Shown here: piece by piece, positions 1-64,000 of the stretch
Position numbering within the stretch: the stretch's first letter is position 1
Layout of the letters: each line of letters opens with the position of its first letter
Source: Octopus vulgaris
Taxonomy: Eukaryota
Direction of reading: 5' to 3'
Length of the DNA: 64,000 bases
Assembly (NCBI GenBank): GCA_951406725.2
Contig: OX597822.1
Location: forward strand, 9,548,001-9,612,000
The notes under the pieces: model-generated
Told to the model about the DNA's origin: nothing
What the model saw: the letters and a program-made list of their open reading frames with translations, nothing else
Databases searched by the model: none
Translations under genes and position numbers: made by a program

Positions 1-19
1 TATATATATATATATATAC

Positions 20-68
<49 letters not shown>

Positions 69-90
69 CATATATATGTATATATATATA
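1..90. repeat. (TA)n microsatellite, truncated by the window edge
   Basis: Direct TA dinucleotide run. Confidence 0.97.
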
Positions 91-966
91 CTAGGCGTAT
101 AGATATAAATAAGGGTGATGTCATTAACGATAACAATGGCAGTAGTGAGGTGAGCGCAACTCGGCTCATTAGGGTAGAGAGTCCCAATAGCAACTCCAGC
201 ATCGTTTCCGGCAATAGCAGGACCACGGACACTAGCAATTACAGCACTCTGAGTGATAGTGAAGAATCAGGGGTTATTCCGTTAGTTAATAGTGACTTAG
301 TGGAAAATAAAGTAGTAAGCGGCTGCAGTTCTCGCAATCAATATAGTAACAGTAACGCAGTTCTAATTTCAGAAACTAATCCTAATAGAATAAGGTTCAT
401 GTCGAGGAACTCCAAGATCAGAAATGCCGTTTACCAATGCAAGGTTTACCCGGACTCAGATGTCTACTCATATGTCGGGGCCTCATCGTCAAGATTGGCC
501 TTACGAATCTCCAACCATTACGCAACTTTTCGCGACATGAATAAATACCAAGCCACGGGACTTAGCAAGCTAATATGGCGATTGAAGAATACGAACTCAA
601 GCTACAGGCTGGAATGGTCAATTTTGTCGGTGGCCCTCCCATTTGATAGGAGCAAAAGGAAGTGCAACCTTTGTGTTTCTGAGCTTTTCCATATATTGTT
701 CGCCAGAGACCGGATGGTAAACGGACTTTTACAGTCGGCTTTTCGATGCCCCCATTGGCGGCGTTATACTTATCTTGCTTATAAATGACGCTTATAAATG
801 ATACCTGCACCCGGTTACCCTACTTATATGAAAATAGCCCTTGGAAATAATTTTTTGAAATAGCTTTTTAAGAGAGATATGATTAACCCTTGCAAGGGGA
901 ATTACTCCCATTAAGCGAATGGTGTTTTGTTTTGACGACGTGAGGTTTCTTTTGACAAAGCATGAT

Positions 967-1164
967 TAGACGAACACACGAACACATAAAATATTTTCTG
1001 CCGCCTGACGGATTTTTCAGCAGTGACCATTGTGTAGCGCTTTTTACCAACTTACGGCCGCGCGATTAAACGAACACACGAACACATAAAATATTTTCTG
1101 CCGCCTGACGGATTTTTCAGCAGTGACCATTGTGTAACGCTTTTCACCAACTTATGGCCGCGCA
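967..1164 (+). repeat. Two ~100-bp tandem copies inside the PLE 3' region
   Basis: acgaacacacgaacacataaaatattttctgccgcctgacgg...ggccgcgc occurs twice, starting at ~970 and ~1070. Confidence 0.9.
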
Positions 1165-1460
1165 CATATAGAACAGTTCACACACACATGTTTCTAAGTA
1201 GATTTTGTCTCGCCCCATATAATACACCTAATATTCTTAAAATAGTCAGAACCTTAGTCTCGGTCACAAAGAACATATACGCACCCCGTGCTCTCACCCA
1301 CCGGATTGACCGCTGCCTGACCTGTAAATATCTTCAACGCACCCACCACCCGATTTCAACATACATTGATAAACAGTTTGGCCATGGGCTCTTAGGAGCC
1401 TCCTCGTTCGATTTGTTTTGCTGCGCCTCTGTTCTGTTTTTGTTCTGCCAACGGAATTCC

Positions 1461-1553
1461 TATTTCTTCCTGAAGAGAAAGACACAATATGGTCTCCTTA
1501 TTCAATCGGAATTTGGTAAATTGTGGCTTTCGAAACACGTGTAGAATGCAATA
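1461..1553 (+). ncRNA. Minimal type I hammerhead ribozyme (PLE-associated)
   Basis: CTGAAGA (1470), G-aaagacacaa...ttgtggcttt-C stem II, GAAAC, palindromic ACGT, GTA cleavage triplet (ends 1543); short stem I ttc/gaa. Confidence 0.75.
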
Positions 1554-1602
1554 AAATGATTTCTGTTCAATCTTCGGTCAACTCCATTTCTTCAATTCAC
1601 TA

Positions 1603-2460
<858 letters not shown>

Positions 2461-3682
2461 GGAATGATATGTCACAAACTGCGTGATCTCAACATAGTTG
2501 GAAAACTGGGAGAATGGCTCCATGACTTTCTGAAGGATAGAAGTCAGGTGGTAGTAGCCAATGGGGCCACCTCCATTAACACACAAATAGTGAGCGGTGT
2601 TCCGCAGGGCACTGTTCTGGGACCACTACTGTTCATAATGGCCCTCTCAGACATGCCCTCAGCCACGCAGAGAGCCACGATCACAAGTTATGCAGATGAT
2701 ACAAAAGTTTCACAGGCAATACAGAACCCTGAGGACACTAAACACCTGCAATGTGAGCTGGACGAAATATACAAGTGGGCTGAAAAGAATAGCATGCAGT
2801 TCAATGCTGGAAAGTTTCAAGCTTTATACTATCAGCATGCAAAACTGAATGCAATACCCAATGAATACACTGGACCCGGAGGGATTGCAATCCCAGAGGC
2901 ACAATCAGTGCGTGACCTGGGTATTCACATGAGTGATGACGCGACCTTTCATGTACATGTTGCTAAACTGACAATGAAATGTAGACGGCTGGCTGGATGG
3001 ATTCTTAGAACCTTTAGAACAAGAGAACAAGAAACCATGATGGTCCTCTGGAAGACACTTGTCCTAAGCCACTTTGACTATTGCTCTCAGCTATGGTCAC
3101 CATCCAGTGTCAAGTTGATCACAGAACTTGAGGCGATCCAACGAAGCTACACAAAGAAGATAGCCTCTATGCAGAATGTAAGCTACTGGGAAAGACTCAA
3201 GAGATTAAAATTATATTCCCTGGAGCGTAGGCGGGAAAGATATGCCATAATATACATCTGGAAGATCCTGGAGGGAAGTGTCCTGAACTTTGGCATCGAG
3301 AGTTACGCAAATGCCAGAACTGGGCGCCACTGCGTGGTGCCTAGGACTCCAAACCTGCCATCAAGATGTAGGACAAGATACTGTGATAGCCTGGGCTTCC
3401 GAGGCCCACAGCTCTTCAATATCCTCCCGAAGAACCTGAGAGACCTGCATGGGGTGGATACAGATGTCTTTAAAATGAAGCTGGATCTCTTCCTGTCAGG
3501 TGTCCCAGATGAACCAACTTCACGGCAGGAGGGGCAGATGAGGGCAGCTGCATCAAACTCTCTCATGCACCAAATAGCAGCTGCTAGAAAGCCTCCATGA
3601 AGTGAAACCAAGTAGCAACACAAAATGGCGGTGCCCCAGCATGGCCACAGCTCATAAGCTGAAACTAGAATCAATCAATCAA

Positions 3683-3685
<3 letters not shown>
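2461..3685 (+). mobile_element. 5'-truncated CR1-group LINE (RT C-terminal half, ORF open 2461-3600)
   Basis: [23 protein letters not shown] and LERRRERY motifs; (AATC)n tail at ~3669-3685; sits between two (TA)n blocks. Confidence 0.9.
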
Positions 3686-4577
<892 letters not shown>

Positions 4578-5062
4578 ATCAAAGCTTTTAGAAGTCATAA
4601 CATAGCAGTTTTGCGTGGAGTACAGTAATGTGACAAATACCTTATCATATAGCATGAAATGATTGTGGATTAACAATGGATAAATTCATCGTCTGTGAGT
4701 ATGAAATTCCTCCTCATATCTCTGGAAATTTAAATCTACACTACGGATTAATTCACCTTTTCTGTGAAGCTAATAAGCTTTTAAGAACCTGTGATAAGAC
4801 TGTGCATCATCATTAAGGAACTTTGGAAATCTGTTTGCAACCTAAATCTGCCTTTAATGAAATTATCTCCAATACTTCATGAGTATAGCCTCACCCACTA
4901 AGATGTTTGGAGAACTCATATGTATTTTAGCTGATGAGTACGGGACACTTTTATCTGCTGCAATTTTTGCAACTTGTAATAAAGCCTCTCTTTGTATGAA
5001 ACAATTGTACTAAAAACTAATCCATTCTTGTTGCTTCTTTCTCGTATATATATATATATATA

Positions 5063-6215
5063 CCATATTTTCCGCACTATAAGGCGCACCTAAAAACCTT
5101 CAATTTTCTCAAAAGCCGACGGTGCGCCTTATATGTGGACCAATATTGAGCCACAACAGGTCTCGAAACTACGGTAAGCAGCCGCCAACTTCATTTTCCC
5201 TCGTAGAAGAAGCGCGCGGTGCATGCTGGGGTATATGACTGCGCGAGGCGTGCCGTTTCATTTCCATTTGTGTGTTTATGTAGAGACCCCAAAACGGCCC
5301 CTATAAAGAGACACGCCTACGACGCAGAGTTTAAACTCAAGGCGATCAGTGATGCAGTAGAACACGGGAATAGAGCAGCAGCGAGAGAATTTAACATTAA
5401 CGAATCAATGGTGCGGAAGTGGAGGAAGCAACAAGATGACCTGAGCCAAGTAAAGAAGACTAAAAAGAGTTTCCGAGGGAACAAAGCGAGATGGCCACAG
5501 TTGGAGAACAAACTCGAACAGTGGGTTGTTGAACAGAGAGCAGCAGGTACAAGTGTCAGTACAATCACTATTCGAATGAAGGCAACAGCGCTTGCAAGCG
5601 AACTTAACATTAATGAATTTAAAGGCGGTCCTTCTTGGTGCTTTTAGTTTATGAAAAGTTGTAATCTCTCCATTCGCACACGAACTACTGTTTCACAGCA
5701 ACTGCCAAAAGACTACCAAGAAAAGCTGGTCACTTTTCGCGCATATTGCAAAAACAAAATTACTGAAAAAAAAGATCCGGCCAGAGCACATCATCAACAT
5801 GGACGAGGTTCCACTCACCTTTGATATTCCTGTGAACTGCACTGTGGAAAAAACGGGAGCACATACGGTAAATGTTCGCACCACAGGAAATGAGAAGTCA
5901 TCCTTCACTGTAGTTCTCGCTTGCCAAGCTAATGGCCAGAAACTTCCATCATTGGTTATTTTCAAGAGGAAAACCTTGCCAAAAGAAAACTTTCCAGCCG
6001 GCGTCGTCATCCAAGCTAACTCAAAGGGATGGATGGATGACGAAAAGATGAGCGAGTGGTTGAGAGAAATTTACGTGAAGAGACCGGGTGGCTTTTTTCA
6101 CACAGCTCCGTCCCTTTTGATCTACGACTCCATGCGCTCCCATATCACAAATGGTGTCAAAAAACATGTGAAGCACACGAATTCAATACTCGCCTCATTC
6201 CAGGTGGATTGACAA
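5063..6215 (+). mobile_element. pogo/Tigger-family DNA transposon, degenerate and 3'-truncated (Brinker-like DBD, CENP-B HTH, DDE_1)
   Basis: TA followed by terminus ccatattttccgcactataaggcgcacc. Protein motifs RHAYDAEFKLKAI, FKGGPSWCF, NMDEVPL, GWMD, LLIYDSMRSH. Contains a stop and frameshifts. Confidence 0.9.
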
Positions 6216-6219
6216 GAAC

Positions 6220-9200
6220 AGCAGATACAAAATAAATTAAAGCAAATCGAAGATGCTTTTAAATTAATCAATAAAACACTTGGATAAACTGGGAGGTGTT
6301 TTCTCTTTGAATGCATCACAGGTGCAGCAGCAACAACAACAGTATGAACCACTCCTTGATTCATCTACAATGGCTGATTTGTTAAATGAAATGATTGACC
6401 CCCATTCACCAGGGTCTCACAGCAGGAAGTACCACCCCTTCCTTTCACTACCCCAGTAGCTCAATCATCATCACTGCCAACATCATCTCCTCTGCCTACT
6501 ACTACTAGTACTACAACCACTATCAATCCAAAAATATCTTTGTCTACCCTATCTCATGGAATCCACCTCCTCAATCATCATCACTGTCAACATCTCCTCT
6601 GCCTACTACTACTTCTACTACCACCACTGCTACCTCAAGGAATCTACCTCCTACTACTTGTTCAAGAACTCTACCTCCCACAGGTCACAAAGGTCGCCAA
6701 AACCTCAACAAACTATCATCTACACCTCTCACAACTCACACATGCACCTAAAAGCCCACTCGAAACCCCATCATTTGCTGCTATTCTCTCCGCTAGAGAT
6801 TTTGCACTGATAGAGACTGCAAATTCACCCATTTACCTGGAACAAAACGCTCTATCCCCACAAACTACAACAGCAACTACCATAATACATACTCTATTAC
6901 AACACCACCACAACCACCAATATCTCAAACAAGGAATCCCCAAATCTGCAGCTATTCCCAGCGAGGCAGATTGTGTTTGCACAGGGATTGTCCCTTTACC
7001 CATCTCCTGGGGATTCGTCGGACAAATGACATTCTAAATAAAAATCAAAGCAAAAAAACCTACGACTCATATAGAAATAACCACAACCACAGTCACCTAC
7101 AGTTCCCTAGACAGGAAACCTCTTCCTATTTTTTAGCTATAATGAATCTAGCAAAAGAACTGGAAAAAACATCCAAGCTATCACCCACCACCATCCACCA
7201 CTATTACCCCACTGCACATGCCATTAAAAAGCAATCAAATAAACAAATCACCAAAACAGTTAAAACCATCCACTCTCACCTCAACATTTTTGCTTAATGC
7301 CCAAGGCATCAGCCCTTCCACCAATACACAAAAATGGAAGATAAAATTCCTGGAGGACTGGGTCGATGCCCATCCAAACCACATCCCTTTCTTCGTCCTC
7401 ACTGAAAGCCATCTTAGTAACCTCCACTTGGAAGCCAAGGTGAAAGTGAAAATTTCAAAGCCATTCGTGCTGGCAGAAGAAAAGGTGGAACTGCCATTTA
7501 TGTTCATAATTCATTCTCAACAGAAGCTATGAACATATTTTCCAATGGATACTGCGAAGCAGTCGTTGTATTCAGTCAAACCAACAACTTAATAGTAGTT
7601 GGGCTCTACAGACCACCCCAAACGCCCCTACCATGCTTCAAGGAATGCCTCAACAACATAAAGTGTTTCATCCAACAGTATCAACCTGACAACATCGTGA
7701 TGATGGGGGACTTCAACCTCCCCGGGGTTGACTGGTCTACAAACAGTCTGCCGCCAGGTTCTTGTCTCAACCTTTGACAGGGAGGCAGTGGAATCGGTTC
7801 TTGACTTCATGGATGATTTCTTCCTGTCCCAACTGGTGCTCAAACCAACGAGATGTCACAAAAACATTGTAGACCTAATTTTCAGCAATCACACTGACAC
7901 TATCCACACTATTGCAGTGGAGAAAACTCTACTCTCTGATCATGATATGGTTCTCTGTGATTTCACCGGCCACAATACAAAACAAACGTCATCCCTCCTG
8001 TCCATCCATTTGACACTATGGATTTCCACAACGCAAACTGGGAAGCGATCAGTCATGATCTTGCACAAGTCGATTGGTCCTTCACACCCACTAACATGAA
8101 AAAGTCTTGATAGTCATTTGTAGACACCATTACAAACATATGTGCAAAACACCCCATTAAGATCTGCAAACAAATCTAAGTGCAGAATCCATAGAAATAG
8201 AAAAATTCTCATCAGGAAAATTAAAAGAACTAACAAAAAAATCAACGAGATGAAATACTGTCAACAGCAACACACCAACCTGACTGCCATCACGTCACTA
8301 GAGATTAAAAAACATAACCTCCAAAACAACATAATGTTTATCATCAATAGTCAGAGAAGAGCCAAAAAGGCCTGGGCCATTAAGAAGATCAAACTTAATC
8401 CCAAAGTGTTCTCATTTGCAAAAAAACACAAAGTCACTGGCTCTCTGATTGATGAAAATGGCACTCTTCAAGACAATGCCAAAACCATGGGAGAGATGCT
8501 GCAGAAACAATACTGCTGTTTTCAGCAATCCTGATATGGTTGATCTGGGCTACACCTTCTCAGACATAACCTTTGGCACCACTGATGTCTTAGCAGCAAT
8601 AAAAGAAAATCAAGCATAATTCAGCAGTAGGTTCCGATAGGTTCTCTGTGTGTCTTGAAGGTTTGTCAACACCAACTTGCACCCCCTCTAGCCAATCTGT
8701 GGCGGAACTCACTGGATGCTGGATATATACCAGGAAACCTATCCCAGTCTGTTGTCCCAGTTTTCAAAAAAGAAAACAAATTCCTTGTTGTGAATTACCT
8801 TCCAATCTCACTCACTTCTCATATCATTAAGGTATTTGAGAGAGTGGTGAGATAGCAAATGACTCACTTCCATGAGAATAATAATATGCTGAACTCCAAC
8901 CAGCATAGATTCCGTAATGGAAGGGATTGCCTGACGAAGCTACTGCATCATTTTGATGACATTTTGAGAGCCTTAGGAGAGGGTTCCAACACCGATGTTA
9001 TCTACCTTGATTTCAACAAGGCCTTTGACAGGGTTGATCATAAGATCCTTTTGAGAAAGCTGTCCAATATTGGTGTCACTGGAAAGCTGCTGCAGTGGAT
9101 CAAGTGCTTCCTGTCTAACAGAACCCAACATGTTGTAGTCAAAGGAGTCAAATCCAGCCCAGCCAAAGTCAGTAGTGGTGTCCCACAAGGCACTGTGTTG

Positions 9201-10080
9201 GGCCCACTTCTCTTCATCATCTATATTAATGACATTACTGATATCAACAAACACAGTAACATCAGAATCTTTGCTGATGATTCCAAGCTCCAGAAGGTCA
9301 TCAATGGCATGGATGACTGGATAAGCCTTCAGTCAGACTTATTGGCTGTTGTCCAATGAGCGGAAAAGAACAACATGTTGCTCAACGAAGACAAATTTGA
9401 ACTGATCCACTTTGGAAGGGAGGATGCTCTGAAATTCCCATACTCCCTTCCTTTTGGTGAAATTCTCATTGCATCTAACAACATCAGAGACTTGGGAGTA
9501 ACTGTGGACAACAACATAAGCTGGGCTACACATATAAGCAGCAAAGTTGATATGGCCCGCAGAATGTGTTCCTGGATTCTCAGAACCTTCCAGTCGAGAG
9601 ATTCGCAGACCATTATCCTTCTCTTCTCCGCTTTTGCCCAACCCCACCTTGAATACCGCTGTCCACCTTGAATACCGCTGTCCACTGTGGTCTCCCCACA
9701 CGAAACAAAATATTATGAAAATTGAAGCTCCTCAAAGGGCAATCACGAAAATGATAGATGTCATGTCAGACCTTCACTGGGGTCAACTAGAAAAGCTGAC
9801 ACTATTCACTCCAACAACGCTACATTATTTGTATGATGTGGAAATATTCCATCAGCACTGTTCACATGAAGTTGGCATCACCTTCAAAATACACCCAAGA
9901 CTTGGACCCCGTGCCATTCGTCCACAACAAAAATCTATATCGCATCTCATAACAACAATACGGCACAATTATTTCACCTCAACTGGCTCTGCTCTCTTCA
10001 GCATTACACCAGGACACATCAAAACAGAAACTGACCACACAAAATTCAAGAAGTCTTTGGACAAATTCCTCCAAGCAGTA
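6220..10080 (+). mobile_element. Near full-length degenerate CR1-group LINE (ORF1 remnants with two CCCH-like fingers, APE endonuclease, RT)
   Basis: LNAQGI, LTESHL, GLYRPP, MGDFNLP, SDHDMV (APE); [28 protein letters not shown] (RT); DCKFTH and DCPFTH upstream. Many stops and frameshifts. Confidence 0.88.
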
Positions 10081-10089
10081 ACAACAATG

Positions 10090-10180
10090 ATAAGTAATAA
10101 TAAATGTAATAATAGCATTAACAATAGTAATAATAATAATAATAATATTAATAATGATGATGACAATAATAATAATAATA
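10090..10180. repeat. (AAT)n-rich microsatellite
   Basis: Direct sequence. Confidence 0.85.
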
Positions 10181-12130
10181 CACATAGAAGATCCACCTAA
10201 GATTGAGGAAGTGGAGGAGTTCTGGAAGAAGGTGTGGAGGAGTTCTGGAAGAAGGTATGGAGCAACGAAAAAGAGTTTAATGCTGAGGCTGACTGGATAG
10301 AACGTGAGAAAGAGAGACTGGATGAACTTGAAGAACAGAAATGGGAAGCAATAGGAATACAGGAGCTAAGGTGTGTCCTTAGGAAGGCTCATAAATGGAA
10401 AACCCCAGGACTGGATCGGATCCCTAACTTCTGGCTCAATTGTTTGACAGAGGTACACGAAAATCTCACTGCATCTCTGTCTGATGTCATTCAGAACCCA
10501 GAGCAAATATGTGCTTGGCTGACTGAAGGAACCACCTACCTATTACCTAAAACCGAAGACACAAAAAACCCTAAGAATTACTAGCCAATAACATGTCTCA
10601 ACACCACCTACAAAATCCTCACATCCATAATAACGGAGAGAATGTACGCTTTCCTTGAACAAAACTCTATCCTTCCACAAGCTCAAAAAGGTTGTAAAAG
10701 AAACTCTTATGGGTGCAAAGACCAATTGCTCATAGACAGAATGATTGTAGAGAATTGCCGGAGCAAAAACAAAAACCTGAGTATGGCATGGATAGACTAC
10801 AGGAAAGCGTATGACAGTGTCCCACATAAATGGATACTCAAGGGGCTTGAGATATACAAGATCTCTCCTGTCGTCTCAAAATTCTTAGAGAATAGCATGA
10901 CCATGTGGAACACACGTCTCTTTCTAAGCCATAGTAATGGGAAGAGCCAGTCCACAGCATCAACATCAAACGAGGCATCTTTCAAGGTGACTCCCTCTCT
11001 CCATTACATTTTTGCATGGCACTGATCCCACTCTCAAACGAATTGGATAGTACCAGATATGGGTACAAAGTTTTTAGTAAGTTAATAAACCACCTTTTCT
11101 ATATAGATGACCTAAAGCTGTTTGCCAGGAATGACCAAGAGCTAGAAGGGCTGCTAACAACTGTTAAAGAGTTTAGCAATGATATCGGAATGGATTTTGG
11201 CCTTGATAAGTATGCTAAAGCAACTTTTGTAAGAGGCACGCTTAGGCAAACAGCTTCTGTTAAATTAGATATTGACACTACCATCAAGGAACTTGACCCA
11301 CAAGAAAGTTACAAATATCTAGGAATCAACGAAGGAGATGGTATACATCATGCTACTATGAAGGAAAAAATAAGAAAGGAATACTATAGGAGAATAAGGC
11401 TTGTACTGAAGACTGAACTCAACTCCAAAAATTGCATTGAGGCCATTAACACCCTGGCACTTCCAGTAGTTCAGTACAGTTTTAACATCATTAACTGGAA
11501 CCTTACGGAACTCCAACGCTTGAACAGGAAGACAAGAAAATTACTGACATCCAAGAACATGCACCACCCAAAGGCAGATGTAGACCGCCTGTACCTACCT
11601 AGAAGCAGCGGGGGGAGAGGAATGATGCAATTAGAGCTGTGTTATAAGACCTCCACTGTAGGAATGAACAGGTACCTATCTAGTACAAAGGACTGGATGC
11701 TTCGACTTGTGTGCGAATACAGAAGCAGCAGAAAGCTGCATTCTATTGTCAAGGAAGCTTATAAGTTCGAAAGGGAACTAGACATTAACCTTGAATCAGA
11801 TGAAGAGCCGGAAACCACTGCTACCAAGCAAGCAAAGCGAATCAAGCTGACTGCAAAAAAGAACGGGCAGAATCAAATTGAGAGGCGGTGGAGCCAGAAG
11901 CCCCTGCATGGACAATATATTCTCCGAAGCCAAAATGCTGATGTAGACCAAGCAACAACCCATCAGTGGCTGAAGAGCTCTGGATTGAAAGCAGAGACTG
12001 AAGGCTTCATAACGGCAGCACAAGATCAAAGCTTGTTTACCAGAAATTACCAGGCTAACGTTCTCCGAAACGGTACTGACCCTAAATGCAGATTCTGCGA
12101 CACATTTGACGAAACAATAGACCATCTCTT
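10181..12130 (+). mobile_element. R4/Dong-like (RLE-clade) non-LTR retrotransposon fragment (RT plus start of the CCHC finger)
   Basis: KWKTPGLDRIPNFWL, PITCLNTTYKILTS, WIDYRKAYDSVPH, NHLFYIDDLKLFA, KCRFCDTFDETIDHL. One stop and one frameshift. Adjacent to (AAT)n, the known Dong target class. Confidence 0.85.
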
Positions 12131-12980
12131 AATAGCTTTCACTTCATCACTATACATATCCATCATATTCTGTTAAAATGTCTTATTGACGAGTTTCATT
12201 TCTCCACTTCCCTGAAGAGAAGATTACATTGATTTACACCATGTTATTCCTTTGGAATAATACCAATATCTTCGAAACATGTTGGAAGTAAAAGAATTTG
12301 AATAACACCTGTGTTCAACTCCATTTATTTATTTATATATATTATACAAAATATTTCACGTAAACCCGGAGTTTCTACCTTTAAAAACAAGGTGTTACAG
12401 CCTTTTTACTTGTGTGAATTTTTGCTACCCTGGTAACTATTTATTTTTTCCGTCTTAATTGTAAACAAGGGAAAAATACACACATCCATTTATATATACT
12501 TCAAAAAGGTTTCCATATAATCTGCTAATAAAATAGTTACAGCATATGGAGTTATTTAGTATAAACGCATCTCTTAAGGATATACCCATTCCCTCAACGA
12601 ATGCTTTCCTGGAGCAAGTCGTTAATAAGACAAATTCCTTGATGAACCGTATCAGATGGCTCACCTTTTTCTTCAACAACAGACATTCAACAATACACTA
12701 ATGATATAACCTCTGAATTTAACAAATTATTTAAATCTAAAAATAATCCTCCACCTAACAATCCTCAAACCTTTTGAAGATGATCTTTGGTCTTTTGTGA
12801 GAAATATAAAATTTCACCGATCACCGCTAAGGAATAAACATCTGAGGTATCTTCACAATATCACCGAGGAAATTAATATAATGGATAGTATGCTGGCTCA
12901 ATTGGATAAAATGTGAAACCTGTATAAACTTAACAAGGACTATTACTTGGAACTGTTCAAAAAATAAATCACGTCAACAT
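12131..12980 (+). mobile_element. Penelope-like element 5' region and degenerate ORF start
   Basis: Hammerhead motif, then from 12546 MELFSINASLKDIPIPSTNAFLEQVVNKTNSLMNRIRWLTFFF, which resembles the PLE N-terminal SLKNIP...RMRW motif. Confidence 0.7.
12206..12289 (+). ncRNA. Minimal type I hammerhead ribozyme
   Basis: Stem I acttcc/ggaagt, CTGAAGA (12212), stem II gaagat/atcttc, GAAAC-AT-GTT (palindromic aacatgtt; GUU triplet). Confidence 0.75.
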
Positions 12981-14084
12981 TTTGATACACAAGGATATTT
13001 TGCATTTCTTTCCCTTTTCTTTCAACCACAAATTTTAATCTGAAAGTTTTCAAAAAATGTACTTTTGACATAGTTTTGCACGCTGATGATAAATGCCACA
13101 TTCGTTATTTGAGAAAATTTATAATAAAGTTAGGAGCATTTAGAGTTATGCATATTTAGTGAATGAATTTTAAGCCACTGTCCTCACAGCAGAAATTGAA
13201 AATATTTATTGTCATGGCAACTCTGATTCATTAATTTTTCATCGAGTCAATGCCAAAAAGATCAGGCTGAGAATAGTGCATTCTCTACTGGAAGGTTACA
13301 TGTCAGATATGTCACACTGGAGAGGGGGAGAACAAAAACCACCCCCAGCTGGTATTAACAGGATCTAGACAAATCTCACTAAGTTAAAGTGTGAAATAGG
13401 AGAAAAGCCCCTCAATTACATTTTTTCTCCTTTTGAACTCTGACCCCAGATTCTAACAAGTTTAAGACAGCCAGAGTAAAGAACACCATAAAAACAGTTG
13501 CTTTGTCAGATCTGTAAATATTATTGTAGGTGCCATATGTCAACAACGCCATTTTTAGAAATGACCCTTCAAAGAGTAATGTTTGACGTCTACAGAAAGG
13601 AGCACTGCCAAAGTCTAAAATACCGATGAGAACTGGAGCAAATTAGTGGTGAATGGAAAACTACAGGAGCTCTAGAGTATCAGGATTTGTAATAAATACG
13701 GTATCCATAGGGAACTCGTTTGGTATTCTCTATTTATGACTTAATAAATTTTGACATTGAGACAGTAACACGTCTCTGTGAATACCCACATGTTTATGCA
13801 TGTGGCTTTTTCAAGAGAATGATTTGCCACACATGTCACACAGACATGGCTACTCTCATGTAGGGATTTGTTCATGTACAGTTAGGCTTTTTCTTTTCAT
13901 CAGTTATAGGAATTTCTTAATAAAGAATAATGAATAAAATATTTATTTTGTGCTTGTTTTTTTTTTGCTCTATATCTGGACCCTGTTCCCTTTCTACCTT
14001 AAACCTGTCAACTGGTACAAAGTGACGTTCCTTCAATACTACCTTCCTCCCTGCCAGTTTTGAGCTAATTTGTCTTAAGTTTTT

Positions 14085-14645
14085 CCATAGAATGGGTTCA
14101 GGCATCGCTTTTGATGATGATGTAATGAAAGCCAACTTTTTAGATGTTACACTTAACTTATCCAATAATTCGTACTTCCCATACCAGAAACCATCAACCA
14201 ATCTTAAGTATATTAGCCAATTCAGTAATCATTCTAGGGGAATCACTAGGAACTTAGTTAAGAATATCTTTACTAAGTTATCTGCTAGCGTTGACATTTT
14301 CAATGATAAGGCTGAATTTTATAACTCTGCCTTACTTAAAGCAGGTTATACAGAAAAAGTTACCTACATTAATTCCATTCAATCTTATTCTACCTTTACT
14401 AATGGAGACATGAAATCTAGCCGTAAGGATACAAACGATATCAATTTCAATATATATGCCAACGCCAGAGCAAGGGAGATAACCCTTATTTAATCCCCTC
14501 TTTTCATTCAAAAGGTAATCGATGTCCTTTAAAGATAGTTACACTAAAAATAAGGCAACTAATAGTAAAACTCTTTGGTTGATTATTCCTTGTGGGAGGA
14601 AAATTAAATCTAATCTTCCTTTGCAGTTTCAGGAAGCTATATAAA
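14085..14645 (+). mobile_element. Penelope-like element RT C-terminal/thumb fragment
   Basis: NFLDVTLNL...YFPYQKP...KYISQFSNH...YNSALLKAGY in ORF 14092-14493. Confidence 0.75.
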
Positions 14646-15210
14646 TATGCGTGGCCTGGTATCAAGCTGGAAGCAAGGTCTGTCCTTCTAGAGGGAGCGG
14701 GGTCTTGGCCCCGTTAAAAAGAAACCGGGTTTCTGAGAAAAAGTTAATTTTTTTCAGATCCAGAAAGTAGGCTGGTCATCATGGACTCGACACTCAGCTG
14801 TGGTAAAGTTATCAGACTGGTTGCAATTTATGCAGCCACACCAACCGGACAAAGCAAATATTTTCAGAATCTGGAGAAGTTTCTAGGTAGATTATGTCGG
14901 CTCGTGTACAGATAGAAAAGATAATGCTTGCTTACTGGAACTACTATAGATGCTTTGGGCTAGCAGATCCTTATAGGTTGGAATTTCCAAATGCTCCATT
15001 GTGGACATGGTGAAATAGCAATGGCTCTTCCAGGTCATACCTAGATAGAGTGTTAATTAGAAAAGCAGATAGAAATATAGCTACAGTGATCATAAAACAG
15101 TCACCTGTAAGCTGGACATAGATAAGCTATGTAATAGAGGCTCTGGCTAATGGAAACTTAATACATCCCTGTTGGCAATTAAGGAGTACTGAGACTGGAT
15201 TAAGATGTTG
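14640..15210 (+). mobile_element. Tx1/L1-clade LINE APE endonuclease fragment (degenerate)
   Basis: Piecewise translation gives INMRGL, IRLVAIYA, WTW..SNGSSRSYLDRVLI, SDHK and WKLNTSLL. Confidence 0.65.
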
Positions 15211-17095
15211 ATTCATAAAGTGGACCTCATCCAAAATGTGAAGGTTATACCAATGGCACTCTCAGACCACAACATTGTTGAACTGTGTATGATCCTGTGG
15301 AAACTGTTAGTATCTGCCCTATCAGGAGGACTCAAGCCTTATCCAACCTGAATTTCCATAAGGCGAAATGGGAATCGATCCGCAAAGAGATCCACAAATA
15401 AAACTGGTGCAACATTCTGTGTATCCAAGACACTGTTCTGAAACTCAGCCAGTTTATGTCAACAGTGCAAGCTATACACACTAAATATGTCCCAGAAAGA
15501 ATAGTCAGCACATTGTCAAACAAGATTCCCAGGGACAGAAAAATCCTCATGAGTGAATCATAAGGAAGAAGTTGATAATATTCCTAGAAGGAAATAACCT
15601 ACTGAACAATACTCAGCATGGCTTCCACCCAGGAAGAAGCTGCATCACACAGCTCCTTCAGCACTATGTCTGGGTTTTGAAACAGCTACTTGACCATTCA
15701 GATGTCAGGGTAGCAAAAAATCTGCTAAAATGTCTTATTGACGAGTTTCATTTCTTCACTTCCCTGAAGAGAAGATTGCATTGTTTTATACCATTTATTC
15801 TTTTGAATAACATCAGTGAAATCTTCAAAACTTGTGTCAGAAGTAAACGTAGATATACCTAGACTTTGCAAAGGCATTTGACAAAGTAGATCATGGCATA
15901 GTAAGTCATAAGCTACGAAACCTTGGCAACGCTGGTAAACTGGGAGAATGGCTGCATGACTTCCATAAAAACAGAAGTTAGGTAGTTGCAGCCAATGGCG
16001 CCCTTTCTGAGGAAACTGAAATCATAAGTAGTGTCCCCTAGAGAACTGTTCTGGGGCCATTACTGTTCGTAATAGCCTTCTTAGACATGCCCACAGTCAT
16101 TCGGACAGCAACTGTCACTAGCTATGCTGATGACACAAAGTTATCACAGGCAATAAAAAACCAAGAGGATGTTACAAGCTAACAGCAGGACCTGAACTCA
16201 GTGTAGAAGGGGGCCGAAATAAAACACATGCAGTTTAATGCTGGAAAATGTCAAGCACTGTAATATAAACTCAGTACAAATACAGTAAAAAGTACATTTG
16301 GAGGACCCGAAGGCACTACAATCCCAAAGTGACAGGCAGTGAAAGACTTGGCAATGACATCATTTCATATGCACATAAGCAAGATGGCAGCAAAATGCAG
16401 ACAAGTGGCAGGATGAATACTGAGGTCCTTCAAGACAAGAGACCAAGAAACTATGTTGACCCTGTGGAGAACCTTTGTTCTTGGCCGCCCGGACTACTGT
16501 TCCCAGTTATGGTCCCCACAAAGTGCCAAACTAACAGCGGAGCTTGAAGCAGTCCAACACCACTACACTAAAAAGATTGAAACAGTGCAGTGGATGAGCT
16601 ACAGGGATAGGCTGAGAAAACTGAACCTTTACTCCCTGGAGTGAAGGCGTAACAGATACACAATAATCTACATATGAAAAATCCTTCAAAGGCTGGTACC
16701 TAACTTTGGCATTGAGTGTTATACAAATGCCAGAACTGGCTGCCATTGCATTGTACCGAAGGTACCGTCCACACCATCTGAATTCAGGACCAGGTACTGC
16801 AATTGTCTAGGGCTCAAAGGCCCACAGTTCTTCAATGCCTTGCCACAAAAATTATGAAACTTGCGTAAGGTGGAAGTAAATGTCTTCAAAAAGGAATTAG
16901 ACATCCTCCTCTCCACAATGCCGGATGAAGCAACAGCCCCGACATGAGGTACAAACGAGGGCTGCGGAATCAAGCTCAATTAAACATCAAATTTACCAAC
17001 AGCTGGGTAAAAGGCACATACAGGAGGGGTGATGTGAAACAGCCAGACTGAGGACCAGGGTGGTGCTTCAACATGACCACAGCCGCATGGCTGAA
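15211..17095 (+). mobile_element. Degenerate CR1-group LINE, related to 2461-3685
   Basis: [41 protein letters not shown]; 3' region similar to 3300-3660; many stops. Confidence 0.85.
15706..15847 (+). mobile_element. Short PLE-derived insertion carrying a mutated hammerhead, inside the LINE RT
   Basis: Matches ~12169-12292. Core CTGAAGA at 15764, GAAA changed to AAAA, GTC triplet retained. Interrupts the LINE between DHSDV and IYLDFAK. Confidence 0.75.
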
Positions 17096-17119
17096 AAGAT
17101 ATTACTACTTTTCTATAAA

Positions 17120-17487
17120 TGGCCACCGGAAGTCTTCCCCCATGCGCACGTGCGGGAAACTGACCTCTAAAACGCGGTTCGCTCATTCACTTTTTCTGGC
17201 CCTAGCAGCCCTCATGAACGAACGTGTACTGAGGACTTCATACCAGCCAAGCAGCGAACCACGACGAATCATTTCGACCAACAAACAAGAATCAGTACTA
17301 CAGATTCGGCTCTCGGTTTCCCTCCAGAGAACACGTGCACCAGTTCTACATTACGACGAGAAATAAACACCATTACTTTGCTGTGTTCGTAGACAACCTG
17401 ACTTGTCTGTTATTTTTAACTAAAATTGAATGTGACGGGATCAGATCGGACACCCCTCCAGTGATACCGAATCCAGATCCTGTTACA
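17120..17487 (+). mobile_element. 5'-truncated solo LTR (duplicate of 27279-27719)
   Basis: Near-identical to 27338-27719; ends ATCCTGTTACA. Confidence 0.75.
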
Positions 17488-17801
17488 TACCTATCCGTTG
17501 ATGAAGGCATGGTGGAGTGTAAAGGCAGAATACATTTCCTATGATATATGCCAGGAAAACCCACAAAGTAGGAAATCAAAGTCTGGAAGATTTGTGAAGC
17601 AAATATGGGGTACTGCTGTGGGTTTAGTTATAATTCAGAAAGAAGAGAAATGATCTAAGTCAGCATGGCCTAGGGTACAATGAAGTCTGGAATGTATCAC
17701 TTCCATACCATAACCAGGACTGTATATCTTTTGATCAATTTTTTAGTTTAGTCAAACATGTGATGGATATAGTTGCGACAACATACACATGTGCTACAGT
17801 A

Positions 17802-20800
17802 GTGAAACTGGATATTGGGAATCATAAGAAAATAACACCATTGCTGGAAGCCGTCTCCGGGGCCCACCTCGGAATTATCCATAAACTAATCATACATGGT
17901 GCAAATATGAATGCCAACGACAATGATGGTAATAATTGTTTACACCTCTCCATAATAAAGAAACAGATGTTCCATTCTGAGGAGGAACATATTCCCATTT
18001 TAGATGAGGTAAGTTTTTAAAATTGTTTGTGAATATGTGTGTGTGGTTGGCATTAGGAAGGGCATGCAACCGCAGAAACTATGCCATAAGAAAATGACAC
18101 CATTGCTTGAAGCTGTCTCCGGGGCCCATCTCGGAATTATCCATAAAATTATCATACATGGTGCAAATATGAATGCCAACGACAATGATGGCGATAATTG
18201 TTTACACCTCTCCATAATAAAGAAAGAGATGTTCTATTCTGAGGTGGAAAATATTCCCATTTTAGATGAGGTAAGTTCTTAAAATTGTTTGTGAATATGT
18301 GTGTGTGGTTGGCATTAGGAAGGGCATGCAACCGCAGAAACTATGCCATCAGAAAATAACACCATTGCTTGAAGCTGTCTCCGGGGCCCACCTCGGAATT
18401 ATCCATAAAATTATCATACATGGTGCAAATATGAATGCCAACGACAATGATAGTAATAATTGTTTACACCTCTCCATAATAAAGAAAGAGATGTTCTATT
18501 CTGAGGTGGAAAATATTCCCATTTTAGATGAGGTAAGTTCTTAAAATTGTTTGTGAATATGTGTGTGGTTGGCATTAGGAAGGGCATGCAACCGCAGAAA
18601 CTATGCCATCAGAAAATAACACCATTGCTTGAAGCTGTCTCCGGGGCCCACCTCGGAATTATCCATAAAATTATCATACATGGTGCAAATATGAATGCCA
18701 ACGACAATGATGGTAATAATTGTTTACACCTCTCCATAATAAAGAAACAGATGTTCTATTCTGAGGTGGAAAATATTCCCATTTTAGATGAGGTAAGTTC
18801 TTAAAATTGTTTGTGAGTATGTGTGTGTCGTTGGCATTAGGAAGGGCATGCAACCGCAGAAACTATGCCATAAGAAAATGACACCATTGCTTGAAGCTGT
18901 CTCCGGGGCCCACCTCGGAATTATCCATAAAATTATCATACATGGTGCAAATGTGAATGCTGTCGACAATGATGGTAATAATTGTTTACAACTCTCCATA
19001 ATAAAGAAACAGATGTTCTATTCTGAGGTGGAAAATATGCCCATTTTAGATGAGGTAAGTTCTTAAAATTGTTTGTGAATATGTGTGTGTGGTTGGCATT
19101 AGGAAGGGCATGCAACCGCAGAAACTATGCCATAAGGAAATAACACCATTGCTTGAAGCTGTCTCCGGGGCCCACCTCGGAATTATCCATAAAATTATCA
19201 TACATGGTGCAAATATAAATGCTGTCGACAATGATGGTAATAATTGTTTACACCTCTCCATAATAAAGAAACAGATGTTCTATTCTGAGGTGGAAAATAT
19301 GCCCATTTTAGATGAGGTAAGTTCTTAAAATTGTTTGTGAATATGTGTGTGTGGTTGGCATTAGGAAGGGCATGCAACCGCAGAAACTATGCCATAAGAA
19401 AATGACACCATTGCTGTAAGCCGTCTCCGGGGCCCACCTTGGTGTTATCCATAAACTTATCATACACGGTGCAAATATGAATGCCAACGACAATGATGGC
19501 GATAATTGTTTACACCTCTCCATAATAAAGAAAGAGATGTTCCATTCTGAGGTGGAAACCATTCCCATTTTAGATGAGGTAAGTTTTTAAAATTGTTTGT
19601 AAATATGTGTGTGTGGTTGGCATTAGGAAGGGCATGCAACCGCAGAAACTATGCCATAAGAAAATAACACCATTGCTTTAAGCCGTCTCCGGGGCCCACC
19701 TCGGAATTATCCATAAACTCATCATACATGGTGCAAATATAAATGCTGTCGACAATGATGGTAATAATTGTTTACATCTCTCCATAATTAAGAAAGAGAT
19801 GTTCCATTCTGAGGTGGAAAATATTCCCATTTTAGATGAGGTAAGTTCTTAAAATTGTTTGTGAGTATGTGTGTGTCGTTGGCATTAGGAAGGGCATGCA
19901 ACCGCAGAAACTATGCCATAAGAAAATGACACCATTGCTTGAAGCTGTCTCCGGGGCCCACCTCGGAATTATCCATAAAATTATCATACATGGTGCAAAT
20001 ATGAATGCCAACGACAATGATGGCGATAATTGTTTACACCTCTCCATAATAAAGAAAGAGATGTTCTATTCTGAGGTGGAAAATATTCCCATTTTAGATG
20101 AGGTAAGTTCTTAAAATTGTTTGTGAATATGTGTGTGTGGTTGGCATTAGGAAGGGCATGCAACCGCAGAAACTATGCCATCAGAAAATAACACCATTGC
20201 TTGAAGCTGTCTCCGGGGCCCACCTCGGAATTATCCATAAAATTATCATACATGGTGCAAATATGAATGCCAACGACAATGATGTAATAATTGTTTACAC
20301 CTCTCCATAATAAAGAAAGAGATGTTCTATTCTGAGGAGGAACATATTCCCATTTTAGATGAGGTAAGTTTTTAAAATTGTTTGTGAATATGTGTGTGTG
20401 TGGTTGGTATTAGGAAGGGCATGCAACCGCAGAAACTATGCCATAAAAAAATAACACCATTGCTTGAAGCTGTCTCCAGGGCCCACCTCGGAATTATCCA
20501 TAAACTCATCATACATGGTGCAAATATGAATGCTGTCGACAATGATGGTAATAATTGTTTACATCTCTCCATAATTAAGAAAGAGATGTTCCATTCTGAG
20601 GTGGAAAATATTCCCATTTTAGATGAGGTAAGTTCTTAAAATTGTTTGTGAATATATGTGTGTGGTTGGCATTAGGACGGGCATGATGGCCCACCTCGGA
20701 ATTATCCATAAACTCATCATACATGGTGCAAATGTGAATGCTGTCGACAATGATGGTAATAATTGTTTACACCTCTCCATAATAAAGAAAGAGATATTCC

Positions 20801-20911
20801 ATTCTGAGGTGGAAAATATTCCCATTTTAGATGAGGTAAGTTCTTAAAATTGTTTGTGAATATGTGTGTGTGGTTGGCATTAGGAAGGGCATGCAACCGC
20901 AGAAACTATGC
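17802..20911 (+). repeat. Tandem array 1: 12 units of ~262 bp, each an ankyrin-repeat exon segment, GTAAGT donor and SINE-derived spacer
   Basis: Each unit encodes (K)KITPLLEAVSGAHLGIIHKLIIHGANMNANDNDGNNCLHLSIIKKEMF.SE.E.IPILDE followed by gtaagt. I count 12 donors between ~18009 and ~20836. Confidence 0.95.
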
Positions 20912-21015
20912 CAAAACTGGCAATTGGTGCCTGAGCAGCTCTGCAGCTGCCCAGCTTCTGCCAAACTATCCAACCCATGCCAGCATAGATAACGAATTAA
21001 AAATGATGATGAGGA
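20870..21015 (+). mobile_element. RTE-tail-type SINE whose 5' part forms the array spacer (second copy at ~38250-38395)
   Basis: ggttggcattaggaagggcat...gaaact...caacccatgccagcatag...atgatgatg, similar to the SINEs at 44085 and 52287. Confidence 0.7.
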
Positions 21016-21198
21016 GGAGGATGTGTGTATGTGTGAGTGAGAGAAAGAGAGAAATAGAGAAACAGGCAGATATTGTTGGCTATTCTCTTTCACTCCCATC
21101 CACTTCTCTTCCTTTAGTATTAAATAATTCAGTTTCCCCTGATAGCACTAGTTGTATTATGTAACTAACAATATTCCATCTTCTTTCACCTTCAAAAG

Positions 21199-21376
21199 CA
21201 TGGCCACTGCACTGTAAAGAATGTAACCCGTCTTAAATATGTGTCATGTAAACACTGCTATCACTGTATGAAGGAGAGGTGACCAACGACAGAGATAAGT
21301 CTTTAAATTTAAGAAAGAGAAATTCACAAACTGTTTTAAATATCGAATTTCAAGTTAAACGAGTTGAACTGTGTTA
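21199..21376 (+). pseudogene. Possible degenerate Cys-rich (RING-like) exon (second copy at ~38578-38755)
   Basis: After a pyrimidine-rich ...aaag, mixed frames give LHCKEC, SCKHCYHC and FTNCFK...QVKRVELC*. Requires frameshifts. Confidence 0.3.
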
Positions 21377-21595
21377 ATTGCTAGAAAGCATATTTCATTA
21401 TTCTTTTTCAAAGAAAGGAAAAGGAAAATAAATTTGTTTATGGACAATTAAATTTGAAGAAAATATATTCATGGACTTCGAAGAAAGTTTCTTTTATCAG
21501 TATGACAATGAATATATAACTGAGTTTATTCAAAGTTGATAATTAGGTTTCCAAATATTGCCAGGGATTGGACTTTGTGTGTATATTGACTACAG

Positions 21596-21720
21596 TAATA
21601 CCCCTTGCAATGATTGTAAAGAAGGGAGATGTGAGGAGAATGAATTTACATTTAGATGTGTGCACAAAAGTGCAATGTCCCGAGATTGTATGTATGACGA
21701 TGTAACTAGACAGATAGTCA
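21596..21720 (+). pseudogene. Possible RING-like exon fragment (second copy at ~38975-39099)
   Basis: Acceptor-like ttgactacag, then NTPCNDCKEGRCEENEFTFRCVHKSAMSRDC (CxxC...CxH...[S]xxC). Cut off by an RTE fragment. Confidence 0.4.
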
Positions 21721-21721
21721 T

Positions 21722-21862
21722 GAGGCCCTTTGTTACCAACAAAGATAGAAGCTCTCTGAACTTTGCCCTGCTTAATCTTATTCTAGCAGCTATGCTCTTG
21801 GCGCATCCACCTCCACTACTGACTTGATTACCTAGATAACAGTAGCTATCAACTACTTCTAG
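21722..21862 (-). mobile_element. RTE LINE fragment (second copy at ~39101-39241)
   Basis: LEVVDSYCYLGNQVSSGGGCAKSIAARIR...KFRELL..LVTKGL, homologous to ORF 48776-50350. Confidence 0.85.
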
Positions 21863-22230
21863 GTGCATATATATATATATATAGGTGAATTCGACTTATT
21901 GAGTATATATGTGGATGTCCGCTTGCTTTACATGGTACAATCATGGTTGTTATAATTATTATTATTATTAATATTAATATTAATTTTATTGACTTTTTGT
22001 GTGGTTATACGGACTTAAATATATATGCCTGCTTTAAATTTAAATGTGAGTGTACATGTATTTCCTTGATGTTGGTTATAGAACTATGAGTTCAATATGG
22101 AACATTATTGTGTTTGTTAATGTATATTGATATATATTGTTTATATTGTATTATTGTGTATATATATATTTGTAGAATTATGAATGTCTATGCACACATT
22201 TGTATATATTTATGTAAATTTTTTTCATAC

Positions 22231-22362
22231 TTACATTAAATTCTCTGAAGAGGCCGTGAGACATTCTTGTTAATGTCTCATTTACACCTGCTTTATATGG
22301 CTAATAGGTTAAATGGGACATACCTGTCTTCACGGCCGAAACAGCTGTCAGCTACAATGTAA
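22231..22362 (+). ncRNA. Minimal type I hammerhead ribozyme
   Basis: CTGAAGA (22245), stem II ggccgtga/tcacggcc, GAAAC-AGCT-GTC (triplet ends 22349); stem I ct/ag plus ttacatt/aatgtaa. Confidence 0.75.
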
Positions 22363-22585
22363 ATGTATTTTCTATTTCTATGTCTTGTTATATTTGTAAT
22401 ATATTATGTATAATGTCATTACTGTTGTGTAATATATTATGTATAATGTCATTACTGTTGTTATATTTGTAATATATTATGTATAATGTCATTACTGTTG
22501 GTTTAATAAAGTATTGATTGGGTATTATCTGATGGTTGATGATTGATTTAGGTATGTTTCTCCATTTTCTCATTTTGTATATATA

Positions 22586-23954
22586 ATTCCCTTTGGTAAG
22601 CAGATTAGAACTAATCTTCCCCTCCTGTTTCGCCAAGCCATTGCCAGTAACTTTCCCAGAAATTCCAAATATTACTCCATGGTTAACTCACATAAAGTTA
22701 GGATAGCTTTCTCCAACACAAAAAACCTTTCCCAGATAATCGCCTCCCATAATAATAGGCTGCTTATTAAGACCCTATCACCATTGTCCGGAGGCGCAGC
22801 TCCGTCTAATTCCAGTTTAACGTGCAGTAGGAATAATAATAAAAGAGCCAGTACAGTGACTGGTAATCTCCGTACCAACCAGAGAGTAAATGGTGATGAT
22901 AATAACGTTAGTAATGGTAATAGGGAGGTGAGCGCAGTTCGGGTCATTAATGTAGAGAGTCCTAATAGCAACTTTAGCAACGTTTCCGACAATAGTAGGT
23001 CCACGGATACTAGCAATCACAGCGTTCTCAGTGATAGGGAATACACAGGGGATAGTCCGTTAATTAGTATTGATAACGAGGAGTATAATGTAGTAGGCGG
23101 CCGCAGTTCTCAGTCATTATAGTAATAAGAACGCAGTATTAATATCAGAAGCAAATCCCAATAGAATAAGGTTCTTGTCTAGTAACTCCAAGATCAGAAA
23201 TGCCATTTACCAATGCAATGTTTACACGGATTCGGATGTCTACTCGTATGTCGGAGCCTCATCGTCAAAATTGGCCTTGAGAATATCGAACCATTTCGCA
23301 ACTTTTCGCGGCGTTAATAAATACCAAGCTACAGGACTTAACAAACTTATCTGGCGTTTGAAGAACGCGAATTCAGTTTTTAGGCTGGAATGGTCGATTT
23401 TGTCGGTGGCCCTCCCGTTTGATAGAGGCAGAAGGATATGTAATCTTTGTAACTCTGAGCTTTTCCACATATTGTTCGCCAGAGGCGCACACATAGGCTA
23501 GTATACACACACATGCTTTTAGGTAGGTATTGTCTCGCACCTAAAAAATACACCCTAAATTCAGAACATTAACTTTGGTCACACAGAACATCTCCACACC
23601 CCTTGTTCTCATTAATTCCTCACCTACTAGATTTGACCACGGCCTGACCTGGATTTATTCCAACGGACCTTTTCGTCGGCCCCCACCAACATACGGCCCC
23701 CGATTTCAACATACATTGATAAACATTTTACCCATGGGCTCTTAAGGAGCATCCTCGTTCGAATTGCTTTGCTGCGCCTTTGTTTTGTTTTGTTCTGACA
23801 ACGTAATTCCTGGTTTTTCCTGAAGAGAAAGCTGCAATATGGTATCCTTATTTAATCAGAATTTGGAAAATTGTGGCCTTTGAAACATGTGTAGAATGTA
23901 ATAAAAGGAATTCTGTACAATCTTCGTTCAACTCCATTTCTTCCATTCACTAAT
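22586..23954 (+). mobile_element. Penelope-like element 3' fragment (GIY-YIG 23175-23501), present only in copy 1
   Basis: Homologous to 91-1602 (AIYQCNV..YSYVGAS..ICNLCNSE). The empty (TA)n site is visible in copy 2 at ~39927-39947. Confidence 0.88.
23812..23900 (+). ncRNA. Hammerhead ribozyme motif, partly decayed
   Basis: CTGAAGA (23820)...TGAAAC-ATGT-GTA-GAA; homologous to 1461-1553. Confidence 0.6.
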
Positions 23955-24088
23955 TATATATATATATATATGTATATATATATGTGTGTGTGTGTGTTTG
24001 AAAGACCTCAGCATCTATCCACTGGTAGATCTGATGGTGTTTATTGTCTGTTGTTGCAGAATTTAAGCAACTCTTTGATTCCCTAATA

Positions 24089-24290
24089 TGTAACGGTCAC
24101 TACAGATGTGTGTAGAAAGGGATCCTTAGCCGTAGTGAAGGCAATCTATCTAGGGAGATAACCTTATAATAAATCACTCGGTCCGTAGCTTAGAAATACT
24201 GGGTTGACGTCCAGCGGGAACAGCTTTGTTTCATGGAGGTGGAAAGATCTTCTTTAGTACTTGGTTGTACAATGCTTTCCAATGTGTGCA
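24089..24290 (+). mobile_element. Possible short LTR (second copy at ~40069-40270)
   Basis: Begins TGTAACGG, contains AATAAA, ends in CA and is followed by gtagTGGCGC (PBS-like). No TSD found. Confidence 0.3.
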
Positions 24291-24711
24291 GTAGTGGCGC
24301 GCGCACACATTATTAGCCATTTGAAAAGACTATGAGTCTCGACCATGGTCGAACAATGATGATGATGCTAGTAGAAAAGGGTTGTCAGTGGATATAAAAA
24401 AAGCAAAATTAAAACAAAAAAAAGTGAAATAATCCAAGAGCTGAAAAGAAATCTATCTACCTATGCACAACCATGTGTAGATGAAAACGGCACCCTGTTT
24501 GTTAACCTTGATTATAACAGGTACATGGGCAGCGTAGATCAGCTGAATCAAATAATAAGCTATTATCCAGTTGGTACACTGGGTAATAAATGATGGTGAT
24601 ACCTGGATGTCCTTCCTAACACCAACCACTCCAAGCGTGTAGCCAACCATTCCAAGAGTGTTCATATTATATAGCAAATCAGGAGGGGCTTGAAAGCAGT
24701 GTGACCATCTG

Positions 24712-25975
24712 GTATGCTATGACCTGTCAGGACTCAGTGGTTTATCCAGTTTTTTACTTGGCAGGTGGATACACTACCAGACTCCACCCTTATGGACACT
24801 ACCTTGGCGTGGTGAAAGAGCTTACATCCATATGGGGGTGATGCCGGATAAAGCCCTCATATTGGACAAACTAAATGTGTCCTTCTTCCCCAAAGCGGTG
24901 CCAAGTAATTTGGTGGGGACCATGCGGGATATGGGTGATCCTGATTGGGTAGTCCCGTGCTAGTCAATTAGTGGCTGGCCCAGTCTGCTTCGTTATCTTC
25001 TGATGGTAGGTTGTGAGGGTTCCTACCGGGGACTTTAAGAATTCGGCTAGGTCCTCCTTTAGTATACATCGGCGGAACCTGGTTGTTATCTGGGAGGGTC
25101 CTGGCTTGGGTCCTTGCTTAGTTCTCTTTGTTAGGAAGGTCCGGGATATCTCGGGTGGTTCCCTATTGGGGATCACCAGATTTCTTCTGGGCCCGAGTGA
25201 GGAGGCCTGTCTTTTATGACCCCAGCCAGCGATGTTATCGAAAACCCACTGCTGACCTGGGGTGGATACACTGACAGGCCGGGCCTGGCGTTGATGACCC
25301 CATTGGGACCTGTTGGTTGTGCTCAGGCTTGAATACACCAGCAGGGAGGTCTGGTATGCTATGACCTGTCCGGACTCAGTGGTTTATCTACAAAGTTTTA
25401 CTCAGCAGATGGATACGCTGCCAGGCCTCACTCTTGGGGTGGAGTTACTGACAGGTGGAACCACTCCCGGTCTGCTGTTGGGAAACGATGTAGTTGGCCG
25501 GAGGGTACTCTAGTCAGTTGGGGCGATGGTTTTGCTAGCCTTACACTGTGGGGGTGGTTTTGCACCTTCTTTAAGTTCAACTTAATCGTTTCAGCCATAG
25601 ACCCATGGAAATTGCCGCTCAGACATGACTAAAATCAATAAGTTTAGAAACAAACAGCAGCCAGGCGCCGCCAAACTGGTGGCCTGTGGGTCCGGGATGG
25701 GGCCCGCAGGTCAGGCTGAGTGCACTGCCCAGATGCGTTCGGCCGAATTGCGACCTTCCCCTGCAGGGGACAACAAGCGATCTCCTCTGCAAGGTAGTAC
25801 TGGAGGCTCATCAAATAATGACTTGACCAGTGTAGGGCGCAAAAGAGAGTGCCTGACACTGACGTATTACAGGAATAGACCGAGCATATTTAGTTTAGAC
25901 TACGGACAAAATTCCCTGGTAGTAAAAGGCTTTCAGCTCCTGCTGGACCGAGCAATCTTAAAACAGACACTAAAT
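24712..25975 (-). mobile_element. Probable non-LTR (Tx1/L1-like) 5'/ORF1 fragment with an internal duplication
   Basis: GC-richer block; minus strand carries a decayed zinc knuckle (..GEEGHI..); ggtatgctatgacctgtc...ggatac occurs at both ~24711 and ~25353. Confidence 0.45.
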
Positions 25976-26783
25976 GTGAAACAATTTTCAAAGAAGCTGT
26001 AACTTATTTCGAGGGAAATGACATTCCCCTAAAAAACACAACAGTTTGTGATAATGACAGTGTTCCATCCATGATTGGCAGATACAGAGGTTTTATTGCC
26101 TATTTGAATAATGCAGTGCCTGAAGTATTTTTGCATACAATGCACAATACTCTGACAACATTTACATTTAAGTGGACATCTTCACAATGCCCTTAATATT
26201 GTGATAAAAATTAATTATATAAAACCAAATTCATTATGAGACAGCATCTTTCATGAATTCTGCAATTGAAATAAAGAGGAGTTTGAACACCTTGTAATTC
26301 ACAGAAGTGAGATGGTTATCGAAAGGTAACTGTCTCAGGTTGTTTTCATGCACTTTGGGACACTATTATCTCGTTTCTGGCTAACAAATGGTTACAGCTA
26401 AATGTAATACATTTTATTTATCCAATATATGACAAAATTAATTTAATAAAGAGTTTCAAGGCCGAAACATTGATCTAATATCCTCCAAAGGAGATATTAG
26501 TCCTTTCTCGAAAAAGTACCACTCTAGAAAATGAATATTGTATGTCGTGCATTGTTACAAATTCCTAGTTTGGAATCGACTAGCAGTAATCTGCATCAGG
26601 ATGACCTTGTATACTGAACAGCTGAAAAAACTTGCAAAATTATATGCCAGGTCAGTTTAGCAACATACTGAAGTTAAATAGACCATGTTGGGTAACACTT
26701 CTTTTTGAAGTTAATGTTACTTATGTAGATATCTGCAAGAGAATCTCACTGGATTCCGGAGTAACAAAATATTTCCAGCAAGA
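25976..26783 (+). mobile_element. hAT (Charlie/Buster-type) transposase fragment, degenerate
   Basis: SMIGRYRGFIAYL..AVPEVF, HLHNALNIVIK, EVRWLSKGNCL. A Charlie-like 3' terminus lies at ~41622-41690. Confidence 0.75.
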
Positions 26784-27278
26784 TTTACCCCTTTAAAGAG
26801 CAACCTGACTATATAACCAGCCGAAAATATTTTTGGTTTAGACGACCAACGTGAATTTCAGCACAAATCTCATTAGTACATTTGTGAAACACAATTTCAG
26901 TTTGTAAATAGTTGTGTTACAGCACCCAACATTATTTGGTGCGATATCTGAGCTCTGCGAATTTTGGGAGATATTTTTTCTACATTTTTTCTTTGGCAAT
27001 TGTTTTTCAAGTTTTAAAATGGATAACAGTTTCATGCAATCAAGCAGTGAATCTGAATTTGAGAAGTTTTCAACGGAAGATACAAAGAAATTGAACACCA
27101 TACAAGTGAAAAACAAAAGCATGTGCTGTACCAAAAGGAATTTAAAACTATTTTTACAAACAGTTTTTCAGAAGAGACTGGACCGACTCGTATGTGGAGT
27201 ACCAAACTTCAATCCATAATTTAAAATCAGACCTGTCATCAAATGCATAAAAACAACTCTACAACCCAGGTACATACA

Positions 27279-27719
27279 TGTAGTGATGCTGCTGTGTAAG
27301 GTTCAGCGCACATGCGCAGAATGGGATTGCTTCCAGTTGGCCACCGGAAGTCTTCCCCCATGCGCATGTGCGGGGAAATGACCCCTAAAACGCTGTTCGC
27401 TCATTCATCCTTTCTGGCCCTAACAGCCCTCGAGAACGGACGTGTACTGGCATTCTCTGTGGACTTCATACCAGCCAAGCAGCGAACCACGACAAATCAT
27501 TTCGACCAACAAACAAGAATCAGTACTACAGATTCGGCTGTCGGTTTCCCTCCAGAGACCACGTACACCAGTCCTACATTACAACGAGAAATAAACACCA
27601 TTACTTTGCTGTGTTCGTAGACAACCTGACTTGTCTGTTATTTTTAACTAAAATTGAAGGTGACGGGATCAGATCGGACACCCCTCCAGTGATACCGACC
27701 GAATCCAGATCCTGTTACA
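27279..27719 (+). mobile_element. Solo LTR (Gypsy-like) inserted into the piggyBac transposase
   Basis: TGTAGTGATGC...ATCCTGTTACA termini, AATAAA, 4-bp TSD taca/tacc; splits YNPGTY|LSVDE. Confidence 0.8.
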
Positions 27720-28019
27720 TACCTATCCGTTGATGAAGGCATGGTGGAGTGTAAAGGCAGAATACATTTCCTATGATATATACCTGGAAAACCCACAAAG
27801 TAGGGAATCAAAGTCTGGAAGATTTGTGAAGCAAATATGGGGTACTGCTGTGGGTTTAGTTATAATTCAGAAAGAAGAGAAATGATCTAAGTCAGCATGG
27901 CCTAGGGCACAATGAAGTTTGGAATTTATCACCAGGACTGTATATCTTTTGACCAATTTTTTAGTTTAGTCAAACATGTGATGGATATAGTTGCGACAAC
28001 ATACACATGTGCTACAGTA

Positions 28020-31000
28020 GTGAAACTGGATATTGCGAATCATAAGAAAATAACACCATTGCTGGAAGCCGTCTCCGGGACCCACCTCGGAATTATCCAT
28101 AAACTAATCATACATGGTGCAAATATGAATGCCAACGACAATGATGGTAATAATTGTTTACCCCTCTCCATAATAAAAAAAGAGAGGTTCCATTCTGAGG
28201 AGGAACATATTCCCATTTTAGATGAGGTAAGTTTTTAAAATTGTTTGTGAATATGTGTGTGTGTGATTGGCATTAGGAAGGGCATGCAACCGCAGAAACT
28301 ATGCCATAAGAAAATAACACCATTGCTGGAAGCCATCTCCGGGGCCCACCTCGGAATTATCCATAAACTAATCATACATGGTGCAAATATGAATGCCAAC
28401 GACAATGATGGTAATAATTGTTTACCCCTCTCCATAATAAAAAAAGAGATGTTCTATTCTGAGGAGGAACATATTCCCATTTTAGATGAGGTAAGTTTTA
28501 AAAATTGTTTGTGAATATGTGTGTGTGTGGTTGGCATTAGGAAGGGCATGCAACCGCAGAAACTATGCCATAAGAAAATAACACCATTGCTGGAAGCCGT
28601 CTCCGGGGCCCACCTCGGAATTATCCATAAACTAATCATACATGGTGCAAATATGAAAGCCAACGACAATGATGGTAATAATTGTTTACCCCTCTCCATA
28701 ATAAAAAAAGAGGTTCCATTCTGAGGAGGAACATATTCCCATTTTAGATGAGGTAAGTTTTTAAAATTGTTTGTGAATATGTGTGTGTGTGGTTGGCATT
28801 AGGAAGGGCATGCAACCGCAGAAACTATGCCATAAGAAAATAACACCATTGCTGGAAGCCGTCTCCGGGGCCCACCTCGGAATTATCCATAAACTAATCA
28901 TACATGGTGCAAATATGAATGCCGACGACAATGATGGTAATAATTGTTTACACCTCTCCATAATAAAGAAACAGATGTTCTATTCTGAGGAGGAACATAT
29001 TCCCATTTTAGATGAGGTAAGTTTTTAAAATTGTTTGTGAATATGTGTGTGTGGTTGGCATTAGGAAGGGCATGCAACCGCAGATACTATGCCATAAGAA
29101 AATAACACCATTGCTGGAAGCCGTCTCCGGGGCCCACCTCGGAATTATCCATAAACTTATCATACATGGTGCAAATGTGAATGCTGTCGACAATGATGGT
29201 ATTAATTGTTTACACCTCTCCATAATAAAGAAAGAGATGTTTTATTCTGAGGTGGAAACCATTCCCATTTTAGATGAGGTAAGTTCTTAAAATTGTTTGT
29301 GAATATGTGTGTGTAGTTGGCATTAGGAAGGGCATGCAACCGCAGAAACTATGCCATAAGAAAATAACACCATTTCTGGAAGCCGTCTCCAGGGCCCACC
29401 TCGGAATTATCCATAAAATTATCATACATGGTGCAAATATGAATGCCAACGACAATGATGGTAATAATTGTTTACACCTCTCCATAATAAAGAAAGAGAT
29501 GTTTTATTCTGAGGTGGAAAATATTCCCATTTTAGATGAGGTAAGTTTTTAAAATTGTTTGTGAATATGTGTGTGTGGTTGGCATTAGGAAGGGCATGCA
29601 ACCGCAGATACTATGCCATAAGAAAATAACACCATTGCTGGAAGCCGTCTCCGGGGCCCACCTCGGAATTATCCATAAACTTATCATACATGGTGCAAAT
29701 GTGAATGCTGTCGACAATGATGGTAATAATTGTTTACACCTCTCCATAATAAAGAAAGAGATGTTCTATTCTGAGGAGGAACATATTCCCATTTTAAATG
29801 AGGTAAGTTTTTAAAATTGTTTGTGAATATGTGTGTGTGGTTGGCATTAGGAATGGCATGCAACCACAGAAACTATGCCATAAAAGAATAATACCATTTC
29901 TGTAAGCAGTCTCCGGGGCCCACCTCGGAATTATCCATAAAATTATCATACATGGTGCAAATATGAATGCCAACGACAATGATGGTAATAATTGTTTACA
30001 CCTCTCCATAATAAAGAAAGAGATGTTTTATTCTGAGGTGGAAAATATTCCCATTTTAGATGAGGTAAGTTTTTAAAATGGTTTGTGAATATGTGTGTGT
30101 GGTTGGCATTAGGAAGGGCATGCAACTGCAGAAACTATGCCATAAGAAAATAACACCATTTCTGGAAGCCGTCTCCGGGGCCCACCTCGAAATTATCCAT
30201 AAACTCATCATACATGGTGCAAATATGAATGCCGTCGACAATGATGGTAATAATTGTTTACACCTCTCCATAATAAAAAAAGATGTTCCATTCTGAGGTG
30301 GAAACCATTCCCATTTTAGATGAGGTCAGTTTTTAAAATTGTTTGTGAATATGTGTGTGTGTGGTTGGCATTAGGAAGGGCATGCAACCGCAGAAACTAT
30401 GCCATAAGAAAATAACACCATTTCTGGAAGCCGTCTCCGGGGCCCACCTCGAGATTATCCATAAACTCATCATACATGGTGCAAATATGAATGCCGTCGA
30501 CAATGATGGTAATAATTGTTTACACCTCTCCATAATAAAAAAAGAGATGTTCCATTCTGAGGTGGAAACCATTCCCATTTTAGATGAGGTAAGTTTTTAA
30601 AATTGTTTGTGAATATGTGTGTGTGTGTGGTTGGCATTAGGAAGGGCATGCAACCGCAGAAACTTTGCCATGAGAAAATAACACCATTTCTGGAAGCCGT
30701 CTCCGGGGCCCACCTCGGAATTATCCATAAAATTATCATACTTGGTGCAAATATGAATGCCAACGACAATGATGGTAATAATTGTTTACACCTCTCCATA
30801 ATAAAGAAAGAGATGTTCCATTCTGAGGAGGAGCATATTCCCATTTTAGATGAGGTAAGTTTTTAAAATTGTTTGTGAATATGTGTGTGTGGTTGGCATT
30901 AGGAAGGGCATGCAACCACAGAAACTATGCCATAAGAAAATAACACCATTGCTGGAAGCCGTCTCCGGGCCCACCTCGGAATTATCCATAAACTCATAAT

Positions 31001-34000
31001 ACATGGTGCAAATATGAATGCCAACAACAATGATGGTAATAATTGTTTACACCTCTCCATAATAAAGAAAGAGATGTTCTATTCTGAGGAGGAACATATT
31101 CCCATTTTAGATGAGGTAAGTTTTAAAAATTGTTTGTGAATATGTGTGTGTGTGGTTGGCATTAGGAAGGGCATGCAACCGCAGAAACTATGCCATAAGA
31201 AAATAACACCATTGCTGGAAGCCGTCTCCGGGGCCCACCTCGGAATTATCCATAAACTAATCATACATGGTGCAAATATGAATGCCAACGACAATGATGG
31301 TAATAATTGTTTACCCCTCTCCATAATAAAAAAAGAGAGGTTCCATTCTGAGGAGGAACATATTCCCATTTTAGATGAGGTAAGTTTTTAAAATTGTTTG
31401 TGAATATGTGTGTGTGTGGTTGGCATTAGGAAGGGCATGCAACCGCAGAAACTATGCCATAAGAAAATAACACCATTGCTGGAAGCCGTCTCCGGGGCCC
31501 ACCTCGGAATTATCCATAAACTAATCATACATGGTGCAAATATGAATGCCGACGACAATGATGGTAATAATTGTTTACACCTCTCCATAATAAAGAAACA
31601 GATGTTCTATTCTGAGGAGGAACATATTCCCATTTTAGATGAGGTAAGTTTTTAAAATTGTTTGTGAATATGTGTGTGTGGTTGGCATTAGGAAGGGCAT
31701 GCAACCGCAGATACTATGCCATAAGAAAATAACACCATTGCTGGAAGCCGTCTCCGGGGCCCACCTCGGAATTATCCATAAACTTATCATACATGGTGCA
31801 AATGTGAATGCTGTCGACAATGATGGTATTAATTGTTTACACCTCTCCATAATAAAGAAAGAGATGTTTTATTCTGAGGTGGAAACCATTCCCATTTTAG
31901 ATGAGGTAAGTTCTTAAAATTGTTTGTGAATATGTGTGTGTAGGTGGCATTAGGAAGGGCATGCAACCGCAGAAACTATGCCATAAGAAAATAACACCAT
32001 TTCTGGAAGCCGTCTCCAGGGCCCACCTCGGAATTATCCATAAAATTATCATACATGGTGCAAATATGAATGCCAACGACAATGATGGTAATAATTGTTT
32101 ACACCTCTCCATAATAAAGAAAGAGATGTTTTATTCTGAGGTGGAAAATATTCCCATTTTAGATGAGGTAAGTTTTTAAAATTGTTTGTGAATATGTGTG
32201 TGTGGTTGGCATTAGGAAGGGCATGCAACCGCAGATACTATGCCATAAGAAAATAACACCATTGCTGGAAGCCGTCTCCGGGGCCCACCTCGGAATTATC
32301 CATAAACTTATCATACATGGTGCAAATGTGAATGCTGTCGACAATGATGGTAATAATTGTTTACACCTCTCCATAATAAAGAAAGAGATGTTCTATTCTG
32401 AGGAGGAACATATTCCCATTTTAAATGAGGTAAGTTTTTAAAATTGTTTGTGAATATGTGTGTGTGGTTGGCATTAGGAATGGCATGCAACCACAGAAAC
32501 TATGCCATAAAAAAATAATACCATTTCTGTAAACAGTCTCCGGGGCCCACCTCGGAATTATCCATAAAATTATCATACATGGTGCAAATATGAATGCCAA
32601 CGACAATGATGGTAATAATTGTTTACACCTCTCCATAATAAAGAAAGAGATGTTTTATTCTGAGGTGGAAAATATTCCCATTTTAGATGAGGTAAGTTTT
32701 TAAAATGGTTTGTGAATATGTGTGTGTGGTTGGCATTAGGAAGGGCATGCAACTGCAGAAACTATGCCATAAGAAAATAACACCATTTCTGGAAGCCGTC
32801 TCCGGGGCCCACCTCGAAATTATCCATAAACTCATCATACATGGTGCAAATATGAATGCCGTCGACAATGATGGTAATAATTGTTTACACCTCTCCATAA
32901 TAAAAAAAGATGTTCCATTCTGAGGTGGAAACCATTCCCATTTTAGATGAGGTAAGTTTTTAAAATTGTTTGTGAATATGTGTGTGTGTGGTTGGCATTA
33001 GGAAGGGCATGCAACCGCAGAAACTATGCCATAAGAAAATAACACCATTTCTGGAAGCCGTCTCCGGGGCCCACCTCGAGATTATCCATAAACTCATCAT
33101 ACATGGTGCAAATATGAATGCCGTCGACAATGATGGTAATAATTGTTTACACCTCTCCATAATAAAAAAAGAGATGTTCCATTCTGAGGTGGAAACCATT
33201 CCCATTTTAGATGAGGTAAGTTTTTAAAATTGTTTGTGAATATGTGTGTGTGTGGTTGGCATTAGGAAGGGCATGCAACCGCAGAAACTTTGCCATGAGA
33301 AAATAACACCATTTCTGGAAGCCGTCTCCGGGGCCCACCTCGGAATTATCCATAAAATTATCATACTTGGTGCAAATATGAATGCCAACGACAATGATGG
33401 TAATAATTGTTTACACCTCTCCATAATAAAGAAAGAGATGTTCCATTCTGAGGAGGAGCATATTCCCATTTTAGATGAGGTAAGTTTTTAAAATTGTTTG
33501 TGAATATGTGTGTGTGGTTGGCATTAGGAAGGGCATGCAACCACAGAAACTATGCCATAAGAAAATAACACCATTGCTGGAAGCCGTCTCCGGGCCCACC
33601 TCGGAATTATCCATAAACTCATAATACATGGTGCAAATATGAATGCCAACAACAATGATGGTAATAATTGTTTACACCTCTCCATAATAAAGAAAGAGAT
33701 GTTTTATTCTGAGGTGGAAAATATTCCCATTTTAGATGAGGTAAGTTTTTAAAATTGTTTGTGAATATGTGTGTGTGGTTGGCATTAGGAAGGGCATGCA
33801 AACGCAGAAACTATGCCATAAGAAAATAACACCATTTCTGGAAGCAGTCTCCGGGGCCCACCTCGGAATTATCCATAAAATTATCATACATGGTGCAAAT
33901 ATGAATGCCAACGCAATGATGGTAATAATTGTTTACACCTCTCCATAATAAAGAAAGAGATGTTCTATTCTGAGGTGGAAACCATTCCCATTTTAGATGA

Positions 34001-37000
34001 GGTAAGTTTTTAAAATTGTTTGTAAAATATGTGTGTGTGTGGTTGGCATTAGGAAGGGCATGCAACCGCAGAAACTATGCCATAAGAAAATAACACCATT
34101 TCTGGAAGCCGTCTCCGGGGCCCACCTCGAAATTATCCATAAACTCATCATACATGGTGCAAATGTAAATGTTGTCGACAATGATGGTAATAATTGTTTA
34201 CACATCTCCATAATAAAAAAAGAGATGTTCCATTCTGAGGTGGAAAATATTCCCATTTTAGATGAGGTAAGTTCTTAAAATTGTTTGTGAATATGTGTGT
34301 GTGGTTGGCATTAGGAAGGGCATGCAACCGCAGAAACTTTGCCATAAGAAAATAACACCATTTCTGGAAGCCGTCTCCGGGGCCCACCTCGGAATTATCC
34401 ATAAACTTATCATACATGGTGCAAATGTAAATGCTGTCGACAATGATGGTAATAATTGTTTACACCTCTCCATAATAAAAAAAGAGATGTTCCATTCTGA
34501 GGTGGAAAATATTCCCATTTTAGATGAGGTAAGTTCTTAAAATTGTTTGTGAATATGTGTGTGGTTGGCATTAGGAAGGGCATGCAACCGCAGAAACTAT
34601 GCCATAAGAAAAATAACACCATTGCTTGAAGCCGTCTCCGGGGCCCACCTCGGAATTATCCATAAACTCATCATACATGGTGCAAATATGAATGCCGTCG
34701 ACAATGATGGTAATAATTGTTTACACCTCTCCATAATAAAAAAAGAGATGTTCCATTCTGAGGTGGAAAATATTCCCATTTTAGATGAGGTAAGTTCTTA
34801 AAATTGTTTGTGAATATGTGTGTGTGTGGTTGGCATTAGGAAGGGCATGCAACCGCAGAAACTATGCCATAAGAAAATAACACCATTGCTGGAAGCCGTC
34901 TCCGGGGCCCACCTCGAAATTATCCATAAACTAATCATACGTGGTGCAAATGTAAATGCTCTCGACAATGATGGTAATAATTGTTTACACCTCTCCATAA
35001 TAAAAAAAGAGATGTTCCATTCTGAGGTGGAAACCATTCCCATTTTAGATGAGGTAAGTTTTTAAAATTGTTTGTGATAATGTGTGCGTGTGGTTGGCAT
35101 TAGGAAGGGCATGCAACCGCAGAAACTTTGCCATAAGAAAATAAAACTATTTCTGGAAGCCGTCTCCGGGGCCCACCTCGGAATTATCCATAAACTTATT
35201 GTACATGGTGCAAATATGAATGCCAACGACAATGATGGTAATAATTGTTTACACCTCTCCATAATAAAGAAAGAGATGTTCCATTCTGAGGTGGAAACCA
35301 TTCCCATTTTAGATGAGGTAAGTTTTTAAAATTGTTTGTGAATATGTGTTTGTGTGGTTGGCATTAGGAAGGGCATGCAACCGCAGAAACTATGCCATAA
35401 GAAAATAACACCATTGCTGGAAGCCGTCACTGGGGCCCACCTCGGAATTATCCATAAACTTATCATACATGGTGCAAATGTAAATGCTGTCGACAATGAT
35501 GGTAATAATTGTTTACACCTCTCCATAATAAAAAAAGAGATCTTCCATTCTGAGGTGGAAACCATTCCCATTTTAGATGAGGTAAGTTTTTAAAATTGTT
35601 TGTGAATATGTGCGTGTGGTTGGCATTAGGAAGGGCATGCAACCGCAGAAACTTTGCCATAAGAAAATAAAACTATTTCTGGAAGCCGTCTCCGGGGCCC
35701 ACCTCGGAATTATCCATAAACTTTCGTACATGGTGCAAACATGAATGCCAACGACAATGATGGTAATAATTGTTTACACCTCTCCATAATAAAGAAAGAG
35801 ATGTTCCATTCTGAGGTGGAAACCATTCCCATTTTAGATGAGGTAAGTTTTTAAAATTGTTTGTGAATATGTGTTTGTGTGGTTGGCATTAGGAAGGGCA
35901 TGCAACCGCAGAAACTATGCCATAAGAAAATAACACCATTGCCGGAAGCCGTCACTGGGGCCCTCCTCGGAATTATCCATAAACTTATCATACTTGGTGC
36001 AAATGTAAATGCTGTCGACAATGATGGTAATAATTGTTTACACCTCTCCATAATAAAAAAAGAGATGTTCCATTCTGAGGTGGAAAATATTCCCATTTTA
36101 GATGAGGTAAGTTCTTAAAATTGGTTGTGAATATGTGTGTGTGGTTGGCATTAGGAAGGGCATGCAACCGCAGAAACTATGCCATAAGAAAAATAACACC
36201 ATTGCTTGAAGCCGTCTCCGGGGCCCACCTCGGAATTATCCATAAACTCATCATACATGGTGAAAATATGAATGCCGTCGACAATGATGGTAATAATTGT
36301 TTACACCTCTCCATAATGAAAAAAGAGATGTTCCATTCTGAGGTGGAAACCATTCCCATTTTAGATGAGGTAAGTTCTTAAAATTGTTTGTGAATATGTG
36401 TGTGTGTGGTTGGCATTAGGAAGGGCATGCAACCGCAGAAACTATGCCATAAGAAAATAACACCATTGCTGGAAGCCGTCTCCGGGGCCCACCTCGAAAT
36501 TATCCATAAACTCATCATACAGGGCGCAAATGTAAATGTTGTCGAAAATGATGGTAATAATTGTTTACACCTCTCCATAATAAAAAAAGAGATGTTCCAT
36601 TCTGAGGTGGAAACCATTCCCATTTTAGATGAGGTAAGTTTTTAAAATTGTTTGTGAATATGTGTGCGTGTGGTTGGCATTAGGAAGGGCATGCAACCGC
36701 AGAAACTTTGCCATAAGAAAATAAAACTATTTCTGGAAGCCGTCTCCGGGGCCCACCTCGGAATTATCCATAAACTTATCGTACATGGTGCAAATATGAA
36801 TGCCAACGACAATGATGTTTATAATTGTTTACACCTCTCCATAATAAAGAAAGAGATGTTCCATTCTGAGATGGAAACCATTCCCATTTTAGATGAGGTA
36901 AGTTTTTAAAATTGTTTGTGAATATGTGTTTGTGTGGTTGGCATTAGGAAGAGCATGCAACCGCAGAAACTATGCCATAAGAAAATAACACCATTGCTGG

Positions 37001-38291
37001 AAGCCGTCACTGGGGCCCACCTCGGAATTATCCATAAACTTATCATACATGGTGCAAATGTAAATGCTGTCGACAATGATGGTAATAATTGTTTACACCT
37101 CTCCATAATAAAAAAAGAGATGTTCCATTCTGAGGTGGAAAATATTCCCATTTTAGATGAGGTAAGTTCTTAAAACTGTTTGTGAATGTGTGTGTGGTTG
37201 GCATTAGGAAGGGCATGCAACCGCAGAAACTATGCCATAAGAAAAATAACACCATTGCTTGAAGCCGTCTCCGGGGCCCACCTCGGAATTATCCATAAAC
37301 TCATCATACATGGTGCAAATATGAATGCCGTCGACAATGATGGTAATAATTGTTTACACCTCTCCATAATAAAAAAAGAGATGTTCCATTCTGAGATGGA
37401 AAATATTCCCATTTTAGATGAGGTAAGTTCTTAAAATTGTTTGTGAATATGTGTGTGTGTGGTTGGCATTAGGAAGCGCATGCAACCGCAGAAACTATGC
37501 CATAAGAAAATAACACCATTGCTGGAAGCCGTCTCCAGGGCCCACCTCGAAATTATCCATAAACTCACCATACATGGTGCAAATGTAAATGTTGTCGACA
37601 ATGATGGTAATAATTGTTTACACCTCTCCATAATAAAAAAAGAGATGTTCCATTCTGAGGTGGAAACCATTCCTATTTTAGATGAGGTAAGTTTTTAAAA
37701 TTGTTTGTGAATATGTGTGCGTGTGGTTGGCATTAGGAAGGGCATGCAACCGCAGAAACTTTGCCATAAGAAAATAAAACTATTTCTGGAAGCCGTCTCC
37801 GGGGCCCACCTCGGAATTATCCATAAACTTTTCGTACATGGTGCAAACATGAATGCCAACGACAATGATGGTAATAATTGTTTACACCTCTCCATAATAA
37901 AGAAAGAGATGTTCCATTCTGAGGTGGAAACCATTCCCATTTTAGATGAGGTAAGTTTTTAAAATTGTTTGTGAATATGTGTTTGTGTGGTTGGCATTAG
38001 GAAGGGCATGCAACCGCAGAAACTATGCCATAAGAAAATAACACCATTGCTGGAAGCCGTCACTGGGGCCCACCTCGGAATTATCCATAAAATTATCATA
38101 CATGGTGCAAATATGAATGCCAACGACAATGATGGCGATAATTGTTTACCCCTCTCCATAATAAGAAAAGAGATGTTCTATTCTGAGGTGGAAACCATTC
38201 CCATTCTAGATGAGGTAAGTTTTTAAAATTGTTTGTGAATATGTGTGTGTGGTTGGCATTAGGAAGGGCATGCAACCGCAGAAACTATGCC
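28020..38291 (+). repeat. Tandem array 2: 39 units of ~262 bp ankyrin exon plus donor, with higher-order repeats
   Basis: I count 39 donors between ~28226 and ~38215. Same unit as array 1. Diagnostic variants recur at 2627-bp (10-unit) and ~1053-bp (4-unit) spacing. Confidence 0.95.
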
Positions 38292-39241
38292 AAAACTGGC
38301 AATTGGTGCCTGAGCAGCTCTGCAGCTGCCCAGCTTCTGCCGAACTATCCAACCCATGCCAGCATAGAAAACCAATTAAAAATGACGATGAGGAGGAGGA
38401 TGTGTGTATGTGTGAGTGAGAGAAAGAGAGAAATAGAGAAACAGGCAGATATTGTTGGCTATTTTCTTTCACTCCCATCCACTTCTCTTCCTTTAGTATT
38501 AAATAATTCAGTTTCCCCTGATAGCACTAGTTGTATTATGTAACTAACAATATTCCATCTTCTTTCACCTTCAAAAGCATGGCCACTGCACTGTAAAGAA
38601 TGTAACCCGTCTTAAATATGTGTCATGTAAACACTGCTATCACTGTATGAAGGAGAGGTGACCAACGACAGATATAAGTCTTTAAATTTAAGAAAGAGAA
38701 ATTCACAAACTGTTTTAAATATCGAATTTCAAGTTAAACGAGTTGAACTGTGTTAATTGCTAGAAAGCATACTTCATTATTCTTTTTCAAAGAAAGGAAA
38801 AGGAAAATAAATTTGTTTATGGACAATTAAATTTAAAGAAAACATACTCATGGACTTCGAAGAAAGTTTCTTTTATCAGTATGACAATGAATATATAACT
38901 GAGTTTATTCAAAGTTGATAATTAGGGTTCCAAATATTGCCAGGGATTGGACTTTGTGTGTATATTGACTACAGTAATACCCCTTGCAATGATTGTAAAG
39001 AAGGGAGATGTGAGGAGAATGAATTTACATTAAGATGTGTGCACAAAAGTGCAATGTCCCGAGATTGTATGTATGACGATGTAACTAGACAGATAGTCAT
39101 GAGGCCCTTTGTTACCAACAAAGATAGAAGCTCTCTGAACTTTGCCCTGCTTAATCTTATTCTAGCAGCTATGCTCTTGGCGCATCCACCTCCACTACTG
39201 ACCTGATTACCTAGATAACAGTAGCTATCAACCACTTCTAG

Positions 39242-39304
<63 letters not shown>

Positions 39305-39645
39305 TGAATTCGACTTATTGAGTATATATGTGGATGTCCGCTTGCTTTACATGGTACAATCATGGTTGTTATAATTATTATTATTATTAATATTAATTTT
39401 ACTGACTTTTTGTGTGGTTATACGGACTGTTAAATATATATGACTGCTTTAAATTTAAATGTGAGTGTACATGTATTTCCTTGATGTTGGTTATAGAACT
39501 ATGAGTTCAATATGGAACATTATTGTGTTTGTTAATGTATATTGATATATATTGTTTATATTGTATTATTGTGTATATATATATGTGTAGAATTATGAGT
39601 GTCTATGCACACATTTTTATATTTATATGTAAATTTTTTTCGTAC

Positions 39646-39777
39646 TTACATTAAATTCTCTGAAGAGGCCGTGAGACATTCTTGTTAATGTCTCATTTAT
39701 ACCTGCTTTATATGGCTAATAGGTTAAATGGGACATACCTGTCTTCACGGCCGAAACAGCTGTCAGCTACAATGTAA
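39646..39777 (+). ncRNA. Minimal type I hammerhead ribozyme (duplicate of 22231-22362)
   Basis: CTGAAGA (39660), ggccgtga/tcacggcc, GAAAC-AGCT-GTC (39764). Confidence 0.75.
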
Positions 39778-42700
39778 ATGTATTTTCTATTTCTATGTCT
39801 TGTTATATTTGTAATATATTATGTATAATATCATTACTGTTGTGTAATGGTTTAATAAAGTATTGATTGGGTATTATCTGATGGTTGATGATTGATTTAG
39901 GTATGTTTCTCCATTTTCTCATTTTGTATATATATATATATATATATGTGTGTGCGTGTGTGTGTGTGTGTGTTTGTTTGAAAGACCTCAGCATCTATCC
40001 ACTGGTAGATCTGATGGTGTTTATTGTCTGTTGTTGCAGAATTTAAGCAACTCTTTGATTCCCTAATATGTAACGGGCACTACAGATGTGTGTAGAAAGG
40101 GATCCTTAGTCGTAGTGAAGGCAATCTATCTAGGGAGATAACCTTATAATAAATCACTCGGTCCGTAGCTTAGAAATACTGGGTTGACGTCCAGCGGGAA
40201 CAGCTTTGTTTCATGGAGGAGGAAAGATCTTCTTTAGTACTTGGTTGTACAATGCTTTCCAATGTGCACAGTAGTGGCGCGCGCACACATTATTAGCCAT
40301 TTGAAAAGACTATGAGTCTCGACCATGGTCGAAAATGATGATGATGCTAGTAGAAAAGGGTTGTCAGTGGATATGAAAAAAGCAAAATTAAAACAAAAAA
40401 AAAGTGAAATAATCCAAGAGCTGAAAAGAAATCTATCTACCTATGCACAACCATGTGTAGATGAAAACGGCACCCTGTTTGTAAACCTTGATTATAACAG
40501 GTACATGGGCAGCGTAGATCAGCTGAATCAAATAATAAGCTATTATCCAGTTGGTACACTGGGTAATAAATGATGGTGATACCTGGATGTCCTTCCTAAC
40601 ACCAACCACTCCAAGCGTGTAGCCAACCATTCCAAGAGTGTTCATATTATATAGCAAATCAGGAGGGGCTTGAAAGCAGCGTGACCATCTGCAGCTCCAA
40701 GCAACTGTAGCAACACAGTTGGGGAAACGTTATTCCTTCAACAAAATAGGACAGAAAGCCAAAGCCTGCCAGAGAGACATCCCTCTCAATTAAGCCAATC
40801 TCCACAAATAAAAAAAAAATTAAAAAATTGAGGGTGCCGTGAATGGCTGCATCAACAAAACTCCCAGTGGATGGACAGTTGAAACTTCTTTCCAATGGGC
40901 ATTTTGCAAGGGCGCAATATGTAGAATGGGATGTTTTACAAGTTTCTATGACAGAAATATTGTGTGAATATTATTATTATTATATACCGAATATTACCGT
41001 TGATTGTTGAAGTATAAAGACGTGTTTTCACTCCTCTCCACGCTGGTCAGCAGCAAGCTTCACAGCTACAAACGAAATTGACCGTCACTTATATTCCTAT
41101 TCATTCGAAACCACGCGTTTCTCGACTCGTGAGTAGACTTTTCTTTAACTACAAATTATTTCCAGAAATTTAAGCAAAACTACACACTCTTATGAGAGAG
41201 TATTTATTTATATATACACCCCGTCAACACCTTCTGTTAACTAAAGGATCACCCACCCAATAAAAAATAGAAGGAAAAAGAGAAGAAAAGAAAGATAAAT
41301 TTACTGCAAGCTCATAATTCAAATACAATCACATTTCTAAGTATTCCAGCCAATATTCTGTACAATCTATTCTATTCTACATACTTCTCCCTAAACAAAG
41401 AATAAATTTTTTTTAAATGTATGATTACATTTTATAAATATTTTTCAAATTTACTTTGTTTCTACTTTTTATTTGCCTGTAAATTGCAATTTACCTGTAA
41501 GGTGACAAGTTCTGATTTAACTTCTATTGTAAATCTTTATTATATACATTTTTAAGTATTCATGTATGTGTGCAAGTTTTATAAAAACACAACGGGATTT
41601 TTTCAAGCATCGAATGGTTAAGAGGGCCTATCTGAGTAAAATAGGAAACAAGAGGGTCCACAAGTAAAAAATGGTCGAGAACACCTATTCTAGATGGTTC
41701 TTTTGCCAACAACAACCCATGCTGCTGACACATGTTTAGAGTACTGCCAGAATTGAAAAACAGTCAGCTACTGTCCAGCAATGATGCCTCCAAAGAAATC
41801 CATGTTAAAATCACGGTATAGCAACAGCTTGTTCATGTGAGAGGCCAAGTAACGGACCAATCACGTAACAGATCCATCAGACATCATTTAACAGAAAACT
41901 CTTGGAGCTTCTAAGATATTCTCTAAACAAGACCTACAAATAGGCACATTTCTGAGCGCCAATTTTTAGTGTGTGGCAACATGCAGCTCAGCTCCATAAA
42001 CTCTCTTGCTGTTTTTAATAATGGTTATCAGAGCTCTTATGCAACTATAAGATTCCGTTAGAGTTGGCCGATATGAATTCAAAGTGTATATTTTCTCCTG
42101 TCTTGGCAAGCTTAATTACAAAGCCTTCTTAATCAACAATTTGTAATAGCTACAGGATTATTTTTCACATTGTATCAAATTCGTTGCAGCAGCTATTTCA
42201 CAACCAACAAGAAAATTACTTGTGCAGTGAAATAAATCTCGTTAATTTATCACAGGTGTTGTGCATTCATTACATGCAGAACTGTCAATATTCTGTCATT
42301 TCCTATTCATGATAATCCTACCGGCCATGACATAAGTTTAAGACTGGTTCTCTATAAGAATTGCCTTAAAGCCAATGATCTAATTCTCAGAGCTGAATCT
42401 ATATCAGAATTAGAGAGAAAACGCCAAGTATGGAAGACAGACTGAAAATAGAAGACAATAAATCGGGGTAAATTATTCAATTTCAGGTAAAAGGTAAAAA
42501 TAAAATTCTTGAGGGAAATGAGGACTCGTTAGACATAAATTATATAAAAAACGTGTTCCTTGCTATGACAGAAATTTTTCTTCTTCCAACACTGCATCTG
42601 TCCAACATAATGGACATGTAAATAGATTCAATAAACATTTTGAATTCAAAGAATCTATGATTTTCTTCCTTTCAAATAAAGTGGGTAACATTGGCATAAA

Positions 42701-43769
42701 TAGATATATTTTAGGGTAATTGGTTAAAAAAGTTCCCAGACCTACAACAATTTGGCTATAAAGCAAATTTAGCAAAGACTCATCACCCACATTGTCTAAT
42801 CCCTCCCTCAAACCACTTCACTCCTCCAATTGAATTTCCTCCCTACTTCAGTTTTTTTTTCCCCGATGGCATTTAACTTGCAGGAGTAACAATATTAACA
42901 GTATCAATTTAATTAGTCCCATTAGAGCAAAAAAAAAAAAAAATAAAATAAACCTTACCCACTCTATAGGGTTGCCATGATATGAAAACTAAGGTACTTC
43001 CATGTATTGGACAGGCCCTGGGTTATCAAAACTGTAACCAATGAGATTAACAGGCCTAACAACTTTGAAGAATCTTAATCACTCCTCAACCAAAAATGGC
43101 CAGCTGCTTAAGTAAAAGGCTTTCCTATACACACACACACACAGCATTTGCTGTTTAGCTTACTTTGAAAACTGCAAACAATAAAACCCCTCAAAGCTTT
43201 TCTTTATTGCTCTGCAAGTCCAATTACCATGGGAAAATGTCCTGGCCATCATCATCATCATCAAACCTCACACTAAGGTCCTCCTCAAACTATTCAATTT
43301 ATTCTGATGTTCCAAAAACTCAAAACATGGTAGGAATTGAACTTGTTTACAATATTGTTAACCCTGTTACCCTCATTATATCAATTCTGCTTGAATGGAT
43401 ACAAAAAAGAAAAGATAACAAATGTTGAAAAAAAAAACCAAAAAAAAAAACAAAAAAACAAAAAAAACAGTGAAAAGTAACGCCAGGAAGTGCCACAGGT
43501 TTCTATCAGCCAAACTAATAAAGAAAAAAAACAAACAAAAGCTAAAAAAAAAATAAAAAATATAATAACAAAATGCTTCTTGGAAGCAAAAGTGAAAAGT
43601 TTCAATATTCACTCGGATGTTTCTCTTCTTGCAACAGCTGTTTCCAAATATCCAACTACCAACACTGATACATTTCCAAGGTTGCTGTGCACCTTCAGGA
43701 TCCGCCAATGCAAAGAATCAAGTAAAGGTCCCTTCAAAGAGATAATAATAATAATAATAATAATAATAA

Positions 43770-43982
43770 TGGCTTTAAATTTTGCCACAAAGGCAGCAGT
43801 TTTAGGGGCAGGGATGAGTCAATTACATTCACCCCAGTTTTCAACAGGTATTTATTCTATCAACCCCAAAAGGATGAAAAGCAAAGTCAACCTCAGTACA
43901 ATTTGAACTCAGAACATAGCGATAGGTGATATACCACTAAGCATTTTGCCCAGCATGCTAACAATTCTGCCAGCTCACCACC

Positions 43983-43983
<1 letters not shown>
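43770..43983 (-). mobile_element. tRNA-like SINE family C (other copies at ~44896-45100, 45128-45270, 51010-51223, 51950-52162, 55808-56016)
   Basis: Minus-strand head ggtggtgagctggcagaattgttagca...gagttcaaat (A/B-box-like); repeated within the window and often beside (TAA)n. Confidence 0.75.
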
Positions 43984-44024
<41 letters not shown>

Positions 44025-44084
44025 TGATAATGATTTCAAATTTTGGCACAAAGCTAGCAATTTAGAGGAAGGGTGCTAGTGGCA

Positions 44085-44358
44085 TATAAAAAGCACCATC
44101 CGTTCGTGGACGGTGGCACATTAAAAGCACCATCCGATCGTGGCCGTTTGCCAGACTCGTCTGGTACCTGTGCCGGTGGCACGTAAAAAGCACCCACTAC
44201 ACTCATGGAGTGGTTGGCATTAGGAAGGACATCCAGCTGTAGAAACATTGCCAGAAACTGGGCCTGGTGCAGCCTTCTGGCTTCCCAGACCCCAGTTGAA
44301 CCGTCCAACCCATGCTAGCATGGAAAGTGGACGCTAAACGATGATGATGATGATGATG
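44085..44358 (+). mobile_element. RTE-tail SINE family B (other copies at ~52287-52547 +, 55541-55775 -, 57170-57540 -, 61817-61950 -)
   Basis: Shares ggttggcgttaggaagggcatccagc...caacccatgctagcatggaaag...(ATG)n with the 3' end of the RTE at 48173-48560. Confidence 0.8.
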
Positions 44359-44471
44359 AACCCAGTCCTTATTTTCTCAACCCTGAGAGGATTAAAGGTA
44401 AAAATCAACCTTGGTGGAATTTGAGCTCACAACAAAGCCAGATGAAATATTGTTAAGCATTTTGCCCATCG

Positions 44472-44852
44472 TACTCTTTTACTTGTTTCAGTCATTTGAC
44501 TGTGGCCATGCTGGAGCACCGCCTTTAGTCGAGCAAATCGACCCCGGGACTTATTCTTTGTAAGCCCAGTACTTATTCTATCGGTCTCTTTTGCCGAACC
44601 GCTAAGTGACGGGGGACGTAAATACACCAGCATCGGTTGTCAAGCAATGCTAGAGGAACAAACACACACACATATATATACATATATACGACAGGCTTCT
44701 TTCAGTTTCCATCTACCAAATTCACTCACAAGGCTTTGGTCGGCCCGGGGCTATAGCAGAAGACACTTGCCCAAGATGCCACGCAGTGGGACTGAACCCG
44801 GAACCATGTGGTTGGTTAGCAAGCTACTTACCACACAGCCACTCCTGCGCCT
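44472..44852 (-). mobile_element. tRNA-derived SINE family A (other copies at ~52775-53170 -, 53750-54133 -, 54344-54755 +, 58488-58856 -, 59905-60172 -, 60443-60830 -)
   Basis: Head ggcgcaggagtggctgtgtggtaag...ggttccgggttcagtccc (A/B boxes), central (TA/TG)n, tail gaaacaagtaaaagagt; seven copies in the window. Confidence 0.88.
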
Positions 44853-45468
44853 AACAATTGCTAACAATTCGGCCAACTTGTTGCCTTGTAACTGATGGTT
44901 TGAAATTTTGACACAAGACCAGTAGTTTTAGGGAGAGGATAATTTGATTACATCAATCCCCAGTACTTGGCTGGTCCATATTTTATTGACCCCTAAAAGC
45001 ATGAAAAGCAAAACTGACCAGAATGAAATTTGAACCTTGGACGTAAAACCAGATGAAATACCACTAAGCATGCTAATAATTCTGCCAGCTTGCCCACCTT
45101 GTATCATAATAATTATGTTGTTGATTGGTTCAAATTTTGGCACAAGGCCAACCATTTCGAGGGCAGGGTTCATTGATTACATAAACCCAAGTACTCAATT
45201 GGAACTTATCTTTATCAAATCTTGAAAGGATGAAGGGCAAAATCAACCTTGGCAACATCTGAACTCAGAAAGTAGCTACATGTTTGCTGGTGAGAGAGAA
45301 AAACGGTATCACAGAAACAATCAGCTGTAAACATGTGTCATCATAGCCATGTAGGATAGGCTTTTGCAGAGTGCTGATGACACTACAACAAGAGTCTCCT
45401 ACATTCAGAATGAGGAGTGCCTTTGGACCAAGCCATTGCATTACTTCATTCTGATTTTCTCAAGGTAT

Positions 45469-46286
45469 TGTAGTGATGCCATCTTGGAAATCTCCAGCAC
45501 GCATGCGCAGAGCTGGATTCTTCCAGGAGGCCCGCCAGAAGTTCCCTTATGCGCATGTGCAGAGCTGGATTCTTCCGGGAGGCCCACCAGAAGTTCCCTT
45601 ATGCACATGTGCAGAGGTGGATTCTTCCGGGAGGCCCGCCAGAAGTTCCCTTATGCGCAGAGCTGGATTCTTCCGGGAGGCCCGCCAGAAGTTCCCTTAT
45701 GCGCATGCGCAGAGCTGGATTCTTCCGGGAGGCCCGCCGGAAGTTCCCTCATGCGCAGAGCTGGATTCTTCCAGGAGGCCCGTCGGAAGTTCCCTCATGC
45801 GCTGAGCTGGATTCTTCCAGGAGGCCCGCCAGAAGTTCCCTCATGCGCAGAGCTGGATTCTTCCGGGAGGCCCGCCAGACGTTTGCGCATGCGCAGAGCT
45901 GGATTCTTCCTGGAGGCCCGCCAGAAGTTCCCTCATGCGCATACGCAGAAAACTAGCAGCAGCGAAATTCCCTTGTATCGTTCTCTCGAACGCCAGCAGC
46001 TGAACAAGACAGTCGTGTTTTATCAGCTCTCTCAAACTGCTACCTCGTGGCGTGTCTCTGCTATGCCTGAACGGACAGGATTTGGCTCACTCCACTTGAC
46101 TACTGCGACCAGCCCCTAGGCTGCCGATTCGCCCAGAAAGAAGAATGTATACATTGCGAATCAAGAAATAAATATTTATACTGTTGAAGTTAAATCGGAA
46201 GTCTTGACTCTTTCCTTCGATTAATATTTAATGTAAAAGGATGCGAGCTGCACCCTTCCAGTGCAGGGACCTCCCATCCTGTTACA
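45469..46286 (+). mobile_element. Solo LTR (Gypsy-like) with an internal ~45-51-bp minisatellite
   Basis: TGTAGTGATGC...ATCCTGTTACA termini, perfect 4-bp TSD GTAT (45465-45468 and 46287-46290), AATAAA at ~46167, about 9 tandem units at 45500-45945. Confidence 0.88.
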
Positions 46287-46508
46287 GTATTTTCTCAGCA
46301 GAGATATTGGGATTGTTTGTCATTGCCTCACTCCAGCTGGATGGAGAGAGGTCCACAGGGAGCTCAGCCATCGTTCAATAGATCTTGTTTTTAGTCCTAC
46401 TGGGTGTGACCAATTTCATAAAGAATGTTAATGAAAAAGGGGGATGGGGTGATGGCTAACAGCACAGAAAGGTTAACGAAAACAAAAAATAAATGATGGA
46501 TTACATTG

Positions 46509-46905
46509 TATATATAAAAGTGAGGTTGTGTGCTGTCTGTCTCCTACGATTTAGATTCCTAACTACTCCCACATTTTGCGGTGCAGTTTAACCAAAACCG
46601 GGTATCTTATAGTCGTGATTCATATCGAGCCCTTCTGGGTATTAGCGCGCGTCTACGATGAGTCTACGATTTAAAAAAAAAAATTTACCATCATTTTTTT
46701 CCATTTTAATGCATTTTTCGCTATTATATAAGGGAAATGACTCTAAAAATGTCTACGATGAGTCAACGATTTAAAAAAAAATTTACCATCATTTTTTCCC
46801 CATTTTTAATGCATTTTTTTTGCTATTTTTCGGCTATAACTCTCTAAAAATGCTTATATAGTTATTTCCATTACAAACCCGTCCAACGCCGGGCGATACT
46901 GCTAG
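46509..46905 (+). mobile_element. Non-autonomous Helitron-like element
   Basis: 3' end cccg-tccaacgc-cggg hairpin followed shortly by CTAG|T; 5' tatatataaaag; internal ~100-bp duplication. Confidence 0.7.
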
Positions 46906-47742
46906 TTGTATATATTGGCATCCAATATAATTTCTCGATACCCAGGTATTATGAGAGAAAGAGAGAGAGACTAATGACAAGTTAAGATTTACTGCCGAGA
47001 GAGAAGAGGCAGGTGAATGATGGGGGAATCACATGGTTTCAGGTTCAGTTCCACTATATGGCACTATAGGCCAAAGCCTTCAACTAGAGCGTCAATCTGA
47101 CCAGTGCTTAGGTAGATGGAATCTGAAAAAAGCAGGATATATACACACCTGTGTATATACATGTTTGAGTGAGTGAGTGTGCACGTGTAGGCTCAGGTGT
47201 TTGTATTTTTGCCTCAACACTGTATGACAAATGCAAATAAGCCTTGTTCTTAATCTTCCATGCAAACTTATCAGACCATGGGAAAATATTAGCTTGTTTG
47301 GAGACAGCTAAGAGACGGCGACAAGAGCACCTAACCATATAAATTTCTGCTTCAATGAATTCCGTTTAATCCATGAAGGCAGAGAAAAGTGGAAGTGAAA
47401 ATAAAAACAGAAACTCATTTTCTTTCAAAGAGAATAAATAAGCTTTATGCCTTTTTCTTTTTAAAATTACTTATATATTCAATTTGTTTTATGTTATTAG
47501 ACAAATAACATTTTGTATTAGTTTTTTGATGTATTGTGTGTTATTGGTTTACACTGCATTCCAAAATTTTCATGTAAATACAAAAAAACTGATGCTAACA
47601 TCGTCTTTATATGGGCTATTTGCTACAGTAAAACTAAGTTTTAAAAAACAAAAACAAAACTATTAATTAAATTGAGCATACCTTTTTTTCAATCTGTGTG
47701 TACATGTGTGTATATGTAAAGAGAAAGAGAAATACTACCGTG

Positions 47743-47971
47743 TTAACCCTTTTGTTACTAAACCGGCTGAATCTGGCTCTGGCTCTGTTGTACAAATGTC
47801 TTGTTTTCTTAAGGTTTCAATTAAAATCTTCCACCAAACCTTAGTCACAATTTATGTTCCTAATATAAGCTGAATGATAACTAAGTTATTTTACTAAATT
47901 CTTTATTATATTTAAAGTAATTGAAAGAAACACAGAACATCTCAAAATAAATACAGTAACGAAAGGGTTAA
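47743..47971. mobile_element. TTAA-flanked piggyBac-type MITE
   Basis: TTAA-cccttttgttact...agtaacgaaaggg-TTAA; second copy at 60388-61005. Confidence 0.85.
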
Positions 47972-48041
47972 ATACCATATAATAAAAATTCTCAACATTA
48001 TTTACATTAGACGGATATTTGTCCTCATTATGTTTGTTATT

Positions 48042-48088
48042 AACACAATGTTTCAGATGATATACCCTCCAGCCTTCATCAGGTGTCT
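48042..48088 (-). ncRNA. Degenerate minimal hammerhead motif
   Basis: Minus strand gacac-CTGATGA-aggctg...catct-GAAAC-ATT-gtgtt; stem II is mismatched. Confidence 0.4.
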
Positions 48089-48172
48089 TGGGGAAATTTC
48101 GAACCTGGGTTCTCAGTCCTAAGGTATTTTGCGATATTACTATTATTATTATTATTCATGTCACTGCCTGGA

Positions 48173-50960
48173 ATCATCATCATCATTTAGCGTCCGTTTT
48201 CCATGCTAGCATGGGTTGGACGGTTCTGCTGGGGTCTGTGAAGCCAGAAGGCTTCATCAGGCCCAGTCAAATCTGGCAGTGTTTCTACGGCTGGATGCCC
48301 TTCCTAACGCCAACCACTCCGTGAGTGTAGTGGGTGCTTTTTACGTGCCACCCGCACTGGTGCCAGCCAGAGCTGGCAAACGGCCACGAACGGATGGTGT
48401 TTTTTATGTGCCACCGGCACGAGGGCCAGGCGAGGCTGGCAACGAACACGAAACGGGGCGGTGCTGGCAACGGTCGCGAAACGGAAGGTTCTCTTACATG
48501 CCACCGGCACTGGTAACACATCTGCAATTTCCATTGATCGATTTCCATTGATCGATTTCGATTCTGATCCTCACTTGCCTCAATGGGTCTTCACAAGCAG
48601 AGTTTCGACATGCCACCGGCACTGGTAGCACATCCGCAATTTCCATTGATCGATTTCGATTCTGATCCTCACTTGCCTCAACACGTCTTCACAAGTAGAG
48701 TTTTGTGTCCCAAGAAGGGAAGGTATGCATACGTAGGCTGGCTCCATCCCATGTAGAAGGCCACGGGTTGTGGACTCACTTGTCCTGCCGGGTCTTCTCG
48801 CGCACAGCACACTTCCAGAGGTCTCGGTCTCTAGTCATTTCCTCGGTGAGACCTAAAGTTCGAAGGTCGTGCTTCACCACCTCGTCCCAGGTTTTCCTGG
48901 GTCTGCCTCTTCCACAGGTTCCCTCAACCGCTAGGGTGTGGCACTTTTTCACACAACTATCTTCATCCATTCTCGCCACATGACCATACCAGCGCAAACG
49001 TCTCTCTTGCACACCACAACTGATGCTTCTTAGGTCCAGCTTTTCTCTCAAGGTACTTACACTCTGCCGAGTGTGAGTACTGGCATTACACATCCATCGG
49101 AGCATACTGGCTTCATTTCTAGCGAGCTTACGCATATCCTCAGCAGTCACGGCCCATGTTTCACTGCCATGTAGCATGGCTGTTCGTACACACGCATCAT
49201 ACAGTCTGCCTTTCACTCTGTGCGAGAGGCCTTTTGTCACCAGCAGAGGTAAGAGCTCTCTGAACTTTGCCCAAGCTATTCTTACTCTAGCAGTTACACT
49301 TTCAGCACACCCGCCCCCGCTGCTGACTTGGTCACCTAGGTAACGGAAACTATCAACTATTTCTAGTTTTTCTCCCTGGAAAGTGACAGAAGTTGGTCTC
49401 AGAGCATTTTCAGTGTTTATTGTTCCTGAGCATCTGCCACATACAAAAACCATCTTCCTAGTTAGCCTTCCTTTGACATTGCTGCATCTCTTATGTGTCC
49501 ATAGCTTACACTTGGTGCATCTTATAGAGTTTCTACCTACACCTTTTCTACAGATCGAGCAGGGCCATCTACCTGAAGGTGTTTGTGATTTGTCTACCTT
49601 CCTACTGATTACGACTTTGGTTTTAGCTAGATTGACTCTGAGGCCCTTCGATTCTAATCCTTGTTTCCACACCTGAAACTTCTCCTCCAGTTCTGATAGC
49701 GACTCAGCAATTAGAGCAAGGTCATCAGCATAGAGGAGCTCCCAAGGGCATCCTGTCTTGAATTCCTCCGTTATTGCCTGGAGGACTATGATAAATAGGA
49801 GGGGGCTGAGTACTGAGCCTTGGTGGACCCCTACCTCTACCCGGAATTCTTCACTGTACTCATTTCCAACCCTCACCCTACTAGCGGCGTCCCTATACAT
49901 GGCCCGCACAGCTCTCACTAACCATTCATCTATCCCTAGTTTTCTCATTGCCCACCAGATAAGGGATCGGGGGACCCTGTCGAAGGCTTTCTCCATGTCA
50001 ACAAAAGCCAGGTACAGGGGCTTATCTTTGGCTAGGTATTTCTCCTGCAGCTGCCTTACCAGGAATATAGCATCAGTAGTACTTTTCCCTGGCACAAACC
50101 CAAACTGCATCTCATCTAAACTAACTCTCTCTCTAATTAGTTGGGCTATGACCCTCTCCGTAACCTTCATCACCTGGTCCAACAGCTTGATACCTCTGTA
50201 GTTGTTTGTATCTAGGGCATCACCTTTACCTTTGTAGCAGTTGACTATTATACTGCTACACCAGTCATTGGGTATGACCCCTTTGTGTATCACCTGATTA
50301 ACTATATGGGTGACTAGGCTATAGCCGACACTACCAGACATTTTGAGCATCTCTGCAGTGATTCCTGACTCTCTTTATCCCATTCATTTTCTTCATTCAG
50401 CAACCTTTCATAGTGGCATCTCCAAACCTCTCTCTTTGCATCCTCATTTAGCGCAAGTGAACCATCTTCCATGCGAACACACTTCTCTCCTACCACATCA
50501 CGTTTCTCTCTCACACACTGTCTTGCAACACGAAACACCTCCAGTCTTTGGTCCTCACGGCGCAGAACATTGGCAAATTTTTTCTTATCTGCTTCCCCTC
50601 TGGCTAAATAAACCTGTCTCCTAGCTTCTCTTTTGGCAGTCTGATACAATTCCCTGCTACCCCCATTTTTCCAGACCTTCCAAGCCTGTCTCTTTTCTCT
50701 AATAGCCCTGTCTACAATATTGTTCCACCACCACGTTATTCTAGGTCGAGAGGGGACTTTGCACCAGCCACAGATCTGGTCAGTGGCTCTCAGCAGGTTG
50801 TCCCTTAGAAACGTCCAGCTGTCTTCTACCCCCTGTGATGCTCTATCCCCTTCTACTTCGTCAGAGGCTTCAAGTAATATGTCCCTAAATCTCTGTCCAT
50901 TTGCAGGATCTTTAAGCTTCCAGATCCTTCTTCTCCATATTTGTCGTCTTCTGGTTGTCC
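48173..50960 (-). mobile_element. RTE-clade LINE, 5'-truncated; open 524-aa RT ORF 48776-50350 with a PHD-like finger; 3'UTR with (ATG)n tail
   Basis: NYRGIKLL, FVDMEKAFDRVPR, GVHQGSVLSP, LLYADD, CSIC..CTKCKLWTHKRC..CGRC, RLRWYGHVARM, GRGRPRKTW. Internal deletion near 50365; tandem duplication in the 3'UTR. Confidence 0.93.
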
Positions 50961-51223
50961 TCAATAATAATAATAATAATAATAATAATGATAATAATAA
51001 TAATAATAATGGTTTCAAATTTTGCCACAAGGCCTGCAATCTTGGGGGAGGCTGATGAGTTGATTACATTGACCCCAGTATTCAACTGGGTCACATTTTA
51101 CCAACCTTGAAAGGATGAAAGGCAAAGTTGACCTTGGTGAAATTTGAATTCAGAACAGAGCGATGAGCGAAATACTGCTAATTATTTTGTCTGGCATGCT
51201 AATGATTCTGCCAGCTCACCACC

Positions 51224-51276
<53 letters not shown>

Positions 51277-51280
<4 letters not shown>

Positions 51281-51861
51281 GCCCTGATGTAGTACCAGAG
51301 CAGAGGCTCTCATGGCTTCTGATCTTAACTGATTGGAAGTGTTATCATGTACATTGCCAGCCCTGTCTTGGTATAAAGCCAGATGGGCTACAGCAAATAT
51401 TCTGCTCAATACCACAGATTTGCTTGTCAGTTGTTTGACCTTAACCAGTTGAGCATGTCCCTTAGTGGCTGACGATATGTGCATCTCTGATCACGAGCAG
51501 AAGTTGTGGGGGAGCATCATAGCCATGTGTTGAGAGGGATTCTTTGGGTTTGAATAATTCACCTCTGAAAACATGGGTGGGTTTTTCAACATCCTTAAAC
51601 AACTCTTATTCAGGGACCGTTTGAGCGGGCTGGGCTACTCAACCTGAAGAAAATTCTAACTGGGCCCAAACACCTGCTTGTTTGATAGGTCATGTGCAGT
51701 TTATCTTGATATGTCAAGATCACCATGCCGCGCACATATGGTTGTGATGCATGTGCCTGGTGTGCCCTTATCAGACGGGTAGTTTTTTCATGATGGGTAT
51801 ATTGGGCTTCGTATATTTTACCCCATGGTGTCACTTTGATGGCATGCACTGCTCTCTCACT
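51277..51861 (+). mobile_element. Non-autonomous repeat embedded in (TAA)n (partial copies at ~53320-53540 and 56026-56250)
   Basis: Flanked on both sides by long (AAT)n; internal segments recur elsewhere in the window. Confidence 0.6.
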
Positions 51862-51899
51862 CAATAATAATAATAATAACAACAACAACAATAATAATG

Positions 51900-51949
<50 letters not shown>

Positions 51950-52162
51950 CCTTGCACTATAGGTGCAAGGCCTGAAATTTGGGGGAGGGTGATAGCTGAT
52001 TACATTGACTCCAATACTCAATTGGTACTTATTTTATCCACCCTGAAAGGATGAGGAAAGGCAAAGTGAACCTCAGCGGAATTTGAACTCAGGACGTAAA
52101 GATGGGTGAAATACCACTAAGCATTTTACCCACTATGCTAACAATTCTGCCAGCTCACCACC

Positions 52163-52220
<58 letters not shown>

Positions 52221-55200
52221 CAACAACAACAATAATAATGATAATAATAATAATAATAATGAATGACAATAATATTATAGTAATATGCCAGCCTCGCCTG
52301 GCCTCCGTGCCAGTGGCACATAAAAAGCACCATCCGATCGTGGCCGTTTGCCAGACTCGTCTGGCACCTGTGCCGGTGGCACGTAAAAAGCATCCACTAC
52401 ACTCATGGAGTGGTTGGCGTTAGGAAGGGCATCTAGCTGTAGAAACATTGCCAGATCAAACTGGGCCTGGTGCAGCCTTCTGGCTTCCCAGACCCCAGTT
52501 GAACCATCCAACCCATGCTAGCATGGAAAGCGAACGATGAACGATGATAAGTATATACAAATCAACAACCATGGACAGTAAGAGCCATGATTGTAGAGTC
52601 CAAGAAGTATAAAGTTCCAATTGAGATGAGGATCCAAGAGAGGAGGAAAAGGAAGTTCGGTCAGACTGGATCAAACTGCATATAAGTAGATATACATGCT
52701 CACACGAATACATTTATAGGTTATGTCTGCAGAGATACATTGTGTCCAAGCACTTATAACATGGATACACAACACTCTTTACTCTTACTTTTTTATTTGT
52801 TTCAGTCATTTGACTGTGGCCATGCTGGAGCACTGCCTTCAGTCGAGCAAATCAACCCCAGGACTTATTCTTTGTAAGCCTAGTACTTATTGTATCGGTC
52901 TCTTTTGCAGAACCGCTAAGTTACGGAGACATAAACACTCCAGCATCGGTTGTCAAGTGATGTCGGGGGGGTGGGGGATGGGACAAATATAGACACACAC
53001 GTACATATATACAACGGGCTTCTTTCAGTTTCCATCTACCAAATCCACTCACAAGGCTTTGGTCGGCCCAAAGCTATAGTAGAAGACACTTGCCCAAGGT
53101 GCCACGCAGTGGGACTGAACCCGGAACCATGTGGTTCGTAAGTAAGCTACTTACCACACAGCCACTCCTACAACACTAGCTAAATTTTAATTTTTTCATA
53201 TCTCTAGTTAGGAAGCGCTATTTATTTGCTTTTCTCCAAGCATTCAAAGGAAACGACTACTATTCCCTTTCAAACGTTGCTTTTGTGACTTGGTGACATC
53301 AATGTTTTGAACCAAACCTATTTTCCATTACATTTCAGACAGATTCAGTGCTGAGTTGCTGAAGCAGATGTACAGTAACTATTCTGCTCAATGACACAAA
53401 TTTGCTTTGTCAGTTTGTTTGACTTTAACCACTTGTGCATGTCCCTCAGTGAGTGACAATATGTGCACCTCTAATCATGGGCAGGAGTAGTGGGGGACAT
53501 CACAGCCATGTGTTGAGAGGGATTCTTTGGGGGCTTGAAAAAATGTAACAAAAGCAAAGCAATTTTTAATGCTTTCTACAGGTAAGTATTCTGGGTGTGT
53601 GCCAGTGTGCGTCTGCCTTGACAACCTGTGACGGCAGCAGTAAACAAGCGTCACCATAATATTGGATTATCCCATAAATAATGCATATCTATGAATAGAA
53701 TGCATGTATGTAAACATGTATTCATGTATATGAGCAAGCATATGCATATACTCTTTTACTTGTTTCAGTCATTTGACTGCGGCCATGCTGGAGCACCGCC
53801 TTTAGTCGAGCAAATCGACCCCGGGACTTATTCTTTGTAAGCCCAGTACTTATTCTATCGGTCTCTTTTGCCGAACCGCTAAGTGACGGGGACGTAAACA
53901 CACCAGCATCGGTTGTCAAGCAATGCTAGGGGGACAAACGCAGACACACAAACATATACACACACACACACATATATATATATATACATATATACGACAG
54001 GCTTCTTTCAGTTTCCGTCTACCAAATCCACTCACAAGGCATTGGTCGGCCCAAGGCTATAGCAGAAGACACTTGCCCAAGATGCCACGCAGTGGGACTG
54101 AACCTGGAACCAAGCTACTTACCACACAGCCACATGAATGTTGAAGAGAAATGCAAGTGGATGCTGAAAAGTTCCTGGCTTTGGGTAAAAGACCTCATCA
54201 CAGGTTCCCTCCACAGAGATGAGCACTTCTTTACACAGCTGTCCTCATCCATCTGAATAACAGCTGCTACCCAAGGACAAAAGTACACAATCTAACGAAG
54301 GCAGTGATTTACATTAAAAATAAATATGTTTACATTAAAAAATAGGCGCAGGAGTGGCTGTGTGGTAAGTAGCTTGCTAACCAGCCACATGGTTCCAGGT
54401 TCAGTCCCACTGCGTGGCATCTTGGGCAAGTGTCTTCTGCTATAGCCCCGGGCCGACCAATGCCTTGTGAGTGGATTTGGAAGACGGAAACTGAAAGAAG
54501 CCTGTCGTATATATGTATATATATATATATGTATGTGTGTGTATGTGTCTGTGTTTGTACCCGCTAGCATTGCTTGACAACCGATGCTGGTGTGTTTACG
54601 TCCCCGTCACTTAGCGGTTCGGCAAAAGAGACCGATAGAATAAGTACTGGGCTTAGAAAAAGAATAAGTCCTGGGGTCGATTTGCTCGACTAAAGGCGGT
54701 GCTCCAGCATGGCCGCAGTCAAATGACTGAAACAAGTAAAAGAGTAAAAAGAGAGAGTATGTTAATGATCTCATGTAGAGATAACAATACAGAAGACGCT
54801 TGCTTTTGTCAATGTGGAAGAAGTATTTTTTTAGTAATATTTATTTGTAATTTTTATCAACTTTTCTTCATAAAAACTGAAGCAATTTTCCATATCACAC
54901 CCACAGACACTTCTGTAAATTTGGTAATATTAAAGCATAAGAGACAGTTTGTAAACTGTCTTTGTTTTTTTTTTTTTCCTTTCATTATTAATAAGCTAAA
55001 TGTTTTTAACTGCCTCTCGTCACATGCCTTCAATTAGGAATTATATTTACAGCACATCTTGCTAAAGAAATTCAATAATGGATGGCTCCATCTTTACCAA
55101 TTAGACAAATACTTGGCTTATGCTTTTCTTCATATCTCTTTGCTTCTAATTGTTACTTCAACAGATGTGTTGACGACTATGAAATAGCAAGTTCCATAGT

Positions 55201-56254
55201 AATGTCGTTAGCAGAAGTCAGTTAGTTTGGGTGGATGACACAGTTTCTATAAGAAAAAAACACAAATATCTGCCACTAAAGCAGGTTTCAGAATGATTGG
55301 AAGAAGACAGGAATAGAATCTGATTATGAAGAACACACATTCTGCTAACAGAGCAGTGTCTGGAAGTGAATTCATTGTCAGCAAGGGAAGAAGAGAAAGC
55401 TCACTCTACAATTAAACCCAAGAACAGACACAAATTCACACACGTGTAGCATTTATGTGATTCTGGGACCAAGATCCGAATCACTGGCTGTATTACTTCT
55501 GAGGGGGAATGGAGGTTTCCCAAAAGGAATGCATTTATTTCATCATCATCATCATCATCATCATTTAACGTCCGCTTTCCATGCTAGCATGGGTTGGACG
55601 GTTCAACTGGGGTCTGGGGAGCCCGAAAGCTGCACCAGTCCAGTCAGATCTGGCAGTGTTTCTACAGCTGGATGCCCTTCCTAACGCCAACCACTCCGAG
55701 AGTGTAGTGGGTGATTTTATGTGCCACCGACACAGGTGCCAGACGAGGCTGGCAAACGGCCACGCTCGGATGGTGTTTTTTCTCTTTAGTAATAGTAATT
55801 ATTATTCTAACTATAGGCACAAGGCCTGAAATTTGGGGGGAGTGGACTAGTCAATTACATCGATCCTCGTACGTAACCGGTACTTATTTCACTGACCCCA
55901 AAAGGAAGAAAGACAAAATTGGCCTCGGCAGAATTTGAACTCAGAATGTAGCGACAGGCAAAATACCACTAAGCATTTCGTCCAGCATGCTAACGATTCT
56001 GCCAGCTCGCCGCCTTCACAATAGTAAATGCCCTGATACAGTACCGTGTAGTAGCTCTCAAGGCTTTTGATCTGAACTGATTGGGAGTGTTACATGTTTT
56101 TGCCTTGGTGGCAAAGATGGGCAACAACAAAGCATCTCTGATCACAAGTAGAAGTAGTGGTGGAGATTCATAGTCATGTGCCGAGAGAAATTTTGGGGGT
56201 TTCATAATTCACTTCTGGAAACATAGGTCTTTCAATTCATCATCCTTAAACTAG

Positions 56255-56550
56255 GGAGAGCAGAGATCAAAGAGAGGGAGAGTGGAGAGAGAGGAGAGAG
56301 AGGGAGAGAGCGGAGAGAGAGTGAGAGCACGGAGAGAGAGGGAGAGCGTGGAGAGAGCGGAGAGAGGGAGAGCGCGGAGAGAGAGGGAGAGCGCGGAGAG
56401 AGAGGGAGAGCTCGGAGAGAGAGGGAGAGCTCGGAGAGAGAGGGAGAGCTCGGAGAGAGAGGGAGAGAGCGAGCGGAGAGAGCGGAGAGAGAGGGAGAGA
56501 GCGGAGAGAGAGGGAGAGAGCGGAGAGAGAGGGAGAGCGCGGAGAGAGAG
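56255..56550. repeat. GA-rich minisatellite (gagcggagagagaggga-like)
   Basis: Direct sequence. Confidence 0.9.
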
Positions 56551-57593
56551 GTTGAGTGGAGAAAGAAGGAGTGGAGACGGTGGGAAAGTGGAGAGGAAGG
56601 GAGAATGTCAGAGAAAAAGAGAAAGGGAGAATGAGAGAAAGCATTGTATGTGCGTGTGGGTGATTTGCTACTGTAATAAATCTCATCCACCTTTTAAACT
56701 GAAAGGCAGAAAACTAGTCCCCTTCTAGCTTACATATACGAAAGGGTTCTGTAATGTTCCTGGTTTTAAGGGTATTGTGAAGGGCCTGGCTGGAGGACTG
56801 ACCTGAGTTCTTTTACAGGGCTTAGAAATAACTGAAGGACTGCTGCAATAAGTGTGAATCTGAGACGGGAATATGTTGAATACAGTCATAATTAACTGAT
56901 CCTCTTGTATTTTCTTTTACCCAAAGACAGGAACTTGTCAGCACCCACTTGCATTTCTCTTCAACATTCATGTATATGTCCATATGCATATACATGCACA
57001 CATGAATATATGTATACATACATGCATATATTTACACACTATGTACTGAATTTTGCATTTCTTTACATTAGCAAACCTACAACAGTCAGATATCAAACGA
57101 ATTGGGGCAAAGTCCAGATGTAAATAATAATAAAAAGACCCTTCATCAACAAAAGATTCATACTTCAAATCATCATCATCATTTAGCGTCCGCTTTCCAT
57201 GCTAGCATGGGTTGAACGGTTCAACTGGGGTCTGTGAAGCCAGAAGGCTGCATCAGGCCCAGTCTGATCTGGCAGTGTTTCTACGGCTGGATGCCCTTCC
57301 TAACGCCAACCACTCCGTGAGTGTAGTGGGTGCTTTTTACGTGCCACCCGCACAGGTGCCAGACAAAGCTGGCAAACGGCCACGGACGGATGGTGCTTTT
57401 TACGTGCCACCAGCACGGGGGCCAGGCGAGGCTGGCAATGGCCACGATCGGATGGTGCTTTTTACGTGCCACCGGCACGGGGGCCAGGCGAGGCTGGCAA
57501 CAGCCACGAACGGATGGTGCTTTTACGTGCCACCGGCACTTCAAATGTCTCAACAAATTTATGAATTCAGAATTTATAAGGCAAACTACTTAC

Positions 57594-57698
57594 TAGGATT
57601 GGCCATTTCTTCGGATTCTTGAACTAATTTTTCAATCAGTTTCTTTCCTTTTTCTATGTTCTCGTATGTTAACTGCAAGCTCTCATGAGGGTGCGAAA
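57594..57698 (-). CDS. Internal exon of an unidentified host gene (105 bp, phase 1 to phase 1)
   Basis: ggttttcag acceptor and gtaagt donor; reads (V)SHPHESLQLTYENIEKGKKLIEKLVQESEEMANP, in phase with the 61639-61759 exon. Confidence 0.7.
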
Positions 57699-57847
57699 CT
57701 GAAAACCACAAACAAAAAAAAAAAACGTGTAAGTCTTCCCATTTACTTGTAAACAAAAAAAAAAAAGGACCAACAAAAAGAAAAGTTTTATAAATTAAAA
57801 AACAAAAGGAAAAGAGAAAACAACTTTAAAACATTTTTATAATGACT

Positions 57848-58075
57848 TAACCCTTTGGTGTTTAAGCCGGCCATATCCGGCCCAAATATCCTACATGTTT
57901 TACATTCAAACTGGCCATATCCAGCCCCTCACACCTAACCTACATTGACATTCTAAGAATAAACTATCACACCATTGAAACTACAAAACTGTAAGATAAT
58001 GTATGATTAATTCAAAACAATACAACTGATAAAAGTATTACATTTAACAGATTAATCTGAACACTAAAGAGTTAA
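57848..58075. mobile_element. TTAA-flanked MITE (second family)
   Basis: TTAA-ccctttggtgttt...aacactaaagag-TTAA. Confidence 0.6.
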
Positions 58076-59852
58076 GCACAAGCATGGCTGTGTGCTTCCG
58101 AACCATGTGGTTTTGGGCTTAGCCCCTGCATGTGGCACCCAAGCCAATCATCTACTACATACCTAGATTGATCAAAGCATTCTGAATAGGTTTGACAGAT
58201 GGTAACCTAAAGAAATCCACTGTCTGGGTGTGTGCCGGTGTGCGTCTTCGTCTTGACAACCTGCGACAGCAGTAAACAAGCGTCACCATAATATTGGATC
58301 ATCCTATAAATAATGCAATTTTTTTAATGCATTTATCAAAACTGAGATCAAGTCTTTTTAATCTGAATTACACTCTCCTTTATTTTCTACAATGCTCTTC
58401 CATCTTAGCTGGTAGACTTGCTAGACCCCTCTTCCAAATTCACTTTCCGTGACGAAAAATACTCCTCCAATACTGTTCTGACCTTTCTCTCTCTTTTACT
58501 TGTTTCAGTCATTTGACTGCGGCCATGCTGGAGCACTGCCTTTAATCGAGCAACTCGACCCCAGGACTTATTCTTTGTAAGCCAAGTACTTATTCTATTG
58601 GTCTCTTTTTGCCGAACCGTTAAGTGACGGGGACGTAAACACACCAGCATCGGTTGTCAAGCAATGCTAGGGGGACAAACATATATATATATACATATAT
58701 ACGACAGGCTTCTTTCAGTTTCCGTCTACCAAATCCACTCACAAGGTATTGGTCGGCCCGAGGCTATAGCAGAAGACACTTGCCCAAGATGCCACGCATT
58801 GGGACTGAACCCGCAACCATGTGGTTGGTAAGCAAGCTGCTTACCACACAGCCACTCACTGACTGAGTTAACTTTAGTATATTGTCTGAGAATTTAGTGA
58901 CATAGATTGAAGTTAACTAATGGCCCCACAACCACTCATTAACACACTCCAACAACTAACCCAGAGACGAGATGTTTTCTCACTGTTGTTGCTTCAGATA
59001 TTACAGTGGCCATTGTTCTTTAAAACTGGTTAATTCTGTGTTGACTCCCGTCAGCATGCTTGATACACACTTCTCTAATTTTTCTTTCTTACCCAGCTGC
59101 TTAAGAGGAAAATAAACCCTTCCACATTATTCTGTCAAAACTAATGCTTTTTTGTTCATTGTTTTGAATTAATTATGCATTATTTCGTAGGTTTGAGATT
59201 TTAATGAGCTAACTTAATTTTTAGAATAATGAAGGGTTGGTGCATGAGGCCAGGCCTGGTGAATTTGGACATAAATATTTTGGCCAGAAACAGCCAGTTT
59301 TAATGGTATCTATCTCACCATCTCCAAGGTGAGAGCAACAGGCACATCACTGACCTCCAAGCCAAACTATTTCAGTAAAAGACCCTTTAACATTTAAACC
59401 AGCCATCTCTGGCCCTTATGTTTAAACTCCCTAACTATAAATTGCATGTATTTCTTGCCTTCATAGCCATCATTGTTGTAAATGTCAATGCATACAAACA
59501 GTGTCCTTTGCTACGTTCCATGAAAATAAGCCTGGTCTTGAGGAAATATTACCTTAGTTGGAAACCGGTCAGGGTTGGCAAACAGGAAAGGGTTCTGACC
59601 CCAACAAATTACACCCAGCCCATGTCAGCATGGAAGAGTGGACTGTGAAACAATTATTATGATATAAAAGGTACAAAAGAATTGGTTTCAATGAATGTCT
59701 GTAGAATGCAGAAACTAAAATAACATCGGTGAAAAAATGAGGAATCACCACCTCTGGAAGAGAGAAAGAAATCTAAAATTGAAAGGTTTTATTGCACCAG
59801 AAGAGCAATAACCAATGAAAGCATACACCAGAGACCAACTATTACTGTAGAG

Positions 59853-60112
59853 CAGGGCTCTGCAACCTTTTTTTTTACACTTGCAATACACTTTCTCTTT
59901 TTTCTTTTACTCTTTTGCTTGTTTCAGTCATTTGACTGCGGCCATGCTGGAGCACTGCCTTTAGTCGAGCAAATCGACCCCGGGACTTATTCTTTGTAAG
60001 CCCAGTACTTATTCTATCGGTCTCTTTTTTGCCGAGCCGCTAAGTGACGGGGACGTAAACACACCAGCATCGGTTGTCAAGCAATGCTAGAGGGACAAAC
60101 ACAGACACACAA

Positions 60113-60159
<47 letters not shown>

Positions 60160-60319
60160 TACGACAGGCTTCTTACTTTTCAAAATTCAGCAGCAAACCT
60201 GAAATAAAGATATAGCCAAAAGTATAAGGGGAAAAAAATTAGATTCAGGTTACTGTGGCACACCTAGCATCAGCTCATGGCACACCAGAGTGCCGTGGCA
60301 TACCAGTTGCAGAGCACTG
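59853..60319. mobile_element. hAT-type MITE with a nested SINE
   Basis: TIRs cagggctctgcaac / gttgcagagcactg; 8-bp TSD ctgtagag / ttgtagag. Confidence 0.8.
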
Positions 60320-60387
60320 TTGTAGAGAACAATAAAACCAGATTATGTTAGCTTCTAAGAACAAGTTTAAAAGTATCAGGAGCTCAA

Positions 60388-61005
60388 TTAACCCTTTCAT
60401 TACCAACCCAGCTGGAACCGGCTCTGACTGAGTATAAATGTCTTTCTCTTTTACTTGTTTCAGTCATTTGACTGCGGCCATGCTGGAGCACCGCCTTTAA
60501 TCGAGCAACTCGACCCAGGGACTTATTCTTTTGTAAGCCCAGTACTTATTCTATTGGTCTCTTTTGCCGAACCGCTAAGTAACGGGGACATAAACACACC
60601 AGCATCGGTTGTCAAACAATGCTAGGGGGGACAAACACAGACACACAAACACATACACACATATACGACAGGCTTCTTTCAGTTTCCGTCTACCAAATCC
60701 ACTCACAAGGCTTTGGTTGGCCCGAGGCTATAGTAGAAGACATTTGCCCAAGGTGCCACACAGTGGGACTGAACCCAGAACCATGTGGTCGGTAAACAAG
60801 CTACTTACCACACAGCCACTCCTGTGCCTATGTCTTGTTTACATAAGTTTTGAATTAAAATCTTCCACCAAACCTTAGTCACAATTTATGTTCCTAGCAC
60901 TAGCTCAATGATGACTAAGTTATTTTATTAAATTCTTTGTTATATTTAAAGTAATTGAAAGAAACACAAAGCATCTCAAAATAAATACAATAACGAAAGG
61001 GTTAA
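60388..61005. mobile_element. piggyBac-type MITE interrupted by a family A SINE
   Basis: Same element as 47743-47971; SINE at ~60443-60830 flanked by an atgtctt duplication. Confidence 0.85.
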
Positions 61006-61035
61006 TAATCAACACTTTTAGTACGTACATACAAA

Positions 61036-61087
<52 letters not shown>

Positions 61088-61638
61088 AAGTGGTTATTTA
61101 GTCCTTTTTCTCTAACATTTTCATTTCCCACTACCCCCATACTACTTACACCTTTACACACATGCTCCTTTCCAACCATTTTTGCCCCCAGAAACTCCTT
61201 TAACCTCTCACCATTTACATTTCACAGCCTAACATTCTAATAGTCAGTCTACAGTGTTCTTTTCTCACTCCAAAACATTAAATCTCTCTTCATTCTCACC
61301 TCATATAACATATTCCACTATTTTGAATTATTTTACCATAAATTTATCACAAGCAGAATAAATAAATAAATAAAACAAAAAACTGATTAATCAAATCAGT
61401 ATCTGTGAAATTGGAAATTTTAACGCATTATATAACAATTTATATTTAGCAAGACGCTGTACATTTCTACCAGCTCAAACTCCACGACTCCAATTCCATA
61501 GCCCTGCAAGAAAGTGGAATTAAGTATGTTCGAACACATCCAAATGATATAGGAAGCAAAACATTCATCTCTTCAAGATAACAGCAAAATTACAACCAGA
61601 AAATAGAAATATTGAAAGAGAAGATTTTTTTTTTTTAC

Positions 61639-61759
61639 CTCCTGACTTTGACATTAAGTCCTGTAATGCTGCTAACCTTGCAGTAGCTAAATCCACATCT
61701 TTAGAAGATTGCTCCATCTCAGAGAGGCAATTACGGAGTTTTGCATTAGCGCCTTTTAG
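61639..61759 (-). CDS. Internal exon of an unidentified coiled-coil host gene (121 bp, phase 0 to phase 1)
   Basis: tttttggtttcag acceptor and gtaaaa donor; reads LKGANAKLRNCLSEMEQSSKDVDLATARLAALQDLMSKSG. Confidence 0.7.
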
Positions 61760-62539
61760 CTGAAACCAAAAACAAAGTAAATATTTATAGATCTCTTGGG
61801 AGTAGCCACTCAGAAACATCATCATCATCATCATTTAACATTCATTGTTCATGCTGGCATGGGTTGGACGGTTTGAGCAAAGCTGGCAAGTTGCACCTGA
61901 TTCTAGTTGGATTTGGCATGGTTTCTATGGCGGATGCCCTTCCCAACACCAATCATATATCCATAAAAATATACATGCATATAGGGGTCACTTTAGAGCC
62001 TTAGTCATGAAGTTACAAAAAAATCTTCACTAGGGATAGTGACACAAGAAAAACCCCCATCCAGTACACTCTGGAGTGTAGAAGACACTTGCCCATGGGG
62101 TTGTAAAGAGAACTTCTCAACTGCACAGACATGCTTGTGGCTTATAAAGTGTAAACCAGGAATCATTATTAGAAGAGAAAAGCTGCAGAGTGATAAAAGC
62201 ATATAATTTGGATTAAAGGAGTATAACAGGAACACACACAAACACAGCAAAAATGTTCTGCATTCTTTCTTCAACGCTAAGTTGGAACCATTACTTACAA
62301 ACCATTACAAAGTGGTGATATTAATAACGGGCATTAAAAGTTCTTCAATAGCATACCTCTAGGTGACTGAATTCCCAGTATGTTAGTGCAAATTTGCCTT
62401 TACACTGACCCTAACACCCACAAGTATACATACACCATCCTTAAGTATATATTGAATACAAACCACTCTATACAGATACATTACAGAAACTATTCTACAC
62501 ACACACCACATAAAATCCAACTACATCGAATTCACTCCA

Positions 62540-62562
62540 CATTTATATATATATATATACAC

Positions 62563-62595
<33 letters not shown>

Positions 62596-63000
62596 TTATA
62601 TATATACATTTATATATATATATATATACACACATTTATATATATACATTTATATATATATATATATACACACATTTATATATATACATTTATATATATA
62701 TATACATATACACACATTTATATATATATACATATACACACATTTATATATATATACATATACACACATTTATATATATATACATATACACACATTTATA
62801 TATATATACACATTTATATATATATACACATTTATATATATATACATATACACATTTATATATATATACATATACACATTTATATATATATACATATACA
62901 CATTTATATATATATACATATACACATTTATATATATACATTTACACATTTATATATATACATTTATATATATATATATATACATACACACACACACACA
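62540..63000. repeat. (TA)n-based compound microsatellite (tatacatatacacacattta)
   Basis: Direct sequence. Confidence 0.95.
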
Positions 63001-64000
63001 AATCACTAAACACAATCCACTACATATTCACAAACTACAAAGAATTCCCTACATATATATAAAAATCACTGCGCGCAAACACATACACACACACAAGTGC
63101 ATATTAAGTAGATTACTGCCAAACAGTATGAGAACAGGTGAGAAAATGCAGTAGAGTTTGCAAAGCCTGAAAGCCATCAGTCCTAATTTAACGGGTTTAT
63201 TTACCAATACTGATTGAAACCAATAAAGTGAAGATCACAGTAAGGTGGAGGAGTGGGGAGAAGAGAAAATCTTTTCAAAATGAACAGCAATGCTAGTAAT
63301 GAAATTGAAAGTCTTTGAAGCACATTTACATCATTATTGCTCAAACTAGCATTTGCTCCTCCTACGCCACCAGATTTTCTATACCCAACTTAATTATATT
63401 CCTTCTCCTTTAGCTGTTCCGTCTTTGCTTATATGAAAATAAATAAACAGCAAATATTTGCCTTTAAAATCCGAAGGTCAAGTGATCAAGTGCCTCCTAA
63501 GAAATTCAACTACCGACTAACAGGTTCATGGGAATTAATATCTGCAACAGACTCGTTGTTGCCTTTTGGCAAGACAATTCTCAAGTGACTCCTTGCCATC
63601 GAATTCTTAGTAGAATACATACCCATCTATTCTTAAGTCCTAAAACTGAGCTCAGAGATAGAAACAGTCCTATATAAAAGGTTCTATCTCCTCTTGAGCT
63701 ATAATTCTATCAAGAAAGTCTACCCCCCCTTGAAACTCCTGAGCACTGAGCTTATTGGATACTTGAAAGGAATGCTCAGGTAATATCACTATAGACCAGA
63801 TGGCATTGAATTCAAATCTTATTACATCCACTTTGTTGTACTAAACTTCATAAATGTCCCGGGATGGCAAAATGATCCTATGCTACTTTCTCATACAAAC
63901 ACTATACAAGCAATATACTAATACCTAACAATGTAGGGAACTGGAGTGACCAGGGGGACACAGTTCACAGAAAAGGTTGCAAACAACAACGAAAGAACTT

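Follow-up and report, generated by a model that had tools for sequence, protein, structure and literature searches.

The window, that is, the entire stretch of 64,000 nucleotides of Octopus vulgaris DNA analyzed here (contig OX597822.1, positions 9,548,001 to 9,612,000 of assembly GCA_951406725.2), contains a piggyBac DNA transposon that is split within its transposase by a long insert. Features are on the plus strand unless indicated otherwise. The left half of the transposon (26784..28022) has a decayed 5' end that reads TTTA and lacks a terminal inverted repeat (TIR), a start codon at 27019, and a catalytic core that extends to CATVV, and it is disrupted by many stops and deletions. It also carries a 441-bp insertion with TG...CA ends (27279..27719, no strand assigned), flanked by a 4-bp repeat with 1 mismatch, that is likely a solo LTR. 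The right half (40346..41621) starts at ASRKG, contains internal deletions and an inverted 40-bp SINE piece (40583-40622), and includes the Cys-rich domain, up to 40961. An earlier note on this DNA had read the transposase motifs as running in the correct order, with a normally contiguous segment split by ~12.3 kb, and both points held. The DDD transposase core PF13843 was detected by Pfam at 27711-27860 (E 4e-10), and four mollusc-type or unnamed piggyBac proteins (P0017, P0018, P0019, and P0032) all matched both halves. Residues 232-341 of P0019 map to 27711-28022 (E 4e-19) and residues 342-435 and 444-562, Cys-rich tail included, to 40346-40961 (E 4e-24); since residues 341 and 342 meet across the break, the transposase halves adjoin each other, the uncertainty being one codon at most. 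By these alignments, both halves belong to one piggyBac family interrupted in mid-transposase, and an origin from different families, which the earlier note had named as a possible refutation, is excluded. The expected TTAA end was found at 41618-41621, on the right side only, and so was the C-terminal cysteine-rich domain, which is degenerate (40629-40961 aligns to the C termini of P0018 and P0019) and had no Pfam match on its own. A homologue search with the right half alone matched 0 of 61 candidates; a HMMER search then gave 10 matches, and among the 4 inspected, P0031 to P0033 were piggyBac proteins and P0037 was unrelated. The two ends of the element align no better than shuffled sequences (end-to-end score of 22 versus a shuffle mean of 27), which indicates that there is no TIR. 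The stops, deletions, solo-LTR-like insert, SINE piece, and absent TIR together argue that the host piggyBac is dead. Further members of its family, in two sequencing-run contig records, diverge at 19 letters in about 140-155.

The transposon was thought to sit inside a hAT remnant. Its left flank (25960..26783) is indeed a FAM200/ZBED5-like hAT transposase remnant (ESM Atlas, 0.95; 203 of 256 features common; DUF4371/PF27073 and FAM200-ZBED5 clusters), with no Pfam match. The right flank (41622..41695) is a short multi-copy repeat in which a hAT-like end is followed by TTCTAGAT; we take it to be hAT on the basis of this terminal motif and of TTCTAGAT as a Charlie/Buster target motif. There is thus hAT-like sequence on both sides, but the two flanks are not contiguous, and presumably the C-terminal coding part is missing between them.

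The insert (28023..40345) measures 12,323 bp, or 2,335 bp with its tandem array counted as one unit. Its junctions lie at 28022/28023 and 40345/40346, the left breakpoint being ambiguous over 28019-28022. The left join shows a possible 4-nt microhomology, with the parent codons inferred from QDS-VKLD, and at most 3-4 nt were lost; no target-site duplication was found at the junctions, where the halves meet directly. The first unit (28020..28226) comes from an Octopus ankyrin-RING-Death (MIB2-like) gene and comprises the 3' part of one of its exons; it begins inside the exon, ends at a phase-0 GT donor, and is 86-90% identical to residues 300-368 of Octopus sinensis P0001, in agreement with the ankyrin exon and donor recognized earlier. 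The main content of the insert, a tandem array of 39 units of 260-266 bp (28041..38292), had been overlooked. Its 263-bp units, arranged head to tail, each consist of the exon part, the donor, a short intron piece, and a SINE piece, and the unit joint carries a 2-nt microhomology. Ten units form a higher-order repeat, units 3-12 corresponding to units 13-22 at 0.9% divergence. Because 10 of the 12.3 kb are an array amplified later, the insert was originally about 2.3 kb; entry of ~2.3 kb and amplification in place is a simpler reading than the capture of 12 kb of cargo. Likewise overlooked was an upstream, partial local duplicate of the insert (copy A, 17120..24711; the insert itself is copy B), which has both junctions and 12 array units, the last one partial, and which is truncated on both sides and has no piggyBac termini. 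Copy A holds an extra insertion of 1.35 kb (22586-23931) in a TA run. The two copies diverge by 0.9-5.7%, depending on the segment; the mean difference among units (5.7%) exceeds that of most A/B segments, and in a tree the units of A and B interleave. That A and B arose by simple head-to-tail duplication was rejected, because they are separated by the left flank and the sequence that flanks A matches nothing around B.

Downstream of the array, the insert consists of presumed intron and repeats. A SINE 3' fragment with a decayed (ATG)n tail (38249..38402; five other copies in the window) is followed by the presumed donor intron (38403..39100, no strand assigned) and by a minus-strand repeat fragment (39101..39241) that recurs at 49226-49366 and that, from its motif, we assume to be a piece of an RTE-like LINE. 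The high-copy repeat at 39411-39910 is likely a Penelope pseudo-LTR (PMC8557442). It contains a degenerate type-I-like hammerhead core (39660..39764). The hammerhead motif of the earlier note is borne out in its core letters (CUGANGA and GAAA), in a long stem II at 39660-39756, and in a fold z of -4.8, but by eye stem I has only 2 bp, and Rfam returned nothing at gathering level anywhere in the window; within 38300-40400, no hammerhead was returned with E values up to 5. The last segment (40092..40345), delimited by depth and by loose ends at 40092 and 40315, is the 3' part of a high-copy repeat; it ends in a hairpin (40319-40332; z -3.3 for 40290-40345) and an (ATG)n run and forms the right junction. 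The hairpin is followed by CTAG and a T. In the sequencing-run contigs, summed depth climbs steeply over 40011-40310 (7,135, 108,420, and 254,339 in run X9) and is still climbing in the last bin in three of four runs, and loose ends in runs X1, X12, and X18 indicate that the repeat family continues into the hairpin. These loose ends terminate a little before the (ATG)n run, which itself presumably belongs to the family.

The parent family, MIB2-like in the NCBI nomenclature, combines ankyrin, RING, and Death domains, which agrees with the mind-bomb-like source proposed earlier; XP_036370077.1 and XP_036370631.1 are examples of its Octopus members. The exon boundary agrees with that of this family, and the array units, each compared with its closest counterpart among 9 distinct family alleles, are 83-95% identical at the protein level. 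Of the parent gene, however, the insert retains a single ankyrin exon, and of that only the 3' part; RING, Death, and upstream ankyrin exons are absent. The capture of RING exons is not supported by any of the searches: among the matches listed (5 of 15 parent proteins), tblastn placed the parents' RING nowhere in the window, and the two stretches previously called RING-like, both within the presumed intron, gave a BLASTP E of 0.62 and no Pfam or ESM Atlas match. No parent gene was found within the window, nor were a start exon or downstream parent exons.

We propose, with about an even chance of being right, that a fragment of an ankyrin-RING-Death gene entered the element once, by reverse transcription of unspliced RNA, and never transposed with it. 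Priming of a non-LTR reverse transcriptase would have taken place at the (ATG)n end of the high-copy element, and the enzyme would have copied upstream, from intron into exon, along one read-through pre-mRNA or with a template switch; copying would have halted inside the exon, with a short-microhomology join and no target duplication. The 263-bp segment that runs from the exon as far as the first intronic SINE may then have been duplicated at the 2-nt microhomology to yield the array, whose anatomy is observed and whose place in this order is conjectural. A later partial duplication nearby would have given copy A, and copy B would have acquired its 10-unit higher-order repeat. The alternative of DNA gap filling, in which a break in the resident dead piggyBac was repaired from 2.3 kb of paralog exon and intron and the later history was the same, is possible, if doubtful. 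It would explain the retained intron and donor, the internal breakpoint, the absence of a target duplication, the loss of so few nucleotides, and the possible microhomology, and PMC8277862 gives it as the route of most single-copy Pack-TIRs. The RNA route is preferred because the right junction coincides with the (ATG)n terminus of a high-copy repeat. Gap filling would have to end by chance on a sense (ATG)n run, and runs of at least four units account for 69 of the roughly 50,650 plus-strand bases outside the arrays (0.14%); moreover, the parent gene is absent from the window, whereas PMC8277862 places 57% of Pack-TIRs within 15 kb of their parent. The ankyrin exon and the (ATG)n tail share sense, and five of six dispersed SINE copies beyond the insert end in at least four of the same (ATG) units. 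RTE elements terminate in (TGA)n tails (PMC2887409); on octopus SINE tails, no direct statement was found in open-access full text. Against the RNA route stand the missing target-site duplication, although two of six local SINEs show a plausible one of 8-9 bp (in a weak calibration with three candidate repeats), the indirect assignment of the (ATG)n run to the repeat family, and the array variants that match paralogs, described below.

That the element moved with its cargo, as was first suggested, is not borne out. Copy-number evidence came from sequencing-run contigs over 39311-42310, on the right side, in runs X1, X9, X12, and X18; contig figures refer to the 32 of 12,196 pieces listed. Run X1 is presumed, as a guess, to be RNA, and its coverage was not used as evidence of transcription. 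Among the contigs listed, depths at the right junction were 10.2, 147, 80.5, and 12.6 in X1, X9, X12, and X18, compared with 9.5, 73-93, 143-173, and 10.9 in the flank; the junction contigs were near-identical, at 0.5-2 times single-copy depth. In all four runs, which bear three organism labels, the TTAA was bridged into one identical right flank, and, for the right junction and right end among the contigs listed, there were no dispersed copies that carried this cargo at other target sites. Total depth at 40375 was about 2, 12, 8, and 22 times single-copy, respectively; given this depth and the partial set of pieces, a few older junction-bearing copies could hide among family members. A true Pack-piggyBac, captured while the family was active and transposed when loaded, with copy A as the remnant of a second jump, is unlikely. 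Two copies with both junctions in the window, the right-end TTAA, and a summed depth by the junction that allows up to about 8-22 related copies are in its favor, but copy A lacks either terminus, lies no more than 3 kb away, and has a 4-nt microhomology to neighboring DNA at its 3' end, and the missing TIR, the junction depth, and the single right flank also oppose it. The element thus likely never transposed with its cargo, and a one-off insertion into a dead element, an outcome that the earlier note had set against its own reading, fits the data best. A further reading takes the insert as a Helitron-type element that captured a piece of a gene and terminates in the hairpin and CTAG before T. 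This would suit the high-copy repeat, and gene-fragment capture is known for Helitrons (PMC6431247). This origin is very unlikely, since the CTAG overlaps conserved piggyBac codons (in frame, it encodes the Ala of the ANRKG motif, present in three of four full relatives), the left junction lacks a 5' TC, and about 10 nt of target loss would be required, while Helitron insertion is precise.

We predict that the locus now amounts to a non-coding satellite enclosed by a dead transposon. Open units number 27 of 39 in copy B and 8 of 12 in copy A. An uncorrected pN/pS of 0.53 (P 0.01; 39 of 50 units in register) pointed to purifying selection, which was rejected, as significance was lost once transitions and transversions were separated (26 synonymous changes observed versus 21.1 expected, P 0.13; 50 of 51 units, the partial A12 left out). 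The amino-acid variants match paralog states above chance (9 of 50 versus 25 of 373 possible, P 0.003); a sealed, neutral array derived from a single donor does not account for this excess. A functional ankyrin gene made of tandem exons, whose units would be spliced through a cryptic SINE acceptor as 195-nt phase 0-0 exons of 65 in-frame residues with introns of 65-71 nt, could draw on these variants, on the open units, and on the uncorrected pN/pS but is highly improbable, given 12 of 39 broken units (from unit 3 on), a sole possible acceptor that is purine-rich (35% pyrimidines upstream), the corrected selection test, and the absence of start and downstream parent exons. We regard an extension of our RNA-based reading as unlikely: in it, an octopus (ATG)n-tailed retroelement moved unspliced host-gene pre-mRNA, and the exon so delivered expanded into a satellite with higher-order structure. 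The phase 0-0 ankyrin exons of this satellite would be spliceable and would still take part in sequence exchange with the growing ankyrin-RING-Death family, and the satellite would act as a store of variants or a proto-gene.

The locus is mostly ordinary genomic debris, a gene fragment in a dead DNA transposon, which is a known class. Its relevance is twofold. (i) The insert, despite its resemblance to a Pack element, may be an RNA copy that has kept its intron; such cases would be miscounted as DNA capture. (ii) A coding exon has become a structured satellite, and there is overlap between the variants of this satellite and those of a lineage-specific gene family of Octopus. Mobilized gene cargo in piggyBac would be of greater import, but the data do not show it. 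Capture by piggyBac, said earlier to be rarely described, is already catalogued in the form of single-copy Pack-piggyBacs, with 8 PiggyBac rows among 370 Pack-TIRs (PMC8277862, Supplementary Data 1). Open-access full text yielded nothing further on Pack-TIRs and piggyBac together and nothing relevant on ankyrin-exon satellites, an octopus ankyrin/death/RING expansion, or unspliced transduction, which does not imply absence from print. The closest systems compare as follows. Like the single-copy animal Pack-TIRs of Tan et al. 2021 (PMC8277862), the locus has host sequence between two parts of the same TIR element (4 of 4 relatives match both halves), internal breakpoints, almost no loss of element sequence, short microhomology, and capture after the element had settled. 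It differs in that the host, a transposase copy of autonomous length, has no recognizable TIRs, the 3' breakpoint falls on what is probably the tail of a retroelement, and no parent is nearby in the window; in addition, the insert, at 12,323 bp, exceeds the 100-5000 bp limit because of later tandem amplification, the length with the array as one unit being 2,335 bp. Pack-MULEs and multicopy Pack-TIRs such as Ssk-FB4 also hold a gene fragment between two DNA-transposon parts, but theirs come with intact TIRs, dispersed copies, and separate target duplications, none of which was found here. In the 5' transductions of non-LTR retroelements (SVA, L1), as in the present insert, gene sequence truncated on its 5' side lies upstream of a retroelement 3' end (here a putative one) and has the same orientation; at this locus, in contrast, there is no target-site duplication, (ATG)n replaces poly(A), and the donor site is unspliced. 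Sequence that flanks SVA on the 5' or 3' side, inside the target-site duplications, has been screened for (PMC12593883). The array resembles satellites with higher-order repeats in its head-to-tail 263-bp units, its 10-unit repeat at 0.9% divergence, and its mosaic variants. Such satellites differ from the present one, in which the monomer is mostly coding-exon sequence with a splice donor and only 39 + 12 units are seen.

The transposase proposed in the earlier note for 26784-41621 is confirmed by a Pfam match to PF13843 at 27711-27860 (E value of 4e-10) and by mollusc piggyBac proteins, which were the best (64-70% identical) of 12 piggyBac proteins among 171 candidates in a profile search with the left half. 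We checked whether the two halves belong to different families and found that four piggyBac relatives (P0017, P0018, P0019, and P0032) each match both. The halves adjoin in P0019, whose residues 232-341 stop at 28022 and whose residue 342 resumes at 40346. The peptide at the break, CATVV on the left and ASRKG on the right, compares with CGTIV and ANRKG in P0019, so that at most one codon is doubtful and no duplication is present. The split transposase is real and represents a single element. This element is long dead: its reading frame is broken by stops and frameshifts, and parts have been lost through internal deletions. Its left half also carries a TG...CA insertion of 441 bp (27279-27719; 4-bp flanking repeat), which is likely a solo LTR, and its right half an inverted 40-bp SINE piece (40583-40622). 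Part of the 441-bp insertion resembles 45469-45560. The right end of the element is TTAA and the left end TTTA, and end-to-end alignment for a terminal inverted repeat gave a score of 22, below the shuffle mean of 27. hAT sequence had been noted on both sides: on the left lies a hAT of FAM200/ZBED5-like type, and the right flank resembles a hAT terminus in its motifs. The two do not join cleanly, and the true left end of the piggyBac may therefore be deleted. Contigs of three sequencing runs (X9, X12, and X18) jump approximately 440-470 bp of the 3' region (40970-41438), pointing to deletion derivatives of the same piggyBac family elsewhere.

The insert (28023-40345) measures 2,335 bp once its tandem array is reckoned as a single unit. 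It starts in the interior of an exon of an ankyrin-RING-Death (MIB2-like) gene (parent ...QDS and then VKLD...; residues 300-368 of the Octopus sinensis protein P0001), and the exon is 77-90% identical to 15 O. sinensis/O. vulgaris proteins, which makes Octopus the very likely origin of the window. After the exon part come a phase-0 donor, a SINE piece, and 700 bp without known match. Next are a LINE-like fragment and a high-copy repeat whose hammerhead core is degenerate, and the insert closes with the 3' portion of a further high-copy repeat. Hammerheads typically sit in Penelope pseudo-LTRs, according to PMC8557442. A second small repeat family with the letters CTGAAGA ... GAAAC (12169-12292 and 15721-15847) is possibly another hammerhead-bearing pseudo-LTR. 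Of the ankyrin/RING cargo suggested previously, the ankyrin part stands, with 39 exon copies (28041-38292) in place of one. The RING part does not: the parent RING and Death exons are absent from the window (hits listed for 5 of the 15 proteins), and protein, Pfam, and ESM Atlas searches gave no match for either of the "RING-like" stretches. Proteins P0001-P0015 and P0038-P0057 belong to a family that has expanded in Octopus. It combines ankyrin repeats and RING with a VVCPKSEEKA-type repeat that varies and with a Death domain of one of two alternative kinds; we found no paper on it in a search of the open-access literature.

The array comprises 39 units at the main locus (copy B) and 12 in a nearby copy A (17120-24711), with 2-nt microhomology between exon and SINE at the unit joint. 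Units diverge by 5.2% within A, 5.7% within B, and 6.5% between A and B, and those of A and B are interleaved in a tree. Units 3-12 of B recur as units 13-22 (lag-10 divergence of 0.9% in the first 22 units). Taken together, these data indicate that the array predates the A/B duplication and that the 10-unit higher-order repeat (28491-33741), in which several unit pairs are identical, could be recent; it could also be an assembly duplication. Periodicity at 4 and 10 units persists in the later units but is weaker there. Splicing could in principle use every unit as a phase 0-0 exon of 195 nt; 27/39 units in B and 8/12 in A are open. This reading is weakened because the synonymous excess after correction is not significant (26 versus 21.1 expected; P = 0.13) and the candidate acceptor is purine-rich. 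Amino acid variants of the array coincide beyond chance with the states found in 9 paralog alleles, also with removal of the 4 of 62 columns in which the array majority differs from the commonest paralog state (9/50 versus 25/373 possible; P = 0.003). This excess could stem from gene conversion by paralogs, from more than one donor, from mutation hot spots, or from weak selection, any of which would suffice.

Copy A repeats 27338-40691, including both junctions, with a divergence of 0.9-5.7% by segment and 1.6% across the longest unique stretch. It lacks either piggyBac terminus, and its 3' end has 4 nt in common with the neighboring DNA. It is probably a local partial duplication rather than a transposition; an assembly artifact is possible. 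Copy A contains an extra 1.35-kb insertion in a TA run (22586-23931), part of which recurs at 111-708 and 1160-1637. Directly after copy A, 84-bp direct repeats (83% alike) bound a GC-richer 730-bp segment (24708-25435) without a Pfam match. Elsewhere in the window, a 380-400-bp repeat family has at least six copies of 82-92% identity within 17 kb (44469-44853, 52783-53169, 53749-54133, 54343-54746, 58491-58857, and 60446-60830).

Genome-wide evidence came from contigs of four runs aligned to the right side (39311-42310). Right-junction contigs had depths of 10.2 (X1), 147 (X9), 80.5 (X12), and 12.6 (X18), compared with 9.5, 73-93, 143-173, and 10.9 for flank contigs, corresponding to 0.5-2 copies among the 32 of 12,196 pieces listed. 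These depths fit the locus plus copy A, without showing dispersal. Total depth at 40375, which includes related copies of at least 85% identity and is not a copy number, was about 2, 12, 8, and 22 times the flank depth. In all four runs, contigs with zero or one difference crossed the TTAA and continued into one and the same flank; the runs carry three organism labels, and X1 may be the source sample itself. On this right-side evidence, the element does not qualify as a mobilized Pack element, and movement with its cargo is not supported.

A one-off insertion into a dead piggyBac, by an RNA or a DNA route, is probable. The likeliest route, to which we give an even chance, is RNA templated: reverse transcription would have started at a retroelement tail, copied into unspliced upstream RNA, and stopped inside the exon, with satellite growth and local duplication following. 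We favor it because the breakpoint falls exactly on an (ATG)n run whose orientation agrees with that of the exon, and because the other end lies inside the exon. Summed depth rises over 40011-40310 (7,135, 108,420, and 254,339 in X9; similar in X12 and X18), with the X1 maximum one bin before that of the other runs. Loose contig ends at 40315 show that the high-copy repeat family extends into a hairpin. Next to this hairpin is the (ATG)n run, which abuts the piggyBac right half. Such runs of at least four units end 5/6 dispersed SINE copies outside the insert and make up 0.14% of non-array plus-strand bases. RTE elements elsewhere are described as terminating in (TGA)n (PMC2887409), and octopus RTE elements as transcribed (PMC9115989). 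The insert has no flanking target duplication, which counts against RNA templating; a plausible one flanks 2/6 local SINEs. DNA gap filling would account for the retained intron and the clean break but leaves the position of the 3' end unexplained, and we consider it rather unlikely. A Helitron origin is highly improbable: a hairpin and CTAG are present at the insert 3' end, but CTAG falls in frame within transposase codons that are conserved, and there is no 5' TC.

In the open-access literature, we found neither a description of the main locus nor an octopus ankyrin satellite derived from an exon. The earlier note is borne out in part, both in what it observed and in how it interpreted this: the split piggyBac with an ankyrin exon part stands, RING cargo does not, and dispersal is not shown. 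Gene capture is documented for Pack-MULEs and Helitrons (PMC6431247), and 5' transduction, a class to which the insert may belong, for SVA (PMC12593883). Tan et al. 2021 (PMC8277862) describe 370 animal Pack-TIRs that are mostly single copy, formed without transposition, and show internal breakpoints and microhomology; the supplement has 8 PiggyBac rows (2 medaka, 5 strPur2 assembly, and 1 zebrafish). The main locus resembles a single-copy Pack-TIR in outcome. We nevertheless keep it out of that class, since it exceeds their size limit, has no TIRs, and could be RNA derived.
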